In this document: in pieces, positions 1 to 61,104 of the stretch
How positions within the stretch are numbered: position 1 is the first letter of the stretch
How the letters are laid out: each line of letters begins with the position of its first letter
Assembly (NCBI GenBank): GCA_947598285.1
Contig: CANQFE010000002.1
Location: 1 to 61,104, forward strand
Direction of reading: 5' to 3'
DNA from: an uncultured Bacilli bacterium
GTDB taxonomy: Bacteria > Bacillota_I > Bacilli_A > RF39 > UBA660
DNA length: 61,104 nucleotides
The notes under the pieces: model-generated
The model's database searches: none
Told to the model about the DNA's origin: nothing
What the model saw: the letters and a program-made list of their open reading frames with translations, nothing else
Translations under genes and position numbers: made by a program

Positions 1-111
1 GCCAAAGAAAAAGATGTATTAAACTGGGAGATTCGCTAAGTATTCTCTTTTTTTTGTTGTAAAATCTCTTTTTCGTTGATATAATGAACTAGAGTAGGAG
101 AGTGACTAGAA

Positions 112-2382
112 GTGGATAAAAAAGATTTTCCGGAAGAGGATACTTTTGTCTCGATTGATGAAACAAAAGAACTAAATGATTTAAAAAAATGGAGTGAAGA
201 ACAAGAGGGTGATATTGAAACCCTTTATCAAGAAGATTTTGATGAAAATATGGAAGATTCTGAATTAGTTTTTAAAACTAAAATTAATACTGAAGAAGAA
301 ATGAAAAAAAATTTAGAGCAAAATGGGAAAAAATCTTGGATTTCTAAATTAAAGGATTGGTGGAAGAGTCTTGATAAAAAAAAGAAAATTATCATTATTT
401 CTTCTGTTGTTTTCGGAATCCTTTTAATCATTAGTCTTGTTGTTTTATTCTTTATACTTTTCAAACCGGCTGAAGAAATGATAAAAGAACCTGATGTTAT
501 TTTGGAAATGGATAATTATCGTTATGAAAATGGAAGCCTTATTTTTTTAGAAGATGATTTGGAACTAGGCTCTTATGAATGCCAAAATAAAGATGAAAAT
601 TTATGTGGGGTTGCCCTTCTTACGACTGATGATAAAATGGATACTGTAAAAAGGGTTGATGAAAAAGGAGAGCTTCTTTCTTTTCATTCTAAAATTTATT
701 TTCAAAAATATGTTTTTTTGAAAGATAGTAAAAAAGAAAGTCCAGAAGTTATCCTTTATGATATTGAAAATCAAAAGGTAATTGAAACAGCAGTAGAAGT
801 TTTACAAACTCCGGAATATGATGGATATTTTATTTTAAAAAATAATCAAGGGAAATATGAACTTCTTTCTTTATTGGAAGATGGAGTAAAAACTCTTATT
901 TCTTATGATTCTTCTTATGATGAAATTCATTTGATACCGGGAGAAAGTACTTTATCGATGGTAGCTGTGGCTCAAAACAACCATTATTATCTTGCTAATT
1001 TAGAAAATAAAATTTTAACAAAAGCCTTAAATGATCCAATTGTTGGAGCGAATAAAGAGCATTTAAAAACGAAAAGTGCTACTGGAAAGTATCATATTTA
1101 TGATTACCAAGCCAAAGAAATTAATGCTGGCTTTGAGATGGATTATGTTTATCTTTTAGATCAATACTTTATTTCTGTGTTATCACAATTCTTATATGTT
1201 AGGGATTATGATGGAGCATTAATGTCAGTAGAAAATATTTCACTTCATAATTCTCATTATAATGAAGTTGATACCATCAAAGATAATAAAGTGATAAAAA
1301 AGGAATTAGCATTAGATTATCAAGTGAATGATCATATTTTGAATTTAAATGTTCATCAAGGTGAAGATACAAAGAACTATTCGATTGATTTATATGAAGG
1401 AGCTCTTTCAAAAACACTTGCTTTTATGGATTATTTTAATGGTACATTATATTTTTATACCGATGAAACCAAAACAAATCCAATCGGATATTATCATTGT
1501 ACAAATCGTAATGAAGTGGGAAAAGACACCAAAACGTTAAGTACTTGTAAACCAGCTATGGATAGTGTTTTCCGACAGATTGAAGGAAATATAAAAGAAC
1601 AAGATGAGCAAAATGAAGGTATTATTCCTTTATTTGATAAAGAATTTGTTTTTATCCAAGATGGAGATACAATCGTGTTAGTCGATTTAACTAGTGAGAA
1701 AAAGGAAATTGCCCGTTATGAAAGTGTTGATACAACAACTTATACAGGTCGAACAGAACTCTTTTTATCACCAAGCGATAACCTTAATTTTATTGCTAAA
1801 TCAAAAACATCTGGAAAATTTGGGGTTGCTCAAATAACATCTTCAGGAATTAAACCAGTTATTTCATTTAACAAACAAGATATTAAATTATTAGGAGATT
1901 ATTACGTTGTAAAAGAAAATGATAAATACGCTTTATATAATAAAACTGGCGAAAAAGTTAGTGATGATCGAGTTGCTAAAATTGTTGATTATGAAGGAAA
2001 TTATTTGAAAACTTTAGATGGAACTAATTATTTTGTTTATCCTTTTAAGGGTGAAATTGTTACTGAAAAAGGATTTGATTATATTGAACTTTATGATAAA
2101 TATTATGCTGCGGTGTTCCAGGGTCGAGTTCATCTTTATTCTTATGCTGATAAAGAAGCGCAAAACGAGCTTTTAGTTACAGAAGAAAAAGAAAATGGTG
2201 TTGCTCTTTATGTTACTAATTATTATGATACAATGGGTAAAGTCTTAGCTTTTCAAATGCGTTTTGAAGGCAACATGGTGTATGTTAAAGTGGGTAGCTT
2301 AGATGGAAATTATTCAAAAGAAATAGGATATCCTCTTTCTGGTAGTTCTAGTTCTAGTAGAGATGAGGGTAGTGATGACTAG
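112..2382 (+). CDS. Membrane-anchored protein: acidic N-terminal region, one TM helix (KKKKIIIISSVVFGILLIISLVVLFFILF), large external region with repeated modules
   Basis: Long ORF with coding-like composition. Contains two copies of a Cys-bearing module (YECQNKDENLCGVA and YYHCTNRNEV...LSTCKPA) that recurs in the next ORF. The C-terminal part resembles WG-type repeats (GKFGVAQI, DKYALYNKTGEKV). No family confidently recognised. Confidence 0.6.
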   Translation: MDKKDFPEEDTFVSIDETKELNDLKKWSEEQEGDIETLYQEDFDENMEDSELVFKTKINTEEEMKKNLEQNGKKSWISKLKDWWKSLDKKKKIIIISSVVFGILLIISLVVLFFILFKPAEEMIKEPDVILEMDNYRYENGSLIFLEDDLELGSYECQNKDENLCGVALLTTDDKMDTVKRVDEKGELLSFHSKIYFQKYVFLKDSKKESPEVILYDIENQKVIETAVEVLQTPEYDGYFILKNNQGKYELLSLLEDGVKTLISYDSSYDEIHLIPGESTLSMVAVAQNNHYYLANLENKILTKALNDPIVGANKEHLKTKSATGKYHIYDYQAKEINAGFEMDYVYLLDQYFISVLSQFLYVRDYDGALMSVENISLHNSHYNEVDTIKDNKVIKKELALDYQVNDHILNLNVHQGEDTKNYSIDLYEGALSKTLAFMDYFNGTLYFYTDETKTNPIGYYHCTNRNEVGKDTKTLSTCKPAMDSVFRQIEGNIKEQDEQNEGIIPLFDKEFVFIQDGDTIVLVDLTSEKKEIARYESVDTTTYTGRTELFLSPSDNLNFIAKSKTSGKFGVAQITSSGIKPVISFNKQDIKLLGDYYVVKENDKYALYNKTGEKVSDDRVAKIVDYEGNYLKTLDGTNYFVYPFKGEIVTEKGFDYIELYDKYYAAVFQGRVHLYSYADKEAQNELLVTEEKENGVALYVTNYYDTMGKVLAFQMRFEGNMVYVKVGSLDGNYSKEIGYPLSGSSSSSRDEGSDD

Positions 2383-3337
2383 TCCTAAATTACAAAAAGC
2401 ATCTTTTTATACAATTCTTATTTTGCTTTTGCTTTTTTTACCGATTACAGGGTATAGTCTTTATTTAAAAAGTTTAAATAAAAAGCCTGCTACTTCTAAA
2501 GATAATGTGAATAAAGAAATGTATTTTGATGGTGCTTTATGGTTTTATAATAGTCAAGGTGAAATTTTAGGAACTTATCCTTGTCAAAATACTTATTGTA
2601 GTTACGCTGTTTCTTATGAGGAAGATTTTCATTATCCGCTTCTTACTCATCAAAGTGAAGAAGAAAGCTATTTACCTATTATTAATCAGCAATATGTGTT
2701 TATTTCTGATCATGAAACAAAAGATGATCACTCCGCTTTTTTATATGATATTCAAAAAGAAATTGCTTATAAAGAAATTACTTATGCTTCGATTCATCAA
2801 TATCAAATAGGAATTGAAGATAATCTTTTTATTGTAGAAGATCAAAATCATCATTTTGGTGTTTTACAGATTGATTCTTTTGCAAGTCCAATTCTTGAAA
2901 TTAAATATGATTATGTTGGTATGTTAGATCAGGTAAGTCGTAATAATAAAATCTTAGGAGATTATTTTGTGGTTTTAGAAGATGGTGAATGGAAAATTTT
3001 AGATCGAAATGAAGCAGAGCTTACTTCCTCTATCACAGAACCAATTGTAACTTTTAATGGAGAATATATTATTACTAATCAAGATGGTGTTTATCATGTG
3101 AAAGACTATCAAGGAAATAATATGATAGAAGAAGATTTTACTTATCTTTCTTTTGTTGATAAATATTTACAATGTCAAACTGATACTGAGCTTTATTTAT
3201 ATGATTTTGTAACGAAAAGTGCCATTAGTGAAGTTTATGAAATTAAAAAAAGTGATGATATTTCAGTAGAAGTAAATGGTGAAGAGATTCAAATTTTAAT
3301 TAATAATCGTCTTCAAGAAAGTATATCTTTGACTTGA
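2375..3337 (+). CDS. Membrane-anchored paralog of the external module of the preceding ORF
   Basis: N-terminal TM (FYTILILLLLFLPITGYSLYL). Motifs YPCQNTYCSYAV, YVFISDHE and FLYDIQKE parallel ORF 112-2382. ATG 2375 follows GAGGG and overlaps the upstream stop; the ORF track start 2363 is also possible. Confidence 0.6.
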   Translation: MTSPKLQKASFYTILILLLLFLPITGYSLYLKSLNKKPATSKDNVNKEMYFDGALWFYNSQGEILGTYPCQNTYCSYAVSYEEDFHYPLLTHQSEEESYLPIINQQYVFISDHETKDDHSAFLYDIQKEIAYKEITYASIHQYQIGIEDNLFIVEDQNHHFGVLQIDSFASPILEIKYDYVGMLDQVSRNNKILGDYFVVLEDGEWKILDRNEAELTSSITEPIVTFNGEYIITNQDGVYHVKDYQGNNMIEEDFTYLSFVDKYLQCQTDTELYLYDFVTKSAISEVYEIKKSDDISVEVNGEEIQILINNRLQESISLT

Positions 3338-3368
3338 TTTTCTTTCTTCTTCTTGATAAAATAGGAAT

Positions 3369-3565
3369 GGTTTTACGAAGAACTTGAGGAGTATAAAATA
3401 GATATTTTGAAAAGAGACTTTGGATTTGGTGAAACCAAAGAAATATCTTTTTAGAAGGTTATCAAGGGAGTAAAAATCGCAGAGATGCGTTAAAAAGAAA
3501 AGATAAAATAAGGATGGTACCGTCTTTTTCTAGACTCCTTTGGTATCATCTTTTTTCATTTTTTA
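3369..3565 (+). promoter_or_regulatory. T-box riboswitch leader (valS operon)
   Basis: T-box consensus-like AATAAGGATGGTACCG at 3507-3522. Terminator arms GATGGTACC (3513-3521) and GGTATCATC (3542-3550) followed by T6. Upstream promoter TTGATT (3334-3339)-17 nt-TGaTAAAAT (3357-3362). Candidate specifier GUU followed by A at 3458-3461 is not secure. Confidence 0.7.
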
Positions 3566-3583
3566 GAAGGGATTTGAAAGAAT

Positions 3584-4066
3584 ATGGGTTACTTAATTAT
3601 GCAAAATGGTGAAATTTATGCGGCTAAATATGGAGTAGATAGTTATTCTAAAATGGAGGAACAAGATATTTTAAGACAATTAGAAACGAAAGTAAAAGCT
3701 AAATATCCTTCTGTGAAAGTGGATACTTCAACATTTCCACTTAGTGAAAGTGATTATCAAAAAAAGGCCGAGCTTTTATCACTTATTTATCAAGCTATGA
3801 TTGTTTTGGAAAAGAAAAAAGAAGGCAAAGAAAGTTTAGAATTTTATTTTCCTTCTCATTTGATTGATGAACAAGTTGGTTTTTATGAACGGAATTATTT
3901 AAATAAAACCTGTCCAATGACGGCTTATCAATGTCAAGATTCACAATTTCTTCCAGTTTCCGTTGGCAAGTATCCTAATTATGAAATATATCTTCATCTT
4001 TTAGATACTTATAGTAATTTAGAAATCAGAAAGGATGATGAGTATGGAAATGAACGCAAAATATGA
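3584..4066 (+). CDS. Hypothetical 160-aa protein encoded between the T-box and valS
   Basis: Intact ORF with normal amino-acid composition, overlapping the valS start region. Weak RBS. No recognisable motif. Confidence 0.45.
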   Translation: MGYLIMQNGEIYAAKYGVDSYSKMEEQDILRQLETKVKAKYPSVKVDTSTFPLSESDYQKKAELLSLIYQAMIVLEKKKEGKESLEFYFPSHLIDEQVGFYERNYLNKTCPMTAYQCQDSQFLPVSVGKYPNYEIYLHLLDTYSNLEIRKDDEYGNERKI

Positions 4067-6563
4067 TCATCAAAAAGTAGAAGAAGGAAAGTATGATGAT
4101 TGGAAAGAAAAAGGATACTTTGAATGTGGGAAAAATCAAGGAAAACCTTTTACGATAGTTATTCCACCTCCTAATGTTACAGGCAAACTTCACTTAGGAC
4201 ATGCTTGGGATGTAACAATTCAAGATATTATGATTCGTTATAAGAGAATGCAAGGATTTGATGCTTTATGGGTTCCGGGAATGGATCATGCAGGAATTGC
4301 AACGCAGGCCAAAGTCGATAAAAAATTAAAAGAACAAGGAATTGAACCTCGGGAAATGGATAGAGAAGAGTGGCTTAAGGTCGCTTGGGATTGGAAAAAA
4401 GAGTATGCTAAAACGATTCATGATCAATGGGGAAAGTTGGGCCTTAGTTTAGATTATCGAAAAGAAAGATTTACTTTGGATGAAGGGCTTTCTTTAGCTG
4501 TTCGAAAAGTTTTTGTTGATTTGTATCAAGAAGGCCTTATTTATCGTGGCGAAAGGATGATTAATTGGGATCCTGTTGCGAAAACAGCTCTAAGTAATGA
4601 AGAAGTTATCTATAAAGATGTGGAAGGTTATTTTTATCATATTAAATATCCAATTGTTGGAACAAAAGAATATCTAGATGTCGCGACAACCAGACCAGAA
4701 ACTATGTTTGGTGATAATGCTGTGGCAGTGAATCCAGATGATGAGCGTTATCAAAAATATGTTGGTCAAAAAGTTTTATTACCTCTTGTCAATCGTGAAA
4801 TTCCTATTATTTTTGATTCTCATGCTGATCCTTCGAAAGGGACAGGTTGTGTAAAAATTACTGTAAATCATGATCCTAATGATTATGAAGTAGGAAAAAG
4901 ACATGATTTAAAAGGAATTACAGTGATTGGTTTAGACGGTAAAATGAATGAAAATGCTCTTCATTATCAAGGAATGGACCGGTTGGAATGCCGTGAAGCT
5001 TTAGTGAAGGAATTACAAGAAAAAGGGTATCTATTAGGAAAAGAAAAAATTGTTCATAGTGTTGGACATTCTGAAAGAACAGATACTCCAGTTGAACCTT
5101 ACGTTTCAAAACAATGGTTTGTTAAGATGCGTCCTCTAGCGCTTCGGGTATTAGAAAATCAAAAAAAGAAAGAAACAAAAGTTCATTTCTTACCAAGTCG
5201 TTTTGAAAAAATTATGAATCATTGGATGGAAATTACATATGATTGGTGTATTTCAAGGCAACTATGGTGGGGACATCAAATTCCTGCTTGGTATAAAGAT
5301 GATCAAGTTTATGTTGGAATGGAAGCTCCTAAAGAAGAAGGTTGGGTTCAAGATCCAGATGTTTTAGATACTTGGTTTTCTAGTGCTTTATGGCCTTTTA
5401 GTACTTTAGGTTGGCCAAATGAAACAGATGATTTTAAACGGTATTATCCAACTAACGTTTTAGTAACAGGCTATGATATTATTCCTTTTTGGGTAAATCG
5501 AATGACTTTCCAAGGCCTTCATTTTACAGGACAAAGACCTTTTGAATATTGCTATATTCACGGCTTAATTCGAGATAAGTTGGGAAGAAAGATGAGTAAA
5601 AGTCTAGGAAATGGAGTTGACCCAATGGATGTGATTCATGACTATGGAGCAGATTCTTTACGTTATTATTTGGCAACTTCAACGGCTCCTGGAACTGATT
5701 TACGTTTTGAAGAAGAAAAAGTACGAAGTTCTTGGAATTTTATTAATAAAATTTGGAATGCATCTCGATTTGTTCTTTTAAATCAAAAAGAAGTAAAATC
5801 TTTGATTCAGTATCGTGATAGTGATAAATGGATTTTAACTCGTTATGAAAAAACAGTGAAAGATGTTACGAAATATATGGATAAATATGAATTCCAAAAT
5901 GTAGGTAGTATTTTATATAAATTTATTTGGGAAGATTTCTGTGATCAATATATTGAAATGGCAAAATTCTCTTTGGAAGAAAGTGGTACGCAAAATACTT
6001 TGAAAAAAGTATTAATTGGTATTTTGAAAATGCTTCATCCTTTCATGCCTTTTGTTACTGATGAAATTTATCAAAAATTTGCAACAAAAGAAAATATTAT
6101 GATTAGTGATTATCCAAAATATGAAAAAGAATTTGTTTTCTTGGAAGAGGAAGAAGAAATAAATGATGTTATCTCATTTGTGAAGTTATTTCGAATGACA
6201 AAAGCTGAGCATCAAATTGGAAAAGAATATGCAGTTGTTTTGCAAAATGAAAAAGATTATTCTTTTCTAATGCAAATGCTTAAATGGGAAGGGCATCTAG
6301 CTGACCACGGATCTACAGACACTTGCTATAAAGTTATGTCTAAAAATTATTCAATCTTACTGTATGATGAAAAAGAAAGTACAGAAGAAGATGAATTAAA
6401 AAAACAAAAAGAAATTGAAACATTGAAAGCAAGTATTTTAAAACGAGAAAATCTTCTTGCTAATGAAAATTTCTGTAAACGTGCACCTGAAAAATTAGTC
6501 AAAGAAGAACAAGAAAAACTTTGTTTTGAAAAGAAAAGATTATCCGAACTTACAGATTTCTAA
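4044..6563 (+). CDS. valS: Valine--tRNA ligase
   Basis: Class I motifs PNVTGKLHLGHAW and GRKMSKSLGN. C-terminal coiled coil. Length typical of ValRS. Start ambiguous (ATG at 4035, 4038, 4044, 4050); 4044 is best spaced from AAGGA. Confidence 0.95.
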   Translation: MEMNAKYDHQKVEEGKYDDWKEKGYFECGKNQGKPFTIVIPPPNVTGKLHLGHAWDVTIQDIMIRYKRMQGFDALWVPGMDHAGIATQAKVDKKLKEQGIEPREMDREEWLKVAWDWKKEYAKTIHDQWGKLGLSLDYRKERFTLDEGLSLAVRKVFVDLYQEGLIYRGERMINWDPVAKTALSNEEVIYKDVEGYFYHIKYPIVGTKEYLDVATTRPETMFGDNAVAVNPDDERYQKYVGQKVLLPLVNREIPIIFDSHADPSKGTGCVKITVNHDPNDYEVGKRHDLKGITVIGLDGKMNENALHYQGMDRLECREALVKELQEKGYLLGKEKIVHSVGHSERTDTPVEPYVSKQWFVKMRPLALRVLENQKKKETKVHFLPSRFEKIMNHWMEITYDWCISRQLWWGHQIPAWYKDDQVYVGMEAPKEEGWVQDPDVLDTWFSSALWPFSTLGWPNETDDFKRYYPTNVLVTGYDIIPFWVNRMTFQGLHFTGQRPFEYCYIHGLIRDKLGRKMSKSLGNGVDPMDVIHDYGADSLRYYLATSTAPGTDLRFEEEKVRSSWNFINKIWNASRFVLLNQKEVKSLIQYRDSDKWILTRYEKTVKDVTKYMDKYEFQNVGSILYKFIWEDFCDQYIEMAKFSLEESGTQNTLKKVLIGILKMLHPFMPFVTDEIYQKFATKENIMISDYPKYEKEFVFLEEEEEINDVISFVKLFRMTKAEHQIGKEYAVVLQNEKDYSFLMQMLKWEGHLADHGSTDTCYKVMSKNYSILLYDEKESTEEDELKKQKEIETLKASILKRENLLANENFCKRAPEKLVKEEQEKLCFEKKRLSELTDF

Positions 6564-6576
6564 CTAAGTTAATATT

Positions 6577-6606
6577 AAACTCAGACTTTTATAGTTTGAG
6601 TTTTAA
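6577..6606 (+). terminator. Rho-independent terminator after valS
   Basis: AAACTCAGAC...GTTTGAGTTTT hairpin followed by a T-run. Confidence 0.6.
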
Positions 6607-6699
6607 TATATTTGAATTTATGATACAATATTAAATTGAAATTAAAATATTAAAAATACAAATTCTTATTGCATGTTTTAGAGAAATGAGGAAAAGAAA

Positions 6700-7584
6700 A
6701 TGTTTCAAGATATAGGATTAACAATCGATCATAACAGAATTAATTTTGAATATATCAAAGAAGAAGATAGAATCGTGATAAAAACTATTGATGAATTAAA
6801 AATAAATTCGGTTCTTAAAATTTTTTATGATGAGAATATATATGAAATTGAATTCGATAAAAATATTAAATTTGATTTGGGGAAAAGTGGAGAAATCTAC
6901 GTTCATTTGGATCATAAAAAATTAGTTTTTTCAATAACATTAAAAAGTAATTATTTTGTGAAAAGTGTTTATCAATATATCAATAAATTAATTCATAAAG
7001 ATATTTTAATTAAAGAAATTACTTTATTTTTAAATTCTAAAGTTGGGAAAAAGTATACAAAAGATTTGACTGATTTATTAGTATCTATAGAAAATAGTGA
7101 TAAAGATATAAAAGATTTAATTCTTCAAAATGAAGATGAATATAAAAGAATTTTTCATTTATTAATAAATAATAAAACATATGTTAATCTTGCTGAAAAT
7201 ATGAGTGATTTAGAATTAATGTTATTAATCACTTCATATATTTCTGTACCATTTGTTCCTAAAATTAGCCAAGAAAGTTTTAATGATTTAGTTAATGTGG
7301 CAAAAAGTTATGATCATGCTTTAGAAAGTATATGGCGTTTAGGTATGAATTTTGATTGTAAAGGATATGACTACCAATTATTAGATGATTTTTTTGTTCA
7401 TTCAAAAGATGCTTGGTATTTAAGTGAATACATAAATGGTGTTGAACAAGTAAAGCAAGATGTTATTGTGAACAAAATAATTAATACTGGTGATAAAGAT
7501 TTCATCAAACAAGTTTTAGATGATAATTTTATTGCGGAACATTTAGACAAAAAGTATAAGAACATTTTAGAAAAATATATATAA
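6700..7584 (+). CDS. Hypothetical protein (294 aa), very AT-rich gene
   Basis: RBS GAGGAAAAG upstream of the ATG. Long ORF. No recognisable motif. Confidence 0.55.
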   Translation: MFQDIGLTIDHNRINFEYIKEEDRIVIKTIDELKINSVLKIFYDENIYEIEFDKNIKFDLGKSGEIYVHLDHKKLVFSITLKSNYFVKSVYQYINKLIHKDILIKEITLFLNSKVGKKYTKDLTDLLVSIENSDKDIKDLILQNEDEYKRIFHLLINNKTYVNLAENMSDLELMLLITSYISVPFVPKISQESFNDLVNVAKSYDHALESIWRLGMNFDCKGYDYQLLDDFFVHSKDAWYLSEYINGVEQVKQDVIVNKIINTGDKDFIKQVLDDNFIAEHLDKKYKNILEKYI

Positions 7585-7684
7585 AATTATTCTTTTAAGC
7601 TAAAATTAAAGATTGATTTTTCAAAAAGTTTACAGTAGTATATATTGCAATTAAAGAGGTTTAAAAAAGAAAGAAGTTTGCTGA

Positions 7685-9913
7685 ATGAAAGAAGAACTTA
7701 AAGAAATTAAAAAGAAATATGGCGAAGAAATGGCTCACTTTTGTCGAGATCAGTTTGCAACACTTTTAGAAAAAGAAGGACTATTATCTTCGTTACTGTT
7801 TGAACATTTTGATGTAAGTCATGAATTATATAAAGATTTAAAGAATAACAATCTTTTATTTGGTTTTGTTCAGTATATTTATAGTTTTGCAGAAGAAAAG
7901 AAAAATTTTAAAAATGTTGATAAAACTCCTCAAGAACTTTTAAATTCTGTGGGTTATGAGTTATATGAATGTAAAACAGAGGGTGATATTCAAAAATTTA
8001 AAACATATTATGCCAAAGGAGAAGAACTATGTACTTTTCGTGGTGGAAGATTAAATATTTGTTATGTTTTCTTTGCTGTGAAAAAAAATGTGAATCAAAT
8101 TAAAAGAGAAAATTTTTCTCATCCTCAAAGACAAGACGAATATGGAACAAGTGTCATAAGTATTCAATTTAGTAAAAATACAAATCAATTATCTATAAAA
8201 AATAGATATAATCACACAGTAGATAATCCAGACAGTACATTTGGGAATAACTTAGACAATATTGTCGATGGTCTTACAGATGCTTTTCGAAAAATTTATG
8301 GACTTAAACAAAAAGAAATTCAAAGATTTGAAATTCCAGGATATGTTATGATAAATGGAAAATATTACAAATATAATTATGAAATTAATAATAATTACTA
8401 TTGTACGAATAATGTTTTTATTAAAAATGATCAAGTCATATCGTATCCCAAAGAAAGATATATTTTATTTGATTATTTCTTATTAGATTTAAGAGAAAAA
8501 AAGATCTGCTGTTTAGATAAAATTATAAATGATAGTTTTATTAATAGTATAGGAAAGATAAAAAATGTAAAAATAGAAAAAGAAAATGAATTTAAAAAAA
8601 TTATCATAAGAAATGAACATGAAAGTATTATAGAGATTGTTTTAAATCATGAAAATCAAATGATTAAATATTATAATAATGATGTAAAAGAAATTGGCAA
8701 TGATTTTTGTTATTATAATGAGACTATAGAAGAACTTTCTTTGCCTAATGTAAAAGTTATTTTAAATTATTTTCTGGGACATAATTTGGCTTTAAAAAAA
8801 CTTTTATTACCTAATGTATTAGAGATTAAAGATTATTTTCTTTGTCTGAATCAAATTTTATCAGATTTTGAAGCTTTTAAGTTAAAAACTATTGGAAATT
8901 GTTTTTGTGATGAAAATAACTCATTTAAAGTGCTAAATTTACCAAGTGTACAAACTATTGGAGATGATTTTTTACACTACAATCTATCTCTAGAAAAAAT
9001 TAGTTTACCTAGTGTTACGATGATAAGAAATGATTTTTGTTTTTGCAATCAAACATTAAAAAATTTTGAGGCACCCTGTTTAAAATATATTGGAAAAAAT
9101 TTTTGTCATAACAACCATTTTATGGAAAATATTTCTTTACCGAATGTTAAAATAATAGAAGAATGTTTTTGTTATCAAAATCAAGATCTTCGAAAAATAC
9201 ATTTGCCTAGTGTAGAAGTAATTGAATATGGTTTCTGTTTTGATAATGGATGTATAGAAGATCTTTTTTTGCCAAATATCCAAAATATAGGTTCTGACTT
9301 TTGTTTTCACAATCAAACATTAAAAAAAATTAGTTTGCCAAATGTTGTGCATATTGATAAAAATTTTTGCTATAAAAATGAAATATTGGAAAGTTTTGAA
9401 GCACCTAATTTGAAAAGTGTTGGAGATAATTTTTTGTGTTGTAATCAAAATTTAAAAATACTTAGTTTACCTAGTGTTATTAGAATCGGATGGAATTTTT
9501 GCCATAATAATGAAGATCTTTTTGAACTTTTGTTACCTAAAGTAGAGACTATTGGTGATTATTTCTGTAATTGGAATAATTCATTGACAGAACTTATTTT
9601 ACCCAAAGTGAAAACTATTGGAATTTCTTTTTGCTTTGAAAATAGGTCTCTTATACGATTTGAAGCTCCTAATTTGGAAACCATACATTGTGCTTTTTTA
9701 AAAAATAATCCTCGTTTGAAAATTTTAATAATGCCCAAGACTGGAAATGTAGAAACCAACCTAAATTTGCTATATGAAAGAATACCTGTAGATGTGTTAG
9801 TTTTAAAAGAAGAAGTGATGGCTAAAGATTATCCATTAATTTTGGAATATCAAAAAAGAAAATTAGAAGAAGAAATGAAAAAAAGAAATCAAGAACAAAA
9901 ACTAAAAAAATAA
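7685..9913 (+). CDS. Leucine-rich-repeat protein (BspA/TpLRR-like, Cys-rich repeats) with unknown ~330-aa N-terminal domain; no signal peptide
   Basis: About 16 tandem ~23-aa units of the form L-x-L-P-x-V-x-x-I-G-x-x-F-C-x-x-N-x-x-L. The N-terminus MKEELKEIKKKYGEEMAHF is hydrophilic. Confidence 0.8.
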   Translation: MKEELKEIKKKYGEEMAHFCRDQFATLLEKEGLLSSLLFEHFDVSHELYKDLKNNNLLFGFVQYIYSFAEEKKNFKNVDKTPQELLNSVGYELYECKTEGDIQKFKTYYAKGEELCTFRGGRLNICYVFFAVKKNVNQIKRENFSHPQRQDEYGTSVISIQFSKNTNQLSIKNRYNHTVDNPDSTFGNNLDNIVDGLTDAFRKIYGLKQKEIQRFEIPGYVMINGKYYKYNYEINNNYYCTNNVFIKNDQVISYPKERYILFDYFLLDLREKKICCLDKIINDSFINSIGKIKNVKIEKENEFKKIIIRNEHESIIEIVLNHENQMIKYYNNDVKEIGNDFCYYNETIEELSLPNVKVILNYFLGHNLALKKLLLPNVLEIKDYFLCLNQILSDFEAFKLKTIGNCFCDENNSFKVLNLPSVQTIGDDFLHYNLSLEKISLPSVTMIRNDFCFCNQTLKNFEAPCLKYIGKNFCHNNHFMENISLPNVKIIEECFCYQNQDLRKIHLPSVEVIEYGFCFDNGCIEDLFLPNIQNIGSDFCFHNQTLKKISLPNVVHIDKNFCYKNEILESFEAPNLKSVGDNFLCCNQNLKILSLPSVIRIGWNFCHNNEDLFELLLPKVETIGDYFCNWNNSLTELILPKVKTIGISFCFENRSLIRFEAPNLETIHCAFLKNNPRLKILIMPKTGNVETNLNLLYERIPVDVLVLKEEVMAKDYPLILEYQKRKLEEEMKKRNQEQKLKK
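8687..9785 (+). repeat. Tandem in-frame LRR-coding repeats (~69 nt unit, diverged)
   Basis: Periodic LPNV/LPSV...FC..N motifs in the translation of 7685-9913. Confidence 0.7.
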
Positions 9914-10031
9914 AATAACTAAAATATTAAGATATGCAAGTGTCATAATGAACTTGTGTTTTTTGTATGAAAAATATGTTTTATTCTGAAATATTTTCTA
10001 GTAAGATAAACAAAAGAAAGGAGAAAAAGAA

Positions 10032-11102
10032 ATGAAAAATGAAAAAGTTTATTTTAGAAAAGATGGGCGTTACTATGCTCAGTATAAGAAAGGAGTGAAA
10101 GAAAATGGAAAAATATTTTATGGTTATATTTATGGTAAAACAAAAGAGGAAGTCTTAAATAAAAAAGAAAAGATGATAAATTCAAATTCAATTATTGATA
10201 AATCTTTATTTAGTGGAGATATTTTTAATTGGCTCAAAAGTATAAAAATATCTTGTAAAATATCTACTTATTCCAATTATGAATATACTTGTTATTCTCA
10301 TTTAATCCCTAACTTTGGTTTTTATAAACGAAGTCAAATCAATAGAAATATGATTGATGATTTTACACAGAAATTATTAAATAATGGTTTAGAATCAAAA
10401 ACAGTAAAAGATATTCTAATAGTTCTAAATCAAATTTTAAAATATGTGGGAATACATATAAATATTACAATGCCAAAAGTAAAGAAGAAAAAAATACAAA
10501 TTTTTTCAAAAGAAGAACAATTAAAATTTGAAAAATATCTTTCTCAAAATTTAAATGAAGATAGTTTAGGAATGTATTTAAGTTTATATACAGGACTTAG
10601 AATAGGTGAAATATGTGCTTTAAAATGGAAAAATATTGATTTAAAAGAAAATGTAATTCATGTTGAAAAAACTTTAATACGGGTTAAAAATTATGATAAA
10701 TTTATACCAAAAAAAACAGTGGTTATATTAGATGATCCAAAATCTTCGGCTTCAATTAGAGATATACCAATTCCTAGATTCTGTGTTTCCTTATTAAAAA
10801 AATATAAAAATGATGATGAAGTATTTCTTTTAACGGGAACAAAGGAATTTATTGAACCTCGAAGCTATGCAAATCATTTTAAAAATGTAATGAAAATTCT
10901 TCATATGGAAAAATATCATTTTCATATTTTAAGGCATACATTTGCAACAAGATGTGTTGAAAATAAAAGCAATATAAAAGCATTAAGTGAAATACTTGGT
11001 CATTCCAGTGTAAAAATCACATTAGAAAGATATGTACATCCTAGTTTTGATGAAAAAGTAAATATGATAAATCATTTAAGTCCATTAGTTACAATAGCAT
11101 AA
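10032..11102 (+). CDS. Tyrosine recombinase / phage- or Tn916-type integrase
   Basis: N-terminal arm-type DNA-binding motif (YFRKDGRYYAQYKKG...YGYIYGKTKEEV). Catalytic region LRIGEICALKW, HILRHTFATRC and LGHSSVKITLERYVH. Confidence 0.85.
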   Translation: MKNEKVYFRKDGRYYAQYKKGVKENGKIFYGYIYGKTKEEVLNKKEKMINSNSIIDKSLFSGDIFNWLKSIKISCKISTYSNYEYTCYSHLIPNFGFYKRSQINRNMIDDFTQKLLNNGLESKTVKDILIVLNQILKYVGIHINITMPKVKKKKIQIFSKEEQLKFEKYLSQNLNEDSLGMYLSLYTGLRIGEICALKWKNIDLKENVIHVEKTLIRVKNYDKFIPKKTVVILDDPKSSASIRDIPIPRFCVSLLKKYKNDDEVFLLTGTKEFIEPRSYANHFKNVMKILHMEKYHFHILRHTFATRCVENKSNIKALSEILGHSSVKITLERYVHPSFDEKVNMINHLSPLVTIA

Positions 11103-11103
11103 C

Positions 11104-11133
11104 AAAACTCAGCTCAAAATCGAACTGAGTTTT
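11104..11133 (+). terminator. Rho-independent terminator after the integrase
   Basis: AAAACTCAG (11104-11112) pairs with CTGAGTTTT (11125-11133). Confidence 0.7.
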
Positions 11134-11288
11134 ACTAAATTTATAGAGAGTATAAGTTCCTAAAGTTACTATCTACTTTAAATTCTTTATTTACTTTATA
11201 AAATTCTCATTGTGTTATATGTATTTCCTTTTTTCTATTCTTATTAAAAAGAAAAATATTATTAAAATTGATGCAGTGTGATATTTCT

Positions 11289-11355
11289 GTCAATTGACGT
11301 CTGGGGGGGGGGTAATTGATAAAATCATCATAAATAGGTATGGTGATTTTTTCAA
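11289..11355 (+). promoter_or_regulatory. Conserved promoter cassette, copy 1: palindrome/-35, poly-G spacer, extended -10, inverted repeat, SD
   Basis: GTCAATTGAC 11289-11298. TTGACG 11294-11299. G10 11303-11312. TGaTAAAAT with TAAAAT at 11320-11325. Inverted repeat AAAATCATCA (11321-11330) / TGGTGATTTT (11341-11350). GGTGAT Shine-Dalgarno. Near-identical cassettes occur at 27358 and 29683. Confidence 0.6.
11303..11312 (+). repeat. Homopolymeric G10 tract
   Basis: Ten consecutive G read directly from the sequence. Confidence 0.95.
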
Positions 11356-12723
11356 ATGAAATTACAAAGATTTAAAGAAAAAAATAAGAAGAAACAAAGA
11401 ATTATAGTATTTACCATAGCTTGTGTGTTATTAATCACAGGAGTTTTCTTGTATAAAACATTTGCAAGTTTTCAAGTGATCGAAAATGAAGATTTCATTA
11501 ATGGAGATATAAACGACCCAGGAGATATTTACTTTGCTTTTTATAAAGATAATGTGATCCAAAAAGATATGCCAAAAAAGAAAGATGGATATGTCTTAGA
11601 TGAAAGTAAAAGTTATTGTGGAGTCACAGGTGGAAATGACTCTGATATCAAAGTACATGTTACGGAAAATGATATGATTTTTGTAGAAGGAGTCACGACA
11701 TCAAGAACAAAATGTAATTTGTATTTTATAAAAGGAGCCTATATCTTAGGTAAAGGAGTTCCCTTAGCTTCAGAAGGAGAAGATGGACTTTATGAAGTTC
11801 CTCATGGAACAGAAGTTTCAGGAACAATCAATGATACAGGATTTCAACAAATTGAATATAGATATGCCGGAAAGAGTCCAAATAACTATATTAGATTTAA
11901 TGATGAAGATTGGCGGATCATCGGTTTAGTAAATGTATTGACAACCAATGGAACAGTAGAACAAAGAGTCAAGATTGTAAAAGATGATTCAATTGGAGAG
12001 TATAGTTGGGATAGTTCATTACCAAATGTGGATTTTGGATATGGAGTGAATGAATGGACTGAAGCGGACTTAAAAACGGAATTAAATGAGTATTATTTAA
12101 ATAGTACTTCTGGAACTTGTTATATAAATAACAATAATACTTCTCAGCCTTGTGACTTTACTCAAACAGGCATCAAAAATAATTATAAAGGTTTTATAGA
12201 AGAAGTTATTTGGAATACCGGAACAAATGGAGACACCAATTTTTCGTATCTAAACTCAACCAATCAAATTTATGAACTAGAAAGAAGTTCAAATTTAAGT
12301 GACCTATGTAAATCAGAAGAAAATGATTATAGGTGTAATGATGACGTACAGAGAAAGGCAAGTTGGCAAGGAAAAATAGGTTTAATGTATCCAAGCGATT
12401 TTGGTTATGCAACAATTGGTGTTGCTAATGGAGTTTCATGCAAAACTATGAATTTTGATAATTGGGAAAATAACAGTGATTGTTTTGATAACGATTGGTT
12501 ATTTATTAAAAATGGAGAACAATGGTTATTGACACCCAATTCTAATCCAACATATGGATATACTGTATATTATCAGACTTCGACGGGACGTTTAGGGTAT
12601 CATCCGGCTTATTTTCCTAAAAATGTTAAGCCCACCTTTTATTTAAAACCAAATGTAAAAATTATTAGTGAAGGAGATGGTAGTGAAGATAATCCATTTC
12701 AACTAGTTCAAATTTTAAAATGA
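11356..12723 (+). CDS. Secreted/surface protein paralog A (N-module A + C-module X)
   Basis: N-terminal basic region plus hydrophobic segment (IIVFTIACVLLITGVFLYKTFASFQV). N-terminal ~127 aa closely match ORF 29749. The C-terminal ~310 aa match ORF 27424 (EYRYAGKSPNNYIRFNDEDWRIIGLVNVL, YPSDFGYA, PTFYLKPNVKI). Confidence 0.85.
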   Translation: MKLQRFKEKNKKKQRIIVFTIACVLLITGVFLYKTFASFQVIENEDFINGDINDPGDIYFAFYKDNVIQKDMPKKKDGYVLDESKSYCGVTGGNDSDIKVHVTENDMIFVEGVTTSRTKCNLYFIKGAYILGKGVPLASEGEDGLYEVPHGTEVSGTINDTGFQQIEYRYAGKSPNNYIRFNDEDWRIIGLVNVLTTNGTVEQRVKIVKDDSIGEYSWDSSLPNVDFGYGVNEWTEADLKTELNEYYLNSTSGTCYINNNNTSQPCDFTQTGIKNNYKGFIEEVIWNTGTNGDTNFSYLNSTNQIYELERSSNLSDLCKSEENDYRCNDDVQRKASWQGKIGLMYPSDFGYATIGVANGVSCKTMNFDNWENNSDCFDNDWLFIKNGEQWLLTPNSNPTYGYTVYYQTSTGRLGYHPAYFPKNVKPTFYLKPNVKIISEGDGSEDNPFQLVQILK

Positions 12724-12874
12724 TTATATACGAAATATAGAAAATTTCTTTAAGATAATAATTGATTGAAAATATAAAATATTGGAAAGGCAATAAATCA
12801 CTTATTTTCTTTTCTTGATGTATTTTTTCTAGTATTTTTGTTTATTCTATGGTATTCTTGAATAGGTGATAATA

Positions 12875-13927
12875 ATGCAAACTGTAAAAAAGTATAGTTG
12901 GTCTGTTTGTTTATTTTTAATTTTACTTTTTGGAACTTATTATTTTGTTTTAAAAGATTATTCGATTCAAACTTTTTTTGATTCTGTTTCTCATTGTCAT
13001 TTTTTCTTTTTATTTTTGGCTTTTCTTGCATTATTTGGTTATTGCTTTTTTGCAGCAGTTTATTTTAAAAGAATTTTAAAATATTTTGGAAAAAAGATTA
13101 ATTGGTATCAAGCTTTTGGGTATCATTTTACCGAAGTTTATTTTTCAGCGATTACGCCAAGTAGTATTGGAGGACAGCCTGTACAAATGGTAGAGATGAA
13201 TAAAGATCATATTCCTTATCGAATCAGTACAGTTTTAATTTTATTAAATACTCTTATTTATAAAATTGCTTTACTTACTGTCGCGGTGATTGGTTTTGTT
13301 TTTTGCTCTCATTTATTATTTTCGCAAAATGCTTTGTTTGTTTGGCTTTTTCTTTTAGGTTTTATTACAACGGTTTTCTTGATTCTTTTTTTTCTTGCTT
13401 TAGTTTATTCAAAAAAATTAGTTCGAAAGACTGCTGATCTTTTATTTCGATTAGGAAGAAAGTTAAAACTTAAAAAAATAGATGATTGGCAAGCGAAGTT
13501 TGAAGAAGCTTTTCAAGGATATCAGGAATGTGCCAAGTTGACCAAACAAAATCCTCGGATTTTACTAGAAGCATATCTTATTTTGCTTTGCCAAAGAGTT
13601 TGTTTACTTTCTATTTGTTATTTTATTTATTTATCTTTTGGACTTCGTGAGTTTAATATTATTCAAATTTTAGCTTTTCAATCTTGTATTACTTTGGCAA
13701 GTGATTTTATGCCTTTTCCAGGTGGTTTAGTTGTGAGCGAAGGATTATTATTACAAATTAATCAATTTATTTATGGATCTTCTTTAGCAACATCGGCTAT
13801 GATTTTATTTCGAAGTGTTAGTTTCTATTTTATTGTTATTTTCAGTGGTATTTTCTATCTATTTTTTCATTTTATGAAACGTAAAAAAGCAAATGATTTT
13901 GAAATAGAAGGGAAAGAAGAAGTGTGA
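12875..13927 (+). CDS. UPF0104 / MprF-flippase-like (lysylphosphatidylglycerol synthase TM region family) membrane protein
   Basis: Multi-pass hydrophobic protein with YFSAITPSSIGGQPVQ, typical of this family. AGGTGA RBS before ATG 12875 (ORF track start 12866). Confidence 0.75.
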   Translation: MQTVKKYSWSVCLFLILLFGTYYFVLKDYSIQTFFDSVSHCHFFFLFLAFLALFGYCFFAAVYFKRILKYFGKKINWYQAFGYHFTEVYFSAITPSSIGGQPVQMVEMNKDHIPYRISTVLILLNTLIYKIALLTVAVIGFVFCSHLLFSQNALFVWLFLLGFITTVFLILFFLALVYSKKLVRKTADLLFRLGRKLKLKKIDDWQAKFEEAFQGYQECAKLTKQNPRILLEAYLILLCQRVCLLSICYFIYLSFGLREFNIIQILAFQSCITLASDFMPFPGGLVVSEGLLLQINQFIYGSSLATSAMILFRSVSFYFIVIFSGIFYLFFHFMKRKKANDFEIEGKEEV

Positions 13928-14301
13928 AGAAGGGATTTACATTAATAGAACTTATTATTACCATTGGTTTAATCGCGGCTGTCGGAACTATTGTTGTCGC
14001 GAATATGAGCAGTACTTTAAGTAGGGAGCAAGATACTCAATATCAAATGTTTGTCAAAAAGTTAGAGAATGCCGCTTGTACTTATGTGGAATTAAAAGTA
14101 TTTCAAGAAACTTATGGGGTAAATCAAAAAGAAACTTGTAAAAATTCATCTTGTACAATAAAAGTAAAAGATCTTTTAGATTCTGGTTTAATAGAAGAGA
14201 AAGATTTAAAGGATCCTAAAATTCAAGATTACATTTCTTCTAATACTTCAATTCGAATTAGTTATCCTGGACAAGTGAAAACGTGCACCTATCAAGGATA
14301 A
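13924..14301 (+). CDS. Type IV prepilin / pseudopilin
   Basis: MKKG|FTLIELIITIGLIAAVG is a prepilin cleavage/methylation motif with Glu at +5. The GTG start overlaps the upstream TGA (GTGA). Confidence 0.85.
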   Translation: MKKGFTLIELIITIGLIAAVGTIVVANMSSTLSREQDTQYQMFVKKLENAACTYVELKVFQETYGVNQKETCKNSSCTIKVKDLLDSGLIEEKDLKDPKIQDYISSNTSIRISYPGQVKTCTYQG

Positions 14302-14369
14302 AATTTGCTTGTGTTTTCTTTCGTTACCTGTTATAATGATAAAGATTCAAGTTGGGAGGATTATGTTAT

Positions 14370-14504
14370 ATGAAAGTTTATAAAAAGAACTTACCAGATG
14401 ATGTCAGAAAAATGTTTGCTTTAGAAAAAGGAGTTAAAGTAAAATATTTAAATTCTAAGTATTATGGTAAGAATGCCAAAAAGAAAAAGCAAGAGTCTAA
14501 ATAG
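14370..14504 (+). CDS. Small Lys-rich ORF (44 aa, MKVYKKNLPDDVRKMFALEKGVKVKYLNSKYYGKNAKKKKQESK)
   Basis: GGGAGGA RBS, upstream TGtTATAAT extended -10 and a downstream hairpin plus T7. Not in the ORF track (under 60 aa). Function unknown. Confidence 0.3.
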   Translation: MKVYKKNLPDDVRKMFALEKGVKVKYLNSKYYGKNAKKKKQESK

Positions 14505-14568
14505 ATTCTTTTTTTGATACTTTTTCTTTTCACTTGAAAAGTGATGGACAATATGTTATATTGAATAC

Positions 14569-14691
14569 AGATGAAGGAAACTTCATAAAATAAAAAAAGG
14601 AAGGCATTCGTGCTCACATGCTAATGCCTGCCTAATATTTTAAGGTTTGGCATTTAATCTTTTAAATAAAGATTAAGTGCCATTTTCATTT
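14569..14691 (+). ncRNA. Candidate antisense small RNA (type I antitoxin-like), copy 1
   Basis: Promoter TTGAAA (14534-14539)-17 nt-TATATT (14557-14562) with TG at -15/-14. 5' hairpin ATGAAG-GAAA-CTTCAT (14571-14586). Hairpin AGGCATT/AATGCCT (14602-14629). Terminator hairpin 14649-14681 plus a U-rich tail. The architecture is conserved at 29372-29489. Confidence 0.45.
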
Positions 14692-14790
14692 GTAGATTGC
14701 CCAAATAATGGTCAAAATACAAATCATGATGAAAAAGATAATCAAGGTGATATATTTCATAAGTTGTAGAATAAAAAATCTTTTACTCAT
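14686..14790 (-). CDS. Small hydrophobic peptide, type I toxin-like (34 aa, MSKRFFILQLMKYITLIIFFIMICILTIIWAIYK)
   Basis: GGAG RBS 8 nt upstream of the ATG. Minus-strand promoter TTGATT (14889-14884)-18 nt-TGtTATGAT (-10 at 14865-14860). Minus-strand terminator formed by hairpin 14602-14629 followed by a U-run. Paralog at 29483-29566. Confidence 0.45.
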   Translation of the reverse strand: MSKRFFILQLMKYITLIIFFIMICILTIIWAIYK

Positions 14791-14979
14791 AAAGACCACT
14801 CCTTTCTAAAAAAAGATGAGAAGTGGTAGGCACTAGCCACGAATGACTTCCATAAAATAATCATAACACACTTAAAAGAAATAAATCAATAGTAAAATAA
14901 TAATTACCAACATGTCAATTGATTTTGAGGTTGTTTTAAAATGTTTCTATTTTTTATGTTTCTATTTTTTAAAATTTTA

Positions 14980-15006
14980 TTAGCAATTAGGTATTGACAG
15001 TGCTAA
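14980..15006 (+). promoter_or_regulatory. CIRCE operator 1 (HrcA binding site)
   Basis: TTAGCAATT-N9-CAGTGCTAA versus consensus TTAGCACTC-N9-GAGTGCTAA. Confidence 0.7.
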
Positions 15007-15022
15007 TTCTTCATATTATAAT
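14994..15022 (+). promoter_or_regulatory. SigA-type promoter of the hrcA operon
   Basis: TTGACA (14994-14999)-17 nt-TATAAT (15017-15022). The -35 is embedded in CIRCE 1. Confidence 0.7.
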
Positions 15023-15026
15023 ACTG

Positions 15027-15053
15027 GTAGCATTTGAAATAAAAAAGTGCTAA
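15027..15053 (+). promoter_or_regulatory. CIRCE operator 2 (degenerate left arm)
   Basis: GTAGCATTT-N9-AAGTGCTAA, located between the -10 and the hrcA start. Confidence 0.6.
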
Positions 15054-15066
15054 AAGGAAGTGAATT

Positions 15067-16073
15067 ATGAGCGAAAGACAAAAGAAGCTTTTAAAGGAGA
15101 TTGTAGAATCATATATCGCAACAGCAAAACCAGTGGGAAGTAAATCTCTTTGTAAAAAGTTATCCTGTTCTTCTGCCACGATTCGAAATGAAATGGCTTA
15201 TTTAGAAGAATTAGGCTATTTGGAAAAAAATCATATTTCTTCAGGCCGTATTCCTTCAGAAGCAGGTTATAAATATTATGTGGCTCATTTAATGAAGCCA
15301 AAGGAATTATCCGAAAGTGACGCTTATAAATTACAAACGATTTTTCGAAATCAAGAACTTGCTTTATCTGATGCGATGGAAGCTTGTATGGAAATTATTA
15401 GTGAAATCACAAATTATACTAGTATTGTTTTAGGAAAAAGTAGTGAAGAAAATGCTTTACAACAGGTTAGTATTATTCCTTTAAAAGATGGGGATATTAT
15501 TGCGCTTGTTTGTACGGATAAGGGTATTGTTCAAAATAGAAGGTTTTCTTTACCAAATACAATTTCTATTCAAGAAGTAGTAAAAACTTGTGAAATTATT
15601 AATAAAATGTTAATTGGGACGCCAATTAATGAAGTGTCAACTCGTTTAGAGTATGAGATTAAACCAGTTATTGCGGAAAAGATTAATCAATATGAAACGA
15701 TTTTCTCTATTTTTACGCAGACATTTCAAGATTTTGCTAGTAAATCAAATGAAACTGTTCATGTGAGTGGCAAAAATTTACTTTTAAAAGAACCAGAATA
15801 TGATAATGTTGATGAAATTCGTAATATTATGGAAAAGTTTGAAGATCGGAGTTTAATTGAAAAAATAGATTCAACTGGCCATGATGGAGGAGTAAATATT
15901 TATATTGGAGAAGAAAGTGAATTTGATTCTAATGTAACAGTGATTAAAACTACTTATAAAAGAAATGGCGAAGAAGGGACAATCGCAATTATTGGTCCAA
16001 AGAGAATGGAATATGACCGAGTTGTTGGACTTTTAACATTTATTAATAAAGAATTAAATAAGGAGGAAGAATA

Positions 16074-16074
<1 letters not shown>
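15067..16074 (+). CDS. hrcA: Heat-inducible transcription repressor HrcA
   Basis: MSERQKKLLKEIVESYIATAKPVGSKSL N-terminal winged-helix signature. Position upstream of grpE-dnaK. Confidence 0.95.
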
Positions 16075-18450
<2,376 letters not shown>

Positions 18451-18454
18451 AAAT

Positions 18455-18480
18455 AAGTTCTAGGTGACTAGAACTTTTCC
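18455..18480 (+). terminator. Hairpin terminator or attenuator after dnaK
   Basis: AAGTTCTAG-GTGA-CTAGAACTT followed by TTTT. Confidence 0.6.
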
Positions 18481-18499
18481 GTGATTAGAGGGAGGATTT

Positions 18500-20314
18500 A
18501 TGGAAAAACTTAAAGAAAGAAAAGAATTAGATCCAAAAGATTGCTGGGATTTAACCAAAGTTATCCAAGATGAAAAAGAGTATCAAAAACTAATTCAAGA
18601 AGCGAAAGAATGCAATTTAAAAATTGTTCATATGAAAGGACATATTTTAAATAACGCCTCTTCTTTACAAGAATATTTAGAACTATCGGAAAAAGAATCT
18701 CGTATTTTAGGTCGTCTTCAAGTTTATACTAAATTTTTATTCGATGAAGATCAAAGAAATAATGAAAGTAAAGCAAAGTTATTAGAAATTTCTAGTTTGA
18801 TTAATGAGCTTAGTGAACAAGAATCTTTTATTGTTTCTGAATTTATGGAAAAAGATCTTTCAGATGTTTTAAAATTTTTAGAAGAAAAGGAAGAATTAAA
18901 GAAATATCGCCTTTATTTTGAAAGATTATATAAAGATAAAAAAAGAATTTTAAGTGAAAAAGAAGAAGCGATTATTGCTAAAGCTACTAGCGCTTTTGGA
19001 ACACCTGAAGAAGCTTTTGAAGCTTTAGATACAGCTGATGCCTCTTTTGGTAAGATTCAATTATCTGCAAGAAAAAAAGTTGAACTTACACAATATAATT
19101 ATTCGGTATTATTAAGTCATGAAAAGCAACAAGTAAGAAAAGATACTTTTCAAACGTTTTATCGTTTTTATGAAAATCACAAGCATACTTTTGCATCATG
19201 TTTAAAAGGAAATTATCAGGAACTTGAATTTTTAAGAAAGATTCGGTCTTATTCAAGTGCTTTAGAGATGGCTTTAGATAGTATTTCAGTCACTCCTAAT
19301 GTTTATCAAAATTTAATTGCTTCAGTAAATCAATATATGGATCTTAATGTAGAGTATCAAAAAATAAAACATCAGTTACTTAATGTCAAAGAGTATCATT
19401 TATATGATACTTATGTTCCAGTTGTTAAAAAACCAAAGGAAAAGTATACAAAAGAGGAAGCTCATGATTTAATAGTTCAAGCTTTACAACCTCTCGGTGA
19501 AGATTATCTTGCTCATTTTGAAGCCATTTTACAAGGTCATACAGTTGATTTTTATTCCAATGTTGGAAAATATACTGGAGCTTATCATTGGGGTTGTTAT
19601 GATTCTCCTAGTTATGTGCTTTTAAATTTTGATGGGACTTTTGATGAGGTTAGTACATTTGCTCATGAAATGGGCCATGCAGTTCATTCAATGTATTCTA
19701 AAGAAAATAATCCTTATCTTTATAGTTCTTATGAAATTTTCTTAGCTGAAATTGCATCAACTGTAAATGAAACATTTCTTTGCTTTTATCAGTTAGATCA
19801 TGCTAAGAAAAAGAATGAAAAAATTTATTATTTATGTGAATTTTTAGATAGAGTAAAAGCAACAATTTATCGCCAAACTATGTTTGCAGAATTTGAAAGA
19901 ATCATGAGTGAAAAAATGCAAAAGAAAGAAAGTTTGACGGAAGAAGTATTTAGTGAAGTTTACTATCAATTAAATCAACAATATTTTAAAGATTCGGTTA
20001 TTATTGATCCAGAAATTCGTTATGAATGGATGAGAATTCCGCATTTTTATACTCCTTTTTATGTTTATCAGTATGCAACAGGACTTATCAGTGCGTTATG
20101 TATTGTGAAAAATATTTTAAGTGGTGAAAAGGATGCCAGAGAAAAGTACTTACGTTTCTTAAAAGGCGGGGATAGTAAAGATGTTTTAGATCTTTTAAAA
20201 GATGTGGGTGTTGATTTAACAACGAAAAAACCATTTGAACAAGCATTTTCTCTCATTCAAGAACGTTTAGATGAGTTAAAAAAATTAGTTTTAGAAGGTG
20301 GTGAATCACTTTGA
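18500..20314 (+). CDS. pepF: Oligoendopeptidase F (M3B)
   Basis: Zinc motif [11 protein letters not shown], ~600 aa, overall M3B-like layout. Confidence 0.9.
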
Positions 20315-21447
20315 ATAAAAGAGATTATTATGAAGTATTAGGAGTATCCAAATCAGCTACGCAAGATGAAATTAAGTCTGCTTTTCGAAAGCTTGCGAAG
20401 AAATATCATCCTGATGTAAATAAAGAACCAGATGCTGAAGCTAAATTTAAAGAAATTGGTGAAGCTTATGCTGTTTTGTCAGATGAAAATAAACGAAGAC
20501 AATACGATCAATTCGGTCATGCAGCTTTTGATCAAGCAAGTGGTTCGTATGGTGGATTTAATCCTGGAGATATTGATTTAGATGATATTTTAAGAAGTGT
20601 CTTTGGTGGAGGCTTTGGTGGATTTACTTCTGGATTTTCCGATTTTTCGGATCTTTTTGGCGGGGGTAGTCGAAGTAGTTCTCGGTCTCGAAAAGGAAGA
20701 GACACTTTAGTTCGATTAGATTTAACTTTTGAAGAAGCAGCATTTGGTGTTGAAAAAGAACTGGAACTCACTTTGAATGATACTTGTAGTGAATGTCATG
20801 GTGTCGGGGGCTTTGGTGAAAAAACTTGTGACTATTGTCATGGCTCAGGATATGTAATAAGTGAACAAAGAAGCTTATTTGGAGTGGTTCAAAGTCGTTC
20901 TAGTTGTCCAAAATGTAATGGTCATGGTAAAAGCGTTGAAAGAATTTGTTCTAAATGCAAAGGCACAGGTCAAGTCAAGGCGAAAAAAACGATTTCGATT
21001 CATATCCCGGAAGGGGTTGATAATGGTCATCAATTAAGAATTTCTGGAAAAGGAGAAGCAGGTCTTAATGGAGGGGCCAATGGGGATATTTATTTTGAAA
21101 TTCACGTTAAAGAAAGTTCCTTTTATGAAAGAAACGAAGAAGATTTAACAATTCATGTTCCGGTTACCATTACTGAGGCTGTTTTAGGCTGTAAAAAAGA
21201 AGTCCCTACGATTTATGGAAATGTTATGATGGAAATTAAAGCTGGAGTTCAAAGTGGAACAAAATATAAACTAAAAGGAAAAGGACTTAAAGTTTTAAAT
21301 TCTTCACGACATGGAGATGAATATGTTATTATTGATGTTATCGTACCAACGAAGTTATCTCGTGAACAAAAGAAATTATTTGAAAGTTTAAATGATACTG
21401 ATTTAGAAGAAAGTTCTTTCTTTCGGGAATATCGAAAAAATTTATAA
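20311..21447 (+). CDS. dnaJ: Co-chaperone DnaJ
   Basis: J domain (DYYEVLGV...KYHPD), G/F region and four CxxCxGxG zinc repeats. The TTG start overlaps the pepF TGA. Confidence 0.97.
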
Positions 21448-21524
21448 AAAGTTCTGGAAATCCAGACTTTTTTTCTTTTCCATTCTTTGATACAATAAAG
21501 AAGTAGTGATGTGGTGATGATGAT

Positions 21525-22661
21525 TTGAAAAAAGCTGTCTCTATTCTTTGCCCTGAAAAATGGAAAGTAAATAGACAGGTGAAAGAATTTTTAACACCTG
21601 ATTTTGTTTATTTACCAATTAGTAAAGAGGCAAAAATGTTAACCAAAAAAAGAAATGTTTATAAAGGGGATGCTTTGTATGAATATCAAAAGAAAACATA
21701 TTATAGTCCAATCAGTGGGAAAATTGAGAAAATTGTTTCTCTTAAGCAAGGAGAAAAAGAAAATTATTTTTTAAAAATTTTAAATGATTTTCAAGAAAAT
21801 GATCATTATCAAGGAGTCGAACATACAACTGTTATGCTTACCAATGATTTAAAAGAAAGAATTCGAAACTATCATCATCACTTTTTTGAAGACTTAAAAA
21901 ATTGTGATACTTTGGTTTTATTTGGTTTAGAAAAAGAGCCTTTTTTGGCTAGTCAATCTATTTTACAAGAACATCATATGGATGAGATTTGTCTTTTTTT
22001 AGATACGCTAGCTAGTTGTTATCATATTGATCATATTTTTCTTTATTTTCAGGAAAATGATCAGGAAAGCATTGAAGCCGCTGAAAAAATTTTGAATGTT
22101 TATCCTAAAATGCAAATGATTTTGTTACCACCTTATGTTCCTTATGGAAATCGTTCTTTTTTTCGGCAAACGTTTCTTTCTCATGATCGAGCCTTTTTAT
22201 TATCTTCTTATGAAGTGTTTGATGCATTCTATGAATTGATTAAGTTACGAAAAAAAGATTTTCTTTATCTTACTATTACAGGAGATAGTGTGAAAAATCC
22301 TCAAGTTGTGAAAGTCAAGATAGGAACTGTATTAGAAGATGTAATAAAACACTGTGTTTCTTGTAAAAAAAATAAAATGACAATTTTAAAAAATGGGCTT
22401 CTAGCAGGAGAAGTGGTGGAAGAAAATTTGGTTTTAACAGAGGATGTTCATGGCATTTTTCTTATGAAAACAAAAGAAATAAAGGAAGAAAAATGTATTT
22501 TCTGTGGTAAGTGTAATGCTGTTTGTCCAGTTGGATGTAATCCATATAAAATGGTTCAAACCAAGGGAAAATTCCATGATAGTAGGTGCATTTCTTGTGG
22601 CTTATGTTCTTATGTTTGTCCTAGTCATATCTCAATTTTAGAGAAAGGAGATGAAAAATGA
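21525..22661 (+). CDS. Divergent RnfC-like protein with two 4Fe-4S ferredoxin motifs
   Basis: CIFCGKCNAVCP and CISCGLCSYVCP seen directly. N-terminal barrel-like SPISGKIEKI. The middle region aligns loosely with RnfC (FGLEKEPF in place of NGAECEPY). Confidence 0.5.
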   Translation: MKKAVSILCPEKWKVNRQVKEFLTPDFVYLPISKEAKMLTKKRNVYKGDALYEYQKKTYYSPISGKIEKIVSLKQGEKENYFLKILNDFQENDHYQGVEHTTVMLTNDLKERIRNYHHHFFEDLKNCDTLVLFGLEKEPFLASQSILQEHHMDEICLFLDTLASCYHIDHIFLYFQENDQESIEAAEKILNVYPKMQMILLPPYVPYGNRSFFRQTFLSHDRAFLLSSYEVFDAFYELIKLRKKDFLYLTITGDSVKNPQVVKVKIGTVLEDVIKHCVSCKKNKMTILKNGLLAGEVVEENLVLTEDVHGIFLMKTKEIKEEKCIFCGKCNAVCPVGCNPYKMVQTKGKFHDSRCISCGLCSYVCPSHISILEKGDEK

Positions 22662-23548
22662 TGAAAACATGGGTTCATTTATCCTATGATTCTAAACGAA
22701 CCAAAAAGATTTTACTTTTCTTTCTTTTCCTTCTGTTTGGATATGGATTTTATAAAAATGGCTTATCTTATTTCTTTTTCAAGATGATGTCTTTTTCTGA
22801 TGCTTTAAAACCTCTTTGGTTTGTTTTGATTGGTATTTTTTGTAGTGCAGTTTCTTTTCTTCTTTTTCGTAAGAAAGATTTTTATTCGCTTTTGATTGAA
22901 GGAATCTTAGTTGGTTTACTTCCGCCTCCATCATTTCCACTTCATTGGTTTTTCATTTATACATTTTTCTTTCTTCTTCTTGCTCGTTTTTGGGAACGGA
23001 AGACTTCTCTTATTCCCATGATGCTTTTTTATAAAGTAGGTTTGATTGGTTTTACTTCATTGTTTCAAATTGGTTTACAAAATGTGATAGAACAAACAAC
23101 ACCTTATTATTATGGAACGATTGATGTTGTTTTAGGAAGAGGCTTAGGAGGAGTTGGAACGACATCTATTTTTCTAGTAGTTCTTCTTTTTGGCTTTTTG
23201 GGGAGTGATTTTTATTATAAAAAAGAGATATCTATCTCAGCTTTTTTCAGTTATACTTTTTTGTTCTTTCTTTTCTTTTTTCTTCATCCCGAGTCTTATT
23301 TATTACAAGATTATTTTAATCCTTCTTTCTTTTTTACAATTGTTCTTTTTCTTCCAAGAAATGCTTCTTCACCAGCGACTAAAATGGCCGGATTATTTTA
23401 TGGAGTAGGTGTTGGCATTCTTTCTTATTTTCTTATTCATTGTTTTTCTATTCAAGAAGGGGCTTATCTTTCTTTATTTCTTATCTATTTTCTTTTTCTT
23501 TTACTTCATTTTCTTTGGCTTCTTAGGCAAAAGAAAAATGTAAAATAA
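22658..23548 (+). CDS. Polytopic membrane protein, possibly degenerate RnfD/NqrB-like
   Basis: ATGA overlap with the upstream gene. GRGLGGVGTTSIFLVVLLFG resembles the G-x-IGETS segment of RnfD. Weak call. Confidence 0.35.
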   Translation: MMKTWVHLSYDSKRTKKILLFFLFLLFGYGFYKNGLSYFFFKMMSFSDALKPLWFVLIGIFCSAVSFLLFRKKDFYSLLIEGILVGLLPPPSFPLHWFFIYTFFFLLLARFWERKTSLIPMMLFYKVGLIGFTSLFQIGLQNVIEQTTPYYYGTIDVVLGRGLGGVGTTSIFLVVLLFGFLGSDFYYKKEISISAFFSYTFLFFLFFFLHPESYLLQDYFNPSFFFTIVLFLPRNASSPATKMAGLFYGVGVGILSYFLIHCFSIQEGAYLSLFLIYFLFLLLHFLWLLRQKKNVK

Positions 23549-23649
23549 ATGTCAAATTTTGAAGAAAATTTTCTTTTTTTTCTTTTTTTTCTTTCAAAAA
23601 AAAGGAAATGGACCTTTTACTCGGTATATATATAATTAGGAGGAAAAAT

Positions 23650-25410
23650 ATGCCGAGATTAGCCCAAGAGACAATAGATGAGATCAGAAATTCTACGGAT
23701 ATTGTTGAAATTGTAAAAGAATATGTTCCTCTTACTCAACGGGGAAAAAATTTTTTGGGAATTTGTCCCTTTCATCAAGATCATTCTCCCAGTATGAGTG
23801 TTTCCCGGGAAAAACAAATTTATAAGTGTTTTTCTTGTGGAGCAGCCGGCAATGTCTTTCATTTTGTGAGTGAAATTGAAAGTATTTCTTATATCGATGC
23901 GGTTCGTAAATTAGGAGAACGGCTCGGAATGAAATTAAATACTCAGTCTTTTCATGTCCAAGAAAAATATGAAAAAGAGTATGAAATCATGGCCATCACG
24001 GCTGCGTTTTATCAAAATAATTTAAATACAAAAATGGGCTTGAAAGCGAAAGAATATTTAAAAAACAGGGGATTAGATGAAGAGTTTCAAAAAGAATTTG
24101 GAATTGGCCTTTCTTTTCATCAAAATGAGTTGTCACACTTTCTGGAAAAAAAGAATGTTTCTTGGCAAGATATGATTGATTTAGGACTTGTTCATGAAAA
24201 AGATTTATCTTATCATGATTTGTTTATGAACCGAATTTTGTTTCCAATTCATAATGCTGAGGGAAAAGTTGTTGGTTTTACGGGCCGCGTTTATGAAAAG
24301 GATGCTACGCCAAAGTATTTAAATAGTAAAGAAACGAAAATTTTCCGAAAAGGAACGATTTTATTTAATTATCATCGAGCGAAAGAAGCAATTCGAAGAG
24401 AAAAGAAAGTTATTGTAGTCGAAGGAAATATGGATGCTATTCGAATGTATGTGAGTGGATTTTTCAATACTGTAGCATTAATGGGAACAAGTCTTACGAA
24501 AGAACAAATTCTTTTGCTTCAGAAATTTAGAACACCCATATTATTAATGTTAGACAATGATTCAGCCGGAGCTCTTGCCACGATGAATGTTGGAGATCTT
24601 TTAGAAAAATCTGGATTAACTGTCGAAGTTGTACGATTAAGTGGAAAAAAAGATCCTGATGAATATATTTTAACTTATGGTGTTGAGGCCATGCGAGACA
24701 ATATTATGCATCCCATCTCTTTTCTTGATTTTAAATTACAATTTTTAAAAGAAGATAAAGATTTAAAAGATACTTCTTTATTAGCTCAATATGTCAAAAA
24801 TGTTTTAGTTAGTTTACAAGGGAAAGATGCAATTACAGTTGATATTACCCTTAATAAGTTAGTAGAGGAATATCATTTAAATTATGAAGTTTTAAAGCAA
24901 GAATTGGAAGTGACCGAACAAAAACCGAAAATATTACCAACTGAGGTATCTCCTCCTAAAAAAAAGCAAACTCGTTATGAATTAAGTGTGAATGCAGTGC
25001 TTTATTATATGATGAATGATTCGAAATATATTCAAATGTATCAAAACGAGTTAGGATATTTTAAAGAAGCTCATTATCGAGAGATTGCGAGCGAAATTCT
25101 TTATTATTATGAACTTCATCATACAATGGTTTTCGCTGATTTTCTAAGTTATGTGGAAACTTCTCCTTTAAAAGAGGAAATCATGCGAGTGATTCGAAGT
25201 ATAAATGAAGAAAAATTAACCGAAACTAATATGGAAGAATATTTAAAAATGATTAAGGAGATTACGTGGAAAGAGAAAATTAACTCCTTAAAAGAGGAAA
25301 TGAAAAAAACAACTGATATTCATCAAAAAGAATTAATTGCTATGGATATTACTGATTTAGGGAAAAAGATACAGGAAATTAGAAAAGAAAGAAGTGTTAA
25401 AAATGACTAA
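23650..25410 (+). CDS. dnaG: DNA primase
   Basis: Zinc finger [13 protein letters not shown]...CFSCGAAG. Toprim (VEGNMD, DNDSAG). AGGAGG RBS before ATG 23650. Confidence 0.95.
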
Positions 25411-26692
25411 ATTTGAAATGAAAAAAAATGAATTAATTGAAAAAGGACTTTTAGAAGGATATTTATTAATTAGTGAAGTTGTAGAGATTGCAAAAGAGTG
25501 TCGGGCGACAAAAGAACAAATTACTTTGTTTGAACAAGAAATTACGGAGCAAGGAATTGAATTATTAGAAACAGCTCCTATAGAAAAGAAAAATGTGATT
25601 GAAAAAGTAAGAGAAATTAAATCTTTTGAAGAAAGAAAAGAAGAGTTAATTGCGAAAGGAAAAAAGGCAGGCAAAATTACTTATGAAGAACTTGCGACAT
25701 CTTTAAAAGGACTTGATGTTGATAATGATTCATTAGATGATCTTTATAATTCTTTAATGGAAAATGGCATTGAAGTAGTCGGTGAAGATGATGAAGAAAA
25801 TGGGGGAGCTGGAAAAGATCAACCAATTATTTTAGATGATGCTGAAATTACCAAGGATGTCAATATTAATGATCCAGTAAGGATGTATTTAAAAGAAATT
25901 GGTCGTATTTCTTTATTAAGTGCGGAAGAAGAAATGGAATTATCTATTAAAGTTGCGAATGGCGATGAAGTTGCTAAAAATAAGCTTGCCGAATCTAATT
26001 TACGATTAGTCGTTTCGATTGCAAAAAGATATGTTGGTAGAGGTCTTTTATTCTTAGATTTAATTCAAGAGGGAAATATTGGTCTTATGAAAGCTGTCGA
26101 TAAGTTTGATTATGATAAAGGATATAAATTTTCCACTTATGCGACTTGGTGGATCCGTCAAGCTATCACGAGGGCTTTAGCTGATCAAGCAAGAACAATA
26201 CGTGTTCCAGTTCATATGGTAGAAACGATTAATAAAATGGCACGAATTCAAAGACAACTTACTTTGGAACTAAATCGTGAACCATCTGAAGAAGAGATTG
26301 CAAGAAAAATGGGAATATCTGTAGATAAGGTTCGTGATGTCATTAAAATTAGTCAAGATCCCGTTTCTTTGGAAACACCTATTGGCGAAGAAGATGATTC
26401 TCATTTAGGAGATTTTGTTAAAGATATTAATATGATGACTCCAGAAGAATATGCGACTAATGAAATCTTAAAAGAAGAAATTAAATCAGTTTTAGAAACT
26501 TTGCAAGAAAGGGAACAAGAAGTGTTGGAACTTCGTTTTGGATTAATTGATGGAACTAGTCATACGCTTGAAGAAGTTGGAAAACGTTTTAATGTTACAC
26601 GTGAACGAATTAGACAAATTGAAGCCAAAGCATTACGTAAGTTAAGACATCCATCTCGTGCAAAAAAATTAAAGGATTTTTTGACTGATTGA
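25394..26692 (+). CDS. sigA: Primary sigma factor SigA/RpoD
   Basis: Regions 2-4 ([32 protein letters not shown]). The start may be ATG 25403. Overlaps the dnaG end. Confidence 0.95.
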
Positions 26693-27345
26693 TGAAAAGT
26701 AGACGTTTAGAAGTCATTTGTGATTTTTTAGCTTTTCATGATCGGATCATTGATATTGGATGTGATCATGCTTATGTTGCTATTGAAATGGCAAGACGGG
26801 GTGCTAAGAAAATATTGGCTACAGATATTCATCCTAATGCTTTAAAAATTGCTCAAAAAAATATTCAAGATGCTCATTTTTCTGAAACTATTGAAACTCA
26901 ATTAGCCGATGGCCTTTCTACTATTGATACTAAAGACTATCAAACTTTAGTGATTGCTGGTATGGGAACATCAACGATTTGTCATATTTTGTCATTAAAA
27001 GAAAAACTCGTTCCCATTCAAAAAATAATTTTACAAACTAATCGTGATTTTTATGAATTACGAAAGTTTATGCAAGAAAATAATTTTACTTTAAAAGAAG
27101 AAAAAGTTATTTTTGAAGAAAATCATTATTATCCTATTATGAAGTATATAAAAGGGAAGCAAAATTTATCGGAAGATGAATTAGAATTTGGTTTTTTTCA
27201 AAAAGAAAATATTTCATATTATCAATTTTTAAAACAAAAATATTGTTCTATTTTAGAGAAAATTCCTCAAACTAGTTATAAGGAAAGAGAAAAATATTGT
27301 AAAAAAATAGATAGTTTAAATTGTTATATAGCAAAATGTCATTAA
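26689..27345 (+). CDS. trmK: tRNA (adenine22-N1)-methyltransferase TrmK-like
   Basis: [13 protein letters not shown] motif. Position directly after sigA, as for B. subtilis yqfN. Confidence 0.7.
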
Positions 27346-27357
27346 AATATTTTTCGT

Positions 27358-27423
27358 GTCAATTGACCTCTGGGGGGGGGGTAATTGATAAAATCATCAT
27401 AAGTAGGTATGGTGATTTTTTAA
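27358..27423 (+). promoter_or_regulatory. Conserved promoter cassette, copy 2
   Basis: GTCAATTGAC 27358-27367. TTGACC 27363-27368. G10 27372-27381. TGaTAAAAT with TAAAAT at 27389-27394. Same inverted repeat and SD as copy 1. Confidence 0.6.
27372..27381 (+). repeat. Homopolymeric G10 tract
   Basis: Ten consecutive G read directly. Confidence 0.95.
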
Positions 27424-29322
27424 ATGAAACTAAAAAATAAAAAAATAATTATAGTATTCAGTATCTTGGTATTAATATGTACAATGGCAGGTGTAAGCTA
27501 TGCTGTCTGGCAAATGACATTAACCCAAGAAGATGATAATTTAATTACATCAAGTTGTTTTCAAGTGACCATGACAGAGAAAAATCCAATTAGTTTACAA
27601 AATGCAATTCCAATCACAGAGCAAGATGGAGAATCTTTAGTTCCTTATACCTTTACCATTCATAATGAATGTGGAGAAAATGCCTTGTATGAAATTCATT
27701 ATGAAATATTAAATAATACAACATTTACTGAAAAAGAAGAACAAGAATTTATTAAAATTAAGTTCCAAGAAGAAAAACCAAAGTTCTTAAATAGTTTAGA
27801 CAAAACAGACAAAACATTAAACAATGCAAGTAGAGCATATGTGATTGAAAGAGGATATATCAAAGCAAATGAAACAAAAAACTATGAATTAAAAGTATGG
27901 TTAGATGAAAACGTGACAGTAGATGATGGTGTTATGGGAAAAATATTTGCAAGTGAAGTAACAATCACAGCCAGATATGACAGAGAAATCCTAACAAGTC
28001 CAGAAGTAGAGTTAGTATTAAGTAGGTGTAGTGATGATATCATAGCAAGTGTTAAGACAAGTGGAAATGTAATAGATACTTATGAATACACAATAGATAG
28101 TGAAGATGCAATAACTGAAAATGAGGCAACACATACGTTTACAGATCAAGGAAGAGGAACAAGGCATCATGTTAAAGTAAAAGTAACAGATGTTTATGGA
28201 AATATAACAGAAAAAGAAGGAGATATAGAAATACCAGAATATCCAACATTACTAGGAAAGCAAATAGGAAAAGATATAGAAGTAGTTACAGAAGGAGAAG
28301 GCTTATATGAAGTAACACATTGTGAAGGAACAATAGAGAATGATGAATTAACAGATGTTCAAAAAGAAGGATTCTTATTAGAAGAATACCGATATGCAGG
28401 AAAGAATCCAAATAATTATATTACATTTAATGATGAAGAATGGCGAATTATCGGTTTAGTAAATGTATTAGTATCTCAAGCTGATGGAAGCGAAAAGGTA
28501 GAACAAAGAGTAAAAATTGTAAAAAATGAAAGCATCGGACAATATAGTTGGGATACTTCACCATCAGATGTCAATAGTGGTTGGGGAGTAAATGAATGGA
28601 GCCAAGCAGATTTAATGAAGTTACTAAACCCTGGATATGAGAACAATCAAGATAAAGATAGTAATGGCTCCGATATTAAAGTCAATAATAGTCTATATTG
28701 GACTGGTGAAAGCGGTAATTGTTATAGTTCTTCTAGAAATCAAAAAAAATCATGTGATTTTGCAAATGGTTTAAATGATGTAGATTCCTATATTGCAAAT
28801 GATATTATATGGAATACAGGAGCAAATCAAAATAATGAAAAATATACTCAATTAAAAGCAAGCGATTTTTATTTAGAAGAGAGATCTAATGGAATTGGAA
28901 AAAATTGCCAACCTAATGATACTTATGTTAATGATTCTGGTACATCATATCATCTTTGTACGGATAGTGTAGAAAGGAAGACAACATGGGAGGGGAAAGT
29001 CGCTTTACTCTATCCGAGTGACTATGGTTATGCATCTGGTGATAGATCATGTTTGGATAGTTATCTTTATAATTGGAGTAGCAACGACTGCTATCAGCAA
29101 AATTGGCTTTTTCAGGAAAAAGATATTTGGACATTAACGACTGGTACTTCAATATATTCTGCTGCAAGTTATATCTTTTTTATTCGATATTTAGGTCATG
29201 TTCCTATGCATTCTGCAGAAACTGGATATTATGTATTCCCAACATTATATTTAAAACCCGAGATAAAAATTGTCAATGGCGAAGGGAAAGCTGATGGTTC
29301 ATATGAATTATCAGAAAATTAA
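27424..29322 (+). CDS. Secreted/surface protein paralog B (distinct N-module + C-module X)
   Basis: Signal-anchor MKLKNKKIIIVFSILVLICTMAGVSYAVWQ. Central beta-rich region. The C-terminal ~340 aa match ORF 11356 (EYRYAGKNPNNYITFNDEEWRIIGLVNVL, YPSDYGYA, PTLYLKPEIKI). Confidence 0.85.
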   Translation: MKLKNKKIIIVFSILVLICTMAGVSYAVWQMTLTQEDDNLITSSCFQVTMTEKNPISLQNAIPITEQDGESLVPYTFTIHNECGENALYEIHYEILNNTTFTEKEEQEFIKIKFQEEKPKFLNSLDKTDKTLNNASRAYVIERGYIKANETKNYELKVWLDENVTVDDGVMGKIFASEVTITARYDREILTSPEVELVLSRCSDDIIASVKTSGNVIDTYEYTIDSEDAITENEATHTFTDQGRGTRHHVKVKVTDVYGNITEKEGDIEIPEYPTLLGKQIGKDIEVVTEGEGLYEVTHCEGTIENDELTDVQKEGFLLEEYRYAGKNPNNYITFNDEEWRIIGLVNVLVSQADGSEKVEQRVKIVKNESIGQYSWDTSPSDVNSGWGVNEWSQADLMKLLNPGYENNQDKDSNGSDIKVNNSLYWTGESGNCYSSSRNQKKSCDFANGLNDVDSYIANDIIWNTGANQNNEKYTQLKASDFYLEERSNGIGKNCQPNDTYVNDSGTSYHLCTDSVERKTTWEGKVALLYPSDYGYASGDRSCLDSYLYNWSSNDCYQQNWLFQEKDIWTLTTGTSIYSAASYIFFIRYLGHVPMHSAETGYYVFPTLYLKPEIKIVNGEGKADGSYELSEN

Positions 29323-29371
29323 AGTTATGATTTTCCTTGAAAAACAAGGTAAAAAGTGATAAAGTGTATAT

Positions 29372-29489
29372 AGATGAAGGAAACTTCATAAAATAAAAAA
29401 GGAACATTCAATGTCGCATGTTGAGTGTTGCCAATATAAGTTGGTATCACCTAAATCATTATTGCTGAGTTAGGTGATTCTTTTATTTT
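29372..29489 (+). ncRNA. Candidate antisense small RNA (type I antitoxin-like), copy 2
   Basis: Promoter TTGAAA (29337-29342)-17 nt-TGaTAAAGT (-10 at 29360-29365). 5' hairpin identical to copy 1 (29374-29389). Hairpin AACATTCAA/TTGAGTGTT (29403-29429). Terminator ATCACCTAA/TTAGGTGAT (29446-29478) plus TCTTTTATTTT. Confidence 0.45.
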
Positions 29490-29566
29490 AGGATTACAAA
29501 TAGTAATATTATAAGTAAAAGGATAATGATAATCAAAAAGAAAATTAAAAAATCCTTCTTGTTCAT
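29483..29566 (-). CDS. Small hydrophobic peptide, type I toxin-like (27 aa, MNKKDFLIFFLIIIILLLIILLFVILK)
   Basis: GGGAGGTG RBS 7 nt upstream of the ATG. Minus-strand TGtTATAAT (-10 at 29635-29630). Minus-strand terminator formed by hairpin 29403-29429 plus a U-run. Confidence 0.45.
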   Translation of the reverse strand: MNKKDFLIFFLIIIILLLIILLFVILK

Positions 29567-29682
29567 ATTATCACCTCCCTTCAATTAAGAAGCTCGGCAA
29601 TCACCCAACTATTGAATATTCCTAAAATAATTATAACACACTTAAAAAAACAAATCAGCTATAAAATAATAATTGTCCACAT

Positions 29683-29748
29683 GTCAATTGACCTCTGGGG
29701 GGGGGTATTTGATAGAATCATCATAAATAGGTATGGTGATTTTTTCAA
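29683..29748 (+). promoter_or_regulatory. Conserved promoter cassette, copy 3
   Basis: GTCAATTGAC 29683-29692. TTGACC 29688-29693. G9 29697-29705. TGaTAGAAT with TAGAAT at 29713-29718. Same inverted repeat and SD. Confidence 0.6.
29697..29705 (+). repeat. Homopolymeric G9 tract
   Basis: Nine consecutive G read directly. Confidence 0.95.
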
Positions 29749-31611
29749 ATGAAACTACAAAAGTTTAAAGAAGAAAAGAAAAATCAAAAAAGTATCATAA
29801 TCTTTACCATAGCTTGTGTATTACTAATCACAGGAGTTTTCTTATATAAAACATTTGCAACTTTTCAAGTCATCGAAAATGAAGATCTTATTAATGGAGA
29901 TGTAAGTGATCCAGGAGATATCTATTTTGTATTCTATAAAGATAATCAATTAACCAAAGAAATGCCTCAAAAAGGAACAGGATATGCTTATGATTATGAA
30001 AAAAGTCATTGTGAAGTTCCAGGAAAAGAAGAAAGTAAAGCAGTACCATACTTTGATAGTATTGATTGGAGTGTAACAGTAAGAGGAATGACAGAAAGAC
30101 CAACAAAATGTACAATCTATTTTTATCAAGGATATCAAGAAGGAATATTAAAAGGAGCAGACCCAGTGTTAGAAAGACCATTAGTACCAGTGCATATTGA
30201 TGAGAAAGGCAAAGTTACCAAAGCAGATCCAAGTGAAGAGTGGTATAACTATGAACAAAAAGAATGGGCGAATGCAGTGATATTAGTAGATGAAACAAAG
30301 CAATATGAAGAAAATGAAATCATAGAAGAAAAAGATATAGAAAGTTATTTTGTATGGATCCCAAGATATCGATATCAATTAAAAGAAAGTGAAGCAACAT
30401 TTAATACTTATAGTTCCATCATGAATCCAGAAACATATAAGATTCAAAATGTCGAAGAATTTTATTCAAAAATAGAAGGAGGGAACAAAGGAAAAAATGA
30501 AGCCTTTGTAATAGAATTTGAAAACATAACAGAAACACCAAGTGATGGAACAAATGAAGAGAAATGGTTAACCCATCCAGCATTCACATCATTTAATAGT
30601 AATGGATTCTGGGTAGGAAAATTTGAAACGGGATATAATCAAAGTGATAATTCAACAAAAGAAATTACAACAACTAATTGGACCAAAGCAAATGCAGAAA
30701 ATACTAGCAATACGAATAAAGAAGAACCAACAAAAGTCATCATCAAACCAAATGTGTATAGTTGGAGAAATATCAATGCATCGAATGCCTTTTATACAAG
30801 TTATAATTACCAAAGAGAATTAGAAAGTCATATGATGAAGAATACCGAATGGGGAGCAGTAGCTTATTTATCCCAAAGTAAGTATGGAAGATGCAATGGT
30901 TCAACTTGTGAAGAAGTAAGGATCAATAATAATGGTAATTATATTACGGGGTATAGTGCCAAAAATGCCCCAACGGTAGGAACTTCGGCATACAATAATA
31001 CAGATTCAGTGACTTTAAATCAAGATGGAACGAATGGATATCATTATGGTAGCAATAATGCCTCTAAACAAGAGTCAAGTACAACAGGAAATTATAGTGG
31101 AATCTATGATATGAGTGGTGGAGCTTATGAATATGTGATGGGAATGATGAAAGGAAGTACCACCACTTCTTCACCAGCAAGTGGAGCAAATAAAGATTGG
31201 AATTCAGGATTTAAAGGCTTATATAGTGATTGTAACGAGAATGGAGGTTCTATTGAATGTAATGGTAATATAATGAATACAACAGGCAAGGATTGGCCAA
31301 ATAGCAAATATTACGATTTATATGATCATAAAACAACAAGCGTAGAATACCAAAGAGGTTATTTAGGAGATGCTACAAAAGAATTTGGTCCATTCTATTC
31401 AGTAAATTGGCTAAAAGAAGGTAGTTCTTATAGCACAAGATATGTTGGAAGTTATAACGCAAACGAATCGTACTTTGTGCGTTCTGGCGCTCCATGGTTT
31501 ATACGTGGTTCAGTTTATTCAGGAGGGACAGATGCAGGAGTTGGAGCATTCAATGCCAACACTGGAGGTGTGGTTAAAGATTACAGTTTCCGCGTTGTTT
31601 TAACACCTTAA
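29749..31611 (+). CDS. Secreted/surface protein paralog C (N-module A + distinct C-module Y)
   Basis: The first ~128 aa are nearly the same as ORF 11356. The C-terminal ~350 aa are different and carry motifs FWVGKFETG, NTEWGAVAYLSQSKYG, YDMSGGAYEYVMG and WFIRGSVYSGG, reminiscent of an FGE-sulfatase/C-type-lectin-like fold. Confidence 0.85.
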   Translation: MKLQKFKEEKKNQKSIIIFTIACVLLITGVFLYKTFATFQVIENEDLINGDVSDPGDIYFVFYKDNQLTKEMPQKGTGYAYDYEKSHCEVPGKEESKAVPYFDSIDWSVTVRGMTERPTKCTIYFYQGYQEGILKGADPVLERPLVPVHIDEKGKVTKADPSEEWYNYEQKEWANAVILVDETKQYEENEIIEEKDIESYFVWIPRYRYQLKESEATFNTYSSIMNPETYKIQNVEEFYSKIEGGNKGKNEAFVIEFENITETPSDGTNEEKWLTHPAFTSFNSNGFWVGKFETGYNQSDNSTKEITTTNWTKANAENTSNTNKEEPTKVIIKPNVYSWRNINASNAFYTSYNYQRELESHMMKNTEWGAVAYLSQSKYGRCNGSTCEEVRINNNGNYITGYSAKNAPTVGTSAYNNTDSVTLNQDGTNGYHYGSNNASKQESSTTGNYSGIYDMSGGAYEYVMGMMKGSTTTSSPASGANKDWNSGFKGLYSDCNENGGSIECNGNIMNTTGKDWPNSKYYDLYDHKTTSVEYQRGYLGDATKEFGPFYSVNWLKEGSSYSTRYVGSYNANESYFVRSGAPWFIRGSVYSGGTDAGVGAFNANTGGVVKDYSFRVVLTP

Positions 31612-31895
31612 AGAAAGAAAGTTGGATTTGAAAATTGAGGGAAAGTTACCTCTTTTTTTCTTTGAGATAAATTATTAGTATTGTTGATATTTGATGATTT
31701 TTGATTTGATGTTTGTTTGGAGTTTGTCAAAAACCCTTGAGCTACTTTGAAAGCACTTTTGGCGTTTTGAATCATTGGTTTTGCTTGAACATAAATTGGA
31801 ATGATTTGATTGGCAACATTTAAAGTTTTATTAATACCAGTTAGGATTTTTGGCAATGTTAGACCTGCTCTAGGAACTTGAGGAAACATAGACAT
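31608..31895 (-). CDS. Small protein, possibly YqfQ/VrrA-like
   Basis: Core LPKILTGINKTLNVANQIIPIYVQAKPMIQNAKSAFKV resembles my recollection of the YqfQ core. Polar low-complexity tail. Weak call. Confidence 0.35.
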   Translation of the reverse strand: MSMFPQVPRAGLTLPKILTGINKTLNVANQIIPIYVQAKPMIQNAKSAFKVAQGFLTNSKQTSNQKSSNINNTNNLSQRKKEVTFPQFSNPTFFL

Positions 31896-32010
31896 TCATC
31901 CTTTCTTTTTTATAGTTTATGCAAAATCTTTCTTTTTAGAGATAAAAAAGTAGAAAAAGAAATGGCTTTATGTTATACTTAAAGTATACAAAGAATAGGG
32001 AAGGGATATT

Positions 32011-33636
32011 ATGAATGTCGAAGCTGGTAATTCTATGAATCAAACACCATTAAAGCCTTTGAAATATCCTGGATTAGGTTTATTCATGTCTTTTAAATAT
32101 GTTGTTGAAGTAATTATTTATATTATAAAATGTGCTTGGAGAGGTTTTTTATATCTATTTAAAGATATTCCTTCTTCTTTATGGCAACATGCAAGTGGTA
32201 AAGTAGATGAAGCATATCGCGGAACAAAAGTTGCTATAGAAAAAGTTCAAAATAAAGAGGAATCATCGTCTAAGAAAAGTATTTTGAACATGGATTTGAA
32301 TGATCTTTTCAAAAATTCAAAATATATGAAGAAGAAAATTCAAGCATTAGAGCGAGAAAAACTTTTACTATTAGAAGATTTAAAAGGAGCAGGCGGTATC
32401 CGTAGTAAAGAACCTAATATTTATCGCTTTACTGCTAAAAATCCAGAAGGTAAAATTGAAACAGGAATTATTAATGGATATTCAAAGTTAGATGTGAATA
32501 CTTTTTTGGTTCAAGATGGTTATGATGTTTATAAAATCGAAACAAATCAAATGATTGATTTTTTCTATGGTCAATCGAGTATTTTTGCACCTAAATTAAA
32601 AAATAAAGATTTACTTTTTTGGTTAACTCAATTGTCTACTTATTTGAAAAGTGGTCTTACATTATCTGATTCCATTCGAATTTTAAACCAACAAATGAAT
32701 AAAAAAACAACTTATAAAAGAGCTTTTCAAGCAATTGTTTATGAGCTTACGATGGGAGAATCTTTTTCGACAGCCTTGGAAAAACAAGGAGGCATGTTTC
32801 CAGCATTACTCATTAATATGATTAAGGCGGCTGAAGCAACTGGCGAATTAGAGGAAACGCTTGAAGATATGGCCAATTATTATGAAGAAATTGAAAAAAC
32901 AAGAAAACAAATGTTATCTGCATTGACTTATCCATCTGTTATTATGGTATTTAGTTTAGCAGTTGTAACTTTTATTATGTTATTTGTTATTCCAGAATTT
33001 GTTAAAGTTTATGATGATGCTGGGGCAGAAATATCTGGAATTACTTTGTTTGTTTTAAATATGAGTAATTTTTTACAAAAGAATATTGTCTTATTAATTA
33101 TTATTTTTTGTTTCATTCTTTTAGTATTAATTTATTTTTATAAAAATGTGAAGGCCTTTCGAAAAAGTGTTCAACAATTTGCAATGAAACTACCTGTAGT
33201 GGGAAATATAATCATTTATAATGAAATGACAATTTTTTCTAAAACATTTTCTTCTTTATTACGAAATAATGTTTTTATTACGGATAGTATTGATATTTTA
33301 AGTAAAATTACAAATAATGAAATTTATAAAGAGATTATGTATAATACTATCAATAACATTGTAAAAGGTGAAAAAATTAGTACAGCTTTTAAAGATCAAT
33401 GGGCTATTCCTGATGTCGCATATTTTATGATTGTTACAGGAGAATCAACTGGACAGCTTGCTGAGATGATGGCTAAGGTTAGTTCTTATTATCAAGAGTT
33501 GCATCGAAATATTATTAATAGTTTAAAGTCATTTATTGAACCAATTATGATTTCTTTTTTGGCTTTAGTCGTTGGAGGAATTATTTTAGCAGTTATTGTA
33601 CCAATGTTTAAACTTATGCAAATTGTTGAGATGTAG
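32011..33636 (+). CDS. pilC: Type IV pilus / T2SS platform protein (GspF/PilC family) with ~135-aa N-terminal extension
   Basis: Two GspF-type repeats with three TM segments. The typical start YRFTAKNPEGKIETG appears only at about aa 138. GGGAAGGG RBS. Confidence 0.85.
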   Translation: MNVEAGNSMNQTPLKPLKYPGLGLFMSFKYVVEVIIYIIKCAWRGFLYLFKDIPSSLWQHASGKVDEAYRGTKVAIEKVQNKEESSSKKSILNMDLNDLFKNSKYMKKKIQALEREKLLLLEDLKGAGGIRSKEPNIYRFTAKNPEGKIETGIINGYSKLDVNTFLVQDGYDVYKIETNQMIDFFYGQSSIFAPKLKNKDLLFWLTQLSTYLKSGLTLSDSIRILNQQMNKKTTYKRAFQAIVYELTMGESFSTALEKQGGMFPALLINMIKAAEATGELEETLEDMANYYEEIEKTRKQMLSALTYPSVIMVFSLAVVTFIMLFVIPEFVKVYDDAGAEISGITLFVLNMSNFLQKNIVLLIIIFCFILLVLIYFYKNVKAFRKSVQQFAMKLPVVGNIIIYNEMTIFSKTFSSLLRNNVFITDSIDILSKITNNEIYKEIMYNTINNIVKGEKISTAFKDQWAIPDVAYFMIVTGESTGQLAEMMAKVSSYYQELHRNIINSLKSFIEPIMISFLALVVGGIILAVIVPMFKLMQIVEM

Positions 33637-33644
33637 GTGGGGAT

Positions 33645-34409
33645 ATGAATTTTTATTATGCTTTTTTATTCTTTCTTTTGGGGAGCGTTTTAGCTTCTTT
33701 TTATGGAGTTGTCGCGACGCGACTTCCTCAAAATCAATCGCTTATTAAGCCTAGGAGTCATTGTGTAAAATGTCATCATGTTCTTTCATGGTATGAATTA
33801 ATTCCTATTTTTTCGTTTCTTTTTTTGAAAGGAAAATGTCGTAAATGTCATGAAAAATTATCTATTTATGAACCAATTATGGAGTTTTTGCTAGGACTTT
33901 CTTTTAGTATGTCTTATCTTTTTTTTGGTTTTAGTTATTCATTATGGATGTCTTTGATTCTTCTTTCTTTAGTTTGTCTTATTTTTGTTAGTGATTTTCA
34001 ATATATGATTATTTTAGATTCACCTTTAGTTATTTCAAGCTTTCTTATTTTTGGTTTAAAATGGTATTATTTTGGAATTTCTGAAGCTTGGAATGCTTTA
34101 GAGGATGGAGTAATTTTGTTTTTGATTTTTCTTTTTATTGGATATCTTGGGAGTCTTCTTTTTAAAAGAGAAGCTCTTGGAGGAGGGGATATTAAGCTTT
34201 CGTTTGTAATGGGGTTATCTTTATCTACTCCTTATGCTTTAATGGCACTTATTTTATCTACTTTTCTTGCTTTACCTTATGCTACATTTAGCCTTTGTAG
34301 TACTAATGAAAGGGAAGTTCCATTTGGGCCTTTTTTAGTGGCTGCTTTGGCAATTGTTTTTTTCTTTCAAGATAAATTTGCTTATATTTTAGAGTTATTT
34401 CGTTTTTAA
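33645..34409 (+). CDS. pilD: Prepilin peptidase (A24 family)
   Basis: CVKCHH...CRKCHE zinc motif, GGGDIKL active-site motif, polytopic. Confidence 0.9.
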   Translation: MNFYYAFLFFLLGSVLASFYGVVATRLPQNQSLIKPRSHCVKCHHVLSWYELIPIFSFLFLKGKCRKCHEKLSIYEPIMEFLLGLSFSMSYLFFGFSYSLWMSLILLSLVCLIFVSDFQYMIILDSPLVISSFLIFGLKWYYFGISEAWNALEDGVILFLIFLFIGYLGSLLFKREALGGGDIKLSFVMGLSLSTPYALMALILSTFLALPYATFSLCSTNEREVPFGPFLVAALAIVFFFQDKFAYILELFRF

Positions 34410-34427
34410 TAAAAAAAGAAACATTTT

Positions 34428-35747
34428 TTAAATGTCTAATGTTTCTAAATCTAATGTTTCAGCGTTCATTTTAAGATTATTTTCTGGTATTTTGTCTTCT
34501 TTTTCTTTTTGCTCACGCCCAATAATTGCGTCTTTTAAAGCTTTTTGTTCTTCACCTAAATCATCTTCAATATCAATGACTCTTAAAACTTCTTCAAAAC
34601 TTGTTAAACCATTGATGACTTTTATTAAACCATCGTCCAGAAGACTAATGGTATTTTTATTTTGATAAATTAAACTACGAATTTTTTCTTTTGTTTCATT
34701 GTTTACGATGGCATCTCTAATTTCTTGATTTAAAATTAAGACTTCTTGAAGAGCAATTCGGCCTTTATATCCATTGATACAATCTGGACAACCCACAGGT
34801 TTATAAATTTGATTCATATCAATTCCTAAAGCAGTTTTGAAAACTCTTTTTTCGTAAGGAGTTGTTTCTCTTGCTTCTCGACATTTCGGACATAGTTTTT
34901 TACATAGTCTTTGCGAGATAATCGCTTCCAGAGCTGAACCTAAAAGATAACGTTCTACATCCATGTCTACTAAACGTTCAATGGTTGTTAATGAGTTATT
35001 GGTATGGATTGTAGATAATACTAAATGTCCTGTGATACTTGCTCGAACGGCAATTCGGGCTGTTTCATTATCACGAATTTCACCAATCATAATGATATCT
35101 GGATCTTGACGTAAAATGGAACGAAGAGCACTAGCAAATGTTAAACCAATTTCACTCATGGTTTGAACTTGATTGATTCCAGATATTTTCATTTCGACAG
35201 GGTCTTCTACAGTAATAATATTTCTTTCAATGGTGTTTAATTGTTGTAAAATAGCATACACGGTAGTCGATTTTCCGGTTCCGGTCGCACCTGTTACTAA
35301 AATAATTCCGTTTGGTTTGGCAATTGCTTTTTGAACTTTCTCTAAATTTTCATCAGAAAATCCTAATGTATCAAGACTACTTAGGGAAGAAGAATAGTCA
35401 AGTAAACGAACAACAACTTTTTCGCCGTATACAATTGGAAGAGTAGAAACACGAAGGTCTAAATCTTTTCCATCGACTTGCATTTTAATTGCTCCATCTT
35501 GAGGAACTCTTGATTCTGTAATATTCATTCCAGAGATAATTTTTACTCTAGTGACTAGATTTTTTTTTACACTTTCGGGAACTTTGGCATATAAAAGTAA
35601 TTCGCCATCAATCCGAATACGAACATTTAAAACATCTGGAGTAGGATCAAAATGGATATCACTAGCTCTTTTTCTAGCGGCATCGATGAGCATATTATTT
35701 ACGATATCGACAATTGGCTGATTGGTATAATCATATTCTGTAAACAT
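34428..35747 (-). CDS. pilB: Type IV pilus assembly ATPase (GspE/PilB family)
   Basis: Walker A GATGTGKSTT, Asp/His boxes and tetra-Cys motif CPKC...CPDC. Convergent with pilD. Confidence 0.9.
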   Translation of the reverse strand: MFTEYDYTNQPIVDIVNNMLIDAARKRASDIHFDPTPDVLNVRIRIDGELLLYAKVPESVKKNLVTRVKIISGMNITESRVPQDGAIKMQVDGKDLDLRVSTLPIVYGEKVVVRLLDYSSSLSSLDTLGFSDENLEKVQKAIAKPNGIILVTGATGTGKSTTVYAILQQLNTIERNIITVEDPVEMKISGINQVQTMSEIGLTFASALRSILRQDPDIIMIGEIRDNETARIAVRASITGHLVLSTIHTNNSLTTIERLVDMDVERYLLGSALEAIISQRLCKKLCPKCREARETTPYEKRVFKTALGIDMNQIYKPVGCPDCINGYKGRIALQEVLILNQEIRDAIVNNETKEKIRSLIYQNKNTISLLDDGLIKVINGLTSFEEVLRVIDIEDDLGEEQKALKDAIIGREQKEKEDKIPENNLKMNAETLDLETLDI

Positions 35748-35858
35748 ACTAGTTCCCTCTATTCTTTTTTAAGTTTAACATAAAAATACCAAAAAAACAA
35801 TTCCGTAATTGAGAAATCTATGTTAAAATATTTTTAGAAAAAGAAGAAATGAATCTGG

Positions 35859-36362
35859 GTGATAAACATGGAAAAAAATGAGGTAGTACAAAAAATTCGT
35901 TTTCGAACTTTTCTTTTTTTATTCATCCTTCTTTTTTTTCTTTTGGCAATTGTTGTCTTTTTTAGTTCTTATCTTTTTCAGATGCAACGTTTTGAACGAC
36001 TTCGAAAAATCAGTAATTTTCAAGATTTTACGATTTCAGTGAAAGATTCTTCGGTTTGTGAAACTTCATTTCGATTTGTAGTTCATGATGTTTCTTACTA
36101 TTATGATTGCATTGATACTATTTATTTAGCTTATGGTTCTACGAAAACTACTTTAAATGAACTTTTATCGCTTGGTTACTTTGAACTAAAGGACATTTTA
36201 CGTTTTCTTAAAAAACAATCTACAGAAAAGGAAAACGTCACTAATTATATTCTTTCTTCCTTTTCTTCTTCTTTAATTTTTGAAGTGGAAACAAATGAAG
36301 ATGAGATAGAAAAAGTAACAATTCATAAATATAGAGAGGGGAGTGATTCAGATGTTTATTGA
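35859..36362 (+). CDS. Hypothetical N-terminally anchored protein upstream of obg
   Basis: TM segment FLFLFILLFFLLAIVVFF. Overlaps the obg start. No motif recognised. Confidence 0.5.
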   Translation: MINMEKNEVVQKIRFRTFLFLFILLFFLLAIVVFFSSYLFQMQRFERLRKISNFQDFTISVKDSSVCETSFRFVVHDVSYYYDCIDTIYLAYGSTKTTLNELLSLGYFELKDILRFLKKQSTEKENVTNYILSSFSSSLIFEVETNEDEIEKVTIHKYREGSDSDVY

Positions 36363-37623
36363 TGAAATAAAAATGCAATTAATTGCTGGGAAAGGTGGCG
36401 ATGGTTGTACTTCTTTTCGCCGTGAAAAATATGTGCCAATGGGAGGACCCGATGGTGGCTCTGGTGGAAAAGGTGGAGATATCATTTTTGAAGTCGATCC
36501 GGGACTTTCTACTTTAGTTGATTTAAAGTTTCATAAAATTATAAAATCTCAAAAAGGAGAAAATGGAACCGGAAAAAATTGCCGAGGAAAAAATGCTCCA
36601 GAAATGATTATTAAAGTTCCTCTTGGAACAACTATTTATGATGATGATACCGGATTAGTGATTGCTGATTTAGTGATGGAAGATGATCGAGTAATCGTGG
36701 CCCATGGTGGTCGAGGAGGAAGAGGAAATGCTTCTTTTGCGACTCAAGAAAAACCTGCGCCATCTTTTTCAGAGTTAGGAGAGCCTGGAGAAATAAGATA
36801 TATTCGATGTGAATTAAAATTACTAGCAGATGTTGGATTAGTTGGAATGCCTAGCGTTGGCAAAAGTAGTATTTTAAAAGCAGTGACCTCGTCTGAACCT
36901 AAGATTGCAGCTTATCATTTTACAACTTTAAGCCCTAATTTAGGAGTGGTGAAATTAAAATCTGGAAAACAATTTGTGTTAGCTGATTTACCAGGAATGA
37001 TTGAAGGAGCAAGTGCTGGAGTGGGATTAGGAATCAAGTTTCTTCGTCATGCGTCAAGAACGAGAATGCTTGTTCATGTTTTGGACATGGCAGGAACTGA
37101 AGGACGAGACCCAGTGAGTGATTATGAAACAATTCGTAAAGAGATTTGTTCCTATCAAAATGGTCTTGAGCAAAAAAAAGAAGTCATCGTGGCCAATAAA
37201 GCAGATCTTCCTTCATTTCAAGAAAATTTAAAACGATTTCAAACAATCTATCCTGATTTCGATATTTTTCCCGTTAGTGCTGTAACAAAAGTGGGTTTAG
37301 ATTCTCTTATGAATTATTTAGCTGATACTTTGGAAACAATTCCTAAAACAAATTTATTTCAACCAGAAGATTATGAAAGTACAATGGTATATCGTTTTCA
37401 AAATAAAAAACCTTATACTATTGTGAAAGATGGTGATGTTTGGGTATTAAAGGGTGAAGAAATCGAAAAACTTTTAGCGATGACTCGTTTTACCGAAGAA
37501 GAAGGAGTGGAAAGATTTTCAAGAAAACTAAAAGGTATGGGGGTAGATGATGAATTAAGAAGACTAGGAGCTCAAAGTGGCGATGAAGTTGAAATCGCGG
37601 GATATCGTTTTTCTTTTCAATAA
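36352..37623 (+). CDS. obg: GTPase Obg/CgtA
   Basis: MFIDEIKMQLIAGKGGDGC, glycine-rich Obg fold, G-domain GMPSVGKSS, C-terminal OCT domain. Confidence 0.97.
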   Translation: MFIDEIKMQLIAGKGGDGCTSFRREKYVPMGGPDGGSGGKGGDIIFEVDPGLSTLVDLKFHKIIKSQKGENGTGKNCRGKNAPEMIIKVPLGTTIYDDDTGLVIADLVMEDDRVIVAHGGRGGRGNASFATQEKPAPSFSELGEPGEIRYIRCELKLLADVGLVGMPSVGKSSILKAVTSSEPKIAAYHFTTLSPNLGVVKLKSGKQFVLADLPGMIEGASAGVGLGIKFLRHASRTRMLVHVLDMAGTEGRDPVSDYETIRKEICSYQNGLEQKKEVIVANKADLPSFQENLKRFQTIYPDFDIFPVSAVTKVGLDSLMNYLADTLETIPKTNLFQPEDYESTMVYRFQNKKPYTIVKDGDVWVLKGEEIEKLLAMTRFTEEEGVERFSRKLKGMGVDDELRRLGAQSGDEVEIAGYRFSFQ

Positions 37624-37632
37624 AAAAGAAGA

Positions 37633-37959
37633 TTACTCTTCAAATTTTAAAACAGAGCCAATATATAATTTTTGACTAGCATTTTTGGGTAATTCTAAAA
37701 TACTTGTATTTTTGGCATCTTCACTGATTCTGATAATTTTGTTTTTGGGAACTTCGCGGTAAATATAGATAACTTGATTTTCTTTATTTAGACCAATGAC
37801 ATCAATTTCTTCTTTCATAAAATAGGTATGAATAGCATTACATTTGGGAAAAAGCATTCCATAATCGATGTTTTTTTGCCCCATTAAGCCTAATAGTCTT
37901 GTGTAAAATGTTTTGGCTACAACAATATTGATAGTTGTATTGTTTAATTTTAATTTCAT
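37633..37959 (-). CDS. DUF192 family protein
   Basis: RLLGLMGQKNIDYGMLFPKCNAIHTYFMKEEIDVI matches the DUF192 (COG1430) pattern. Confidence 0.6.
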   Translation of the reverse strand: MKLKLNNTTINIVVAKTFYTRLLGLMGQKNIDYGMLFPKCNAIHTYFMKEEIDVIGLNKENQVIYIYREVPKNKIIRISEDAKNTSILELPKNASQKLYIGSVLKFEE

Positions 37960-38119
37960 TGTTTTGTCTCCTTTTTACCATTTTATGAAAAAAAATTTCC
38001 AAATATTCTTTTTTATTATTCATTATAACGCGACTATGAATGACTCGCAAGAAAGAGAAGCAAAAAAATATTTTTTGTTACTTTACGAAAAAACAAATGT
38101 TTTGTATAATATTTCTTAG

Positions 38120-39925
38120 GTGATGCAAGTGAAACAGAAAAATATTCGGAACTTTTCCATTATTGCTCATATTGATCATGGCAAAAGTACACTTGCTGAT
38201 CGTATTTTGGAGATTACGGGTGCTTTAGAAAAAAGAGAAATGGTTTCGCAAGTACTAGATAGCATGGATTTGGAACGAGAAAGAGGAATTACGATTAAGT
38301 TAAATGCTGTTAGTCTTACTTATTCTTATCAAAATGAAGAATATCTTCTTAATTTAATAGATACTCCAGGACATGTCGATTTTTCTTATGAAGTAAGTCG
38401 TAGTTTAGCTGCTTGTGAAGGGGCAGTTTTAGTGGTAGATGCAGCCCAGGGAATTGAGGCTCAAACACTTGCTAATCTTTATTTGGCGATGGCTCAAGAT
38501 TTAAAAATTATTCCAGTCATTAATAAAATTGATTTACCGAATGCCAATATTTCAAAAGTGAAAGAAGAATTAAAAAGGGTATTGGGATTTCAAGAAGAAG
38601 AAATTTTACTTTGTAGTGGGAAAACTGGAGTAGGAGTAAAAGAATTAATTGAGGCGATTATTCGAGTGATACCACCTCCTAAAATAAATAATGATGGTCC
38701 TTTGCGGGCACTAATTTTTGACTCTTATTTTGATCCTTATAAAGGGGTTGTAGGTCTTATTAAAGTCGAAGATGGCATCCTAAAAAAGAAAGATGAAATC
38801 TTATTGATGGCAAATGATACTTCTTATCAGGTTAGTGAAATTGGAATTCATACTCCTAAAGAAATGCAAAAAGAGGAGCTAAAAAGTGGGGAAGTTGGTT
38901 ATTTTTGCGCTCAAATAAAGGAAATTTCGTCTATTCAGGTTGGAGATACCATTACTCATAAAGACTATCCCGCATCAACTCCGATTCATGGATATCAAAA
39001 GATGAAACCAATGGTTTATTCAGGAATCTTTCCAGTCGAACCGAATCGATACGAGATGTTAAAAGAAGCATTTGAAAAACTAAAATTAAATGATGCTGCT
39101 TTAACCATTGAACCAGAGACTTCAGATGCTTTAGGATTTGGCTTTCGAGTTGGTTTTTTGGGACTTCTTCATATGGATATTATTACGACGCGAATTGAAA
39201 GAGAATTTTCTATTCCGGTTATCGCGACGAGTCCAAGTGTCGTATATAAAGTAACTTTGACAAGTGGTGAATTACTTTTGATTGATAGTCCTAATAAAAT
39301 GCCTGAGCCCGTTAAAATAAAAAAAATTGAAGAGCCTTTTATTTATACAAATATTATTGTTCCAAGTGAATATATTGGCTCGATTATGGAACTTTGTCAA
39401 AAAAAACGAGGAATTTATAAAAGTTTAGAATACATTGAAGAAAAAAGAGTCAATATTCATTATGAAATTCCTTTGTCAGAAATTGTTTATGATTTTTTTG
39501 ATAAATTAAAAAGTTATACGAAAGGATATGCTTCTTTTGATTATGAATTATGTGGATATCAAGAAAGTCATTTAGTCAAAATGAATATTTTGCTAAATGG
39601 TGAGGTTGTGGATGCTTTATCGGTGATTATTCATAAAGATTTTGCTTATCAAAGAGGAAAAATTATTGTTGAAAAATTAAAAGAGCTTATTCCAAGACAA
39701 ATGTTTCAAATTCCAATTCAAGCAGTGATAGGATCCAAAGTCATTGCTCGTGAAAACATTAGTGCTTTACGAAAAAATGTTTTAGCAAAATGTTATGGTG
39801 GGGATGTCAGTCGAAAAAGAAAACTTTTAGAAAAGCAAAAAGAAGGCAAAAAAAGAATGAAAACGATTGGTAGTGTGGACGTTCCACAAGAAGCCTTTTT
39901 ATCAATATTAAGTAGTGAGGAGTAA
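38120..39925 (+). CDS. lepA: Elongation factor 4
   Basis: [31 protein letters not shown] and the conserved LepA C-terminal domain. Confidence 0.97.
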
Positions 39926-39930
39926 AAAAT

Positions 39931-41214
39931 ATGAAAGAAAAAGTAATAGAGTTAGCCTTAAAGGGCCTTTCTGATATGAAAATTGCCGATGAATTAAATA
40001 TTATTGATCATTATTGTGTGACACAGATTTTAAAGGAAGCAAAAGCAAAAGATCCTAATCTTGATTATCAAATTCAAATGGCTCGTTATCTTAATCATCG
40101 CGTGGTGATTGATAAAGATCTTTTAGATGATATTATCGCATTAAATGCTCAAAATTTTTCAAGGGAAGAAATGGCACTTCTTTTAGATCGCGATTATGAG
40201 GAGATTATTGAGCATATTAATGCTTTGCATCGTTCTTCGTTATATCAAGATGAAGAAGCTTATCAAAAAATTATGGAAACTCAAGAAAAATTAGCGACAA
40301 CTCATAAATTTAAAGTTTATCAAAGATTAGAAGATTTAAAACGCCAAGGATTTCGTTTAGATAATATTCATTCAATGCGATTGGATCGTTTTGAATTTTA
40401 TCAAAAAGTGAAAAATTTACTTCAAGAGTATCTGGATTTTAATATGCAAATTCCTGATGATAAGTTAGCGGCACGATATGATTTAAGTATTGATTTTTTA
40501 CGAGGTATTTTAAATGGAACAATGAATCGTGATTTGGTTTCCTTTTTGATAGGTGAAGAAGGAATTCAAAAAATTCGAAAATATCGAGAACAAAATTTGC
40601 TTCATCCTTCTACAGAGCATTTATTTGATCAACGAAATTTAACTGAAGAAGAAAAAAAGGCAATTAGTTATTTAAAAAAGAATATTAATTTTTGGATTTC
40701 TTTTGTTTTAACATTCCGTTTGTCACTTGATGATCTTGCTTACTTTACTTTTTATCCTTCTACAAGTGATATCACTATCCTTCAAAAAAATTTATTTTCT
40801 TTTACAAATTATTTAAGTAAGCAAGCTCTTGATTATTTATTTTTTTCAGTTTCTCATAAAAAAGAAGATGTTTTACAGCGCAGAAAGAAAGCAAGAGAAT
40901 ATATTTTAAAACTTAATGCAGCTGCAAAAAAGGGAAAAGATGAATATTTACTTGTTTTAGGCGAAATTAATGATGGTGATTATAAAAAATTAGTGAGTAG
41001 TCAGAAAAAAATTAATCGTTATACCGAAGAAGATTGGCGAATTGTTTTAAATTATCACATTAAATATGCTTTATCTTTTTCACAATCTTTTTATAGGGAT
41101 CAAACTTTACGGAATCATTGTCCTGATGATTTACGCTCAGAGTTTCAACAATTAAAAGATTATTTAAGGGAAGAATCCATAAATAGATTATCATCAGTTC
41201 AAAGAGGATTATAA
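39931..41214 (+). CDS. Hypothetical 427-aa protein with N-terminal HTH-like segment
   Basis: LALKGLSDMKIADELNIIDHYCVTQILKEA resembles a LuxR/sigma region 4-type HTH. The rest is unrecognised. Sits between lepA and hemW. Confidence 0.55.
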   Translation: MKEKVIELALKGLSDMKIADELNIIDHYCVTQILKEAKAKDPNLDYQIQMARYLNHRVVIDKDLLDDIIALNAQNFSREEMALLLDRDYEEIIEHINALHRSSLYQDEEAYQKIMETQEKLATTHKFKVYQRLEDLKRQGFRLDNIHSMRLDRFEFYQKVKNLLQEYLDFNMQIPDDKLAARYDLSIDFLRGILNGTMNRDLVSFLIGEEGIQKIRKYREQNLLHPSTEHLFDQRNLTEEEKKAISYLKKNINFWISFVLTFRLSLDDLAYFTFYPSTSDITILQKNLFSFTNYLSKQALDYLFFSVSHKKEDVLQRRKKAREYILKLNAAAKKGKDEYLLVLGEINDGDYKKLVSSQKKINRYTEEDWRIVLNYHIKYALSFSQSFYRDQTLRNHCPDDLRSEFQQLKDYLREESINRLSSVQRGL

Positions 41215-42296
41215 TGAAGGCTGTTTATATTCATATTCCTTTTTGTAAGTCTATTTGTTCTTATTGTGATTTTTGTAAAGTATTTTATTATCCTAAGTGG
41301 TCTTATGCTTATTTAAAGGCTTTAAAAGAAGAAATAGATGATGTTTATATGGGAGAAGAAGTGCAAAGTATTTATATTGGTGGGGGAACTCCTTCTTCTT
41401 TATCTTGCAAAGAAATTGATTATTTATTTTATTTCATTAAAAAATTCAAACGAGCTTCTTTTTGTGAAGTTACTTTTGAATGTAATCTAGAAGATATTAC
41501 CGATGATTTATTAAAAGTGTTAAAGAAAAATAAAGTGAATCGTTTAAGTATTGGAATTGAATCTTTTCAAGATCAAAATTTGTGTTTGCTTGGTCGAAAT
41601 CATAGTTTTCAAGATGCTAAAGAAAAAATGAAAAAAATTCGAAGTTATGGATTTTCTAATGTTAATTTAGATTTAATCTATGCTATTTCTAAAGAAAGTT
41701 TAAAAATGGTGAAAGATGATCTTCGCTTGTTTTTAAAGTTAAAACCAGATCATATTAGTACTTATAGTTTAATGATTGAACCTCATACTATTCTTGCTCA
41801 TCAACATATTAAACCAATCCAAGAAGAAATCGATAGGAAGATGTATGATACGATCTGTGCTACTTTAAAAAGAAAAGGATATCTTCATTATGAGGTTAGC
41901 AATTTTGCTAAAAAAGGGAAAGAATCTCGTCATAATTTAACTTATTGGAATAATGAAGAGTATTATGGATTTGGCTTGTCTGCTTCAGGATATTTAGGGA
42001 ATGTTCGTTATACGAATACGAAAAATCTTTTTGCTTATTTAAAGGGAAATCGAAAAGGAGAAAGTCAAATTTTAGATCAAAAAGAAAAAATGGATCATGA
42101 AGTTATGCTTGGATTACGTAAATTAAAAGGAATTAATGTGGCTGAATTTGAAAAAAAATATCAAATCAAAATGAGTGATGCTTATCCTCTCACGCCTCTT
42201 TTAAAACAAAAAGATTTGACTTTGAAAAAAGGATATTTAGCTATTTCTGATGATAAAATTTATGTAATGAATGAAATTCTTGCCAAAATGATTTAG
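41214..42296 (+). CDS. hemW: Radical SAM heme chaperone HemW (HemN-like)
   Basis: HIPFCKSICSYCDF radical-SAM motif. Position after lepA. Confidence 0.85.
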   Translation: MKAVYIHIPFCKSICSYCDFCKVFYYPKWSYAYLKALKEEIDDVYMGEEVQSIYIGGGTPSSLSCKEIDYLFYFIKKFKRASFCEVTFECNLEDITDDLLKVLKKNKVNRLSIGIESFQDQNLCLLGRNHSFQDAKEKMKKIRSYGFSNVNLDLIYAISKESLKMVKDDLRLFLKLKPDHISTYSLMIEPHTILAHQHIKPIQEEIDRKMYDTICATLKRKGYLHYEVSNFAKKGKESRHNLTYWNNEEYYGFGLSASGYLGNVRYTNTKNLFAYLKGNRKGESQILDQKEKMDHEVMLGLRKLKGINVAEFEKKYQIKMSDAYPLTPLLKQKDLTLKKGYLAISDDKIYVMNEILAKMI

Positions 42297-42342
42297 AATA
42301 ATTTTCTTTTTCTTTGTTCATACTACCAATAGGTGAATTTTC

Positions 42343-42798
42343 ATGAAAAAATATTTTCTTTTTCTTCTGCTTCTTTTTCCTTGGCAAGTATCCGCTCAAT
42401 CTATTTTGGATTTAGAAGTTTTAAATGGAACTTTATCTCGTAAATTTGAAACCAATAATAATATTTATTCAGTTATCCTTGATGAGGGCGAAGAGAAACT
42501 TTTATTAAATTATACTTTAAATGATTCTTCGAGTCAGGCTCAAATATTCCAAGAAGAATATGCTGAAGGAAAGGAAAATGTTGCTACTTTAGAAGTTACC
42601 AATCAAGATGGTTCTAAAGAAATTTATACTTTTTATCTTGAAAAAGAAGAAGAGGCAATGGTCTTTTCTCCTCAAAAAGAAGAATTTGATGAAGAAAAAG
42701 AAATTCCTCATTTGAAATATTATGTTGGAGGAGTATGTCTTCTTCTGATTTTATTTTTTTATAAAGTGATTGTCATTGGTTTTCCTAAGAAAAAATAA
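42343..42798 (+). CDS. Small exported protein with cadherin-like beta-sandwich-type segment and C-terminal TM anchor
   Basis: Signal peptide MKKYFLFLLLLFPWQVSA. LEVLNGTLSRKFETNNNIYSVIL pattern. C-terminal VGGVCLLLILFFY. Confidence 0.5.
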   Translation: MKKYFLFLLLLFPWQVSAQSILDLEVLNGTLSRKFETNNNIYSVILDEGEEKLLLNYTLNDSSSQAQIFQEEYAEGKENVATLEVTNQDGSKEIYTFYLEKEEEAMVFSPQKEEFDEEKEIPHLKYYVGGVCLLLILFFYKVIVIGFPKKK

Positions 42799-42812
42799 TC
42801 ATACACTATAGT

Positions 42813-43430
42813 ATGAAAAAATTAATTGCCCATCGTGGTTTAAAAGAAAAAGGAGTGAAAGAAAATTCTTTAGAAGCATTTTCTTTGGCTTTCAAAAATG
42901 AAAATTATGTCGGTTTTGAATGTGATGTTAGAACAACAAAAGATCATGTTTTTGTGATTCATCATAATCCAGTGATTGATGAAAATATTATTTCTTTTTC
43001 TAACTATCAAGATTTAAAAAAGAAATATCATCTTCCTCGCTTAGAAGAAGTTTTAAGTTTATCAGGTGATAAAATTTTTTTATTTGAAATTAAAGAACAT
43101 AATTTTGATGTTTCAGGATTTCTTTCAGTTTTAGATCAATATCCTCAAAAACAAATTTATCTTATGAGTTTTTTTCGATCAGTTATAAAAAAAATGAAAT
43201 CTCTTTCTTCCAAATATCCTGTCGGTGTTTTAAATTATGTATTTAATAGTGAAGAATCTTATCAAGAGTATGATTTTATTTGTTTATTAGAAGATGTGGT
43301 GACGCCTCTTTTGGTTCGTTATTTTAAAGATCAAAAGATTCAGATATTTCTTTATGGAATTCATCATTTTGAAAAAACTATAAAGGAATATCCTGATTGT
43401 TATTTTATTACGGATGAAGTGATAAAATAA
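42813..43430 (+). CDS. Glycerophosphodiester phosphodiesterase family protein
   Basis: IAHRGLKEKGVKENSLEAF and FECDVRTTKDHVFVIHHN match GDPD-family N-terminal motifs. Confidence 0.75.
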   Translation: MKKLIAHRGLKEKGVKENSLEAFSLAFKNENYVGFECDVRTTKDHVFVIHHNPVIDENIISFSNYQDLKKKYHLPRLEEVLSLSGDKIFLFEIKEHNFDVSGFLSVLDQYPQKQIYLMSFFRSVIKKMKSLSSKYPVGVLNYVFNSEESYQEYDFICLLEDVVTPLLVRYFKDQKIQIFLYGIHHFEKTIKEYPDCYFITDEVIK

Positions 43431-43513
43431 GCTATTTTTTTAATTTTCATTGCTTTTTTCTTTGGGACATTTTAAAATAATCATAGAAATTAAGAAGGAA
43501 TGGAAAAATTAAT

Positions 43514-44827
43514 ATGAAGAAAATCGAAACAAATATTTTAAATCACATGTATTGGGAAGAAAGTGATGTCAGCGCGACAACTTATCTCAATGAAGAATGG
43601 AATATTATTGAAGTGTATCCAGATAAAACAAGTCAAAAATGGTTAGGTATGGGTGGAAGTATTACTGAAGTTTCAGCTTATTTATTTCAACAATTACCTT
43701 TAAAAGAGCAAGAAGAGTTTTTAAATGCTTACTATGGAGAACAAGGATTAAATTATCAATTAGGTCGCATTGCAATTGGTTCTAATGATTTTTCTTTAAG
43801 TGATTATACTTATCTTACCGATCAAAATGGTTTTTCTATTGAAAATGATCAAAAGTTTATTCTTCCTTTTTTAAAAAGAATTCAACAAAGAAAAACACTT
43901 ACTTTAGTTGCAAGTCCTTGGAGTCCTCCTGCTTGTTGGAAAAGTAATGAGTCTTTAAAAAATGGTGGACATCTTTTAAAAGAGTATTATCATGATTATG
44001 CTAAATACTTAATTCATTTTTTAAAAAGCTATGAAAAAGAAGGAATTTTTCTTCCTTTTCTTACCATTCAAAATGAGCCATATGCCAATCAACCTTGGGA
44101 ATCATGTCTTTTTACGATTTCTGAACAAAAAGAATTTTTAGAAATTCTTAGTGAAGAGTTAAAAAATTCTCAAACCAATATTCTTCTATGGGATCATAAT
44201 AAAGAAAATTTATATCGCATTGTAAAAGAATTCGATCTGGATAATCCCAAAATAAAAGGGGTTGCTTTTCATAATTATAATGGAATTCATGCTGATAATT
44301 TAGCATTAATTCGAGAAGAAAATCCAAATTTACTACTTCTTCATACGGAAGGGTGCTGTGGTTTTTCCCCTTATCAAGAAGAAGAATGGTTAAAGGATGC
44401 TGAATATTATCTTGTAGATCTTATTTTTGATATGACACATGGCTGTAATGGCTATATTGATTGGAATATATTATTAGATAATAATGGAGGACCTAGGAAA
44501 ATCGAAGAGTATTGTAAAAGTCCAATCATATTAAATCAATCAGGCACATCTTTTATTAAAACACCAATTTATTATTATTTAGGTCACATTGCTCGTTATT
44601 TTCCACCTGATATGAAAATATGCAAAATGAATTTTTATCGTCCAGATTTATTAGGTGTTGCGGGTATAAAAGATGATAATCTTTCGATTGTATTATTAAA
44701 CATAAGTAATGAGGATTTAGAATATAGACTTGTGATTTCAAATGAATGTATTACGGACACCCTAAAAGCTCATTCTATTGTTACTTATTCGGATTCCTTA
44801 AATTTAAAAAAAGATGTAAAGTTTTAA
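43514..44827 (+). CDS. Glycoside hydrolase family 30-like (glucosylceramidase-type)
   Basis: ASPWSPPACWKSN and LTIQNEPY motifs. No signal peptide. Confidence 0.7.
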   Translation: MKKIETNILNHMYWEESDVSATTYLNEEWNIIEVYPDKTSQKWLGMGGSITEVSAYLFQQLPLKEQEEFLNAYYGEQGLNYQLGRIAIGSNDFSLSDYTYLTDQNGFSIENDQKFILPFLKRIQQRKTLTLVASPWSPPACWKSNESLKNGGHLLKEYYHDYAKYLIHFLKSYEKEGIFLPFLTIQNEPYANQPWESCLFTISEQKEFLEILSEELKNSQTNILLWDHNKENLYRIVKEFDLDNPKIKGVAFHNYNGIHADNLALIREENPNLLLLHTEGCCGFSPYQEEEWLKDAEYYLVDLIFDMTHGCNGYIDWNILLDNNGGPRKIEEYCKSPIILNQSGTSFIKTPIYYYLGHIARYFPPDMKICKMNFYRPDLLGVAGIKDDNLSIVLLNISNEDLEYRLVISNECITDTLKAHSIVTYSDSLNLKKDVKF

Positions 44828-44840
44828 CTTAACAAATAAA

Positions 44841-45335
44841 ATGGCAAATGCTATAATAAAAAATCAAAAGAAAGGTTTTTATATGAATCTAGAATGGAAA
44901 TATAATTTAAAAGTTTTTCTTGCGCCTAATTATTGGAGTTTAGAAAAATTACAATTATCTAAAGAATATCATGAATGTTTTTTGACTGAAAATAATGTTT
45001 TACTTCCATCACCAATGTCTATGGAAGAGGAACAAAATTGTGTGATGCGTATCCAAAAAGGAGACCAAATAGCTTTTAGTAAGTTAATCGAACATAACCT
45101 TTGGTTGGTCAATTTTTTTGCCAAACAATTTGAAGACTCTGGCTATGAAATGAATGATTTAATCAGTATTGGTGCCGTAGGTTTGATAGAAGGAATTAGA
45201 ACTTATAAATTAAATAAAAATATTCAACTAATCGAGCATAATTCAAGATGTATTCTGAATGCTATTTCCCATTTTTTAAGAAATAGTTCATCACAAAAAT
45301 TAAAAATCATATTTCAAAAAGATATCAGTTACTAA
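44841..45335 (+). CDS. Sigma-70 family fragment: sporulation-type (SigE/SigK-like) regions 1.2-2 only, no regions 3-4
   Basis: LPSPMSMEEEQNCVMRIQKGDQIAFSKLIEHNLWLVNFFAKQFEDSGYEMNDLISIGAVGLIEGI parallels SigE/SigK region 2. Region 2.4 is degenerate and the ORF ends about 40 aa later. The likely start is ATG 44883. Confidence 0.6.
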   Translation: MANAIIKNQKKGFYMNLEWKYNLKVFLAPNYWSLEKLQLSKEYHECFLTENNVLLPSPMSMEEEQNCVMRIQKGDQIAFSKLIEHNLWLVNFFAKQFEDSGYEMNDLISIGAVGLIEGIRTYKLNKNIQLIEHNSRCILNAISHFLRNSSSQKLKIIFQKDISY

Positions 45336-45376
45336 TTTATGAGATACGTGTTATAATAAAATGGTCAGGTGGTAAC

Positions 45377-47914
45377 ATGAAACGTAGTGAAGTAGATATT
45401 GAAAAACTTAGCCCAATGATGAAACAATATTTGGAAATTAAAAAAGATTATGAAAATGAATTATTATTTTATCGAGTTGGTGATTTTTATGAATTATTTT
45501 TTGAAGATGGTGAGATTGCTTCTCGAGTTTTAGAACTTACTTTAACTGGAAAGAATGCCGGTCTTGAAGAACGAGTACCAATGTGTGGGGTTCCTTTTCA
45601 TGCTGTGAAACCCTATATTGAGAAGCTAGTTAGTCAAGGGTATCGTGTTGCTATTTGTGATCAATTAGAAGATCCTAAAGGCACGAAGGGTATGGTTCAA
45701 AGAGGAGTTACCCAAGTGATCAGCAAAGGAACGGTTGTTGATTTAGAATTATTAAATGAACATGATAATCATTACATTGCTTCTGTGCTTGATTATTCTT
45801 ACCTTTATGTCATTAGCTATGCGGATATTTCCACTGGAAATATTTATGTTTCACTTTTGCCTCATCAAAAAGAGAAGTTAATTAGTACTATTTTAAATTT
45901 AGGAATATTAGAAATTGTCTTAAAATCAAAGGAAGATTTAGAGTTTTTTCTTTCTTTAAAAGGAACGTATGGGTTGGAAGTTTCTTTTTCGAGTGAAGAA
46001 TTGGAAGAACAATATGAAACAATCTATGAAGATATTCTAGAAGAACATATGATTCATTCATTGAAACATCTTTTATATTATTTAGTTGTGAAAGAATTAA
46101 AAGACTTAAGTCATATGCAGAAAGCTCAAATCATTATTCCTGATGATTATCTTGAAATGGATGTTCATACTGTTCGAAATTTGGAATTAATTGAAACTTT
46201 GCGATTAAAAGAAAGAACCTATTCTTTATTATGGCTTATTGATAAAACAAAAACAAGCATGGGTTCTCGAAAATTAAAAGATTGGCTTATGAATCCTTTA
46301 AAGAATAAGGAACTGATTGAGGAAAGATATCAAAAAATTGAAACATTAAATAATGAATTTATTTTAAAAGATGAACTTCGAAATTCTTTATATCAAATTT
46401 ATGATATGGAAAGATTGTGTGGAAAAATTGCTTGTGGTTCTTTAAATGCAAGAGATTTATTACAGTTAAAAGTTAGTTTAAAAGAACTTCCAAAAATAAA
46501 AGATGTAATTGATAAACTAGGATTTTCTCTTCCTTTAAAAACTCATCAAGAAATTTATGAGTTATTAGAAAGAGCAATCTATGAAAATCCTCCTGTTACT
46601 TTAAAAGAAGGGTATTTAATTAAAGAAGGGTATAATGCAGAATTAGATGAGTTAAAAGAAATTCGAAGTGGAGGAAAAGATTTTATTGCTGGGATTGAAA
46701 ATAAACTAAAAGAAGAAACAGGAATTAAAAATTTAAAAGTTGGCTTTAATAAAGTTTTTGGCTATTTTATTGAAATATCTAAGGGCCAGATTGCTAATGT
46801 TTCTGAAAATTTTCATTGGGAAAGAAGACAGACTCTTACTAATTGTGAACGATTTATTAGTCCTGAGTTAAAAGAAAAAGAAGCATTAATTTTGAATGCT
46901 GAAGAGAAAATTATTGATTTAGAGTATGAATTATTTTGTGAGATTCGAGAAACTTTAAAAAAAGAATTGCTTTCTTTAAAAAATACGGCTTCTCTGATTG
47001 CCGAGATTGATGCTTTAGCTTCACTTGCTGTTTGTGCCGAAGAATATCATTTTGTAAGACCAACATTGAACGAAGAACATCAAATTGAAATTAAAGATGG
47101 TCGTCATCCAGTCATTGAAAAAGTTAGTAATTTTGAATATGTGGCTAATGATTGTGTGATGGATAATTCGATTCATACTTTGTTAATCACAGGACCTAAT
47201 ATGAGTGGAAAATCAACTTATATGAGACAGCTGGCAATTATTATTATTTTAGCTCAAATGGGTTCTTTTGTGCCAGCTTCGAAAGCTAATTTACCTATTA
47301 TCGATAAAATATTTACGCGAATTGGTGCTTCTGATGATTTGGTAAGTGGTGAATCTACTTTTATGGTGGAAATGAAAGAAGCGAAAAATGCTATTTGTCA
47401 TGCAACGGAAAATAGTTTAATTTTATTTGATGAATTAGGAAGAGGAACTGCTACTTATGATGGAATGAGTTTAGCCGCGGCTATTTTGGAATATGTTTCT
47501 GTAAAAATTGGGGCGAAAACGCTTTTCTCGACTCATTATCATGAACTTACAACGATGGAAGCCAAAATTCCTTTTATTAAAAATGTTCATGTGAGTGCTA
47601 TAGAAGAAAATGGAAAATTAACTTTCCTTCATAAAATTAAAAATGGTGCGGTTGATAAAAGTTATGGAATACATGTTGCTAAGATTGCTGGTTTACCAGA
47701 TGAAGTTATTTTAAAAGCACAGTCTTTGCTTGATGATTTTGAAAAGAAAAAAACAAAAGAGAAAAAAGAAGAACAAATTCAGTTTGTGATGGACTTTGAA
47801 GAAACAAAAGAAGATGAATTACGAACTAAATTAAAAGAAATTGATCCACTTCGTTTAACGCCTATAGAAGCATTAAATATTCTTTATGAATTAACGAATG
47901 AAGTCAATAAATAA
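45377..47914 (+). CDS. mutS: DNA mismatch repair protein MutS
   Basis: LSPMMKQYLEIK...FYRVGDFYELFF N-terminus. Walker A GPNMSGKST. About 845 aa. Confidence 0.97.
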   Translation: MKRSEVDIEKLSPMMKQYLEIKKDYENELLFYRVGDFYELFFEDGEIASRVLELTLTGKNAGLEERVPMCGVPFHAVKPYIEKLVSQGYRVAICDQLEDPKGTKGMVQRGVTQVISKGTVVDLELLNEHDNHYIASVLDYSYLYVISYADISTGNIYVSLLPHQKEKLISTILNLGILEIVLKSKEDLEFFLSLKGTYGLEVSFSSEELEEQYETIYEDILEEHMIHSLKHLLYYLVVKELKDLSHMQKAQIIIPDDYLEMDVHTVRNLELIETLRLKERTYSLLWLIDKTKTSMGSRKLKDWLMNPLKNKELIEERYQKIETLNNEFILKDELRNSLYQIYDMERLCGKIACGSLNARDLLQLKVSLKELPKIKDVIDKLGFSLPLKTHQEIYELLERAIYENPPVTLKEGYLIKEGYNAELDELKEIRSGGKDFIAGIENKLKEETGIKNLKVGFNKVFGYFIEISKGQIANVSENFHWERRQTLTNCERFISPELKEKEALILNAEEKIIDLEYELFCEIRETLKKELLSLKNTASLIAEIDALASLAVCAEEYHFVRPTLNEEHQIEIKDGRHPVIEKVSNFEYVANDCVMDNSIHTLLITGPNMSGKSTYMRQLAIIIILAQMGSFVPASKANLPIIDKIFTRIGASDDLVSGESTFMVEMKEAKNAICHATENSLILFDELGRGTATYDGMSLAAAILEYVSVKIGAKTLFSTHYHELTTMEAKIPFIKNVHVSAIEENGKLTFLHKIKNGAVDKSYGIHVAKIAGLPDEVILKAQSLLDDFEKKKTKEKKEEQIQFVMDFEETKEDELRTKLKEIDPLRLTPIEALNILYELTNEVNK

Positions 47915-47947
47915 ACATATTATATACTAAGGTGATGGTTTTCAAAT

Positions 47948-48469
47948 ATGAATAGATACTGGTTTTTAGGAGTAGAACCAAAAACAAAAGATTTTATAGT
48001 CATTAAAGATTTAGTAAATCTTTTTTTAGAGGAAAAGGAAAAAAAGCAAAAAATTTCTTATTTTTTAGAGTTATATCATCTTTGTGATTCTAAAACTTTC
48101 TTAGCTATTTGGAATCATCTTAGAAAAGAAAAGCTTGTGGAAGAGTCTTTTGACATTAAAAATATTGTTGAATATTCGGTCATAATTGGTAAACATAATG
48201 AGAAATATCGTTATGTGACACTTTATGAATATTTTCCAAGAAATGTTGATGCTCAAGTGATTTTAAAAACGTATAAAAGAACGAAACTTTTTATTCATTT
48301 TGTTCATGAAGCTATTTTTGAAAATGATATGGACACTTTACAAGAATTAAGTGGTTTTCTTCTTCTTATGCCATGCTATCAGTGGGTGATTGATACTTTT
48401 CTTCCTTTATCAAGTGATCATTTAAAATCAGAAAAATTGCTTCTTTCTAAAACAAATCAAAAACTGTAA
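47948..48469 (+). CDS. Hypothetical protein (173 aa)
   Basis: ORF with plausible composition between mutS and nusB. No motif recognised. Confidence 0.5.
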   Translation: MNRYWFLGVEPKTKDFIVIKDLVNLFLEEKEKKQKISYFLELYHLCDSKTFLAIWNHLRKEKLVEESFDIKNIVEYSVIIGKHNEKYRYVTLYEYFPRNVDAQVILKTYKRTKLFIHFVHEAIFENDMDTLQELSGFLLLMPCYQWVIDTFLPLSSDHLKSEKLLLSKTNQKL

Positions 48470-48524
48470 AAAAGCCTAGTATTTACAGTTTTTTTTTGAT
48501 ACAATAATCGTGTAGGTGAGAAGT

Positions 48525-48917
48525 ATGTTAAGTCGCAGCGAAGCAAGAAAAATTATTATGACTTGTTTATATCAAATCGATATTTTAAAACAAAATCATA
48601 TTCCATATGATATTGAAGAAATTAGAAAAGAAAATTCACCGATGGATAATGAATTTGTGAAAGATGTTTTGTATGGTGTGGAAACGACTCAAGAGGAAAT
48701 CGATCGTCTTGCAAATCATTACCTTATTAATTGGGATATTAAGCGACTTGACAAAACAGGCGCGGCAATTTTACGAATGGCTTTTTATGAATTAAAATAT
48801 ATGGATACGCCACCGATTGTTGTGATTAATGAAGCAGTCGAACTAGCAAAAAATTATACCGAAGAAGATCTTGCTAAAATGATTAATGCTGCTTTAGATC
48901 GCTATGTAAAAGAATAG
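48525..48917 (+). CDS. nusB: Transcription antitermination factor NusB
   Basis: MLSRSEARKIIMTCLYQ and INEAVELAK signatures. AGGTGA RBS before ATG 48525. Confidence 0.9.
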   Translation: MLSRSEARKIIMTCLYQIDILKQNHIPYDIEEIRKENSPMDNEFVKDVLYGVETTQEEIDRLANHYLINWDIKRLDKTGAAILRMAFYELKYMDTPPIVVINEAVELAKNYTEEDLAKMINAALDRYVKE

Positions 48918-48933
48918 AAAAAGGGTTAGTGAT

Positions 48934-50265
48934 ATGAATCAAGAATATTGTACTGTTTCCCAAATTAATCAGTGGATTAAATTGATGTTTGATAATAGCG
49001 CCTATTTAAAAAAAATTTATTTAAAGGGAGAGATTAGTAATTTTAAGCATCATACTTCGGGCCATCTTTATTTTACGTTAAAAGATGATGAGTCTCGAAT
49101 TAGTGCGATTATGTTTCGAAGTGCAGCATCTTCTTTGGGTTTTGTTCCAGAGGATGGGATGAATGTTTTGGTAACTGGACGAGTCAGTGTTTATCCTGCG
49201 GGAGGAAATTATCAAATTTATGTTGATAAAATGGAGCAAGATGGACTTGGTAATCTTTATATTGAATTTGAAAAATTAAAGAAAAAATTAGCTTTGGAAG
49301 GACTTTTTGATCCAGCTCATAAAAAAGTAATTCCTAAGTATCCTACGAAAATAGGAATTGTAACGGCTTCTACAGGAGCTGCGATTAAAGATATATTAAG
49401 TACGATTGAAAGAAGATATCCTATTTGTGAAACCATTTTATTTCCATCATTAGTTCAAGGCGCTTCGGCTAGTAAAGATGTTGCAGAAAAAATAAAGATA
49501 GCTCAAAATTATGATTTAGATCTTTTAATTGTTGGAAGAGGGGGAGGTTCCATTGAAGATTTGTGGGCTTTTAATGAAGAAATTGTTGCTCGAGCTATTT
49601 TTGAATCAAAAGTCCCTGTTATCAGTGCCGTGGGACATGAAGTAGATGTTACGATCGCTGATTTTGTGGCCGATAAGCGCGCGCCAACCCCGACAGGAGC
49701 TGCTGAGATGGCTGTGCCAACGATTGATGAGGTGAAAAAGACATTTCATACTATTGAATTAAAACTTGCATCTTTTTTGGAAATAAAGTTAAAAGAAGCT
49801 TCTTTGGAATTAAAAAAATTAGAAGAAAGTTATGTGCTTTCTCATCCAATGATTATTTATGAAAACCAAATTCAAAAATTAGATGGTTTAGAGGAAAATT
49901 TACATCAAGCTTTGAAACAATACTTAGTACAAAGAAAAATGATGTTAGATCATATTGAATCTAGTTATGTTTTACAAAATCCTCAAACTCTTTATGAGCA
50001 AAAGGAAAAGGATGTCAAAAATTATCAAGTTTTGCTTCTTAAAAACATAAATCGAATTTTCTCTTTAAAGTATCATGATTTTCAACTTATGGTGCAAACT
50101 TTAAAGTTGGTAAATCCTTTAAATATTTTAGAAAAAGGATATTCAGTCGTTAAAAAAGATGGACATATTATTAAAGATAGTCATGTTTTAAAAGTAAAAG
50201 ATGAGTTAAATATAGATTTTAGCAAAGGAAGTATTAGTGTAGAAGTAAAGGAGATTATAAAATGA
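48934..50265 (+). CDS. xseA: Exodeoxyribonuclease VII large subunit
   Basis: OB-fold N-terminus (ISNFKHHTSGHLYFTLKD). GRGGGSIEDLWAFNEE and GHEVD motifs. Confidence 0.93.
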   Translation: MNQEYCTVSQINQWIKLMFDNSAYLKKIYLKGEISNFKHHTSGHLYFTLKDDESRISAIMFRSAASSLGFVPEDGMNVLVTGRVSVYPAGGNYQIYVDKMEQDGLGNLYIEFEKLKKKLALEGLFDPAHKKVIPKYPTKIGIVTASTGAAIKDILSTIERRYPICETILFPSLVQGASASKDVAEKIKIAQNYDLDLLIVGRGGGSIEDLWAFNEEIVARAIFESKVPVISAVGHEVDVTIADFVADKRAPTPTGAAEMAVPTIDEVKKTFHTIELKLASFLEIKLKEASLELKKLEESYVLSHPMIIYENQIQKLDGLEENLHQALKQYLVQRKMMLDHIESSYVLQNPQTLYEQKEKDVKNYQVLLLKNINRIFSLKYHDFQLMVQTLKLVNPLNILEKGYSVVKKDGHIIKDSHVLKVKDELNIDFSKGSISVEVKEIIK

Positions 50266-50489
50266 AAGAGATTACATTTGAAAATGCTTTGAAAGATTTA
50301 GAACTTATTGTGAAAGATTTAGAAAGTGGTAATATTCCGTTGGAAGAAGCTATTACTAAATATACAGATGCGATGAATTTACTTAAATTATGTCAAGAAA
50401 AATTAGATCACGCGACTAAACAAGTTAATAAAATTTTAGGTGAAGATGGAAAGTTAGAGGATTTTAAACTTACTGATGGGGAGGAATAA
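50262..50489 (+). CDS. xseB: Exodeoxyribonuclease VII small subunit
   Basis: 75 aa, FENALKDLELIVKDLESGNIPLEEA signature. ATGA overlap with xseA. Confidence 0.9.
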   Translation: MKEITFENALKDLELIVKDLESGNIPLEEAITKYTDAMNLLKLCQEKLDHATKQVNKILGEDGKLEDFKLTDGEE

Positions 50490-50491
50490 AA

Positions 50492-51907
50492 ATGGCTAAA
50501 TTAGTGACAAAAATTACTGATCGAGATACCAATTTTGCTGATTGGTATACTGATGTTGTAAGAGAAGCAGATCTTGTTTCCTATAGTAGTGTAAAAGGAA
50601 GTATGATTATTCGCCCTTATGGTTATGCTATTTGGGAAAATATGGTAAATGTATTAGATACTGAATTTAAAAAATTGGGTCATCAAAATGTTCAAATGCC
50701 TATGTTTATTCCAGAATCTTTACTAAATGTTGAAAAAGATCATGTGAATGGTTTTGCTCCAGAAGTTGCTTGGGTAACTCATGGAGGTGACACTAAATTA
50801 GAAGAAAGAATGTGTGTTAGACCAACAAGTGAAGTTCTTTTCTGTGAACATTTTAAGAATATTATTCATTCTTATCGTGATTTACCTCTTTTATATAATC
50901 AGTGGTGTACGATTGTCCGTTGGGAAAAAACGACTCGACCATTTTTAAGAAGTAGGGAAATTTTATGGCAAGAAGGACATACTATGCATAGAACTGCCGA
51001 AGAAGCGAGATCAGAAACTTTAAGAATGCTAAAAGTTTATGAAGATTTTCAAAGGAATTATTTAGCTTTACCTGTTTTAGTAGGAAGAAAAACCGAAAAA
51101 GAAAAATTTGCTGGAGCTCAAGAAACTTATACGATTGAAGCTATGATGTATGATGGAGTGGCTTTACAAAATGGGACTAGCCATTATTTTGGTGATGGTT
51201 TTGCCAAGGCTTTTGGCATTGAATTTTTAGATGAAGATAACACGAAAAAAACACCTTTTCAGACAAGTTGGGGTTGTACGACACGAATGATTGGTGGGGT
51301 CATTATGACGCATAGCGATAATCATGGTTTGGTATTACCTCCTAATATTGCGCCAATTAAGGTACGCTTTATTCCTATTCAGTGTACTGAAGAAATTATG
51401 AATGAAATTACTCATATTACAAGTGATTTAGAAGGAATTACTTATGATATTGATCAAAGTGATAAATCACCTGGCTTTAAGTTTGCAGATGCGGAAGTAA
51501 AAGGAATTCCAATTCGCGTTGAAATTGGGCTTCGCGATTTAGAACAAAATGTGGCAACTTTGGTTCGAAGAGATACTTTAGAAAAAATTATAGTACCACT
51601 TAATGAAGTGGCTAATAAAATAAAAGAACTTTTGCCAAAAATTCAGCAAGATATGTATGATCGAGCTTTAAAAAGACGTGATTCCATGATTTATGAAACA
51701 AATGATTATCAAGAATTTCAAAAAATTGCCAAAGAAAAATCAGGATTTATTTTAACAACTTGGTGTGGTGAAGAAGCTTGTGAAAATCAAATTAAAGATG
51801 ATACTGGTTTAAAAAGTCGTTGTATTAAAGAGGAAATCCAAGATGGTACTTGCATTGTCTGTGGAAAAAAGGCTAAATATTCGATTTATTTTGGACGTCA
51901 ATATTAA
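50492..51907 (+). CDS. proS: Proline--tRNA ligase (archaeal/eukaryote-like short form with C-terminal zinc domain)
   Basis: About 471 aa with class II motifs and no INS editing domain. C-terminus CIVCGKKAKYSIYFGRQY ends in Tyr. Confidence 0.93.
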   Translation: MAKLVTKITDRDTNFADWYTDVVREADLVSYSSVKGSMIIRPYGYAIWENMVNVLDTEFKKLGHQNVQMPMFIPESLLNVEKDHVNGFAPEVAWVTHGGDTKLEERMCVRPTSEVLFCEHFKNIIHSYRDLPLLYNQWCTIVRWEKTTRPFLRSREILWQEGHTMHRTAEEARSETLRMLKVYEDFQRNYLALPVLVGRKTEKEKFAGAQETYTIEAMMYDGVALQNGTSHYFGDGFAKAFGIEFLDEDNTKKTPFQTSWGCTTRMIGGVIMTHSDNHGLVLPPNIAPIKVRFIPIQCTEEIMNEITHITSDLEGITYDIDQSDKSPGFKFADAEVKGIPIRVEIGLRDLEQNVATLVRRDTLEKIIVPLNEVANKIKELLPKIQQDMYDRALKRRDSMIYETNDYQEFQKIAKEKSGFILTTWCGEEACENQIKDDTGLKSRCIKEEIQDGTCIVCGKKAKYSIYFGRQY

Positions 51908-52015
51908 AGAAAACTGATGAAAAATCAGTTTTTTGTTCGCTTTTTTATCATTTATACTTGACTTTTTTAAAAAATAGTGTAAAATAGTAACACATTGAAA
52001 GGGGGAAAATTACTT

Positions 52016-52849
52016 ATGGAATTAATAGGTAATTATACACAAGCAAGATATTCAATCAATAAAGAAGAGAAAAAAGAAAAAGAATTAGAATCGAAAAGAA
52101 TTAATAATTCTGTTATTTCAGCTCAAAAAGAAACAGGAGAAACTTATACTATCGATGTGATTAGTGATAAAATGACTGGAAATGATATTATTCGTCTTCA
52201 AAATATTCGTGAAGTTAGAGCAATTACAAGAAATGATTTAATTGTTACAACAATGGGTATGGATGAAACTATCAATTTTTATCATTATCAAGTTTCTACA
52301 AAAGGGGCAACAATGATTAATTCATTTGAAAATATTAGTAGGATTGAATCACATGAAGGAGATAAAATTTGGTTTTTAGCTTCTGAATTAAAAGGATTAA
52401 CCATTTATAATGCCAAAGCTAAAAAAGCTTGGAATTCAAAAAGAATGTTACAAAAAAATACTGTTTGTGACGCGACAATTGGAACTGATTCTTATGGTGA
52501 ATTTACCCAAATTGAATTAGGATTTGATTATGTGGTTGGTAATGCTTCTGATTCTGTAATTGTTACTATTGATCCTGATGGTCTTGATATTTTAAGTACA
52601 CGTAGTAAAAATCGTCCAATTGACCTTATTTATCCATATGCTACAGTTGAATCAAAAAATAGTATGAATCAATTAGCAAGTCCTGAATTTCCTGGATTTC
52701 TTGAAGAAAATTATGGAAAATTATTAGAATTACAAAATAAAATAAGAGAATATGCTGAAAAATTAGGAAACAGTGATGATGTTCGTGCGATGGAAATTTC
52801 TACATCTGATATTCTTAAATTAGTCTATGATCAAAAGAAATTAAAATAA
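52016..52849 (+). CDS. Hypothetical protein
   Basis: AAAGGGGGA RBS before ATG 52016 (ORF track TTG 51995). No motif recognised. Confidence 0.5.
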   Translation: MELIGNYTQARYSINKEEKKEKELESKRINNSVISAQKETGETYTIDVISDKMTGNDIIRLQNIREVRAITRNDLIVTTMGMDETINFYHYQVSTKGATMINSFENISRIESHEGDKIWFLASELKGLTIYNAKAKKAWNSKRMLQKNTVCDATIGTDSYGEFTQIELGFDYVVGNASDSVIVTIDPDGLDILSTRSKNRPIDLIYPYATVESKNSMNQLASPEFPGFLEENYGKLLELQNKIREYAEKLGNSDDVRAMEISTSDILKLVYDQKKLK

Positions 52850-52858
52850 CTGAGTTCA

Positions 52859-53839
52859 TTACTCAGTTATTATTTTGTCTCCTTGTTCTAACATTGTAGT
52901 GATAAAGATCGCATAACCCATATATGGATTATCGACAATGACATGAGTCACGGCACCAATTAATTTTCCGTTTTGAACAATTGGAGAACCGCTCATGCCT
53001 TGAACAATGCCACCTGTTTTTTGAATTAATTCTTCATCTTTAATTGTAAAAGTAATATTTTTGATATCATTGTTTTCTTGTATTTTGGTAATTTCAATTT
53101 GAAAAGCTTCTTTCTGCTTTCCTTTTAAGACCGTGTAAAGTTCAGCGTTCCCTAGTTTTACATCATCTTTGGAACCGACTGGAATTGTTTTTTGGGTTAT
53201 TGTCTCATTATATATTCCAAAGATACCATGATTTGTATTATTTTTAATATTGCCAAAAATATGATTGTAATTAAAATTAGCATTTTTTTCACCGGCTGTA
53301 CCATTTTCACTTTTTCGAATTCCAGTGACGGTACTTTCATAGATATTTCCTGTTCGAACTTCAACTATTTGTGATGTTGTGCTTTCTAATATTTCATGGC
53401 CTAAAGCACCATAAATTTTTGTTTCAGGATCAATATAGGAAAGAGTACCAATTCCTGTGACGCCATCTTTTACATAAAGGCCGGTTTTATAAACTCCATC
53501 ACTTTTTACTATTGAAAGAGATGTTTTAAATGTTTCTTCATTTCTTTTAATTGTTAAAATAATGTTTTCTGTTGTTACATTTTTTTCAATTTGAGCGGTT
53601 AAATCATTTATTGTATTGATTTTATTTTCATTTACTTCAATGATGTAATCTCCGGCTTTCATTTCAGGATAACCTTTTTGAAATTCACCATTTACTTTAT
53701 AAAAACCAATTATCATTACTCCTGGAGTATCAATATGAATTCCAATATTTTCTCCTCCCAAGATAACTTCGCTGGAGTAAGCATTTACATAAATTGGAAA
53801 GAGAAAAAGGAGAATTAAAATTGTCCATAACTTTTTCAT
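52859..53839 (-). CDS. spoIVB: SpoIVB peptidase (S55) with PDZ domain
   Basis: Signal anchor. PDZ (AGDYIIEVNENKI). GIGTLSYIDPETKIYGALGHEI and GIVQGMSGSPIVQNGKLIGAVTHV signatures. Confidence 0.85.
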   Translation of the reverse strand: MKKLWTILILLFLFPIYVNAYSSEVILGGENIGIHIDTPGVMIIGFYKVNGEFQKGYPEMKAGDYIIEVNENKINTINDLTAQIEKNVTTENIILTIKRNEETFKTSLSIVKSDGVYKTGLYVKDGVTGIGTLSYIDPETKIYGALGHEILESTTSQIVEVRTGNIYESTVTGIRKSENGTAGEKNANFNYNHIFGNIKNNTNHGIFGIYNETITQKTIPVGSKDDVKLGNAELYTVLKGKQKEAFQIEITKIQENNDIKNITFTIKDEELIQKTGGIVQGMSGSPIVQNGKLIGAVTHVIVDNPYMGYAIFITTMLEQGDKIITE

Positions 53840-53913
53840 TTTATCACCCTGATAATAGTATGGGCTATTTTTTCTAAATAAAAATGGTAATTCTTGTTAA
53901 GAAAATTACCATT

Positions 53914-54009
53914 TTATAGAACATAAGCAAGAATTCCTGCTAATATTCCAAAGACCATGACAAGAAGTGTAATCCAAGTCACAATTTTTCTTACTTTAGG
54001 ATTCATCAT
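53914..54009 (-). CDS. Small membrane peptide (31 aa, MMNPKVRKIVTWITLLVMVFGILAGILAYVL), possibly DUF4044-like
   Basis: GAAGGTG RBS and one TM helix. Followed by bidirectional hairpin AAAATGGTAATT/AATTACCATTTT (53881-53915). Not in the ORF track. Confidence 0.35.
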   Translation of the reverse strand: MMNPKVRKIVTWITLLVMVFGILAGILAYVL

Positions 54010-54081
54010 ACACCTTCATTTCTTTTTCTATTTAATCATAAATTTACTCTTTTGTAAATAGAATTTAATGAGGGAAGAGGA

Positions 54082-54660
54082 ATGAAACAATTAAAATTGT
54101 ATCTTAAAAAAAAGAAGTATGTTCTTTTGTTTTTAAGTGTATTAGTTTTGCTTGGAGTCGCGGTCGGTTTTTTTCTTAGTTTGGCCAATTTTTCTTATTT
54201 AAAAGAAAATGTTCTTTATTTTTCACAAAATTTTATGAATGGTCATTTTTCTTATTTATTTTTGCATTTCTTTTTTTTAGTGATTGCTTTGTTTTTTTCA
54301 TTTTTTGGAATTGGCATTGCTTTTTTATGCGCTTTCATTTTTTTTGAAGGAATTAGTTTAGGTCTTATTATTGGTCTTTTTAGTATGACTTATTCTTTTT
54401 CTGGATTTTGTTTTGCAATTCTTTTCTTTCTTGTTACCAAAGGTGTTTATTTTGTATTTCTACTTTTTTATTTTATGAAATGTTTAGAAATTGCACGAAG
54501 AATGATTGGCAAATTTCTTTATAAAACGGATCCAAGTCATTTTTTAGGACGTATATTAAAGGCTTGTGGAATTGTTATTTTAGTAGTTTTTCTTTCTGAT
54601 TTAGGAATTTATTTTCTAGGTCATAAAATTCTTATCTTTTTTCGTTTTCTTCTTGTTTAA
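54082..54660 (+). CDS. Polytopic membrane protein, possibly stage II sporulation protein M-like
   Basis: Size, topology and N-terminal pattern (KKKKYVLLFLSVLVLLGVAVGFF...) resemble SpoIIM. Neighbourhood includes spoIVB and xerD. Weak call. Confidence 0.4.
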   Translation: MKQLKLYLKKKKYVLLFLSVLVLLGVAVGFFLSLANFSYLKENVLYFSQNFMNGHFSYLFLHFFFLVIALFFSFFGIGIAFLCAFIFFEGISLGLIIGLFSMTYSFSGFCFAILFFLVTKGVYFVFLLFYFMKCLEIARRMIGKFLYKTDPSHFLGRILKACGIVILVVFLSDLGIYFLGHKILIFFRFLLV

Positions 54661-54693
54661 ACTTTGATATAATAGGGGAAATGGAGGCCTATT

Positions 54694-55836
54694 ATGTCGA
54701 AAAAAGTGATTGTTGGAATGAGTGGTGGAGTGGACTCTGCTGTAAGTGCGTATTTGCTTTTGCAACAAGGATATGAAGTAGAAGGTTTATTTATGCGTAA
54801 TTGGGACGCTTTTGCTAATCATGATGTTTTAGGGAATCCTACGTTAAATGAAGCAATATGCCCCCAAGAACAAGATTATAATGATGCTAAGAAAACCTGT
54901 GAAATTTTAGGCATTCCTTTGCATCGGGTTGATTTTGTAAAAGAATATTGGGATCATGTTTTTACTTATTTTTTGGAGGAATTAAAAAAGGGGAGAACTC
55001 CTAATCCTGATGTTTTATGTAATAAATATATTAAGTTTGATTCTTTTCAAAAAGAAGCAAAAAAATTAGGTGCTGATTATATTGCAACTGGGCATTATGC
55101 ACGAAGAAAGGGCACTCATCTACTAAGGGGAATTGATCCAAATAAAGATCAAACTTATTTTCTTTCCCAACTTTCTCAAGAGCAAATTCAAGATGTTTTA
55201 TTTCCAGTAGGGGATCTTACAAAAGAGGAAGTTCGTAAAATTGCCCAAAAAATTGGTCTTAATGTGGCAGCAAAAAAAGATTCAACAGGCATTTGCTTTA
55301 TTGGCGAACGGCATTATCAAGAATTTCTTCAAAATTATTTTCAACCTAATCCTGGCAATATTATTGATGTCAAAACAGGAAAAGTGATTGGAAGACATAC
55401 TGGTCTTATGAATTATACGATTGGTCAGCGCAGACATATTGGAGTTTCCGGATATCAAAATCGACATTATGTTTGTGGAAAAAATGTTTCTAAAAATGAA
55501 TTATATGTTTCTTTTGATGATGATTTGTCTTATCTATATAGTGATTCATGCCTTTTAGAGCAAGTTCATTTTATTGGTGATAAACGTCCTTCTCATTGCA
55601 GTGCGAAATTTCGTTATCGTGGAGAAGATTATCCAGTTACGATTACTTATATCAGTGAGGAAGAAGTAAAAGTTTCTTATCCTTCAAAGGTAAAAGCGGT
55701 CACTCCGGGACAATTTTGTGTCTTTTATGATGGTGAAGAGTGCTTGGGAAGTGGAATTATAAAAGAAGTTTATAAAAATAATCAAAAATTATGGTATTTG
55801 AGTGATTCAGAACCAGAATCTGATACAAAAAAGTAA
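54694..55836 (+). CDS. mnmA: tRNA 2-thiouridine(34) synthase MnmA
   Basis: PP-loop VGMSGGVDSAVSAYLL, TPNPDVLCNKYIKF and catalytic Cys context DSTGICFIGE. Confidence 0.95.
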   Translation: MSKKVIVGMSGGVDSAVSAYLLLQQGYEVEGLFMRNWDAFANHDVLGNPTLNEAICPQEQDYNDAKKTCEILGIPLHRVDFVKEYWDHVFTYFLEELKKGRTPNPDVLCNKYIKFDSFQKEAKKLGADYIATGHYARRKGTHLLRGIDPNKDQTYFLSQLSQEQIQDVLFPVGDLTKEEVRKIAQKIGLNVAAKKDSTGICFIGERHYQEFLQNYFQPNPGNIIDVKTGKVIGRHTGLMNYTIGQRRHIGVSGYQNRHYVCGKNVSKNELYVSFDDDLSYLYSDSCLLEQVHFIGDKRPSHCSAKFRYRGEDYPVTITYISEEEVKVSYPSKVKAVTPGQFCVFYDGEECLGSGIIKEVYKNNQKLWYLSDSEPESDTKK

Positions 55837-55933
55837 GAAAATTGCAAGAAAAATAAAATAATTATACATTTTACTTGACATAAAAGTGTTAATACGTATA
55901 TAATTAAAATGTAAATGGTAGAAAGAGTAGGGC

Positions 55934-56737
55934 ATGAAAATGAATAAATTAAATGATTTATTACAAGAATTGGGGATTTCAAAAGTAAGACTAGCAAAAT
56001 ATTTAGGGGTATCTCGACAAATGGTCTATAACTATTTAGAGTTAGAAGATTTAAGCAAATGGCCAAAAGAGAAAAAAATATTATTACTAAAATTGTTAGA
56101 TATTTCTGAAGAAGGGGAGAGTACGCTAGAAAATATTAAAGTTACGACTGATTATTTAATGAGTGTCGAAAATCGTTTAAATCAAAATCTTAAGAATGCT
56201 GGTGGAGGAGAGTCTTATCTTGATTTAAAAGATTTATCAAAAGATGCACAATCTTTATTAACTGATATTGCTAACTTAATGAAAGAAAAGTTAGGGGAGG
56301 ATCGCAAGAAAGAAGAGAATTACTCGGCATTCCTTTATTTGTATCATATGTTACAATCGATGGATAATGTTCCAGAAATTAAATATATTTTTGGTTATAT
56401 GTCTAAAGCTTGTGGGTTTACTAATCCAGAAGAGTATCAATTTAATGAGGATAAACAATTTATTTTTGAAGGAATCCTTTACTCTGCCCTAACGCTTTAT
56501 AATAATGGGGGAGCCTCTCGAAGTAAATTAACTGAATCACATCGTCGTTTTGTTCAAGAAATTGAAAAACAAAAAGAAGAAAAATTATCTCGTACACAAC
56601 AATTAAATACAATTCGAATTCAAGCTTTAAAGGAACTTGGATATACTAAAATTGATGATTCAAATGCAGCTGAAATTTTTGAGAAAATTGCCGAAATTGA
56701 GTCTAGAGGATCTGTTGTTGGAACTAATGATAAATAG
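55934..56737 (+). CDS. HTH (XRE-like) domain protein with unknown C-terminal domain
   Basis: LNDLLQELGISKVRLAKYLGVSRQMVYNYLE helix-turn-helix at the N-terminus. Confidence 0.55.
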   Translation: MKMNKLNDLLQELGISKVRLAKYLGVSRQMVYNYLELEDLSKWPKEKKILLLKLLDISEEGESTLENIKVTTDYLMSVENRLNQNLKNAGGGESYLDLKDLSKDAQSLLTDIANLMKEKLGEDRKKEENYSAFLYLYHMLQSMDNVPEIKYIFGYMSKACGFTNPEEYQFNEDKQFIFEGILYSALTLYNNGGASRSKLTESHRRFVQEIEKQKEEKLSRTQQLNTIRIQALKELGYTKIDDSNAAEIFEKIAEIESRGSVVGTNDK

Positions 56738-57172
56738 TTCCTTTTTTAATATATTACTCCCCTCTTTTTATGTAAAAAAGAGAAGGGATACAATTTGAAT
56801 TTAGATGAAGAACTACTCATCTTTTTTCTTTTCGATGCAAATTAGAAAGGTTTCTAATTTGAAAGATATTTTATAAATTATTAGAAAGAATCTTTGCAGA
56901 AGTTAATTATGAATCAAATTGTTATATAGAAATTATATGATTGTTTCTTGGTGTTTAGTTATTTTTGATTTCTATGTCTTTAATGTTCATTTCTTTTATA
57001 AATTTATAAATTGCATAATATATATTATGTTAACCAATAAAAATGAAATGAAAAGTTTTTTCCTCTCCTCTTTTCTTTTTTGTTTTCTTTCATAAAAGAG
57101 AGATTAAAAAAATATTTTTATTTTTTGTAATTTATTTTATTTTTTCATTTTCATAAATACAATTGTTTGTTT

Positions 57173-57928
57173 TTAAAAAAGAAAATGATTTAGAAAAAGA
57201 AGAATTATCCCTACTCCACAGCCTAATAAAATATGTTTGTTTTCGTGATAGTCTAAAGCTTTTGGTAATAATTCATGAATTGATAATGTAATCATAAGAC
57301 CTGCGACAAAAATCAAAATGAAACTTATCATAGTATTGGTGATCCAATTTTTTAAGAAAATAAAAGCTAGTAAAGCGCCTAAAGGTTCGGCTAAACCAGA
57401 GAAAAAAGTCATTTTAATGGCTTCTTTTTTAGAGCCTGTGGCATAATAAAGAGGAACTGCGATACTAATTCCTTCGGGAATATTATGAAGCATAATTGCA
57501 AGGCTAATTTTTAATCCTAAATATAAATTTTGGTAACTACTAAGAAAAGTGACAATTCCTTCGGGAAAATTGTGAAGCATAAGAGCTAGCATAGATAAGA
57601 TTCCTAAACGATATAAATCTTGATTTTTTCTTTTTCTCTTCTCTATTTTTTGGTGAATTAGATAAACTGAAAAGATACCAAAAAGAAACGCTACAAAAGA
57701 AAAAAAGATACCTTTTGCTAGTTTATATTCTGTTAAGATGGTAAAACTTGCTTCAGGAAGTAATTCACTAATAGATATGCCAATCATAATGGTTAGGGAA
57801 AAACTAAGCGCGAAAGTAATAAATTGGTTTACTTTTTCTCTTGGCCAGCGAAAAAAGATGACAATTGAACCTAATACGGTTGATAATCCGGCAATAGAAG
57901 TAATGAGAAAAGGAGTCAAAAAAGACAT
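57173..57928 (-). CDS. zupT: ZIP family zinc transporter
   Basis: Polytopic. Duplicated HNFPEGI / HNIPEGI metal-binding motifs. Confidence 0.8.
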   Translation of the reverse strand: MSFLTPFLITSIAGLSTVLGSIVIFFRWPREKVNQFITFALSFSLTIMIGISISELLPEASFTILTEYKLAKGIFFSFVAFLFGIFSVYLIHQKIEKRKRKNQDLYRLGILSMLALMLHNFPEGIVTFLSSYQNLYLGLKISLAIMLHNIPEGISIAVPLYYATGSKKEAIKMTFFSGLAEPLGALLAFIFLKNWITNTMISFILIFVAGLMITLSIHELLPKALDYHENKHILLGCGVGIILLFLNHFLF

Positions 57929-57951
57929 AAAATCACCTAGTACATTTTATG

Positions 57952-58875
57952 TTATTTTCTTTTTTTCATTCTTTCTTGCTCAAAATATTCAGTAGAAGAA
58001 TATAAGCCTAAACGAAGTAAATCTTCTTTCGTTGAATTATATAAATCATTTGTATTCATTGTGTTTAAAACATTCTCTACTCCACCAATATCATATAAAG
58101 TTTGAATTTCATGAGAATCAAATGGACTCATTAATATTTGATTTAGTTTTTTCTGTTCTTCTTTGATAGATATCGGCATAAAATCTTTCTCTTCTAATCC
58201 AGCTTCGTCAATATTTATCGGAAAATCATAAATATAATCAAATATTAAACTAGAATATAAATAATTTTCTCGATATTTTTTCTCTAATGGTTGATGATTT
58301 AAAATTTTTAATAAAATCAAGATTTCATAACGAACAGTTTTATAATCTTCCATACTTTTTAATATTTTGTTTTGATACAATGTGTTTGAACTATCTTTAT
58401 AATAATTCCAAAAATAATTTTTCATTTCTTCAGAGTATAATTTAGACGTAAATTGATTTAAATATGTGAGATTCGAGAAAAGAATTCTAGTGATTAGCTG
58501 TAATAATTCTTTTTGGTAAATACTCTGCGAATTTAAACGAATTGATAAGTTTTCATCTTTGGTTTTTTGAAGTCTTTCTAAGGCTAAAGTTTTTAGTAAT
58601 TCTTCTAATTTTGAATAGATAGCAATTTTATTTTCACATTTAAAAAGAACTTCATAATCTTTCATCGCATAATTTTTCTTACTTTTATTATAGGTTATTC
58701 GTGCGATAAAAATATCTTTGGCTTTTTCAAGTTCGGGGTGGCTTTCTTGCCATTCTTTTTTGGTTGCATTTAAAGTTATTAAATCTATTTCAGTAATATC
58801 AGAATATGGTCCAGAAAGAATATTTACGATGCCTTTTTGATTTAAATAAAGGATATAATATTTTCTTTTTTGCAT
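57952..58875 (-). CDS. Hypothetical protein (307 aa), likely co-transcribed with zupT
   Basis: Long ORF ending 23 nt upstream of zupT. No motif recognised. Confidence 0.5.
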   Translation of the reverse strand: MQKRKYYILYLNQKGIVNILSGPYSDITEIDLITLNATKKEWQESHPELEKAKDIFIARITYNKSKKNYAMKDYEVLFKCENKIAIYSKLEELLKTLALERLQKTKDENLSIRLNSQSIYQKELLQLITRILFSNLTYLNQFTSKLYSEEMKNYFWNYYKDSSNTLYQNKILKSMEDYKTVRYEILILLKILNHQPLEKKYRENYLYSSLIFDYIYDFPINIDEAGLEEKDFMPISIKEEQKKLNQILMSPFDSHEIQTLYDIGGVENVLNTMNTNDLYNSTKEDLLRLGLYSSTEYFEQERMKKRK

Positions 58876-58982
58876 TTTGATCCCTCTTTGTTTATTGTAC
58901 TAAAAATACCAAACATTGGCAACAAAAATAGGTATCTTTTTTCATTTTATCACTCATAATACTAGTGGGAGGTAAAAAGAGT

Positions 58983-59102
58983 ATGAAAAGACAAGAAAAT
59001 CAAAAACGTTCTAATTCTAGAAGCGAAAAACGTAATGAAAACAGAAATGAAAAACGTTCTAATTCTAGAAATGAAGAACAAAGAAATAACAGAAATTGTT
59101 AA
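58983..59102 (+). CDS. Small highly basic/polar ORF (39 aa, MKRQENQKRSNSRSEKRNENRNEKRSNSRNEEQRNNRNC)
   Basis: GGGAGG RBS. Contains an internal 21-nt direct repeat AAAAACGTTCTAATTCTAGAA. Not in the ORF track. Confidence 0.3.
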   Translation: MKRQENQKRSNSRSEKRNENRNEKRSNSRNEEQRNNRNC

Positions 59103-59126
59103 TTTTCTAAGGAATGATGATTTTTT

Positions 59127-60032
59127 TCATTCCTTTTCTTTTCTTTTTCTTGGATGTGATTCGTCATATTCTTTTTTTATTTCTTCTTTACTTAAATGAG
59201 TATAAATTTGAGTTGTGGAAATACTACTGTGACCTAATAATTCTTGAATAACTCTTAAATCAGCACCATTTTGAAGTAAATGAGTGGCGAAAGAATGTCT
59301 TAAAACATGAGGACTAATTTCTTTTTTGATTCCTGTTTCCTCACAGACTTTTTTTAATAGTTTAAAAAGACCTTGTCTTGTTATTTTAGTTCCACGATTA
59401 TTTAAAAAGATTTCGTCGGGATTTTTTTGATGCTTTATCAGTTGAGGTCTATATTCATCAAGATAAAGTTCTAAGTAGTATTTACTGGTTTCGTTAAAGG
59501 GAATGATTCTTTCTTTTTTGCCCTTCCCTTCTACTCTTATTAATTCAGATGCAAAATCAATATTAGAAAATTTTAAAGAAATTAATTCAGAAATTCGCAT
59601 TCCTGTTGCGTATAGTAATTCTAACATGGCTTTTGTACGATAATCATAGATTGTTTTTAAGGGCATATTTAATAATCTATCTACTTCTTCATAAGTTAAA
59701 AATAAAGGTAATTTTTGAGGAATTTTAGGCATAGGAATTGTATTACAAGGGTTTTTTTTCATTTTTTCATTTTCTAAGCAAAATTGATAAAAATTATGTA
59801 AAACTGTAAACCGATGAGCTTTGGTAGTTTTTGCATCTTGGTTTTGGTGAATTAAGAAGGATTCTATGTCTTTTCTTTCGACATTTAATGGATTTTTTCC
59901 TTTTAAATATTTTTGAAATAGAAATAAATCATTTTGATATGATTTGATGGTATTTTCACTTAATTTTTTTTCATATTTTAAAGTTTCTATATATTGATTA
60001 AAATCTGAATTTAACTGTTCTTTTTTTTTCAT
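59127..60032 (-). CDS. xerD: Tyrosine recombinase XerD/XerC
   Basis: ATGMRISELISL, HVLRHSFATHLLQNGADLRVIQELLGHSSISTTQIYTHL. About 300 aa. Confidence 0.85.
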   Translation of the reverse strand: MKKKEQLNSDFNQYIETLKYEKKLSENTIKSYQNDLFLFQKYLKGKNPLNVERKDIESFLIHQNQDAKTTKAHRFTVLHNFYQFCLENEKMKKNPCNTIPMPKIPQKLPLFLTYEEVDRLLNMPLKTIYDYRTKAMLELLYATGMRISELISLKFSNIDFASELIRVEGKGKKERIIPFNETSKYYLELYLDEYRPQLIKHQKNPDEIFLNNRGTKITRQGLFKLLKKVCEETGIKKEISPHVLRHSFATHLLQNGADLRVIQELLGHSSISTTQIYTHLSKEEIKKEYDESHPRKRKEKE

Positions 60033-60042
60033 GACTACTCCT

Positions 60043-60711
60043 TTATTTTATGATGTCTTCAATCACTTTGGAAATTAAAATAGCTCCAGAGGCCATTGGA
60101 ACAGGGACCAAAGAACCTAAAAACTTATTTTTTCTTGGTTGTTCTTTACTACAAACGACTAAAGTGTTTAAAGCTTTTTTTTCATTTTTTAAGGCTTGTC
60201 TTATTTTTTTGGCTAAAGGATCATAACTTGTTTGTTTTAAAGGAATTATTTCTAACATTTCTGGATGAATACGATTCGCTGTTCCCATGGAGGAAATACA
60301 TTTTTTCTTTAATTGGGCACATTTTTTTATAAGTTCAATTTTTACTTCTACAGTGTCACAAGCATCAATAATATAATCATAAGAAAATAAAAAACTATCT
60401 GTGATATCTTCTTTTTTTAAATGAGTTTTAAGAACTTTTACTTTAATTTCAGGAGAAATCATTTTGGCTCTTTTTTGAGCTATTTTGACTTTTTCTTTGC
60501 CAATTGTTTTATTTGTGGCTAAAATTTGGCGATTTAAATTTGATAATTCAAAGGAATCTTTATCAACAACGGTGATGTGATGAAATCCTGAACGAATTAA
60601 AGCTTCAAAAGCAAAGCCCCCTACGCCACCTAAACCAATTAATAAAATATTTGCGTTTTCTATTTTTTTTAATTCTTCTTCGGAGATTAATTTTAAAATT
60701 CGATTATACAT
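60043..60711 (-). CDS. tcdA: ThiF/HesA-family protein, tRNA cyclic t6A dehydratase TcdA-like
   Basis: NILLIGLGGVGGFAFEAL dinucleotide fold, SNLNRQ motif, ~220 aa without a rhodanese or MoeB C-terminus. Confidence 0.7.
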   Translation of the reverse strand: MYNRILKLISEEELKKIENANILLIGLGGVGGFAFEALIRSGFHHITVVDKDSFELSNLNRQILATNKTIGKEKVKIAQKRAKMISPEIKVKVLKTHLKKEDITDSFLFSYDYIIDACDTVEVKIELIKKCAQLKKKCISSMGTANRIHPEMLEIIPLKQTSYDPLAKKIRQALKNEKKALNTLVVCSKEQPRKNKFLGSLVPVPMASGAILISKVIEDIIK

Positions 60712-60726
60712 ATCATCACTCCATAT

Positions 60727-60895
60727 AAAAAAACCAAACGGTTAGTGTGTGATAAAATCCCGCTCACTCGCAGGTGGGCATCTCACTTGTATTTTAGGAT
60801 CCTAATTCACTTAATGGATTAGTTTTCTACACCATACAAGGTTCTGATTCCCATATATCACCATAGTCGGTTTTATGTAACAACTACCATTTGGT
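60727..60895 (-). ncRNA. Candidate structured RNA upstream of tcdA (6S RNA-like rod, or a cis-regulatory leader)
   Basis: Starts about 7 nt after a near-consensus promoter and ends in a U7 run. Contains a locally GC-rich segment. The 5' segments AAAACC, GTGATA and TGGG pair in rod order with the 3' segments CCCA, TATCAC and GGTTTT. Apical stem CTTGTAT/ATACAAG. Confidence 0.4.
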
Positions 60896-60901
60896 AGTTT
60901 C

Positions 60902-60930
60902 ATTATATCATGGAATTTTTAAACTGACAA
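60902..60930 (-). promoter_or_regulatory. Near-consensus SigA promoter (minus strand)
   Basis: On the minus strand: TTGTCA (60930-60925)-17 nt-TGaTATAAT (-10 at 60907-60902). Confidence 0.6.
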
Positions 60931-61104
60931 GAAAAGTGGTTCATTTTTATTATTCCTTTCTTTCAATAAAAAAAAGAAGGCTTTTTGTCGCCTTTTTTAA
61001 ATTATATGGAAGTTTCTATAGGAGTTTCTCCCTACTTTGACAGTTTTGAATAATAAAAATGAATTAGCCTAGATAAAATCTAGTTTTTTTATAAATTTGT
61101 TCTT

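What the first reader, a model, noticed from the sequence alone, without database searches (positions are those of the whole stretch)
11289..11358. G10 tract in the spacer of a conserved promoter cassette upstream of surface-protein paralog A
Read directly from the sequence:
- palindrome GTCAATTGAC (11289-11298) containing TTGACG
- TCT
- ten consecutive G (11303-11312)
- TAAT
- TGATAAAAT, an extended -10 (TAAAAT at 11320-11325)
- GGTGAT Shine-Dalgarno and ATG at 11356

The same cassette recurs at 27358 and 29683, with the G tract in the same position. These three are the only long G/C homopolymers I noticed in this very AT-rich window.

A slippage-prone homopolymer between -35 and -10 is the classic transcriptional phase-variation design. 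Known examples are the Neisseria porA poly-G and opc poly-C, the Mycoplasma hyorhinis vlp poly-A and the Haemophilus hif TA repeats. As sequenced, the -35/-10 spacer is 20 bp, against an optimum of 17 +/- 1. The locus therefore looks OFF or weak, and loss of 2-3 G would restore good spacing.

I am not aware of this cassette or gene family being described as phase variable.
Basis: partly seen in the sequence, partly recalled or inferred. Interest (0 to 1): 0.85.

Follow-up and report, generated by a model that had tools for sequence, protein, structure and literature searches.

The report
Poly-G switch in surface-protein promoters
Three genes for predicted surface proteins in an uncultured gut bacterium each sit behind the same 70-base promoter unit, which holds a slippage-prone run of 9-10 G; comparison with relatives indicates a classical on/off "contingency" switch, here in a lineage and gene family where none had been described.

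Summary
**Observation:** confirmed. It is a ~70-nt cassette: TTGAC(-35), TCT, G9-10, TGnTAAAAT (extended -10), a leader, GGTGAT and ATG. It occurs three times, and these are the only G/C runs of 7 or more in 61 kb.

**Comparative evidence for a hypermutable switch:**
- In 310 kb from related gut MAGs, all 25 runs of G8 or more lie on the sense strand at the 5' end of genes of this family.
- About 20 lie in a -35/-10 spacer (G5-G13, spacer 14-22 bp, mode 20).
- Others lie 6-13 codons inside the ORF, where every assembled copy in the species-representative MAGs is out of frame.
- Promoters of the same family without a tract use 17-18 bp spacers.

**Polymorphism at orthologous loci:**
- Other assemblies of the window's own species are 99.8-100% identical. 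Their only indels are at the tracts: B is G10 x5 and G9 x1; C is G9 versus G13.
- A related coding-type locus is G10 (in frame) in one sample and G9 (out of frame) in two others.

**Not shown:** the transcription start, any dependence of expression on tract length, and within-population heterogeneity. G10 dominates, and it is 2-3 slips from a 17-18 bp spacer.

**Verdict:** a new member of a known kind (porA, tp0126, vlp type). A conserved fold-back that would sequester the Shine-Dalgarno site is an additional feature.

The parts
11289..11299 (+). Cassette A: palindrome GTCAATTGAC, with the -35 hexamer TTGACG at 11294-11299
   Evidence: TTGAC is the part conserved in other species' cassettes; the palindrome is not.
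11303..11312 (+). Cassette A: G10 tract in the 20-bp promoter spacer
   Evidence: It is G10 in three other assemblies as well.
11317..11325 (+). Cassette A: extended -10, TGATAAAAT
11316..11355 (+). Cassette A: leader inverted repeat. Arms 11316-11332 and 11339-11355. The 3' arm holds the SD GGTGAT (11342-11347) and the U-run. The 5' arm holds the -10 hexamer and the discriminator.
   Evidence: -14.8 kcal/mol, z -3.8, for RNA read through from upstream; unstructured if the RNA starts at 11332. Covariation.
11356..12723 (+). Gene A, 455 aa: N-terminal TM helix, a beta domain, and an enlarged C-type-lectin-like domain
   Evidence: No Pfam or NCBIfam hit.
27358..27426 (+). Cassette B: -35 TTGACC at 27363-27368, G10 at 27372-27381, TGATAAAAT at 27386-27394, leader, ATG at 27424. 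It begins 13 nt after the trmK stop codon.
   Evidence: G10 in 5 assemblies and G9 in 1.
27424..29322 (+). Gene B, 632 aa: unrelated N-terminal part; residues 281-631 are 39% identical to A residues 131-455
29683..29751 (+). Cassette C: -35 TTGACC at 29688-29693, G9 at 29697-29705, TGATAGAAT at 29710-29718, leader, ATG at 29749. Spacer 19 bp.
   Evidence: G13 in another assembly of the same species.
29749..31611 (+). Gene C, 620 aa: residues 1-128 are 59% identical to A; the C-terminal part is different

Best explanation
Each cassette is a housekeeping-sigma (SigA/RpoD-type) promoter whose -35/-10 spacer contains a hypermutable poly-G tract.

**Proposed mechanism (inferred):**
- Slipped-strand mispairing during replication changes the number of G.
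- This moves the near-consensus TTGAC -35 in or out of register with the extended -10.
- The register is 17-18 bp, which corresponds to about G7-G8 for copies A and B.
- Transcription of the downstream membrane-anchored, lectin-like surface protein is thereby switched or graded, stochastically and heritably.
- As sequenced (spacers 20, 20 and 19 bp) the three loci are in a low or OFF state.

**Wider context.** The cassette is one of two forms of the same contingency device in this clade of uncultured gut Bacilli. The other form places the G tract a few codons inside the ORF.

**Second layer (inferred).** The leader contains an inverted repeat that pairs the -10/discriminator region with the SD and the U-run.
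- An RNA that starts at the cassette's own promoter would lack the 5' arm and be translatable.
- An RNA that reads through from upstream (for example from dnaG-rpoD-trmK into B) would fold back and hide the SD. This would keep the OFF state tight.

**Shown here:** the anatomy, its recurrence, the tract-length polymorphism, the normal spacer length in this clade, and conservation of the stem.

**Inferred only:** the transcription start, the effect of tract length on expression, and the role of the fold-back.
For: 1. **Non-random and repeated.**
2. **Association with the family.** All 25 runs of G8 or more in 310 kb from related MAGs, plus the 3 in the window, lie on the sense strand at the 5' end of family genes.
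3. **Variable promoter-type tracts.** They are G5-G13, with spacers of 14-22 bp and a mode of 20. Within one MAG (Lapin-008 bin31), four of the loci shown have a 20-bp spacer at G10. L011 has G8, giving 18 bp, and L036 has 17 bp.
4. **Internal control.** Tract-less promoters of the same family have spacers of 17 bp (x12) and 18 bp (x3). The window itself encodes an RpoD with regions 2, 3 and 4.
5. **Coding-type tracts in sister lineages.** All six in the species-representative MAGs are out of frame as assembled. One orthologous locus is G10 and in frame in L093, where the same protein is recorded on 3 contigs. It is G9 and out of frame in L094 and L109. The tract is replaced by GGAGGTAGA in six samples, L087-L092.
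6. **Same species as the window.** In about 23.5 kb of pairwise comparison the only indels are at G tracts. These are 2 of 7 tract comparisons, against 0 of 10 comparisons of A/T runs of 8 or more. B is G10 x5 and G9 x1. C is G9 versus G13.
7. **The cassette is the shared unit.** The three genes are mosaics, and the cassette is the only thing all three have in common.
8. **Predicted surface protein.** TM helix at residues 11-35. Foldseek matches the T. ramosa IgAse chain (9qa6, E 2e-8, 333 aligned columns); I infer that the matched part is its N-terminal C-type-lectin-like domain.
9. **Fold-back.** -14.8 kcal/mol, with 0 of 200 shuffles folding as well. 92-94% of cells are paired, against 28-63% in the slid controls. 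2-3 pairs show compensatory changes, and 0 of 500 shuffles reach the covariation score.
Against: - No reads, transcription start or expression data are available.
- G10 is strongly predominant: 14 of 21 promoter-type tracts, and 9 of 11 orthologous observations outside the window are unchanged.
- At G10 the spacer is 2-3 slips from 17-18 bp. In porA and opc the ON and OFF states are 1-2 units apart.
- The non-G part of the spacer sums to 10 nt in several species although it is split differently around the tract. This looks like selection for 20 bp at G10 and remains unexplained.
- The two polymorphisms in the window's own species come from assemblies at about 4.4-4.7x coverage. One lies 27 nt from a contig end, and Illumina indel errors concentrate in long G runs.
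- The TGn extended -10 could make the -35, and hence the spacing, dispensable.
- A scan of JGI metagenomes found no further copies.
Confidence: 0.65

Rival explanations
1. The G tract is a fixed-length promoter element, a structural spacer or a factor-binding site. It gives a deliberately weak or factor-dependent promoter with a 20-bp spacer. It does not switch, and the length differences between assemblies are sequencing or assembly noise.
For: - G10 is the mode in many species.
- The non-G part of the spacer sums to 10 nt in different arrangements.
- A is G10 in 4 of 4 assemblies and B in 5 of 6.
- The variant calls come from assemblies at about 4.5x coverage.
Against: - Tracts range from G5 to G13 and spacers from 14 to 22 bp.
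- The position of the tract within the spacer is not fixed.
- The same family carries equally long G tracts inside ORFs, where only slippage makes sense. Both ON and OFF alleles are seen there, each replicated in independent samples.
- A/T runs of 8 or more do not vary.
Confidence: 0.17
2. The cassette is mainly a recombination substrate. The adjacent tyrosine recombinase, or homologous recombination, shuffles or exchanges surface-protein genes behind a fixed expression site, as in Mycoplasma vsa/mpl-type systems. On this reading the G tract is incidental.
For: - A tyrosine recombinase gene (10032-11102) lies directly upstream of cassette A.
- In another sample the identical integrase gene and cassette A are followed by a different paralog CDS (L107).
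- The three genes are mosaics.
- Contigs from other samples break inside gene C.
Against: - All three cassettes are in direct orientation and each has its own complete promoter and ATG.
- No flanking inverted repeats beyond AT-rich chance matches.
- The recombinase is absent from the 1.5-kb flanks of all 80 related loci.
- This idea does not explain the G tracts or the coding-type tracts.
- Gene exchange can coexist with the switch.
Confidence: 0.08
3. The promoter is activated in the MerR manner. A 19-20 bp spacer is realigned by a regulator that twists the DNA, and the tract length is irrelevant.
For: The spacers of 19-20 bp match the hallmark of MerR-family promoters. This rests on established knowledge, not on a test made here.
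Against: - The spacer is a homopolymer and has no dyad operator.
- No regulator gene is adjacent in the window.
- Spacers of 17, 18, 21 and 22 bp occur in relatives.
Confidence: 0.03

Closest known systems
Neisseria meningitidis porA (poly-G between -35 and -10) and Treponema pallidum tp0126 (poly-G in the spacer; optimal transcription at 17 bp), as summarised in PMC7864442
   Same: - A homopolymeric G tract lies inside the -35/-10 spacer of a sigma-70-type promoter.
- The promoter drives a surface or outer-membrane protein.
- Tract length sets the spacer length.
   Different: - The host is an uncultured low-GC gut member of the Bacilli (records deposited as 'uncultured Bacilli' or 'uncultured Tenericutes').
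- The promoter has a TGn extended -10.
- The commonest state (G10, 20 bp) is 2-3 units from the optimum.
- The cassette is portable and sits in front of mosaic genes.
- No expression data exist.
   Same: - A multigene surface-protein family.
- Each member has its own copy of a conserved promoter and leader containing a homopolymer, so members can switch independently.
- The lineage is related (Bacilli / Mollicutes-like).
   Different: - Poly-G rather than poly-A.
- The proteins are TM-anchored lectin-like proteins, not lipoproteins with repeats.
- The genes are dispersed in the core chromosome, not in one cluster.
Intragenic poly-G contingency genes (Campylobacter jejuni, Neisseria, Haemophilus); T. 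pallidum poly-G survey in PMC7864442
   Same: - In sister lineages the same gene family carries G9-G11 tracts 6-13 codons after the ATG.
- In-frame and out-of-frame alleles are found in different samples.
- The typical tract length is about 9-10.
   Different: In the window the tract lies upstream of the ATG, so the switch would be transcriptional and not a frameshift.
IS10/Tn10 'fold-back inhibition' of transposase translation from read-through transcripts (from my own knowledge; not checked in a paper here)
   Same: - An inverted repeat whose 3' arm covers the ribosome-binding site.
- Its 5' arm lies at or before the element's own expected transcription start.
- Only foreign read-through RNAs would therefore be silenced.
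   Different: - The start site is unmapped here.
- The context is a phase-variable promoter, not a transposase gene.
N-terminal domain of Thomasclavelia ramosa IgA peptidase (PDB 9qa6; PMC12237041)
   Same: - The AF2 model of protein A matches the 9qa6 chain (Foldseek E 2e-8, 333 aligned columns).
- From size and fold, the matched part is most likely the enlarged C-type-lectin-like N-terminal domain described in PMC12237041. The output does not give the aligned residue range.
   Different: - 15% identity.
- No metallopeptidase domain.
- The profile search found no sequence-level relative with a solved structure.

Membership tests
Homopolymer-in-spacer transcriptional phase variation (porA / tp0126 / vlp type) | The repeat tract lies between the -35 and -10 hexamers of the promoter | tested here: met
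   TTGAC[G/C]-TCT-G9/10-7 nt-TA[A/G]AAT, preceded by TG. The hexamers are predicted, not mapped. TTGAC and TGnTAnnnT are conserved across species.
Homopolymer-in-spacer transcriptional phase variation (porA / tp0126 / vlp type) | Tract length differs at the same locus between strains or samples while the flanks stay the same | tested here: met
   B is G10 x5 versus G9 x1. C is G9 versus G13. A is invariant in 4 assemblies. These are the only indels in about 23.5 kb. Caveat: the assemblies have about 4.5x coverage.
Homopolymer-in-spacer transcriptional phase variation (porA / tp0126 / vlp type) | Several tract lengths coexist within one population | not testable with these tools
   No read data. 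Contigs and unitigs that end at the cassette fit this, but are equally explained by the cassette being a repeat.
Homopolymer-in-spacer transcriptional phase variation (porA / tp0126 / vlp type) | Observed tract lengths carry the spacer through the optimum of 17 +/- 1 bp | tested here: inconclusive
   Across the family, yes: L011 G8 gives 18 bp, L036 has 17 and L060 has 18. The optimum in this clade is 17-18. For the window's own loci only 19, 20 and 23 bp were seen.
Homopolymer-in-spacer transcriptional phase variation (porA / tp0126 / vlp type) | Expression changes with tract length | not testable with these tools
   Needs reporter fusions or allele-resolved metatranscriptomes.
Homopolymer-in-spacer transcriptional phase variation (porA / tp0126 / vlp type) | The controlled gene encodes a surface-exposed product | tested here: met
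   The AF2 model (pLDDT 83.5) has a TM helix at 11-35 and extracellular beta and lectin-like domains. This is a prediction only.
Intragenic frameshift poly-G switch | The tract lies inside the ORF, so that a change of +/-1 shifts the reading frame | tested here: not met
   In the window the tracts lie 44 nt upstream of the ATG. The feature is met in relatives L047, L051, L053, L056, L059, L080 and L093/L094/L109.
Invertible promoter or recombinase-driven shufflon | Inverted repeats flank the promoter or lie between gene copies, and a recombinase is linked | tested here: not met
   The cassettes are all direct. There are no significant flanking inverted repeats. The recombinase is not linked to the family in 80 related loci.
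MerR-type long-spacer promoter | A dyad-symmetric operator lies inside a 19-20 bp spacer, and a MerR-family regulator is present | tested here: not met
   The spacer is TCT-G10-TAATTGA and has no dyad. No regulator gene is adjacent.
Fold-back inhibition of read-through transcripts (IS10 type) | An inverted repeat whose 3' arm covers the SD | tested here: met
   Arms 11316-11332 and 11339-11355. Conserved, with compensatory changes.
Fold-back inhibition of read-through transcripts (IS10 type) | The element's own transcription start lies within or after the 5' arm | not testable with these tools
   Expected from the position of the -10 (start near 11331-11333), but not mapped.
Known RNA families (Rfam 15) | A match at the gathering score | tested here: not met
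   No family matched in the whole window. The only hit in the cassette region is a chance miRNA match at E 0.53.

The most novel reading that the evidence does not exclude
This clade of uncultured gut Bacilli runs a lineage-wide 'phasome' for a very large, mosaic family of lectin-like surface proteins. The system would have three layers that have not been described together:
- A portable promoter cassette with a poly-G spacer, which gives a transcriptional switch.
- In sister lineages, a poly-G frameshift switch in the same genes.
- A built-in fold-back that silences any read-through RNA, so that only the switchable promoter yields protein.

In other species of the clade the same family is instead controlled by one divergent XRE-type repressor per paralog. 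That would be a second route to expressing one or a few paralogs at a time.
Probability: 0.3. Interest if true: 0.75.

Novelty: new member of a known kind. Interest (0 to 1): 0.6.

Why it matters
Repeat-mediated phase variation is known mainly from pathogens such as Neisseria, Haemophilus, Campylobacter, Helicobacter, Treponema and mycoplasmas.

Here the same device appears in abundant but uncultured gut commensals of rabbits, chickens and humans. It controls a family of more than 2000 unnamed, lectin-like surface proteins, up to 15 or more per genome. One domain of these proteins resembles the N-terminal domain of a gut IgA peptidase.

If the switch is real, it has three consequences:
- These organisms vary their surface stochastically in the gut. 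That bears on IgA targeting, phage receptors and colonisation.
- Tract length in metagenomic reads becomes a direct read-out of which paralogs are ON in vivo.
- MAG gene calls for the family need care, because some are truncated or have shifted starts.

Tried and rejected
- **Collection scans.** Scans of the viral and JGI metagenome collections with TTGACN{0,4}GGGGGGN{0,20}TGATAAAATCAT gave no hits and 5 chance hits respectively. The chance hits were G6 runs inside unrelated coding genes. No population data came from there.
- **Exact look-ups of B and C.** Both failed because the gene calls on record differ from the ORFs. B was recovered through P0121.
- **Cassette C in other samples.** A look-up through the downstream GspF-like gene failed to reach it. 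All four contigs break inside gene C.
- **Inverton or shufflon.** Rejected.
- **Alternative promoters.** The consensus scan with 16-18 bp spacers finds only TTGATA-17-TATGGT (9 of 12 matches). That would leave a 5-nt leader without an SD. It also finds a minus-strand match that follows from the palindrome. The number of hits equals the shuffle expectation. Both were rejected.
- **SipW-type signal peptide.** I recalled from memory a resemblance of the TFAxF motif to SipW-cognate signal peptides. No NCBIfam hit supports it, even at E up to 10.
- **Known RNA family or riboswitch.** None.
- **Sequence search of solved structures.** Nothing meaningful.
- **Taxonomic order of the clade.** It could not be fixed. 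The NCBI lineage of Ca. Ventrenecus is 'Bacteria incertae sedis', and the name does not occur in the held part of the paper or its supplement.
- **Literature.** No prior description was found.
Full report
**1. The observation**

- GTCAATTGAC at 11289-11298, with TTGACG at 11294-11299
- TCT
- G10 at 11303-11312
- TAAT
- TGATAAAAT at 11317-11325
- GGTGAT at 11342-11347
- ATG at 11356

The spacer between TTGACG and TAAAAT is 20 bp.

The same unit recurs at 27358 (G10 at 27372-27381) and at 29683. One correction: the third copy has G9 (29697-29705), a TAGAAT -10 and a 19-bp spacer.

An alignment shows that the homology begins abruptly at TGTCAATTGAC. For copy B it ends a few bases after the ATG.

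These are the only G or C runs of 7 or more on either strand of the window. There are 11 overlapping G7 windows against 0.52 expected, and no shuffle reaches that number. The 36-nt leader occurs three times against none expected.

**2. Context**

The window is core chromosome of a 29% GC organism. It holds valS, hrcA-grpE-dnaK-pepF-dnaJ, dnaG-rpoD-trmK, obg, lepA, and a type IV pilus / Com-like gene set. It encodes an RpoD with regions 2, 3 and 4, so -35, extended -10 and -10 recognition is expected.

The three downstream genes have no Pfam or NCBIfam match. They are mosaics:
- A residues 1-130 match C residues 1-128 at 59% identity.
- A residues 131-455 match B residues 281-631 at 39% identity.
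- The N-terminal part of B and the C-terminal part of C are unrelated to the others.

The cassette is therefore the only thing all three genes share.

An AlphaFold model of A (pLDDT 83.5) has an N-terminal TM helix at residues 11-35, a beta domain and a large C-terminal domain. The model's only significant structural match is the Thomasclavelia ramosa IgA peptidase chain (E 2e-8, 333 aligned columns). From size and fold I infer that the matched part is the enzyme's N-terminal domain, which its authors describe as an enlarged C-type-lectin-like domain (PMC12237041). The reading 'surface protein' is thus plausible, but it rests on prediction.

**3. Relatives**

Protein A has 2372 homologs, all unnamed and from MAGs or metagenomes.

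A scan of one genome per species returned 80 loci. They come from uncultured gut 'Bacilli' or 'Tenericutes' MAGs of rabbit, Hadza and other human guts, and of chicken (Ca. Ventrenecus). Some genomes hold 15 or more paralogs.

In these 310 kb there are 25 runs of G8 or more, and no runs of C. Every one lies on the sense strand at the 5' end of a family gene.

*Promoter-type tracts.* Eighteen of the loci, and the 3 window copies, have the window's design: TTGAC, 0-6 nt, G5-G13, 1-10 nt, TGnTAnnnT. Two further promoter-type tracts lie downstream in L011 and L047, and L095 adds one more.
- Tract lengths in the 21: G10 x14, and one each of 5, 6, 7, 8, 9, 11 and 13.
- Spacers: 14-22 bp. The mode is 20 (x9). 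One is 17 and two are 18.

*Internal control.* Promoters of the same family that lack a tract have spacers of 17 bp (x12), 18 bp (x3), 19 bp (x1; this is L045, a G5 remnant) and 23 bp (x1). The clade's normal spacing is therefore 17-18 bp, and the G-tract promoters sit 2-5 bp beyond it. In one MAG (Lapin-008 bin31), four of the loci shown are at 20 bp with G10. L011 has G8, giving 18 bp, and L036 is at 17 bp.

*Coding-type tracts.* Six loci in Hadza and UMGS1217 MAGs carry G9-G11 inside the ORF, 6-13 codons after an ATG with a good ribosome-binding site. All six are out of frame as assembled. The database holds three kinds of allele of such genes:
- in-frame products (...SDSGGGVLL...)
- products truncated at an internal Met
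- alleles in which the tract is interrupted

At one orthologous locus with identical flanks:
- the tract is G10 and in frame in L093, and the same protein is recorded on three contigs
- it is G9 and out of frame in L094 and L109
- it is replaced by GGAGGTAGA in six samples (L087-L092)

This shows that G tracts at the 5' end of this family change length in nature, and with the expected consequences.

**4. The window's own species**

Other assemblies are 99.8-100% identical to the window.

| Cassette | Tract length in each assembly |
|---|---|
| A | G10 in the window, ERZ27249467, ERZ27249462 and ERR10663700 |
| B | G10 in the window, ERZ27249462, ERZ27249252, ERR10663699 and ERR10663701; G9 in ERZ27249467 |
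| C | G9 followed by T in the window; G13 in ERZ27249462 |

A fourth cassette, on another contig of ERZ27249252 (L095), has G10 and a 20-bp spacer.

Over about 23.5 kb of pairwise comparison the only indels are at G tracts. That is 2 of 7 tract comparisons, against 0 of 10 comparisons of A/T runs of 8 or more.

Caveats:
- These assemblies have only about 4.4-4.7x coverage.
- The G13 lies 27 nt from a contig end.
- Illumina indel errors concentrate in long G runs.

This evidence is therefore suggestive and not conclusive.

**5. Mechanism**

The best explanation is the classical one. Slipped-strand mispairing changes the tract. That changes the -35/-10 spacing of a SigA-type promoter, and so changes transcription of a surface protein. 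As sequenced, the three loci (20, 20 and 19 bp) would be low or OFF.

The anatomy, the recurrence, the polymorphism and the clade's 17-18 bp norm are shown. The transcription start and the effect on expression are inferred.

Two points weigh against a simple picture:
- G10 is strongly predominant, and it is 2-3 slips away from 17-18 bp.
- In several species the non-G part of the spacer sums to 10 nt although it is split differently around the tract (3+7, 2+8, 1+9, 0+10). This looks like selection for 20 bp at G10. I cannot explain it.

In addition, the TGn extended -10 may allow basal transcription whatever the spacing.

**6. A second feature of the cassette**

The leader holds an inverted repeat, 11316-11332 with 11339-11355.
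- The 3' arm is the SD GGUGAU plus the U-run.
- The 5' arm is the -10 hexamer plus the discriminator.

RNA read through from upstream (11300-11358) folds at -14.8 kcal/mol (z -3.8; 0 of 200 shuffles fold as well). RNA that starts at the expected start site (about 11332) is unstructured.

Across 14 cassettes from several species the stem is paired in 92-94% of cells, against 28-63% in the slid controls. Two to three pairs show compensatory changes (for example C-G, A-U and U-A at one position). U-G wobbles are tolerated, which points to pairing in the sense-strand RNA. None of 500 shuffles reaches the covariation score.

I infer an IS10-like fold-back that silences read-through transcripts. This is most relevant to B, which starts 13 nt after trmK with no terminator between. 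It remains untested.

**7. Rivals**

- *Fixed-length structural or regulatory G tract, with the length differences being noise.* This cannot be excluded for the window's own loci. It does not fit the G5-G13 range, the variable position of the tract, or the coding-type tracts.
- *Recombinase-driven shuffling.* A tyrosine recombinase gene (10032-11102) lies next to A. In ERZ27249462 the identical integrase gene and cassette A precede a different paralog. But the cassettes are all direct, they lack flanking inverted repeats, and the recombinase is not linked to the family elsewhere. Gene exchange probably coexists with the switch.
- *MerR-type promoter.* The spacer has no dyad.
- *Known RNA family.* None.

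**8. Comparison with known systems, and novelty**

In function the closest systems are:
- N. meningitidis porA and T. pallidum tp0126, with poly-G in the spacer and an optimum at 17 bp (PMC7864442)
- M. hyorhinis vlp, with a conserved promoter containing a homopolymer in front of each member of a surface-protein family
- for the sister lineages, Campylobacter-type intragenic poly-G

The defining features that sequence can test are met: tract position, polymorphism between samples, and a predicted surface product. Dependence of expression on tract length and heterogeneity within a population could not be tested.

Searches of the literature found no description of phase variation in this clade or this family.

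**Verdict:** a new member of a known kind, in a new lineage and a new gene family. The fold-back insulator is a possibly new accessory feature. Confidence 0.65, interest 0.6.

Noticed in passing
window 11316-11355 (also 27385-27423 and 29709-29748): Conserved leader inverted repeat that pairs the -10/discriminator region with the SD and the U-run. It would form only in RNA that starts upstream of the cassette's own promoter. Possibly an IS10-like fold-back that silences read-through transcripts.
   Followed up: partly
L107 (ENA ERZ27249462), compared with window 10032-11420: The integrase gene, the intergenic region and cassette A are identical, but a different paralog CDS (MKLQKFKERNNKQKY...) follows the ATG, and the A-run before the ATG is one base shorter. 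Genes are replaced behind a constant cassette.
   Followed up: no
L102-L105 (gene C, window 29749-31611); L018, L020, L003; L100, L101, L108: Contigs from other samples break inside gene C at four different points. Several contigs or unitigs start or end within a few bases of a G tract. The family and its cassette fragment assemblies, so MAG copy numbers are likely underestimates.
   Followed up: no
window 27615-27651 (inside gene B): Five clustered substitutions in two other assemblies (L097, L098) that are otherwise identical over 4-6 kb. Possibly a short gene-conversion patch in the N-terminal domain of B.
   Followed up: no
L012, L014, L016, L022, L023, L025, L028, L032, L038, L049 and others (rabbit MAGs Lapin-004 bin27, Lapin-026 bin92, Lapin-007 bin30 and Lapin-008 bin31): Paralogs without a tract each have a divergently transcribed small gene (67-115 aa, mostly 76-81 aa). 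The four that were scanned are XRE/HTH_3 regulators. Each paralog also has its own palindrome across a TTGAC-17-TATAAT promoter. The same family is thus under one dedicated repressor per paralog in some genomes, and under G tracts in others.
   Followed up: partly
L047, L051, L053, L056, L059, L080, L093, L094, L109, L087-L092: In Hadza, UMGS1217 and Ca. Ventrenecus-like MAGs the G tract lies inside the ORF. In-frame, out-of-frame and 'locked' (interrupted-tract) alleles occur in different samples. Gene callers respond with truncated or shifted starts (P0105, P0111, P0112, P0114).
   Followed up: yes
window cassettes, and L005, L007, L008, L011, L015, L054, L077: The non-G part of the spacer sums to 10 nt in different species although it is split differently around the tract, so G10 gives exactly 20 bp. 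All 28 tracts are G on the sense strand and never C. Both points are unexplained.
   Followed up: partly
window 10032-11102 (+) and 59127-60032 (-): Two tyrosine recombinase genes, 32% identical over the catalytic domain. The first lies directly upstream of cassette A but is not linked to the family in other genomes.
   Followed up: partly
window 29486-29566 (-): A 27-codon ORF for a very hydrophobic peptide (MNKKDFLIFFLIIIILLLIILLFVILK) with a strong SD. It is divergent from cassette C.
   Followed up: no
window 14528-14597 and 29331-29400: A 70-nt direct repeat (79% identity) that ends in GATGAAGGAAACTTCATAAAATAAAAAA. One copy lies downstream of the pilin-like gene and the other downstream of gene B. 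It looks like a shared terminator module.
   Followed up: no
window 7685-9913, 13924-14301 and 32011-35747: A BspA-type leucine-rich-repeat protein lies upstream of the integrase gene. The three cassette genes are interleaved with a type IV pilus / Com-like set: a prepilin-type protein, a GspF-like protein, a prepilin peptidase and a T2SSE ATPase.
   Followed up: no

What the first reader, a model, noticed from the sequence alone, without database searches (positions are those of the whole stretch)
11356..11740. Mosaic family: N-terminal module shared by paralogs A and C at near nucleotide identity
The first ~127 codons of ORF 11356 and ORF 29749 are colinear and very similar. In a stretch I aligned by eye (11410-11508 vs 29803-29901), 92 of 99 nt are identical. 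Protein motifs: IACVLLITGVFLYKTFA(S/T)FQVIENED, DPGDIYF, TKC.(L/I)YF.

Downstream of this module the two proteins are unrelated. Together with the A/B C-terminal sharing this gives a domain-shuffled family: A = N1+X, B = N2+X, C = N1+Y.

Near-identity confined to one module suggests ongoing gene conversion or recombination among the loci.
Basis: seen in the sequence. Interest (0 to 1): 0.7.

Follow-up and report, generated by a model that had tools for sequence, protein, structure and literature searches.

The report
Shared poly-G promoter cassette, lectin-like family
Three genes for exported lectin-like proteins in an uncultured gut bacterium share a short front-end block (promoter with a run of 9-10 G, leader, export signal), which probably lets each gene switch on and off at random, as surface-protein families of some pathogens do.

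Summary
In detail: 92 of 99 nt are identical, and A = N1+X, B = N2+X, C = N1+Y is correct.

The nearly identical block is not the 127-codon N1 module. It runs from -66 to +195 relative to the ATG: promoter, 5'UTR, signal/anchor helix and linker. It is 87% identical inside and 50% outside. Codons 66-127 are only 54% identical and follow the C-terminal type. B carries the same 5' block.

The block holds a near-consensus promoter, TTGACS-N19/20-TG-n-TA(A/G)AAT, whose spacer contains G10, G10 and G9. These are the only G/C runs of 8 or more in the window. All 18 such runs in 401 kb of related loci sit at the same position.

Paralogs without poly-G have 17-bp spacers and a divergent XRE regulator gene.

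X is a DUF6273-like C-type-lectin domain. Y has the C-type-lectin fold of DGR variable proteins. N1+X and N1+Y are old architectures found in many MAGs, with 20 or more copies per genome.

Best reading: a surface-protein family with phase-variable promoters, whose 5' cassette evolves in concert. Switching was not shown, because no read-level or expression data were available. This is a new member of a known kind.

The parts
11288..11355 (+). 5' cassette of gene A. It contains -35 TTGACG (11294-11299), a 20-bp spacer (11300-11319) holding G10 (11303-11312), TG-extended -10 TAAAAT (11320-11325), a hairpin ATCATCATA/AATAGG/TATGGTGAT (11324-11347) followed by a T-run (11347-11352), and SD GGTGAT (11342-11347).
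   Evidence: Sequence read. The three copies are aligned. Poly-G search. Promoter parsing. Hairpin.
11290..11551 (+). High-identity block shared by A and C (-66..+195). It covers the cassette plus codons 1-65: charged leader, hydrophobic helix, low-confidence linker and the DPGDIYFAFY strand.
   Evidence: Maximum chi-square segment, 87% inside vs 50% outside, 0 of 200 permutations. The AlphaFold model has a helix at 11-38 and pLDDT below 50 at residues 38-52.
11356..11736 (+). N1 module of A (codons 1-127): signal/anchor helix plus a small beta domain (residues ~57-130, Cys88 and Cys120 invariant). Its second half (codons 66-127) is specific to the X type.
11737..12723 (+). X module of A: an enlarged C-type-lectin-like domain (DUF6273-like).
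   Evidence: Model pLDDT 89. Foldseek hits: 9qa6, T. ramosa IgAse, E 1e-7, presumably through its N-terminal domain, which is described as a CTLD / DUF6273 (PMC12237041, PMC12402451). Phage DUF6273 proteins in BFVD.
27357..27423 (+). 5' cassette of gene B: -35 TTGACC (27363-27368), 20-bp spacer with G10 (27372-27381), -10 TAAAAT (27389-27394), and the same hairpin, T-run and SD.
   Evidence: An independent assembly, L082, also has G10 here.
27424..28263 (+). N2 module of B (about 280 codons). It has a signal/anchor helix whose first ~20 codons are still alignable with A and C, then an unrelated beta-rich region with a weak PKD_4 hint.
   Evidence: An N2-like gene sits behind the same type of cassette in metagenome locus L136.
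28264..29322 (+). X module of B, 39% identical to the X module of A.
29681..29748 (+). 5' cassette of gene C: -35 TTGACC (29688-29693), 19-bp spacer with G9 (29697-29705), -10 TAGAAT (29713-29718), and the same hairpin, T-run and SD.
   Evidence: In the independent assembly L082 this tract reads G13, and the contig ends 30 nt later.
29749..30132 (+). N1 module of C (codons 1-128). Codons 1-65 belong to the shared block. Codons 66-128 are of a Y-associated subtype.
30133..31611 (+). Y module of C: a C-type-lectin / FGE-like fold, as in DGR variable proteins.
   Evidence: Model pLDDT 83. Foldseek hits: TaqVP 5vf4 at E 6e-8, Mtd 1yu0, and FGE/EgtB.

Best explanation
A, B and C belong to a very large family of exported or surface proteins in uncultured gut Bacilli. 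The family is uncharacterised and has no Pfam or NCBIfam match. Its ligand-binding C-terminal modules have C-type-lectin-like folds: X is DUF6273-like and Y resembles DGR variable proteins. These modules are joined to a few kinds of N-terminal anchor or stalk module (N1, N2 and others).

It is a ~70-bp cassette (promoter plus 5'UTR) followed by the signal/anchor helix and a linker.

The promoter has near-consensus -35 and TG-extended -10 hexamers. They are separated by a spacer that contains G9-10. This makes the spacer 19-20 bp, whereas the family's ordinary promoters have 17 bp.

Inferred mechanism: slipped-strand mispairing changes the tract length. That changes the hexamer spacing, so each paralog switches or grades its transcription independently. 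The population then shows a stochastic, combinatorial repertoire of lectin-like surface proteins.

The cassette and the first ~65 codons are kept alike among otherwise deeply diverged paralogs. Recombination or gene conversion (concerted evolution) is the most economical cause. The domain architectures N1+X and N1+Y are themselves ancient.

Shown: the anatomy, the family distribution, the block boundaries, the exclusive placement of G-runs, and the fold assignments. Inferred: switching, export and conversion.
For: Block boundaries: -66..+195, 87% vs 50% identity, 0 of 200 permutations. B shares -67 to about codon 20.

Poly-G placement:
- The only three G/C runs of 8 or more in 61 kb lie at the same promoter position of A, B and C (expected by chance 0.16).
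- All 18 of 18 such runs in 401 kb of related loci lie there too.

Spacers:
- Poly-G cassettes have spacers of 20 bp (18 loci), 19 (3), 18 (1) and 17 (1).
- Non-poly-G paralogs with strong promoter matches have 17 bp in 28 of 37.
- Some cassettes have perfect TTGACA / TGnTATAAT hexamers (L079, L080).

Tract length varies:
- It ranges from 7 to 10 among paralogs.
- C reads G9 in the window and G13 in assembly L082.
- Several contigs end at the tract: L006, L007, L009, L036 and L082.

Family size: 2378 homologues of A and more than 7900 of C. Single MAGs hold 20 or more copies. N1 is fused to X, Y and at least two other C-terminal types, always at residue ~127-135.

Concerted evolution:
- Cassette identity is 0.88-0.96 within the window, a mean of 0.84 within genomes and 0.67 between genomes.
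- The first half of N1 is clade-specific across types and the second half is type-specific.
- The X modules of A and B are saturated at synonymous sites (0.60 observed vs 0.59 expected), yet their cassettes are 92% identical.

Folds.

Precedents: the PorA poly-G spacer and the vlp poly-A promoter tracts (PMC3899988, PMC10502178).
Against: - No read-level or expression data were available.
- A and B have the same G10 in two independent assemblies.
- The one same-locus difference (C, G9 vs G13) lies 30 nt from the end of a contig with ~4.7x coverage.
- The assembled state is strikingly uniform, G10 with a 20-bp spacer. This could mean a fixed functional element rather than a hypermutable one, and 2-3 bases must be lost to reach 17-18 bp.
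- MutS is encoded in the window.
- Synonymous identity in the shared coding block is only modestly raised and is no higher than in the second half of N1. Selection on the signal peptide and regulatory DNA could therefore explain part of the similarity without conversion.
- Export and cleavage are inferred from a hydrophobic helix and a conserved (S/T)(F/Y)A motif only.
Confidence: 0.6

Rival explanations
1. The N1 module is being actively exchanged among loci by gene conversion or recombination. This produces a recently domain-shuffled mosaic family (N1+X, N2+X, N1+Y).
For: There is a discrete high-identity block with sharp edges. Genome- or clade-specific signatures are shared by X-type and Y-type genes in residues 1-65 and in the non-coding cassette.
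Against: The block is not the N1 module: codons 66-127 are 54% identical in nt and 38% in aa, and they are type-specific. Identity is 87%, not ~100%. There is no drop in synonymous divergence relative to the rest of N1. N1+X and N1+Y exist as conserved full-length orthologues across many MAGs, so the fusions are old.
Confidence: 0.2
2. No conversion and no switching. The block is similar only because promoter, leader and signal peptide are under common purifying selection, through the same regulator, ribosome-binding context and export or processing machinery. The G-run is a fixed structural part of an unusual 20-bp-spacer promoter, for example one needing an activator that distorts the spacer.
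For: G10 with a 20-bp spacer is found in 18 of 23 cassettes from several species, although the flank lengths differ (3+10+7, 1+10+9, 2+10+8). A and B have identical tract lengths in independent assemblies. A conserved hairpin and SD lie in the UTR.
Against: Cassette loop and spacer positions that are free to vary between genomes are nearly the same among paralogs of one genome. Tract lengths of 7, 8, 9, 10 and 13 are seen. Contigs break at the tract. A G run of 9 or more is intrinsically slippage-prone (established knowledge of simple sequence repeats). No activator gene is linked to the poly-G loci.
Confidence: 0.2
3. The poly-G tracts are sequencing or assembly artefacts, such as two-colour-chemistry G tails. 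The shared block is then merely a conserved signal peptide region.
For: One tract (C in L082) differs near a contig end at low coverage.
Against: The tracts are internal to long contigs, with conserved unique sequence on both sides. They recur at the same promoter position in MAGs and metagenomes from different studies and hosts. They are absent everywhere else in the same contigs.
Confidence: 0.02

Closest known systems
Mycoplasma hyorhinis vlp family (variable lipoproteins; Citti & Wise 1995, as summarised in PMC10502178)
   Same: It is a multigene family of surface proteins in a low-GC Firmicute-lineage organism. Every gene has its own promoter with a homopolymeric tract, so each switches independently and expression is combinatorial. 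The 5' region and signal sequence are conserved among paralogs while the remainder diverges.
   Different: The tract here is poly-G, not poly-A. The proteins are not lipoproteins: no canonical lipobox is present and a hydrophobic helix continues after the Cys. The variable parts are folded C-type-lectin-like domains, not tandem-repeat regions. The genes are dispersed among housekeeping genes rather than clustered. Switching was not demonstrated here.
Neisseria meningitidis porA promoter (poly-G between -35 and -10; van der Ende 1995, as cited in PMC3899988); also H. influenzae hifA/B and Bordetella fim
   Same: A G-run sits inside the -35/-10 spacer, so tract length sets hexamer spacing and transcription level.
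   Different: porA is a single gene in a Gram-negative pathogen and works around the optimal 16-18 bp. Here the assembled state is 19-20 bp, 2-3 bp beyond the 17 bp used by the family's other promoters, and the same cassette is reused by many paralogs.
DGR variable proteins (TaqVP 5vf4, Bordetella phage Mtd 1yu0) and phage DUF6273 'tentaclin'-type receptor-binding proteins (PMC10743442)
   Same: Y has the FGE-like C-type-lectin fold of TaqVP and Mtd. X resembles DUF6273 C-type-lectin domains of gut-phage proteins and the T. ramosa IgA peptidase, presumably via its N-terminal domain. These are all folds used for variable ligand binding.
   Different: The window has no reverse transcriptase and no template/variable repeat pair. 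Diversity here comes from many paralogs and promoter switching, not from mutagenic retrohoming.
Site-specific-inversion systems for surface-protein families (M. pulmonis vsa, M. bovis vsp, M. agalactiae vpma)
   Same: They are families with a conserved 5' end. A tyrosine recombinase gene lies directly upstream of A (10032-11102).
   Different: Every copy here has its own complete promoter. All copies are on the same strand as direct repeats, separated by essential genes. No inverted repeats flank them. Recombination between them would delete dnaK, rpoD and other genes.

Membership tests
Promoter-spacer simple-sequence-repeat phase variation (porA / vlp type) | A homopolymeric tract of about 8 nt or more lies between recognisable -35 and -10 hexamers. 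| tested here: met
   G10, G10 and G9 lie inside TTGACS ... TG-n-TA(A/G)AAT. The same holds in 20 related loci.
Promoter-spacer simple-sequence-repeat phase variation (porA / vlp type) | Tract length is polymorphic at one and the same locus, within or between populations. | tested here: inconclusive
   A reads G10 in both the window and L081. B reads G10 in both the window and L082. C reads G9 in the window and G13 in L082, but that is 30 nt from a contig end at ~4.7x coverage. No reads were available.
Promoter-spacer simple-sequence-repeat phase variation (porA / vlp type) | Expression changes with tract length (ON/OFF or graded). | not testable with these tools
   Only an indirect control exists: non-poly-G paralogs use 17-bp spacers (28 of 37), while poly-G cassettes mostly have 20 bp.
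Vlp-like variable lipoprotein families | A lipoprotein signal peptide with a lipobox Cys. | tested here: not met
   Read from the sequence. A and C have FTIAC followed by ten more hydrophobic residues inside a predicted helix at 11-38. B has LIC. Neither matches [LVI][ASTVI][GAS]C followed by a polar mature end.
Vlp-like variable lipoprotein families | Paralogs share a conserved promoter, 5'UTR and signal region and diverge downstream. | tested here: met
DGR target (variable) proteins | A C-type-lectin / FGE-like fold. | tested here: met
   The Y model matches TaqVP (E 6e-8) and Mtd.
DGR target (variable) proteins | A nearby reverse transcriptase and a template repeat matching the 3' end of the gene. 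| tested here: not met
   No RT domain was found in any of the window ORFs of 100 aa or more that I scanned. No repeat partner exists for the 3' ends of A, B or C.
Pfam DUF6273 (PF19789) | A sequence match to the Pfam model at the gathering score. | tested here: not met
   A and B give no Pfam hit even at E<=10. A few homologues carry a precomputed PF19789 hit. The fold matches DUF6273 proteins. X is therefore a remote relative by structure, not a member by the sequence model.
Recombinase-driven shufflon / inversion families (vsa, vsp, vpma) | Inverted recombination sites, with a single expression site plus silent copies. | tested here: not met
   All three copies are promoter-bearing direct repeats on the + strand, and no inverted repeats lie at the cassettes.

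The most novel reading that the evidence does not exclude
Uncultured gut Bacilli with small genomes run a previously undescribed combinatorial surface-variation system. Dozens of exported C-type-lectin-fold proteins per genome use the same folds that phages and DGRs use for variable binding. Each protein is individually gated in one of two ways. One is a reusable poly-G promoter cassette that is OFF by default at 20-bp spacing and carries a built-in hairpin/T-run insulator against read-through. The other is a dedicated divergent XRE repressor with gene-specific operators. The 5' cassette, including the export signal, spreads and homogenises among unrelated paralogs by gene conversion.
Probability: 0.35. 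Interest if true: 0.7.

Novelty: new member of a known kind. Interest (0 to 1): 0.55.

Why it matters
If the tracts really switch, this would put classic pathogen-style phase variation (porA / vlp type) into abundant, uncultured commensal Bacilli of animal guts. It would act on a huge, unannotated family of lectin-like surface proteins. Those proteins are plausible determinants of glycan, mucus, host or phage interaction.

It would also give a practical marker, TTGAC-N1-3-G(7-13)-N7-9-TAnAAT, for finding such genes in metagenomes. It would explain why MAG contigs of these organisms break at these promoters.

The split between poly-G and XRE-controlled paralogs offers a natural comparison of stochastic and regulated control of one protein family.

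Tried and rejected
- Pfam and NCBIfam scans of A, B and C, even at E<=10 or E<=1, gave nothing except a weak PKD_4 hint in B.
- PDB sequence-profile searches with the A and C family alignments gave no hits.
- An exact cassette pattern found nothing in metagenome contigs. The looser second pattern was mostly noise: only 3 of 120 loci were real cassettes.
- Exact-protein look-ups for B, C and P0122 were not on record. B was recovered through P0241, which was called with a later start codon.
- Rfam on the whole window gave no family, and no tRNAs were found. There is thus no known riboswitch or leader and no tRNA-linked island.
- The consensus promoter scanner only allows 16-18 bp spacers. It missed the poly-G promoter and reported TTGATA-17-TATGGT instead. 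I rejected that alternative because it would leave about 5 nt of leader without an SD, and because its '-10' is the conserved SD / hairpin arm.
- DGR was considered because of the Y fold and rejected: no RT and no TR/VR pair.
- A recombinase shufflon was considered because of the integrase next to A and rejected: the copies are direct repeats, each has its own promoter, and essential genes lie between them.
- The palindrome GTCAATTGAC over the -35 was considered as an operator. It is not conserved in other species' cassettes, where only TTGAC is kept.
- X and Y as remote homologues: hhalign probability is 0.07%. They share only a general fold class.
- One Python run timed out and was redone.
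Full report
**1. What is at the coordinates**

The window is low-GC (~29%) chromosomal DNA with almost all genes on the + strand. Housekeeping genes surround the finding: valS, hrcA-grpE-dnaK-dnaJ, dnaG-rpoD, obg, lepA, mutS, nusB and proS.

Three ORFs form the family:
- A, 11356-12723, 455 aa
- B, 27424-29322, 632 aa
- C, 29749-31611, 620 aa

All-against-all BLASTP gives A 1-127 ~ C 1-128 (59% identity, E 5e-45) and A 131-452 ~ B 281-631 (39%, E 7e-67). Nothing else links them. So A = N1+X, B = N2+X and C = N1+Y is correct. Profile-profile comparison confirms that N1 of the two families is homologous (probability 100%, E 2e-67) and that X and Y are not detectably related (probability 0.07%).

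**2. Where the high identity really lies**

Nucleotide identity is 85% over codons 1-65 and 54% over codons 66-130. Aligning 150 nt of upstream sequence as well shows that the similarity begins in non-coding DNA. The best-contrast segment is -66..+195 relative to the ATG. It is 87% identical inside and 50% outside, and 0 of 200 permutations reached the observed chi-square.

Upstream of -66 the three loci are unrelated. B shares the block from -67 to about codon 20, with a 7-codon deletion, and then diverges.

In the AlphaFold model of A (pLDDT 89) the coding part of the block is a long N-terminal helix (residues 11-38) plus a low-confidence linker (38-52). The folded beta domain of N1 begins only at ~57. 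The nearly identical part is therefore promoter + 5'UTR + signal/anchor + linker, not a folded 'module'.

**3. The cassette**

All three genes carry this sequence:

TGTCAATTGAC(G/C)TCT-G(10,10,9)-TA(A/T)TTGATA(A/G)AATCATCATAA(A/G)TAGGTATGGTGATTTTTT(C)AAATG

These are the only G/C runs of 8 or more in the 61-kb window, where 0.16 would be expected by chance. Parsed as a promoter, this reads TTGACS, a 20/20/19-bp spacer, then a TG-extended TA(A/G)AAT. GGTGAT lies 8-9 nt before the ATG as the Shine-Dalgarno sequence.

Between the -10 and the ATG lies a 9-bp hairpin followed by a T-run. Its 5' arm overlaps the end of the -10 and the expected start site, and its 3' arm contains the SD. Hairpins from four species fold at -10 to -12.6 kcal/mol (z -3.4 to -4.2). 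On 15 cassettes, 95.8% of cells pair, against 35-62% for slid controls, and one pair shows a compensatory change (C-G to A-U). This is moderate support. Its role is unresolved: an insulator or terminator for read-through transcripts, SD sequestration, or a DNA-level site.

**4. The family elsewhere**

A has 2378 database homologues and C more than 7900. Nearly all come from uncultured gut Bacilli MAGs, and one source name is Candidatus Ventrenecus sp.. A scan of GTDB species genomes with an N1 alignment found 158 loci. Single rabbit-gut MAGs hold 20 or more copies.

N1 is fused to X, to Y and to at least two further unclassified C-terminal types. The junction is always at residue ~127-135. Full-length N1+Y orthologues of C reach 77% identity, and full-length N1+X proteins are the commonest architecture. 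N2+X is rarer, but X with other N-termini is abundant. The domain mosaic is therefore real and old.

**5. Poly-G is a property of a subset of the family, and always at the same place**

About a quarter of the related loci have TTGAC-N1-3-G(7-10)-N7-9-TAnAAT upstream. The rest do not. In 401 kb of related loci, all 18 G/C runs of 8 or more lie in this position.

| Promoter class | Spacer lengths |
|---|---|
| Poly-G cassettes (23) | 20 bp in 18, 19 in 3, 18 in 1, 17 in 1 |
| Non-poly-G paralogs with a strong promoter match (37) | 17 bp in 28, 18 in 4 |

The non-poly-G paralogs carry gene-specific palindromes over the promoter. They also have a divergently transcribed small XRE-type (HTH_3) regulator gene 66-134 nt upstream, which the poly-G loci lack.

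Within one MAG (Lapin-007 bin30) the same cassette precedes N1+X, N1+Y and other types. In metagenomes it precedes an N2-like gene (L136), an N1 gene (L141) and a third kind of N-terminus (L166).

Several contigs start or end exactly at the tract: L006, L007, L009, L036 and L082.

In independent assemblies of the window's own organism, A and B again read G10. C reads G13 instead of G9, but that is 30 nt from the end of a low-coverage contig.

**6. Evidence for concerted evolution of the 5' block**

- Cassettes are 88-96% identical within the window, a mean of 84% within genomes and 67% between genomes.
- Across 54 family members, residues 1-65 are more alike between different gene types of one genome (0.75) than between the same type in different genomes (0.69). 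Residues 66-127 are type-specific (0.35 vs 0.62).
- Close X-type homologues of A match C's first half as well as or better than A's (0.85-0.88). Their second halves match A (0.7-0.9) and not C (0.40).
- The X modules of A and B are saturated at synonymous sites (0.60 identical codons vs 0.59 expected from codon usage). Their cassettes nevertheless differ at only 3 positions in the ~70-nt -67..ATG stretch, by my count from the sequences.

Against a recent event, synonymous identity in the shared coding block is only 0.78 against 0.63 expected, and it is no higher than in the second half of N1. The pattern fits homogenisation over evolutionary time. It can also be partly explained by selection from a shared export or regulatory apparatus. 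It does not show ongoing conversion.

**7. What the proteins are**

No Pfam, NCBIfam or PDB sequence match exists.

X: the best PDB match of the model is the Thomasclavelia ramosa IgA peptidase (E 1e-7). I did not inspect which residues aligned. [quoted passage not shown] In BFVD, X matches DUF6273 proteins of gut phages. That domain is a known DGR target in phage receptor-binding proteins (PMC10743442).

Y: the model (pLDDT 83) matches the DGR variable proteins TaqVP (E 6e-8) and Mtd, then FGE/EgtB enzymes.

Both C-terminal modules are thus lectin-fold binding domains. No reverse transcriptase or TR/VR repeat is present in the window.

Export is inferred from three features: the charged leader, the hydrophobic helix, and a conserved (S/T)(F/Y)A motif at its end. 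From memory this motif resembles signal-peptidase sites of the TasA/camelysin type. That is a lead, not a test.

**8. Mechanism proposed**

Slippage in the G-run changes the -35/-10 spacing. At the assembled 19-20 bp the promoter should be weak, and contraction to 17-18 bp should turn it on. Each paralog would switch independently, giving a variable repertoire of lectin-like surface proteins.

This matches the porA poly-G spacer and the vlp poly-A promoters in kind (PMC3899988, PMC10502178).

Not shown here: within-population length heterogeneity, the transcription start, or any dependence of expression on tract length.

The uniformity of G10 with a 20-bp spacer is the main unexplained point. 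It may reflect OFF-by-default loci, censoring of longer tracts by short-read assembly, mutational equilibrium, or a promoter that truly functions at 20 bp.

**9. Verdict**

The homogenised unit is a promoter/leader/signal cassette, the mosaic is ancient, and 'ongoing' conversion is unproven.
- I file it as a new member of a known kind: promoter-spacer homopolymer phase variation of a surface-protein multigene family. It sits in an uncharacterised protein family of uncultured gut Bacilli.
- Full-text literature searches found no description of this family or of such tracts in these organisms.

Noticed in passing
window 14302-15066 and 29323-29748 (repeats 14528-14597 / 29331-29400 and 14875-14922 / 29644-29691): Two long intergenic regions share ~80% identical segments. 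Each holds a small, very hydrophobic minus-strand ORF: 14686-14799 (...MKYITLIIFFIMICILTIIWAIYK) and 29483-29584 (MNKKDFLIFFLIIIILLLIILLFVILK). They look like type I toxin-antitoxin-type loci. Rfam found no known family.
   Followed up: partly
L001, L011-L013, L015, L018, L019, L021, L023, L028, L031, L040, L046, L053, L071, L073, L076 (upstream ~60-250 nt of the N1-family gene): Family members without poly-G have a TTGACA-N17-TATAAT promoter overlapped by two or three copies of a gene-specific palindrome. They also have a divergently transcribed 67-159-aa XRE (HTH_3) regulator gene. This is a second, regulator-based control design for the same protein family.
   Followed up: partly
window 13924-14301 (+), 32011-33636 (+), 33645-34409 (+), 34428-35747 (-): Type IV pilus or pseudopilus genes sit next to the family genes. 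A prepilin (KGFTLIEL, N_methyl) lies two genes after A. PilC-like T2SSF, a prepilin peptidase A24 and a T2SSE ATPase lie right after C. A, B and C have no prepilin motif. Any functional link is untested.
   Followed up: no
window 10032-11102 (+) and 59127-60032 (-): Two tyrosine recombinases are present. One (Phage_int_SAM_3 + Phage_integrase) lies directly upstream of A and is conserved there in an independent assembly. The other is XerC/D-like. They are 32% identical over 157 aa. No inverted repeats or tRNA link them to the family.
   Followed up: partly
L006, L007, L009, L036 (contig starts) and L082 5200-5253 (contig end): Short-read contigs of these organisms repeatedly begin or end at, or within a few bases of, the poly-G tract or conserved cassette. 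The cassette is a systematic assembly breakpoint, so tract lengths above ~10 are probably under-represented in assemblies.
   Followed up: partly
window 11422-11424 (Cys23 of A) and 29815-29817 (Cys23 of C): A Cys inside the N-terminal hydrophobic helix (FTIxC) is invariant across the N1 alignment. It is not in a canonical lipobox context. Its role is unknown.
   Followed up: no
window 112-2382, 2363-3337, 7685-9913: Other probable surface proteins lie upstream of A. Two adjacent ORFs share a 26%-identical ~260-aa region with no meaningful Pfam match. A 742-aa BspA-type leucine-rich-repeat protein is also present.
   Followed up: no
window 44841-45335 vs 25394-26692: A 164-aa ORF with no Pfam hit at E<=1e-5 is 31% identical over 94 aa to residues 173-266 of the RpoD-like sigma factor, the sigma region 1.2/2.
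   Followed up: no
window 45377-47914: A full-length MutS is encoded, so mismatch repair is probably present. This matters for how fast G9-10 tracts would slip.
   Followed up: no

What the first reader, a model, noticed from the sequence alone, without database searches (positions are those of the whole stretch)
27358..27426. Second copy of the poly-G promoter cassette (G10) upstream of paralog B
TTGACC (27363-27368), TCT, G10 (27372-27381), TAAT, TGATAAAAT (TAAAAT at 27389-27394) and ATG at 27424. The cassette is almost base-for-base identical to copy 1, although the coding sequence that follows starts with an unrelated N-terminal module. The cassette therefore behaves as a portable regulatory unit rather than as part of a gene duplication. 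The spacer is again 20 bp as sequenced. Independent tracts at three loci would allow combinatorial ON/OFF expression of the family.
Basis: partly seen in the sequence, partly recalled or inferred. Interest (0 to 1): 0.8.

Follow-up and report, generated by a model that had tools for sequence, protein, structure and literature searches.

The report
Poly-G phase-variable promoter cassette, copy two
A run of ten G's sits between the two halves of a promoter in a 76-base cassette placed in front of three mosaic surface-protein genes of an uncultured gut bacterium; this is most likely a slippage-driven on/off switch of a well-known kind, found here in a lineage where it has not been described.

Summary
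G10 (27372-27381) lies between TTGACC (-35) and TGATAAAAT (extended -10), giving a 20-bp spacer, 30 nt before ATG 27424.

- **A discrete unit.** The cassette (27357-27432) is 73/77 identical to copy 1, while its flanks are at background identity.
- **Non-random tracts.** The three tracts are the only G or C runs of 6 or more in the 61-kb window.
- **Portable.** Genes A, B and C are mosaics (A = X+Y, B = Z+Y, C = X+W).
- **Length varies.** Other assemblies of the same species, with identical flanks, show G9 against G10 at this locus and G9 against G13 at copy 3.
- **Conserved in relatives.** Distant relatives (uncultured low-GC gut Bacilli) carry the same architecture before homologous genes and type IV pilin genes. 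Some paralogs carry poly-G frameshift switches in the 5' coding region instead.
- **Off-optimum spacing.** Ordinary promoters of the lineage peak at 17 bp, so G10 (20 bp) is probably a low or OFF state.
- **An unreported feature.** A conserved hairpin plus T-run overlaps the -10 and the Shine-Dalgarno, probably blocking read-through.

Expression was not measured. This is a new member of a known kind (compare M. hyorhinis vlp, meningococcal porA/opc).

The parts
27357..27432 (+). Cassette copy 2: the whole conserved unit, from TGTCAATTGAC to the third codon of gene B
   Evidence: 73/77 identical to copy 1 and 72/76 to copy 3, with flanks at background identity
27358..27367 (.). Perfect 10-bp palindrome GTCAATTGAC overlapping the -35
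   Evidence: Exact copies occur only at the three cassettes in the window. It is not conserved in relatives, and its function is unknown.
27363..27368 (+). -35 hexamer TTGACC
   Evidence: TTGAC is conserved at the same place relative to the G tract in relatives.
27372..27381 (+). G10 homopolymer tract inside the promoter spacer, the presumed slippage site
   Evidence: It is G9 in sample ERZ27249467 with identical flanks.
27386..27394 (+). Extended -10, TGATAAAAT (TG at 27386-27387, TAAAAT at 27389-27394)
   Evidence: TGnTAnAAT is conserved in 12 of 13 G10 cassettes of the family loci.
27390..27419 (+). Hairpin: 5' arm 27390-27401, loop 27402-27407, 3' arm 27408-27419. It overlaps the -10 and the Shine-Dalgarno. 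The predicted transcription start (about 27401, inferred) lies at the end of the 5' arm.
   Evidence: dG -10.6 kcal/mol, z -3.8. It is kept through compensatory changes in related cassettes.
27411..27415 (+). Shine-Dalgarno GGTGA, 8 nt before the ATG, followed by T6 (27416-27421)
   Evidence: Read from the sequence
27424..29322 (+). Gene B (632 aa): N-terminal signal/anchor, beta-sandwich module Z, and Cys-rich module Y shared with gene A
   Evidence: AlphaFold2 model has pLDDT 75. There are only generic Ig/FN3-like fold matches and no Pfam, NCBIfam or PDB sequence match.
29446..29489 (+). Terminator-like hairpin plus T-rich tail after gene B, making B a single-gene unit
   Evidence: dG -13.2 kcal/mol
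11288..11364 (+). Cassette copy 1 (G10 at 11303-11312) in front of gene A (11356-12723, modules X+Y)
   Evidence: It is G10 also in sample ERZ27249467.
29682..29757 (+). Cassette copy 3 (G9 at 29697-29705, 19-bp spacer) in front of gene C (29749-31611, modules X+W)
   Evidence: It is G13 in sample ERZ27249462, whose contig ends 27 nt later.

Best explanation
The 76-bp cassette is a self-contained promoter, leader and start-codon module for a family of mosaic secreted or surface proteins. It carries a housekeeping-sigma type promoter, with -35 TTGACC and extended -10 TGATAAAAT, whose spacer contains a G10 tract.

**Switch mechanism (inferred).** Slipped-strand mispairing at the tract during replication adds or removes G's. 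This changes the -35/-10 distance and so the promoter strength. The lineage's ordinary promoters prefer 17 bp. The sequenced G10 state (20 bp) is therefore most likely weak or OFF, and G7-G8 (17-18 bp) would be ON. Each of the three genes has its own tract and its own terminator, so the genes switch independently.

**Second built-in element.** A hairpin plus T-run spans the end of the -10 and the Shine-Dalgarno. Transcripts that start at this promoter (predicted +1 about 27401) lack the 5' arm and can be translated. Read-through transcripts from upstream would form the hairpin, which sequesters the Shine-Dalgarno and probably terminates. Expression would then depend only on the tract state.

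**Shown:** the anatomy, its conservation, the modularity of the cassette, the tract-length differences between samples, and the 17-bp optimum of the lineage.

**Inferred:** the effect of tract length on transcription, the transcription start, and the role of the hairpin.
For: 1. **The tracts are not chance.** They are the only G or C runs of 6 or more in 61 kb, and all three sit at the same promoter position.
2. **Length polymorphism with identical flanks.** Copy 2 is G10 in five assemblies and G9 in one. Copy 3 is G9 against G13. Two Logan contigs stop 4-5 nt after the copy-2 tract, as expected at a heterogeneous homopolymer.
3. **The architecture is conserved far beyond sequence similarity.** In 80 loci encoding homologs of 30-47% identity from other species, 13 promoters have TTGACn + about 3 nt + G10 + about 7 nt including TGn + TAnAAT. 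In 1.13 Mb of housekeeping-anchored DNA from relatives there are only 7 G or C runs of 7 or more, and 4 of them are of this promoter type.
4. **The same tracts serve as frameshift switches.** In the same family in relatives, poly-G tracts also lie in the 5' coding region. Five of six are out of frame as assembled, and each of those five is one step from in-frame.
5. **G10 is off-optimum.** Ordinary TTGACn/TAnAAT pairs in 1.68 Mb of the lineage peak at 17 bp (53, against about 10 background). Tract-bearing promoters sit at 20 bp in 13 of 20 cases. Cassettes with G8 have 16-17 bp spacers.
6. **The controlled genes are surface or secreted proteins.** In species-representative genomes, 63 low-GC poly-G promoters (G10 in 35, 20-bp spacer in 30) precede genes with N-terminal signal or anchor sequences. 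These include the X and Z modules and type IV pilins.
7. **Orthologous cassettes in metagenomes differ in length.** G9/G11, G10/G12 and G7/G8 pairs occur with identical flanks, and near-identical pilin-gene cassettes carry G9, G10 or G11.
8. **The hairpin is real.** dG is -10.6 to -14 kcal/mol, z -3.8 to -5.2. Eleven of 16 related cassettes pair 9/9, with compensatory changes. In an independent set, 12 of 55 pair 9/9 against 0.6% of shuffles, and 13 of the 21 best are followed by a T-run.
9. **The mechanism type is established elsewhere.** Examples are M. hyorhinis vlp poly(A) (PMC10502178, citing Citti and Wise 1995) and meningococcal porA poly-G and opc poly-C (reference list of PMC5084427).
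Against: - No expression or read-level data are available.
- At this locus five of six assemblies agree on G10. The single G9 comes from an assembly at about 4x coverage, so it could be a homopolymer error.
- G10 is three steps from the 17-bp optimum, which is an unusually long path for a switch.
- G10 with a 20-bp spacer is strikingly uniform across species. This could mean the 20-bp state is itself the selected, functional one.
- An extended -10 can work with a poorly placed -35, so tract length might tune expression rather than switch it.
- The genome encodes a complete MutS, so mismatch repair may damp slippage.
- The hairpin has only two G-C pairs. The terminator scan, which requires at least three, did not report it.
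Confidence: 0.7

Rival explanations
1. The G tract is a static promoter element: a fixed-length spacer, a DNA-structure element or the binding site of a regulator. The extended -10 promoter would be expressed or regulated conventionally. The few length differences would be sequencing or assembly noise, or neutral polymorphism.
For: G10 with a 20-bp spacer is remarkably uniform: 13 of 20 tract promoters in the family and sigA loci, and 23 of 35 G10 cassettes in species-representative genomes. Five of six same-species assemblies have G10 at copy 2. Extended -10 promoters depend less on the -35 (general knowledge). MutS is present.
Against: The same family uses poly-G tracts inside 5' coding regions, where only a length change can restore the reading frame. 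Cassettes with identical flanks differ by 2 to 4 G (G9/G13; G9/G11 and G10/G12), which is more than typical homopolymer miscalls. A well-conserved TTGAC placed 3 bp too far away makes sense only if the distance can change. G8 versions have 16-17 bp spacers.
Confidence: 0.15
2. The cassette's main role is as a recombination or gene-conversion substrate. Its 76 bp of homology, perhaps helped by the G tract, would shuffle promoters and N-terminal modules among paralogs and so generate the mosaics. Promoter-strength variation would be secondary.
For: The genes are mosaic, X+Y, Z+Y and X+W. The cassettes are about 95% identical while the adjacent sequences are unrelated, which suggests concerted evolution.
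Against: All three cassettes are direct repeats, so recombination between them would delete the DNA between them rather than shuffle it. A single G10 run cannot form an intramolecular quadruplex (general knowledge). No partial or silent cassettes occur in the window. The tract sits exactly in the promoter spacer in many species whose cassettes are otherwise dissimilar.
Confidence: 0.06
3. Switching is driven by the tyrosine recombinase encoded next to copy 1 (10032-11102), acting on the palindrome GTCAATTGAC. This would resemble the site-specific inversion systems of the Mycoplasma vsa, vsp and vpma genes.
For: An integrase-family gene lies 186 nt upstream of cassette 1. A perfect 10-bp palindrome marks the 5' edge of all three cassettes.
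Against: Every gene has its own complete promoter, and all cassettes point the same way. No homolog of the integrase was found in 81 other family loci. The palindrome is absent from the cassettes of relatives.
Confidence: 0.03
4. The poly-G runs are sequencing or assembly artefacts, such as the poly-G no-signal artefact of two-colour chemistry.
For: Several contigs end close to the tracts.
Against: The tract appears at the same position, with correct sequence on both sides, in six assemblies of this species. It also appears in dozens of assemblies made by different groups and assemblers, always inside a conserved promoter.
Confidence: 0.01

Closest known systems
Mycoplasma hyorhinis vlp genes (poly(A) tract in the promoter of each vlp paralog; Citti and Wise 1995, as summarised in PMC10502178)
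   Same: It is a family of surface-protein paralogs. Each paralog has its own transcript and a conserved 5' region whose promoter contains a homopolymer tract. Independent insertions and deletions give combinatorial ON/OFF expression. The host is a low-GC relative within the Bacilli/Mollicutes radiation.
   Different: The tract here is G, not A. The proteins are not homologous and are not lipoproteins (no lipobox). The sequenced state is 3 bp from the optimum. The cassette also carries a hairpin plus T-run across the -10 and Shine-Dalgarno. The organism is an uncultured gut commensal that encodes MutS.
Neisseria meningitidis porA (poly-G between -35 and -10; van der Ende 1995) and opc (poly-C promoter; Sarkari 1994), both listed in PMC5084427
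   Same: A G/C homopolymer lies in or next to the promoter spacer of an outer-surface protein gene, and its length sets -35/-10 spacing and expression level.
   Different: Those are single genes in a Gram-negative pathogen, not a portable cassette shared by mosaic paralogs. From memory, the expressed lengths there lie within one step of the common lengths.
Campylobacter jejuni poly-G contingency loci (PMC8355987, PMC8437040)
   Same: It is a low-GC genome in which G/C homopolymers of about 8-13 nt are rare, non-random and confined to surface-structure genes. Both intergenic and intragenic tracts occur. Relatives of the window organism use intragenic poly-G frameshift switches in this same family.
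   Different: In Campylobacter most tracts are intragenic and, from memory, the organism lacks mismatch repair. Here the tract is in the promoter spacer and MutS is present.
Mycoplasma mycoides Vmm (TA repeats in the promoter spacer; PMC10502178), Bordetella pertussis fim poly-C promoters (PMC1891110)
   Same: Repeat-length changes between promoter elements control a surface protein.
   Different: The repeat type or the activator dependence differs, and there is no shared cassette across mosaic genes.

Membership tests
Simple-sequence-repeat promoter-spacer phase-variation switch (porA / vlp type) | A homopolymer or short repeat of hypermutable length (about 8 or more) located between the -35 and -10 elements | tested here: met
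   G10 at 27372-27381 lies between TTGACC and TGATAAAAT. The placement is the same in copies 1 and 3 and in relatives.
Simple-sequence-repeat promoter-spacer phase-variation switch (porA / vlp type) | Tract length differs between clones or populations while the flanks stay identical | tested here: met
   Copy 2 is G10 in five assemblies and G9 in one. Copy 3 is G9 against G13. Orthologous cassettes elsewhere show G9/G11 and G10/G12, and near-identical pilin-gene cassettes show G9/10/11. The evidence is at assembly level only and the coverage is low, so it is weak for copy 2 itself.
Simple-sequence-repeat promoter-spacer phase-variation switch (porA / vlp type) | Within-population heterogeneity and reversible high-frequency switching | not testable with these tools
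   No reads or cultures are available. Contig breaks right after the tract are only suggestive.
Simple-sequence-repeat promoter-spacer phase-variation switch (porA / vlp type) | Transcription level depends on tract length | not testable with these tools
   The only support is indirect. The lineage's promoters peak at a 17-bp spacer, while tract promoters sit at 20 bp.
Simple-sequence-repeat promoter-spacer phase-variation switch (porA / vlp type) | The controlled gene encodes a surface-exposed or secreted product | tested here: inconclusive
   B has an N-terminal hydrophobic signal or anchor and beta-sandwich domains in the model. Related cassettes precede pilins and other signal-bearing proteins. 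There is no functional annotation.
Mycoplasma hyorhinis Vlp lipoprotein family | Homologous lipoprotein with a lipobox signal peptide and a poly(A) promoter tract | tested here: not met
   There is no Pfam or NCBIfam hit. The family consensus N-terminus has no conserved lipobox cysteine. The tract is poly-G. The resemblance is one of mechanism only.
Site-specific inversion switches of Mycoplasma surface-protein families (vsa, vsp, vpma) | A single promoter moved between genes by a linked tyrosine recombinase acting on inverted sites | tested here: not met
   There are three complete promoters in direct orientation. The integrase is absent from the other family loci.
Intrinsic (Rho-independent) terminator, for the hairpin 27390-27419 plus T6 | A stable G+C-rich stem directly followed by a U-run | tested here: inconclusive
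   The stem has 12 bp, dG -10.6 kcal/mol, and is followed by T6. It has only two G-C pairs, and the consensus scan did not call it. It is conserved with compensatory changes and a T-run in many cassettes.
Rfam RNA families | A match to any curated covariance model across 26500-30500 | tested here: not met
   No match at E of 1 or below.

The most novel reading that the evidence does not exclude
Across a whole radiation of uncultured, low-GC gut Bacilli, surface proteins and type IV pilins may be governed by one standard promoter design. Its elements would be -35, about 3 nt, G10, about 7 nt including TG, and the -10, often fused to a read-through-blocking hairpin that the promoter's own transcripts escape.

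On this reading the design is deliberately parked three steps from the optimal spacing. Either this enforces sparse, rare-ON expression of a large adhesin and pilin repertoire, or a 20-bp poly-G spacer is activated by a mechanism not yet known. Both would go beyond the classical switches that sit one step from ON.
Probability: 0.25. Interest if true: 0.65.

Novelty: new member of a known kind. Interest (0 to 1): 0.5.

Why it matters
Homopolymer switches in promoters are textbook biology for a few cultured pathogens. These data indicate the same device is a lineage-wide, modular regulator of surface proteins and pilins in uncultured, Mycoplasma-related gut commensals. No paper in the searched library mentions it.

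- **For biology.** It gives a concrete handle on how these reduced-genome commensals vary their surface in the gut.
- **For assembly.** It explains why their assemblies fragment at these genes.
- **For annotation.** It flags a large unannotated protein family (more than 1500 homologs, no Pfam match) as probable host- or phage-exposed surface proteins.
- **For further work.** The uniform G10/20-bp state and the promoter-embedded hairpin are testable oddities.

Tried and rejected
- **Exact-cassette scans.** Scans of genome contigs and metagenome contigs found nothing, so this species is not in those collections.
- **Contig look-ups.** Look-ups of P0002, of protein C and of the 218-aa TrmK version returned no record.
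- **Copy 3 in other samples.** The four contigs carrying pilC all start inside gene C, so they gave no further copy-3 tract.
- **Protein annotation.** Pfam, NCBIfam and PDB sequence searches of A, B and C gave nothing. Foldseek of the B model returned only generic Ig/FN3-like beta-sandwich matches with TM-scores of 0.13 or less on the query. No function is assigned.
- **RNA families.** Rfam found nothing.
- **Alternative promoter.** TTGATA(27385)-17-TATGGT, reported by the scan, was rejected. It is not conserved in related cassettes and would leave no Shine-Dalgarno.
- **Recombinase link.** A link to the integrase was rejected.
- **L248 as a locked promoter.** L248 has a decayed tract, GGGGGGAGAG, with the spacer still 20 bp. 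I considered it as a test of whether 20 bp is functional. Its gene carries TGA at the conserved Trp codon, so it is probably a pseudogene and uninformative.
- **Helix geometry.** A calculation of whether an A-like poly(dG) helix could make 20 bp equivalent to 17 bp did not work out (my own arithmetic, not a tool result).
- **Primary paper.** The porA paper (PMC176907) is not held.
Full report
**Observation.** The sequence is exactly as described.
- The elements are TTGACC at 27363-27368, TCT, G10 at 27372-27381, TAAT, TGA, TAAAAT at 27389-27394 and ATG at 27424.
- The TG at 27386-27387 makes the -10 an extended one. The spacer is 3+10+7 = 20 bp.
- Runs of nine or more G occur only at 11303-11312, 27372-27381 and 29697-29705, and shuffles give none.
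- No other G or C run of 6 or more exists in the 61-kb, 29% G+C window.

**A discrete, portable unit.** The three copies align from TGTCAATTGAC to the third codon.
- Copy 2 (27357-27432) is 73/77 identical to copy 1 and 72/76 to copy 3.
- The 80 nt upstream and, for gene B, the following 120 coding nt are at the background level for AT-rich DNA.
- The genes are mosaics. A (455 aa) is module X plus module Y. B (632 aa) is module Z plus module Y, 39% identical to A over 359 aa. C (620 aa) is module X, 59% identical to A over 128 aa, plus an unrelated module W.
- These three are the only members of the module families in the window, and all three carry the cassette.
- B and C each end with a hairpin plus T-run, so they look like single-gene units.

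**Organism and gene family.**
- The context is dnaG-sigA-trmK, then B, C, pilC, a prepilin peptidase and a pilB-like ATPase on the opposite strand.
- SigA is 88% identical at most to any species-representative genome. The nearest genomes are MAGs labelled uncultured Bacilli or Tenericutes, "Candidatus Ventrenecus avicola", "Coprobacillus sp. CAG:605" and "Mycoplasma sp. CAG:776". These are the uncultured gut relatives of Mollicutes.
- B has more than 1500 homologs. None has a name or a Pfam domain, and many genomes hold many paralogs.
- Pfam, NCBIfam and PDB sequence searches are empty.
- An AlphaFold2 model (pLDDT 75) shows an N-terminal helix, beta-sandwich domains and a Cys-rich C-terminal domain. 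It has only generic Ig/FN3-like matches.
- I read the product as a secreted or surface-anchored protein of unknown ligand.

**Does the tract vary?** Other assemblies of the same species (99.9% identical) have identical flanks and give the lengths below.

| Copy | Length and source |
|---|---|
| 1 | G10 in the window and in ERZ27249467 |
| 2 | G10 in the window, ERZ27249462, ERZ27249252, ERR10663699 and ERR10663701; G9 in ERZ27249467 |
| 3 | G9 in the window; G13 in ERZ27249462, whose contig ends 27 nt later |

- The two Logan contigs stop 4-5 nt after the copy-2 tract.
- Lengths therefore differ, and they differ independently between loci.
- Coverage of those assemblies is about 4x, so the single G9 at copy 2 is weak evidence on its own.

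**Conservation in relatives.**
- In 80 loci encoding homologs from other species (30-47% identity), 13 promoters have the same design: TTGACn, about 3 nt, G10, about 7 nt including TGn, then TAnAAT.
- In 1.13 Mb of sigA-anchored DNA from 80 relatives there are only seven G or C runs of 7 or more, and four of them are promoters of this type.
- A pattern scan of species-representative genomes found 63 low-GC examples, with G10 in 35 and a 20-bp spacer in 30.
- Most of these lie before genes whose products begin with a signal or anchor. They include X-type and Z-type N-termini and type IV pilins of the form MKKGFTLIELLAV.
- In metagenome contigs, cassettes with identical flanks carry G9/G11, G10/G12 or G7/G8. 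Near-identical pilin-gene cassettes carry G9, G10 or G11.
- Some paralogs of the same family carry the poly-G tract inside the 5' coding region. Five of six are out of frame as assembled, and each of those five is one step from in-frame.
- These tracts therefore behave as contingency loci in this lineage.

**Which state was sequenced?**
- In 1.68 Mb from the window and its relatives, ordinary TTGACn/TAnAAT pairs peak sharply at 17 bp (53, against 18 at 16 bp, 18 at 18 bp and about 10 elsewhere).
- Tract-bearing promoters sit at 20 bp in 13 of 20 cases. Cassettes with G8 have 16-17 bp spacers.
- G10 is thus 3 bp beyond the lineage's own optimum, so the sequenced state is probably weak or OFF, and ON would be G7-G8. 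This is inference.
- The uniformity of G10 at 20 bp across species is not explained by simple drift. I record it as unexplained.

**A second element in the cassette.**
- Bases 27390-27401 (AAAATCATCATA) pair with 27408-27419 (TATGGTGATTTT). The energy is -10.6 kcal/mol with z -3.8, and -13.9 and -14 kcal/mol for copies 1 and 3.
- The 5' arm starts inside the -10. The 3' arm contains the Shine-Dalgarno GGTGA (27411-27415) and the stem runs into a T6 run.
- Eleven of 16 related cassettes pair 9/9 in the core, with compensatory changes such as ATTACTCTA/TAGAGTGAT and ATACACTTT/GAGGTGTAT.
- In an independent set of 55 cassettes, 12 pair 9/9 against 0.6% of shuffles, and 13 of the 21 best are followed by a T-run.
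- G-T oppositions recur in the stem. They would be G-U pairs only in sense-strand RNA.
- A start about 7 nt after the -10 (about 27401, inferred) would leave the 5' arm out of the promoter's own transcript.
- I therefore propose that the hairpin stops or silences read-through from upstream, here from trmK, so that expression depends on the tract alone.
- In L018 the hairpin is kept although the start codon lies 130 nt further on. This favours a terminator-like role over simple Shine-Dalgarno masking. None of this was tested experimentally.

**Alternatives considered.**
- A static element or regulator site remains possible, at about 0.15. Its main support is the uniformity of G10.
- A recombination role for the cassette is unlikely to be primary, because the copies are direct repeats and no silent copies exist.
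- The neighbouring integrase is not linked to the family elsewhere.
- An artefact is excluded by recurrence across many independent assemblies.
- The scan's alternative promoter, TTGATA-17-TATGGT, is not conserved in relatives.

**Comparison with known systems.**
- In mechanism this matches homopolymer promoter-spacer switches. The closest in logic is M. hyorhinis vlp, where each paralog has its own poly(A) promoter tract and the paralogs give combinatorial expression (PMC10502178).
- The closest in chemistry are meningococcal porA poly-G and opc poly-C (references in PMC5084427).
- The closest in genome style is Campylobacter poly-G contingency loci (PMC8355987).
- It is not a member of the Vlp protein family. 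There is no homology, no lipobox, and the tract is G rather than A.
- Full-text searches found no description of such tracts in these uncultured lineages.

**Verdict.** This is a new member of a known kind, with two features worth following up: the lineage-wide G10/20-bp state and the promoter-embedded hairpin. Interest 0.5.

Noticed in passing
window 29483-29566 (- strand): A 27-aa, very hydrophobic ORF (MNKKDFLIFFLIIIILLLIILLFVILK) with a strong Shine-Dalgarno (GGGAGGTGA). It is convergent with gene B and lies between B's terminator and cassette 3. It could be a small membrane peptide or a toxin-like gene.
   Followed up: no
window 32011-35747 and 13924-14301; loci L293, L303, L317, L353, L376, L384, L388, L211, L221, L081: Type IV pilus genes flank B and C: pilC, a prepilin peptidase, a pilB-like ATPase, and a pilin-like ORF with an N-methylation motif. 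In relatives the same poly-G promoter design precedes type IV pilin genes, one with G19 (L317). One homolog (L081) has module Y fused to a pilin N-terminus. The family may therefore be linked to pili.
   Followed up: partly
window 45377-48469: A complete mutS (domains I-V) is followed not by mutL but by an unknown 173-aa ORF, then nusB and xseA. The mismatch-repair status of the organism, which matters for slippage rates, is open.
   Followed up: partly
loci L011, L056, L070, L074, L123, L049: In relatives, poly-G tracts of G9-G11 lie inside the 5' coding region of homologs of this family. Five of six are out of frame as assembled, and each of those five is one step from restoring a 385-741 aa ORF. 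These are translational switches in the same family.
   Followed up: yes
L248 14305-14613: This homologous cassette has a decayed tract, GGGGGGAGAG, with the spacer still 20 bp. Its gene has TGA at the conserved Trp codon of the GVSYAxW motif. It is probably a dead copy. A TGA=Trp genetic code seems unlikely because neighbouring ORFs are of normal length under code 11.
   Followed up: partly
window 10032-11102: A phage-integrase-family tyrosine recombinase lies directly upstream of cassette 1. No homolog lies near family genes in 81 other loci. A BspA-type leucine-rich-repeat protein lies at 7685-9913.
   Followed up: yes
window 11289-11298, 27358-27367, 29683-29692: A perfect 10-bp palindrome, GTCAATTGAC, overlaps the -35 of all three cassettes and occurs nowhere else exactly in the window. 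It is not present in the cassettes of relatives.
   Followed up: partly
L001 3' end, L017 5' end, L286, L287, L241, L298 and others: Contigs from independent assemblies often end within about 5-100 nt of a poly-G tract, and gene C is broken in four other assemblies. These loci are a systematic cause of fragmentation in MAGs of this lineage.
   Followed up: partly
loci L163, L180, L194, L166-L270 (high-GC contigs): Poly-G tracts between TTGAC and TGnTAnAAT, with length differences between samples, also occur in unrelated gut bacteria of higher G+C (G7/G8, G9/G11, G10/G12). The device is therefore widespread in metagenomes beyond this lineage.
   Followed up: no
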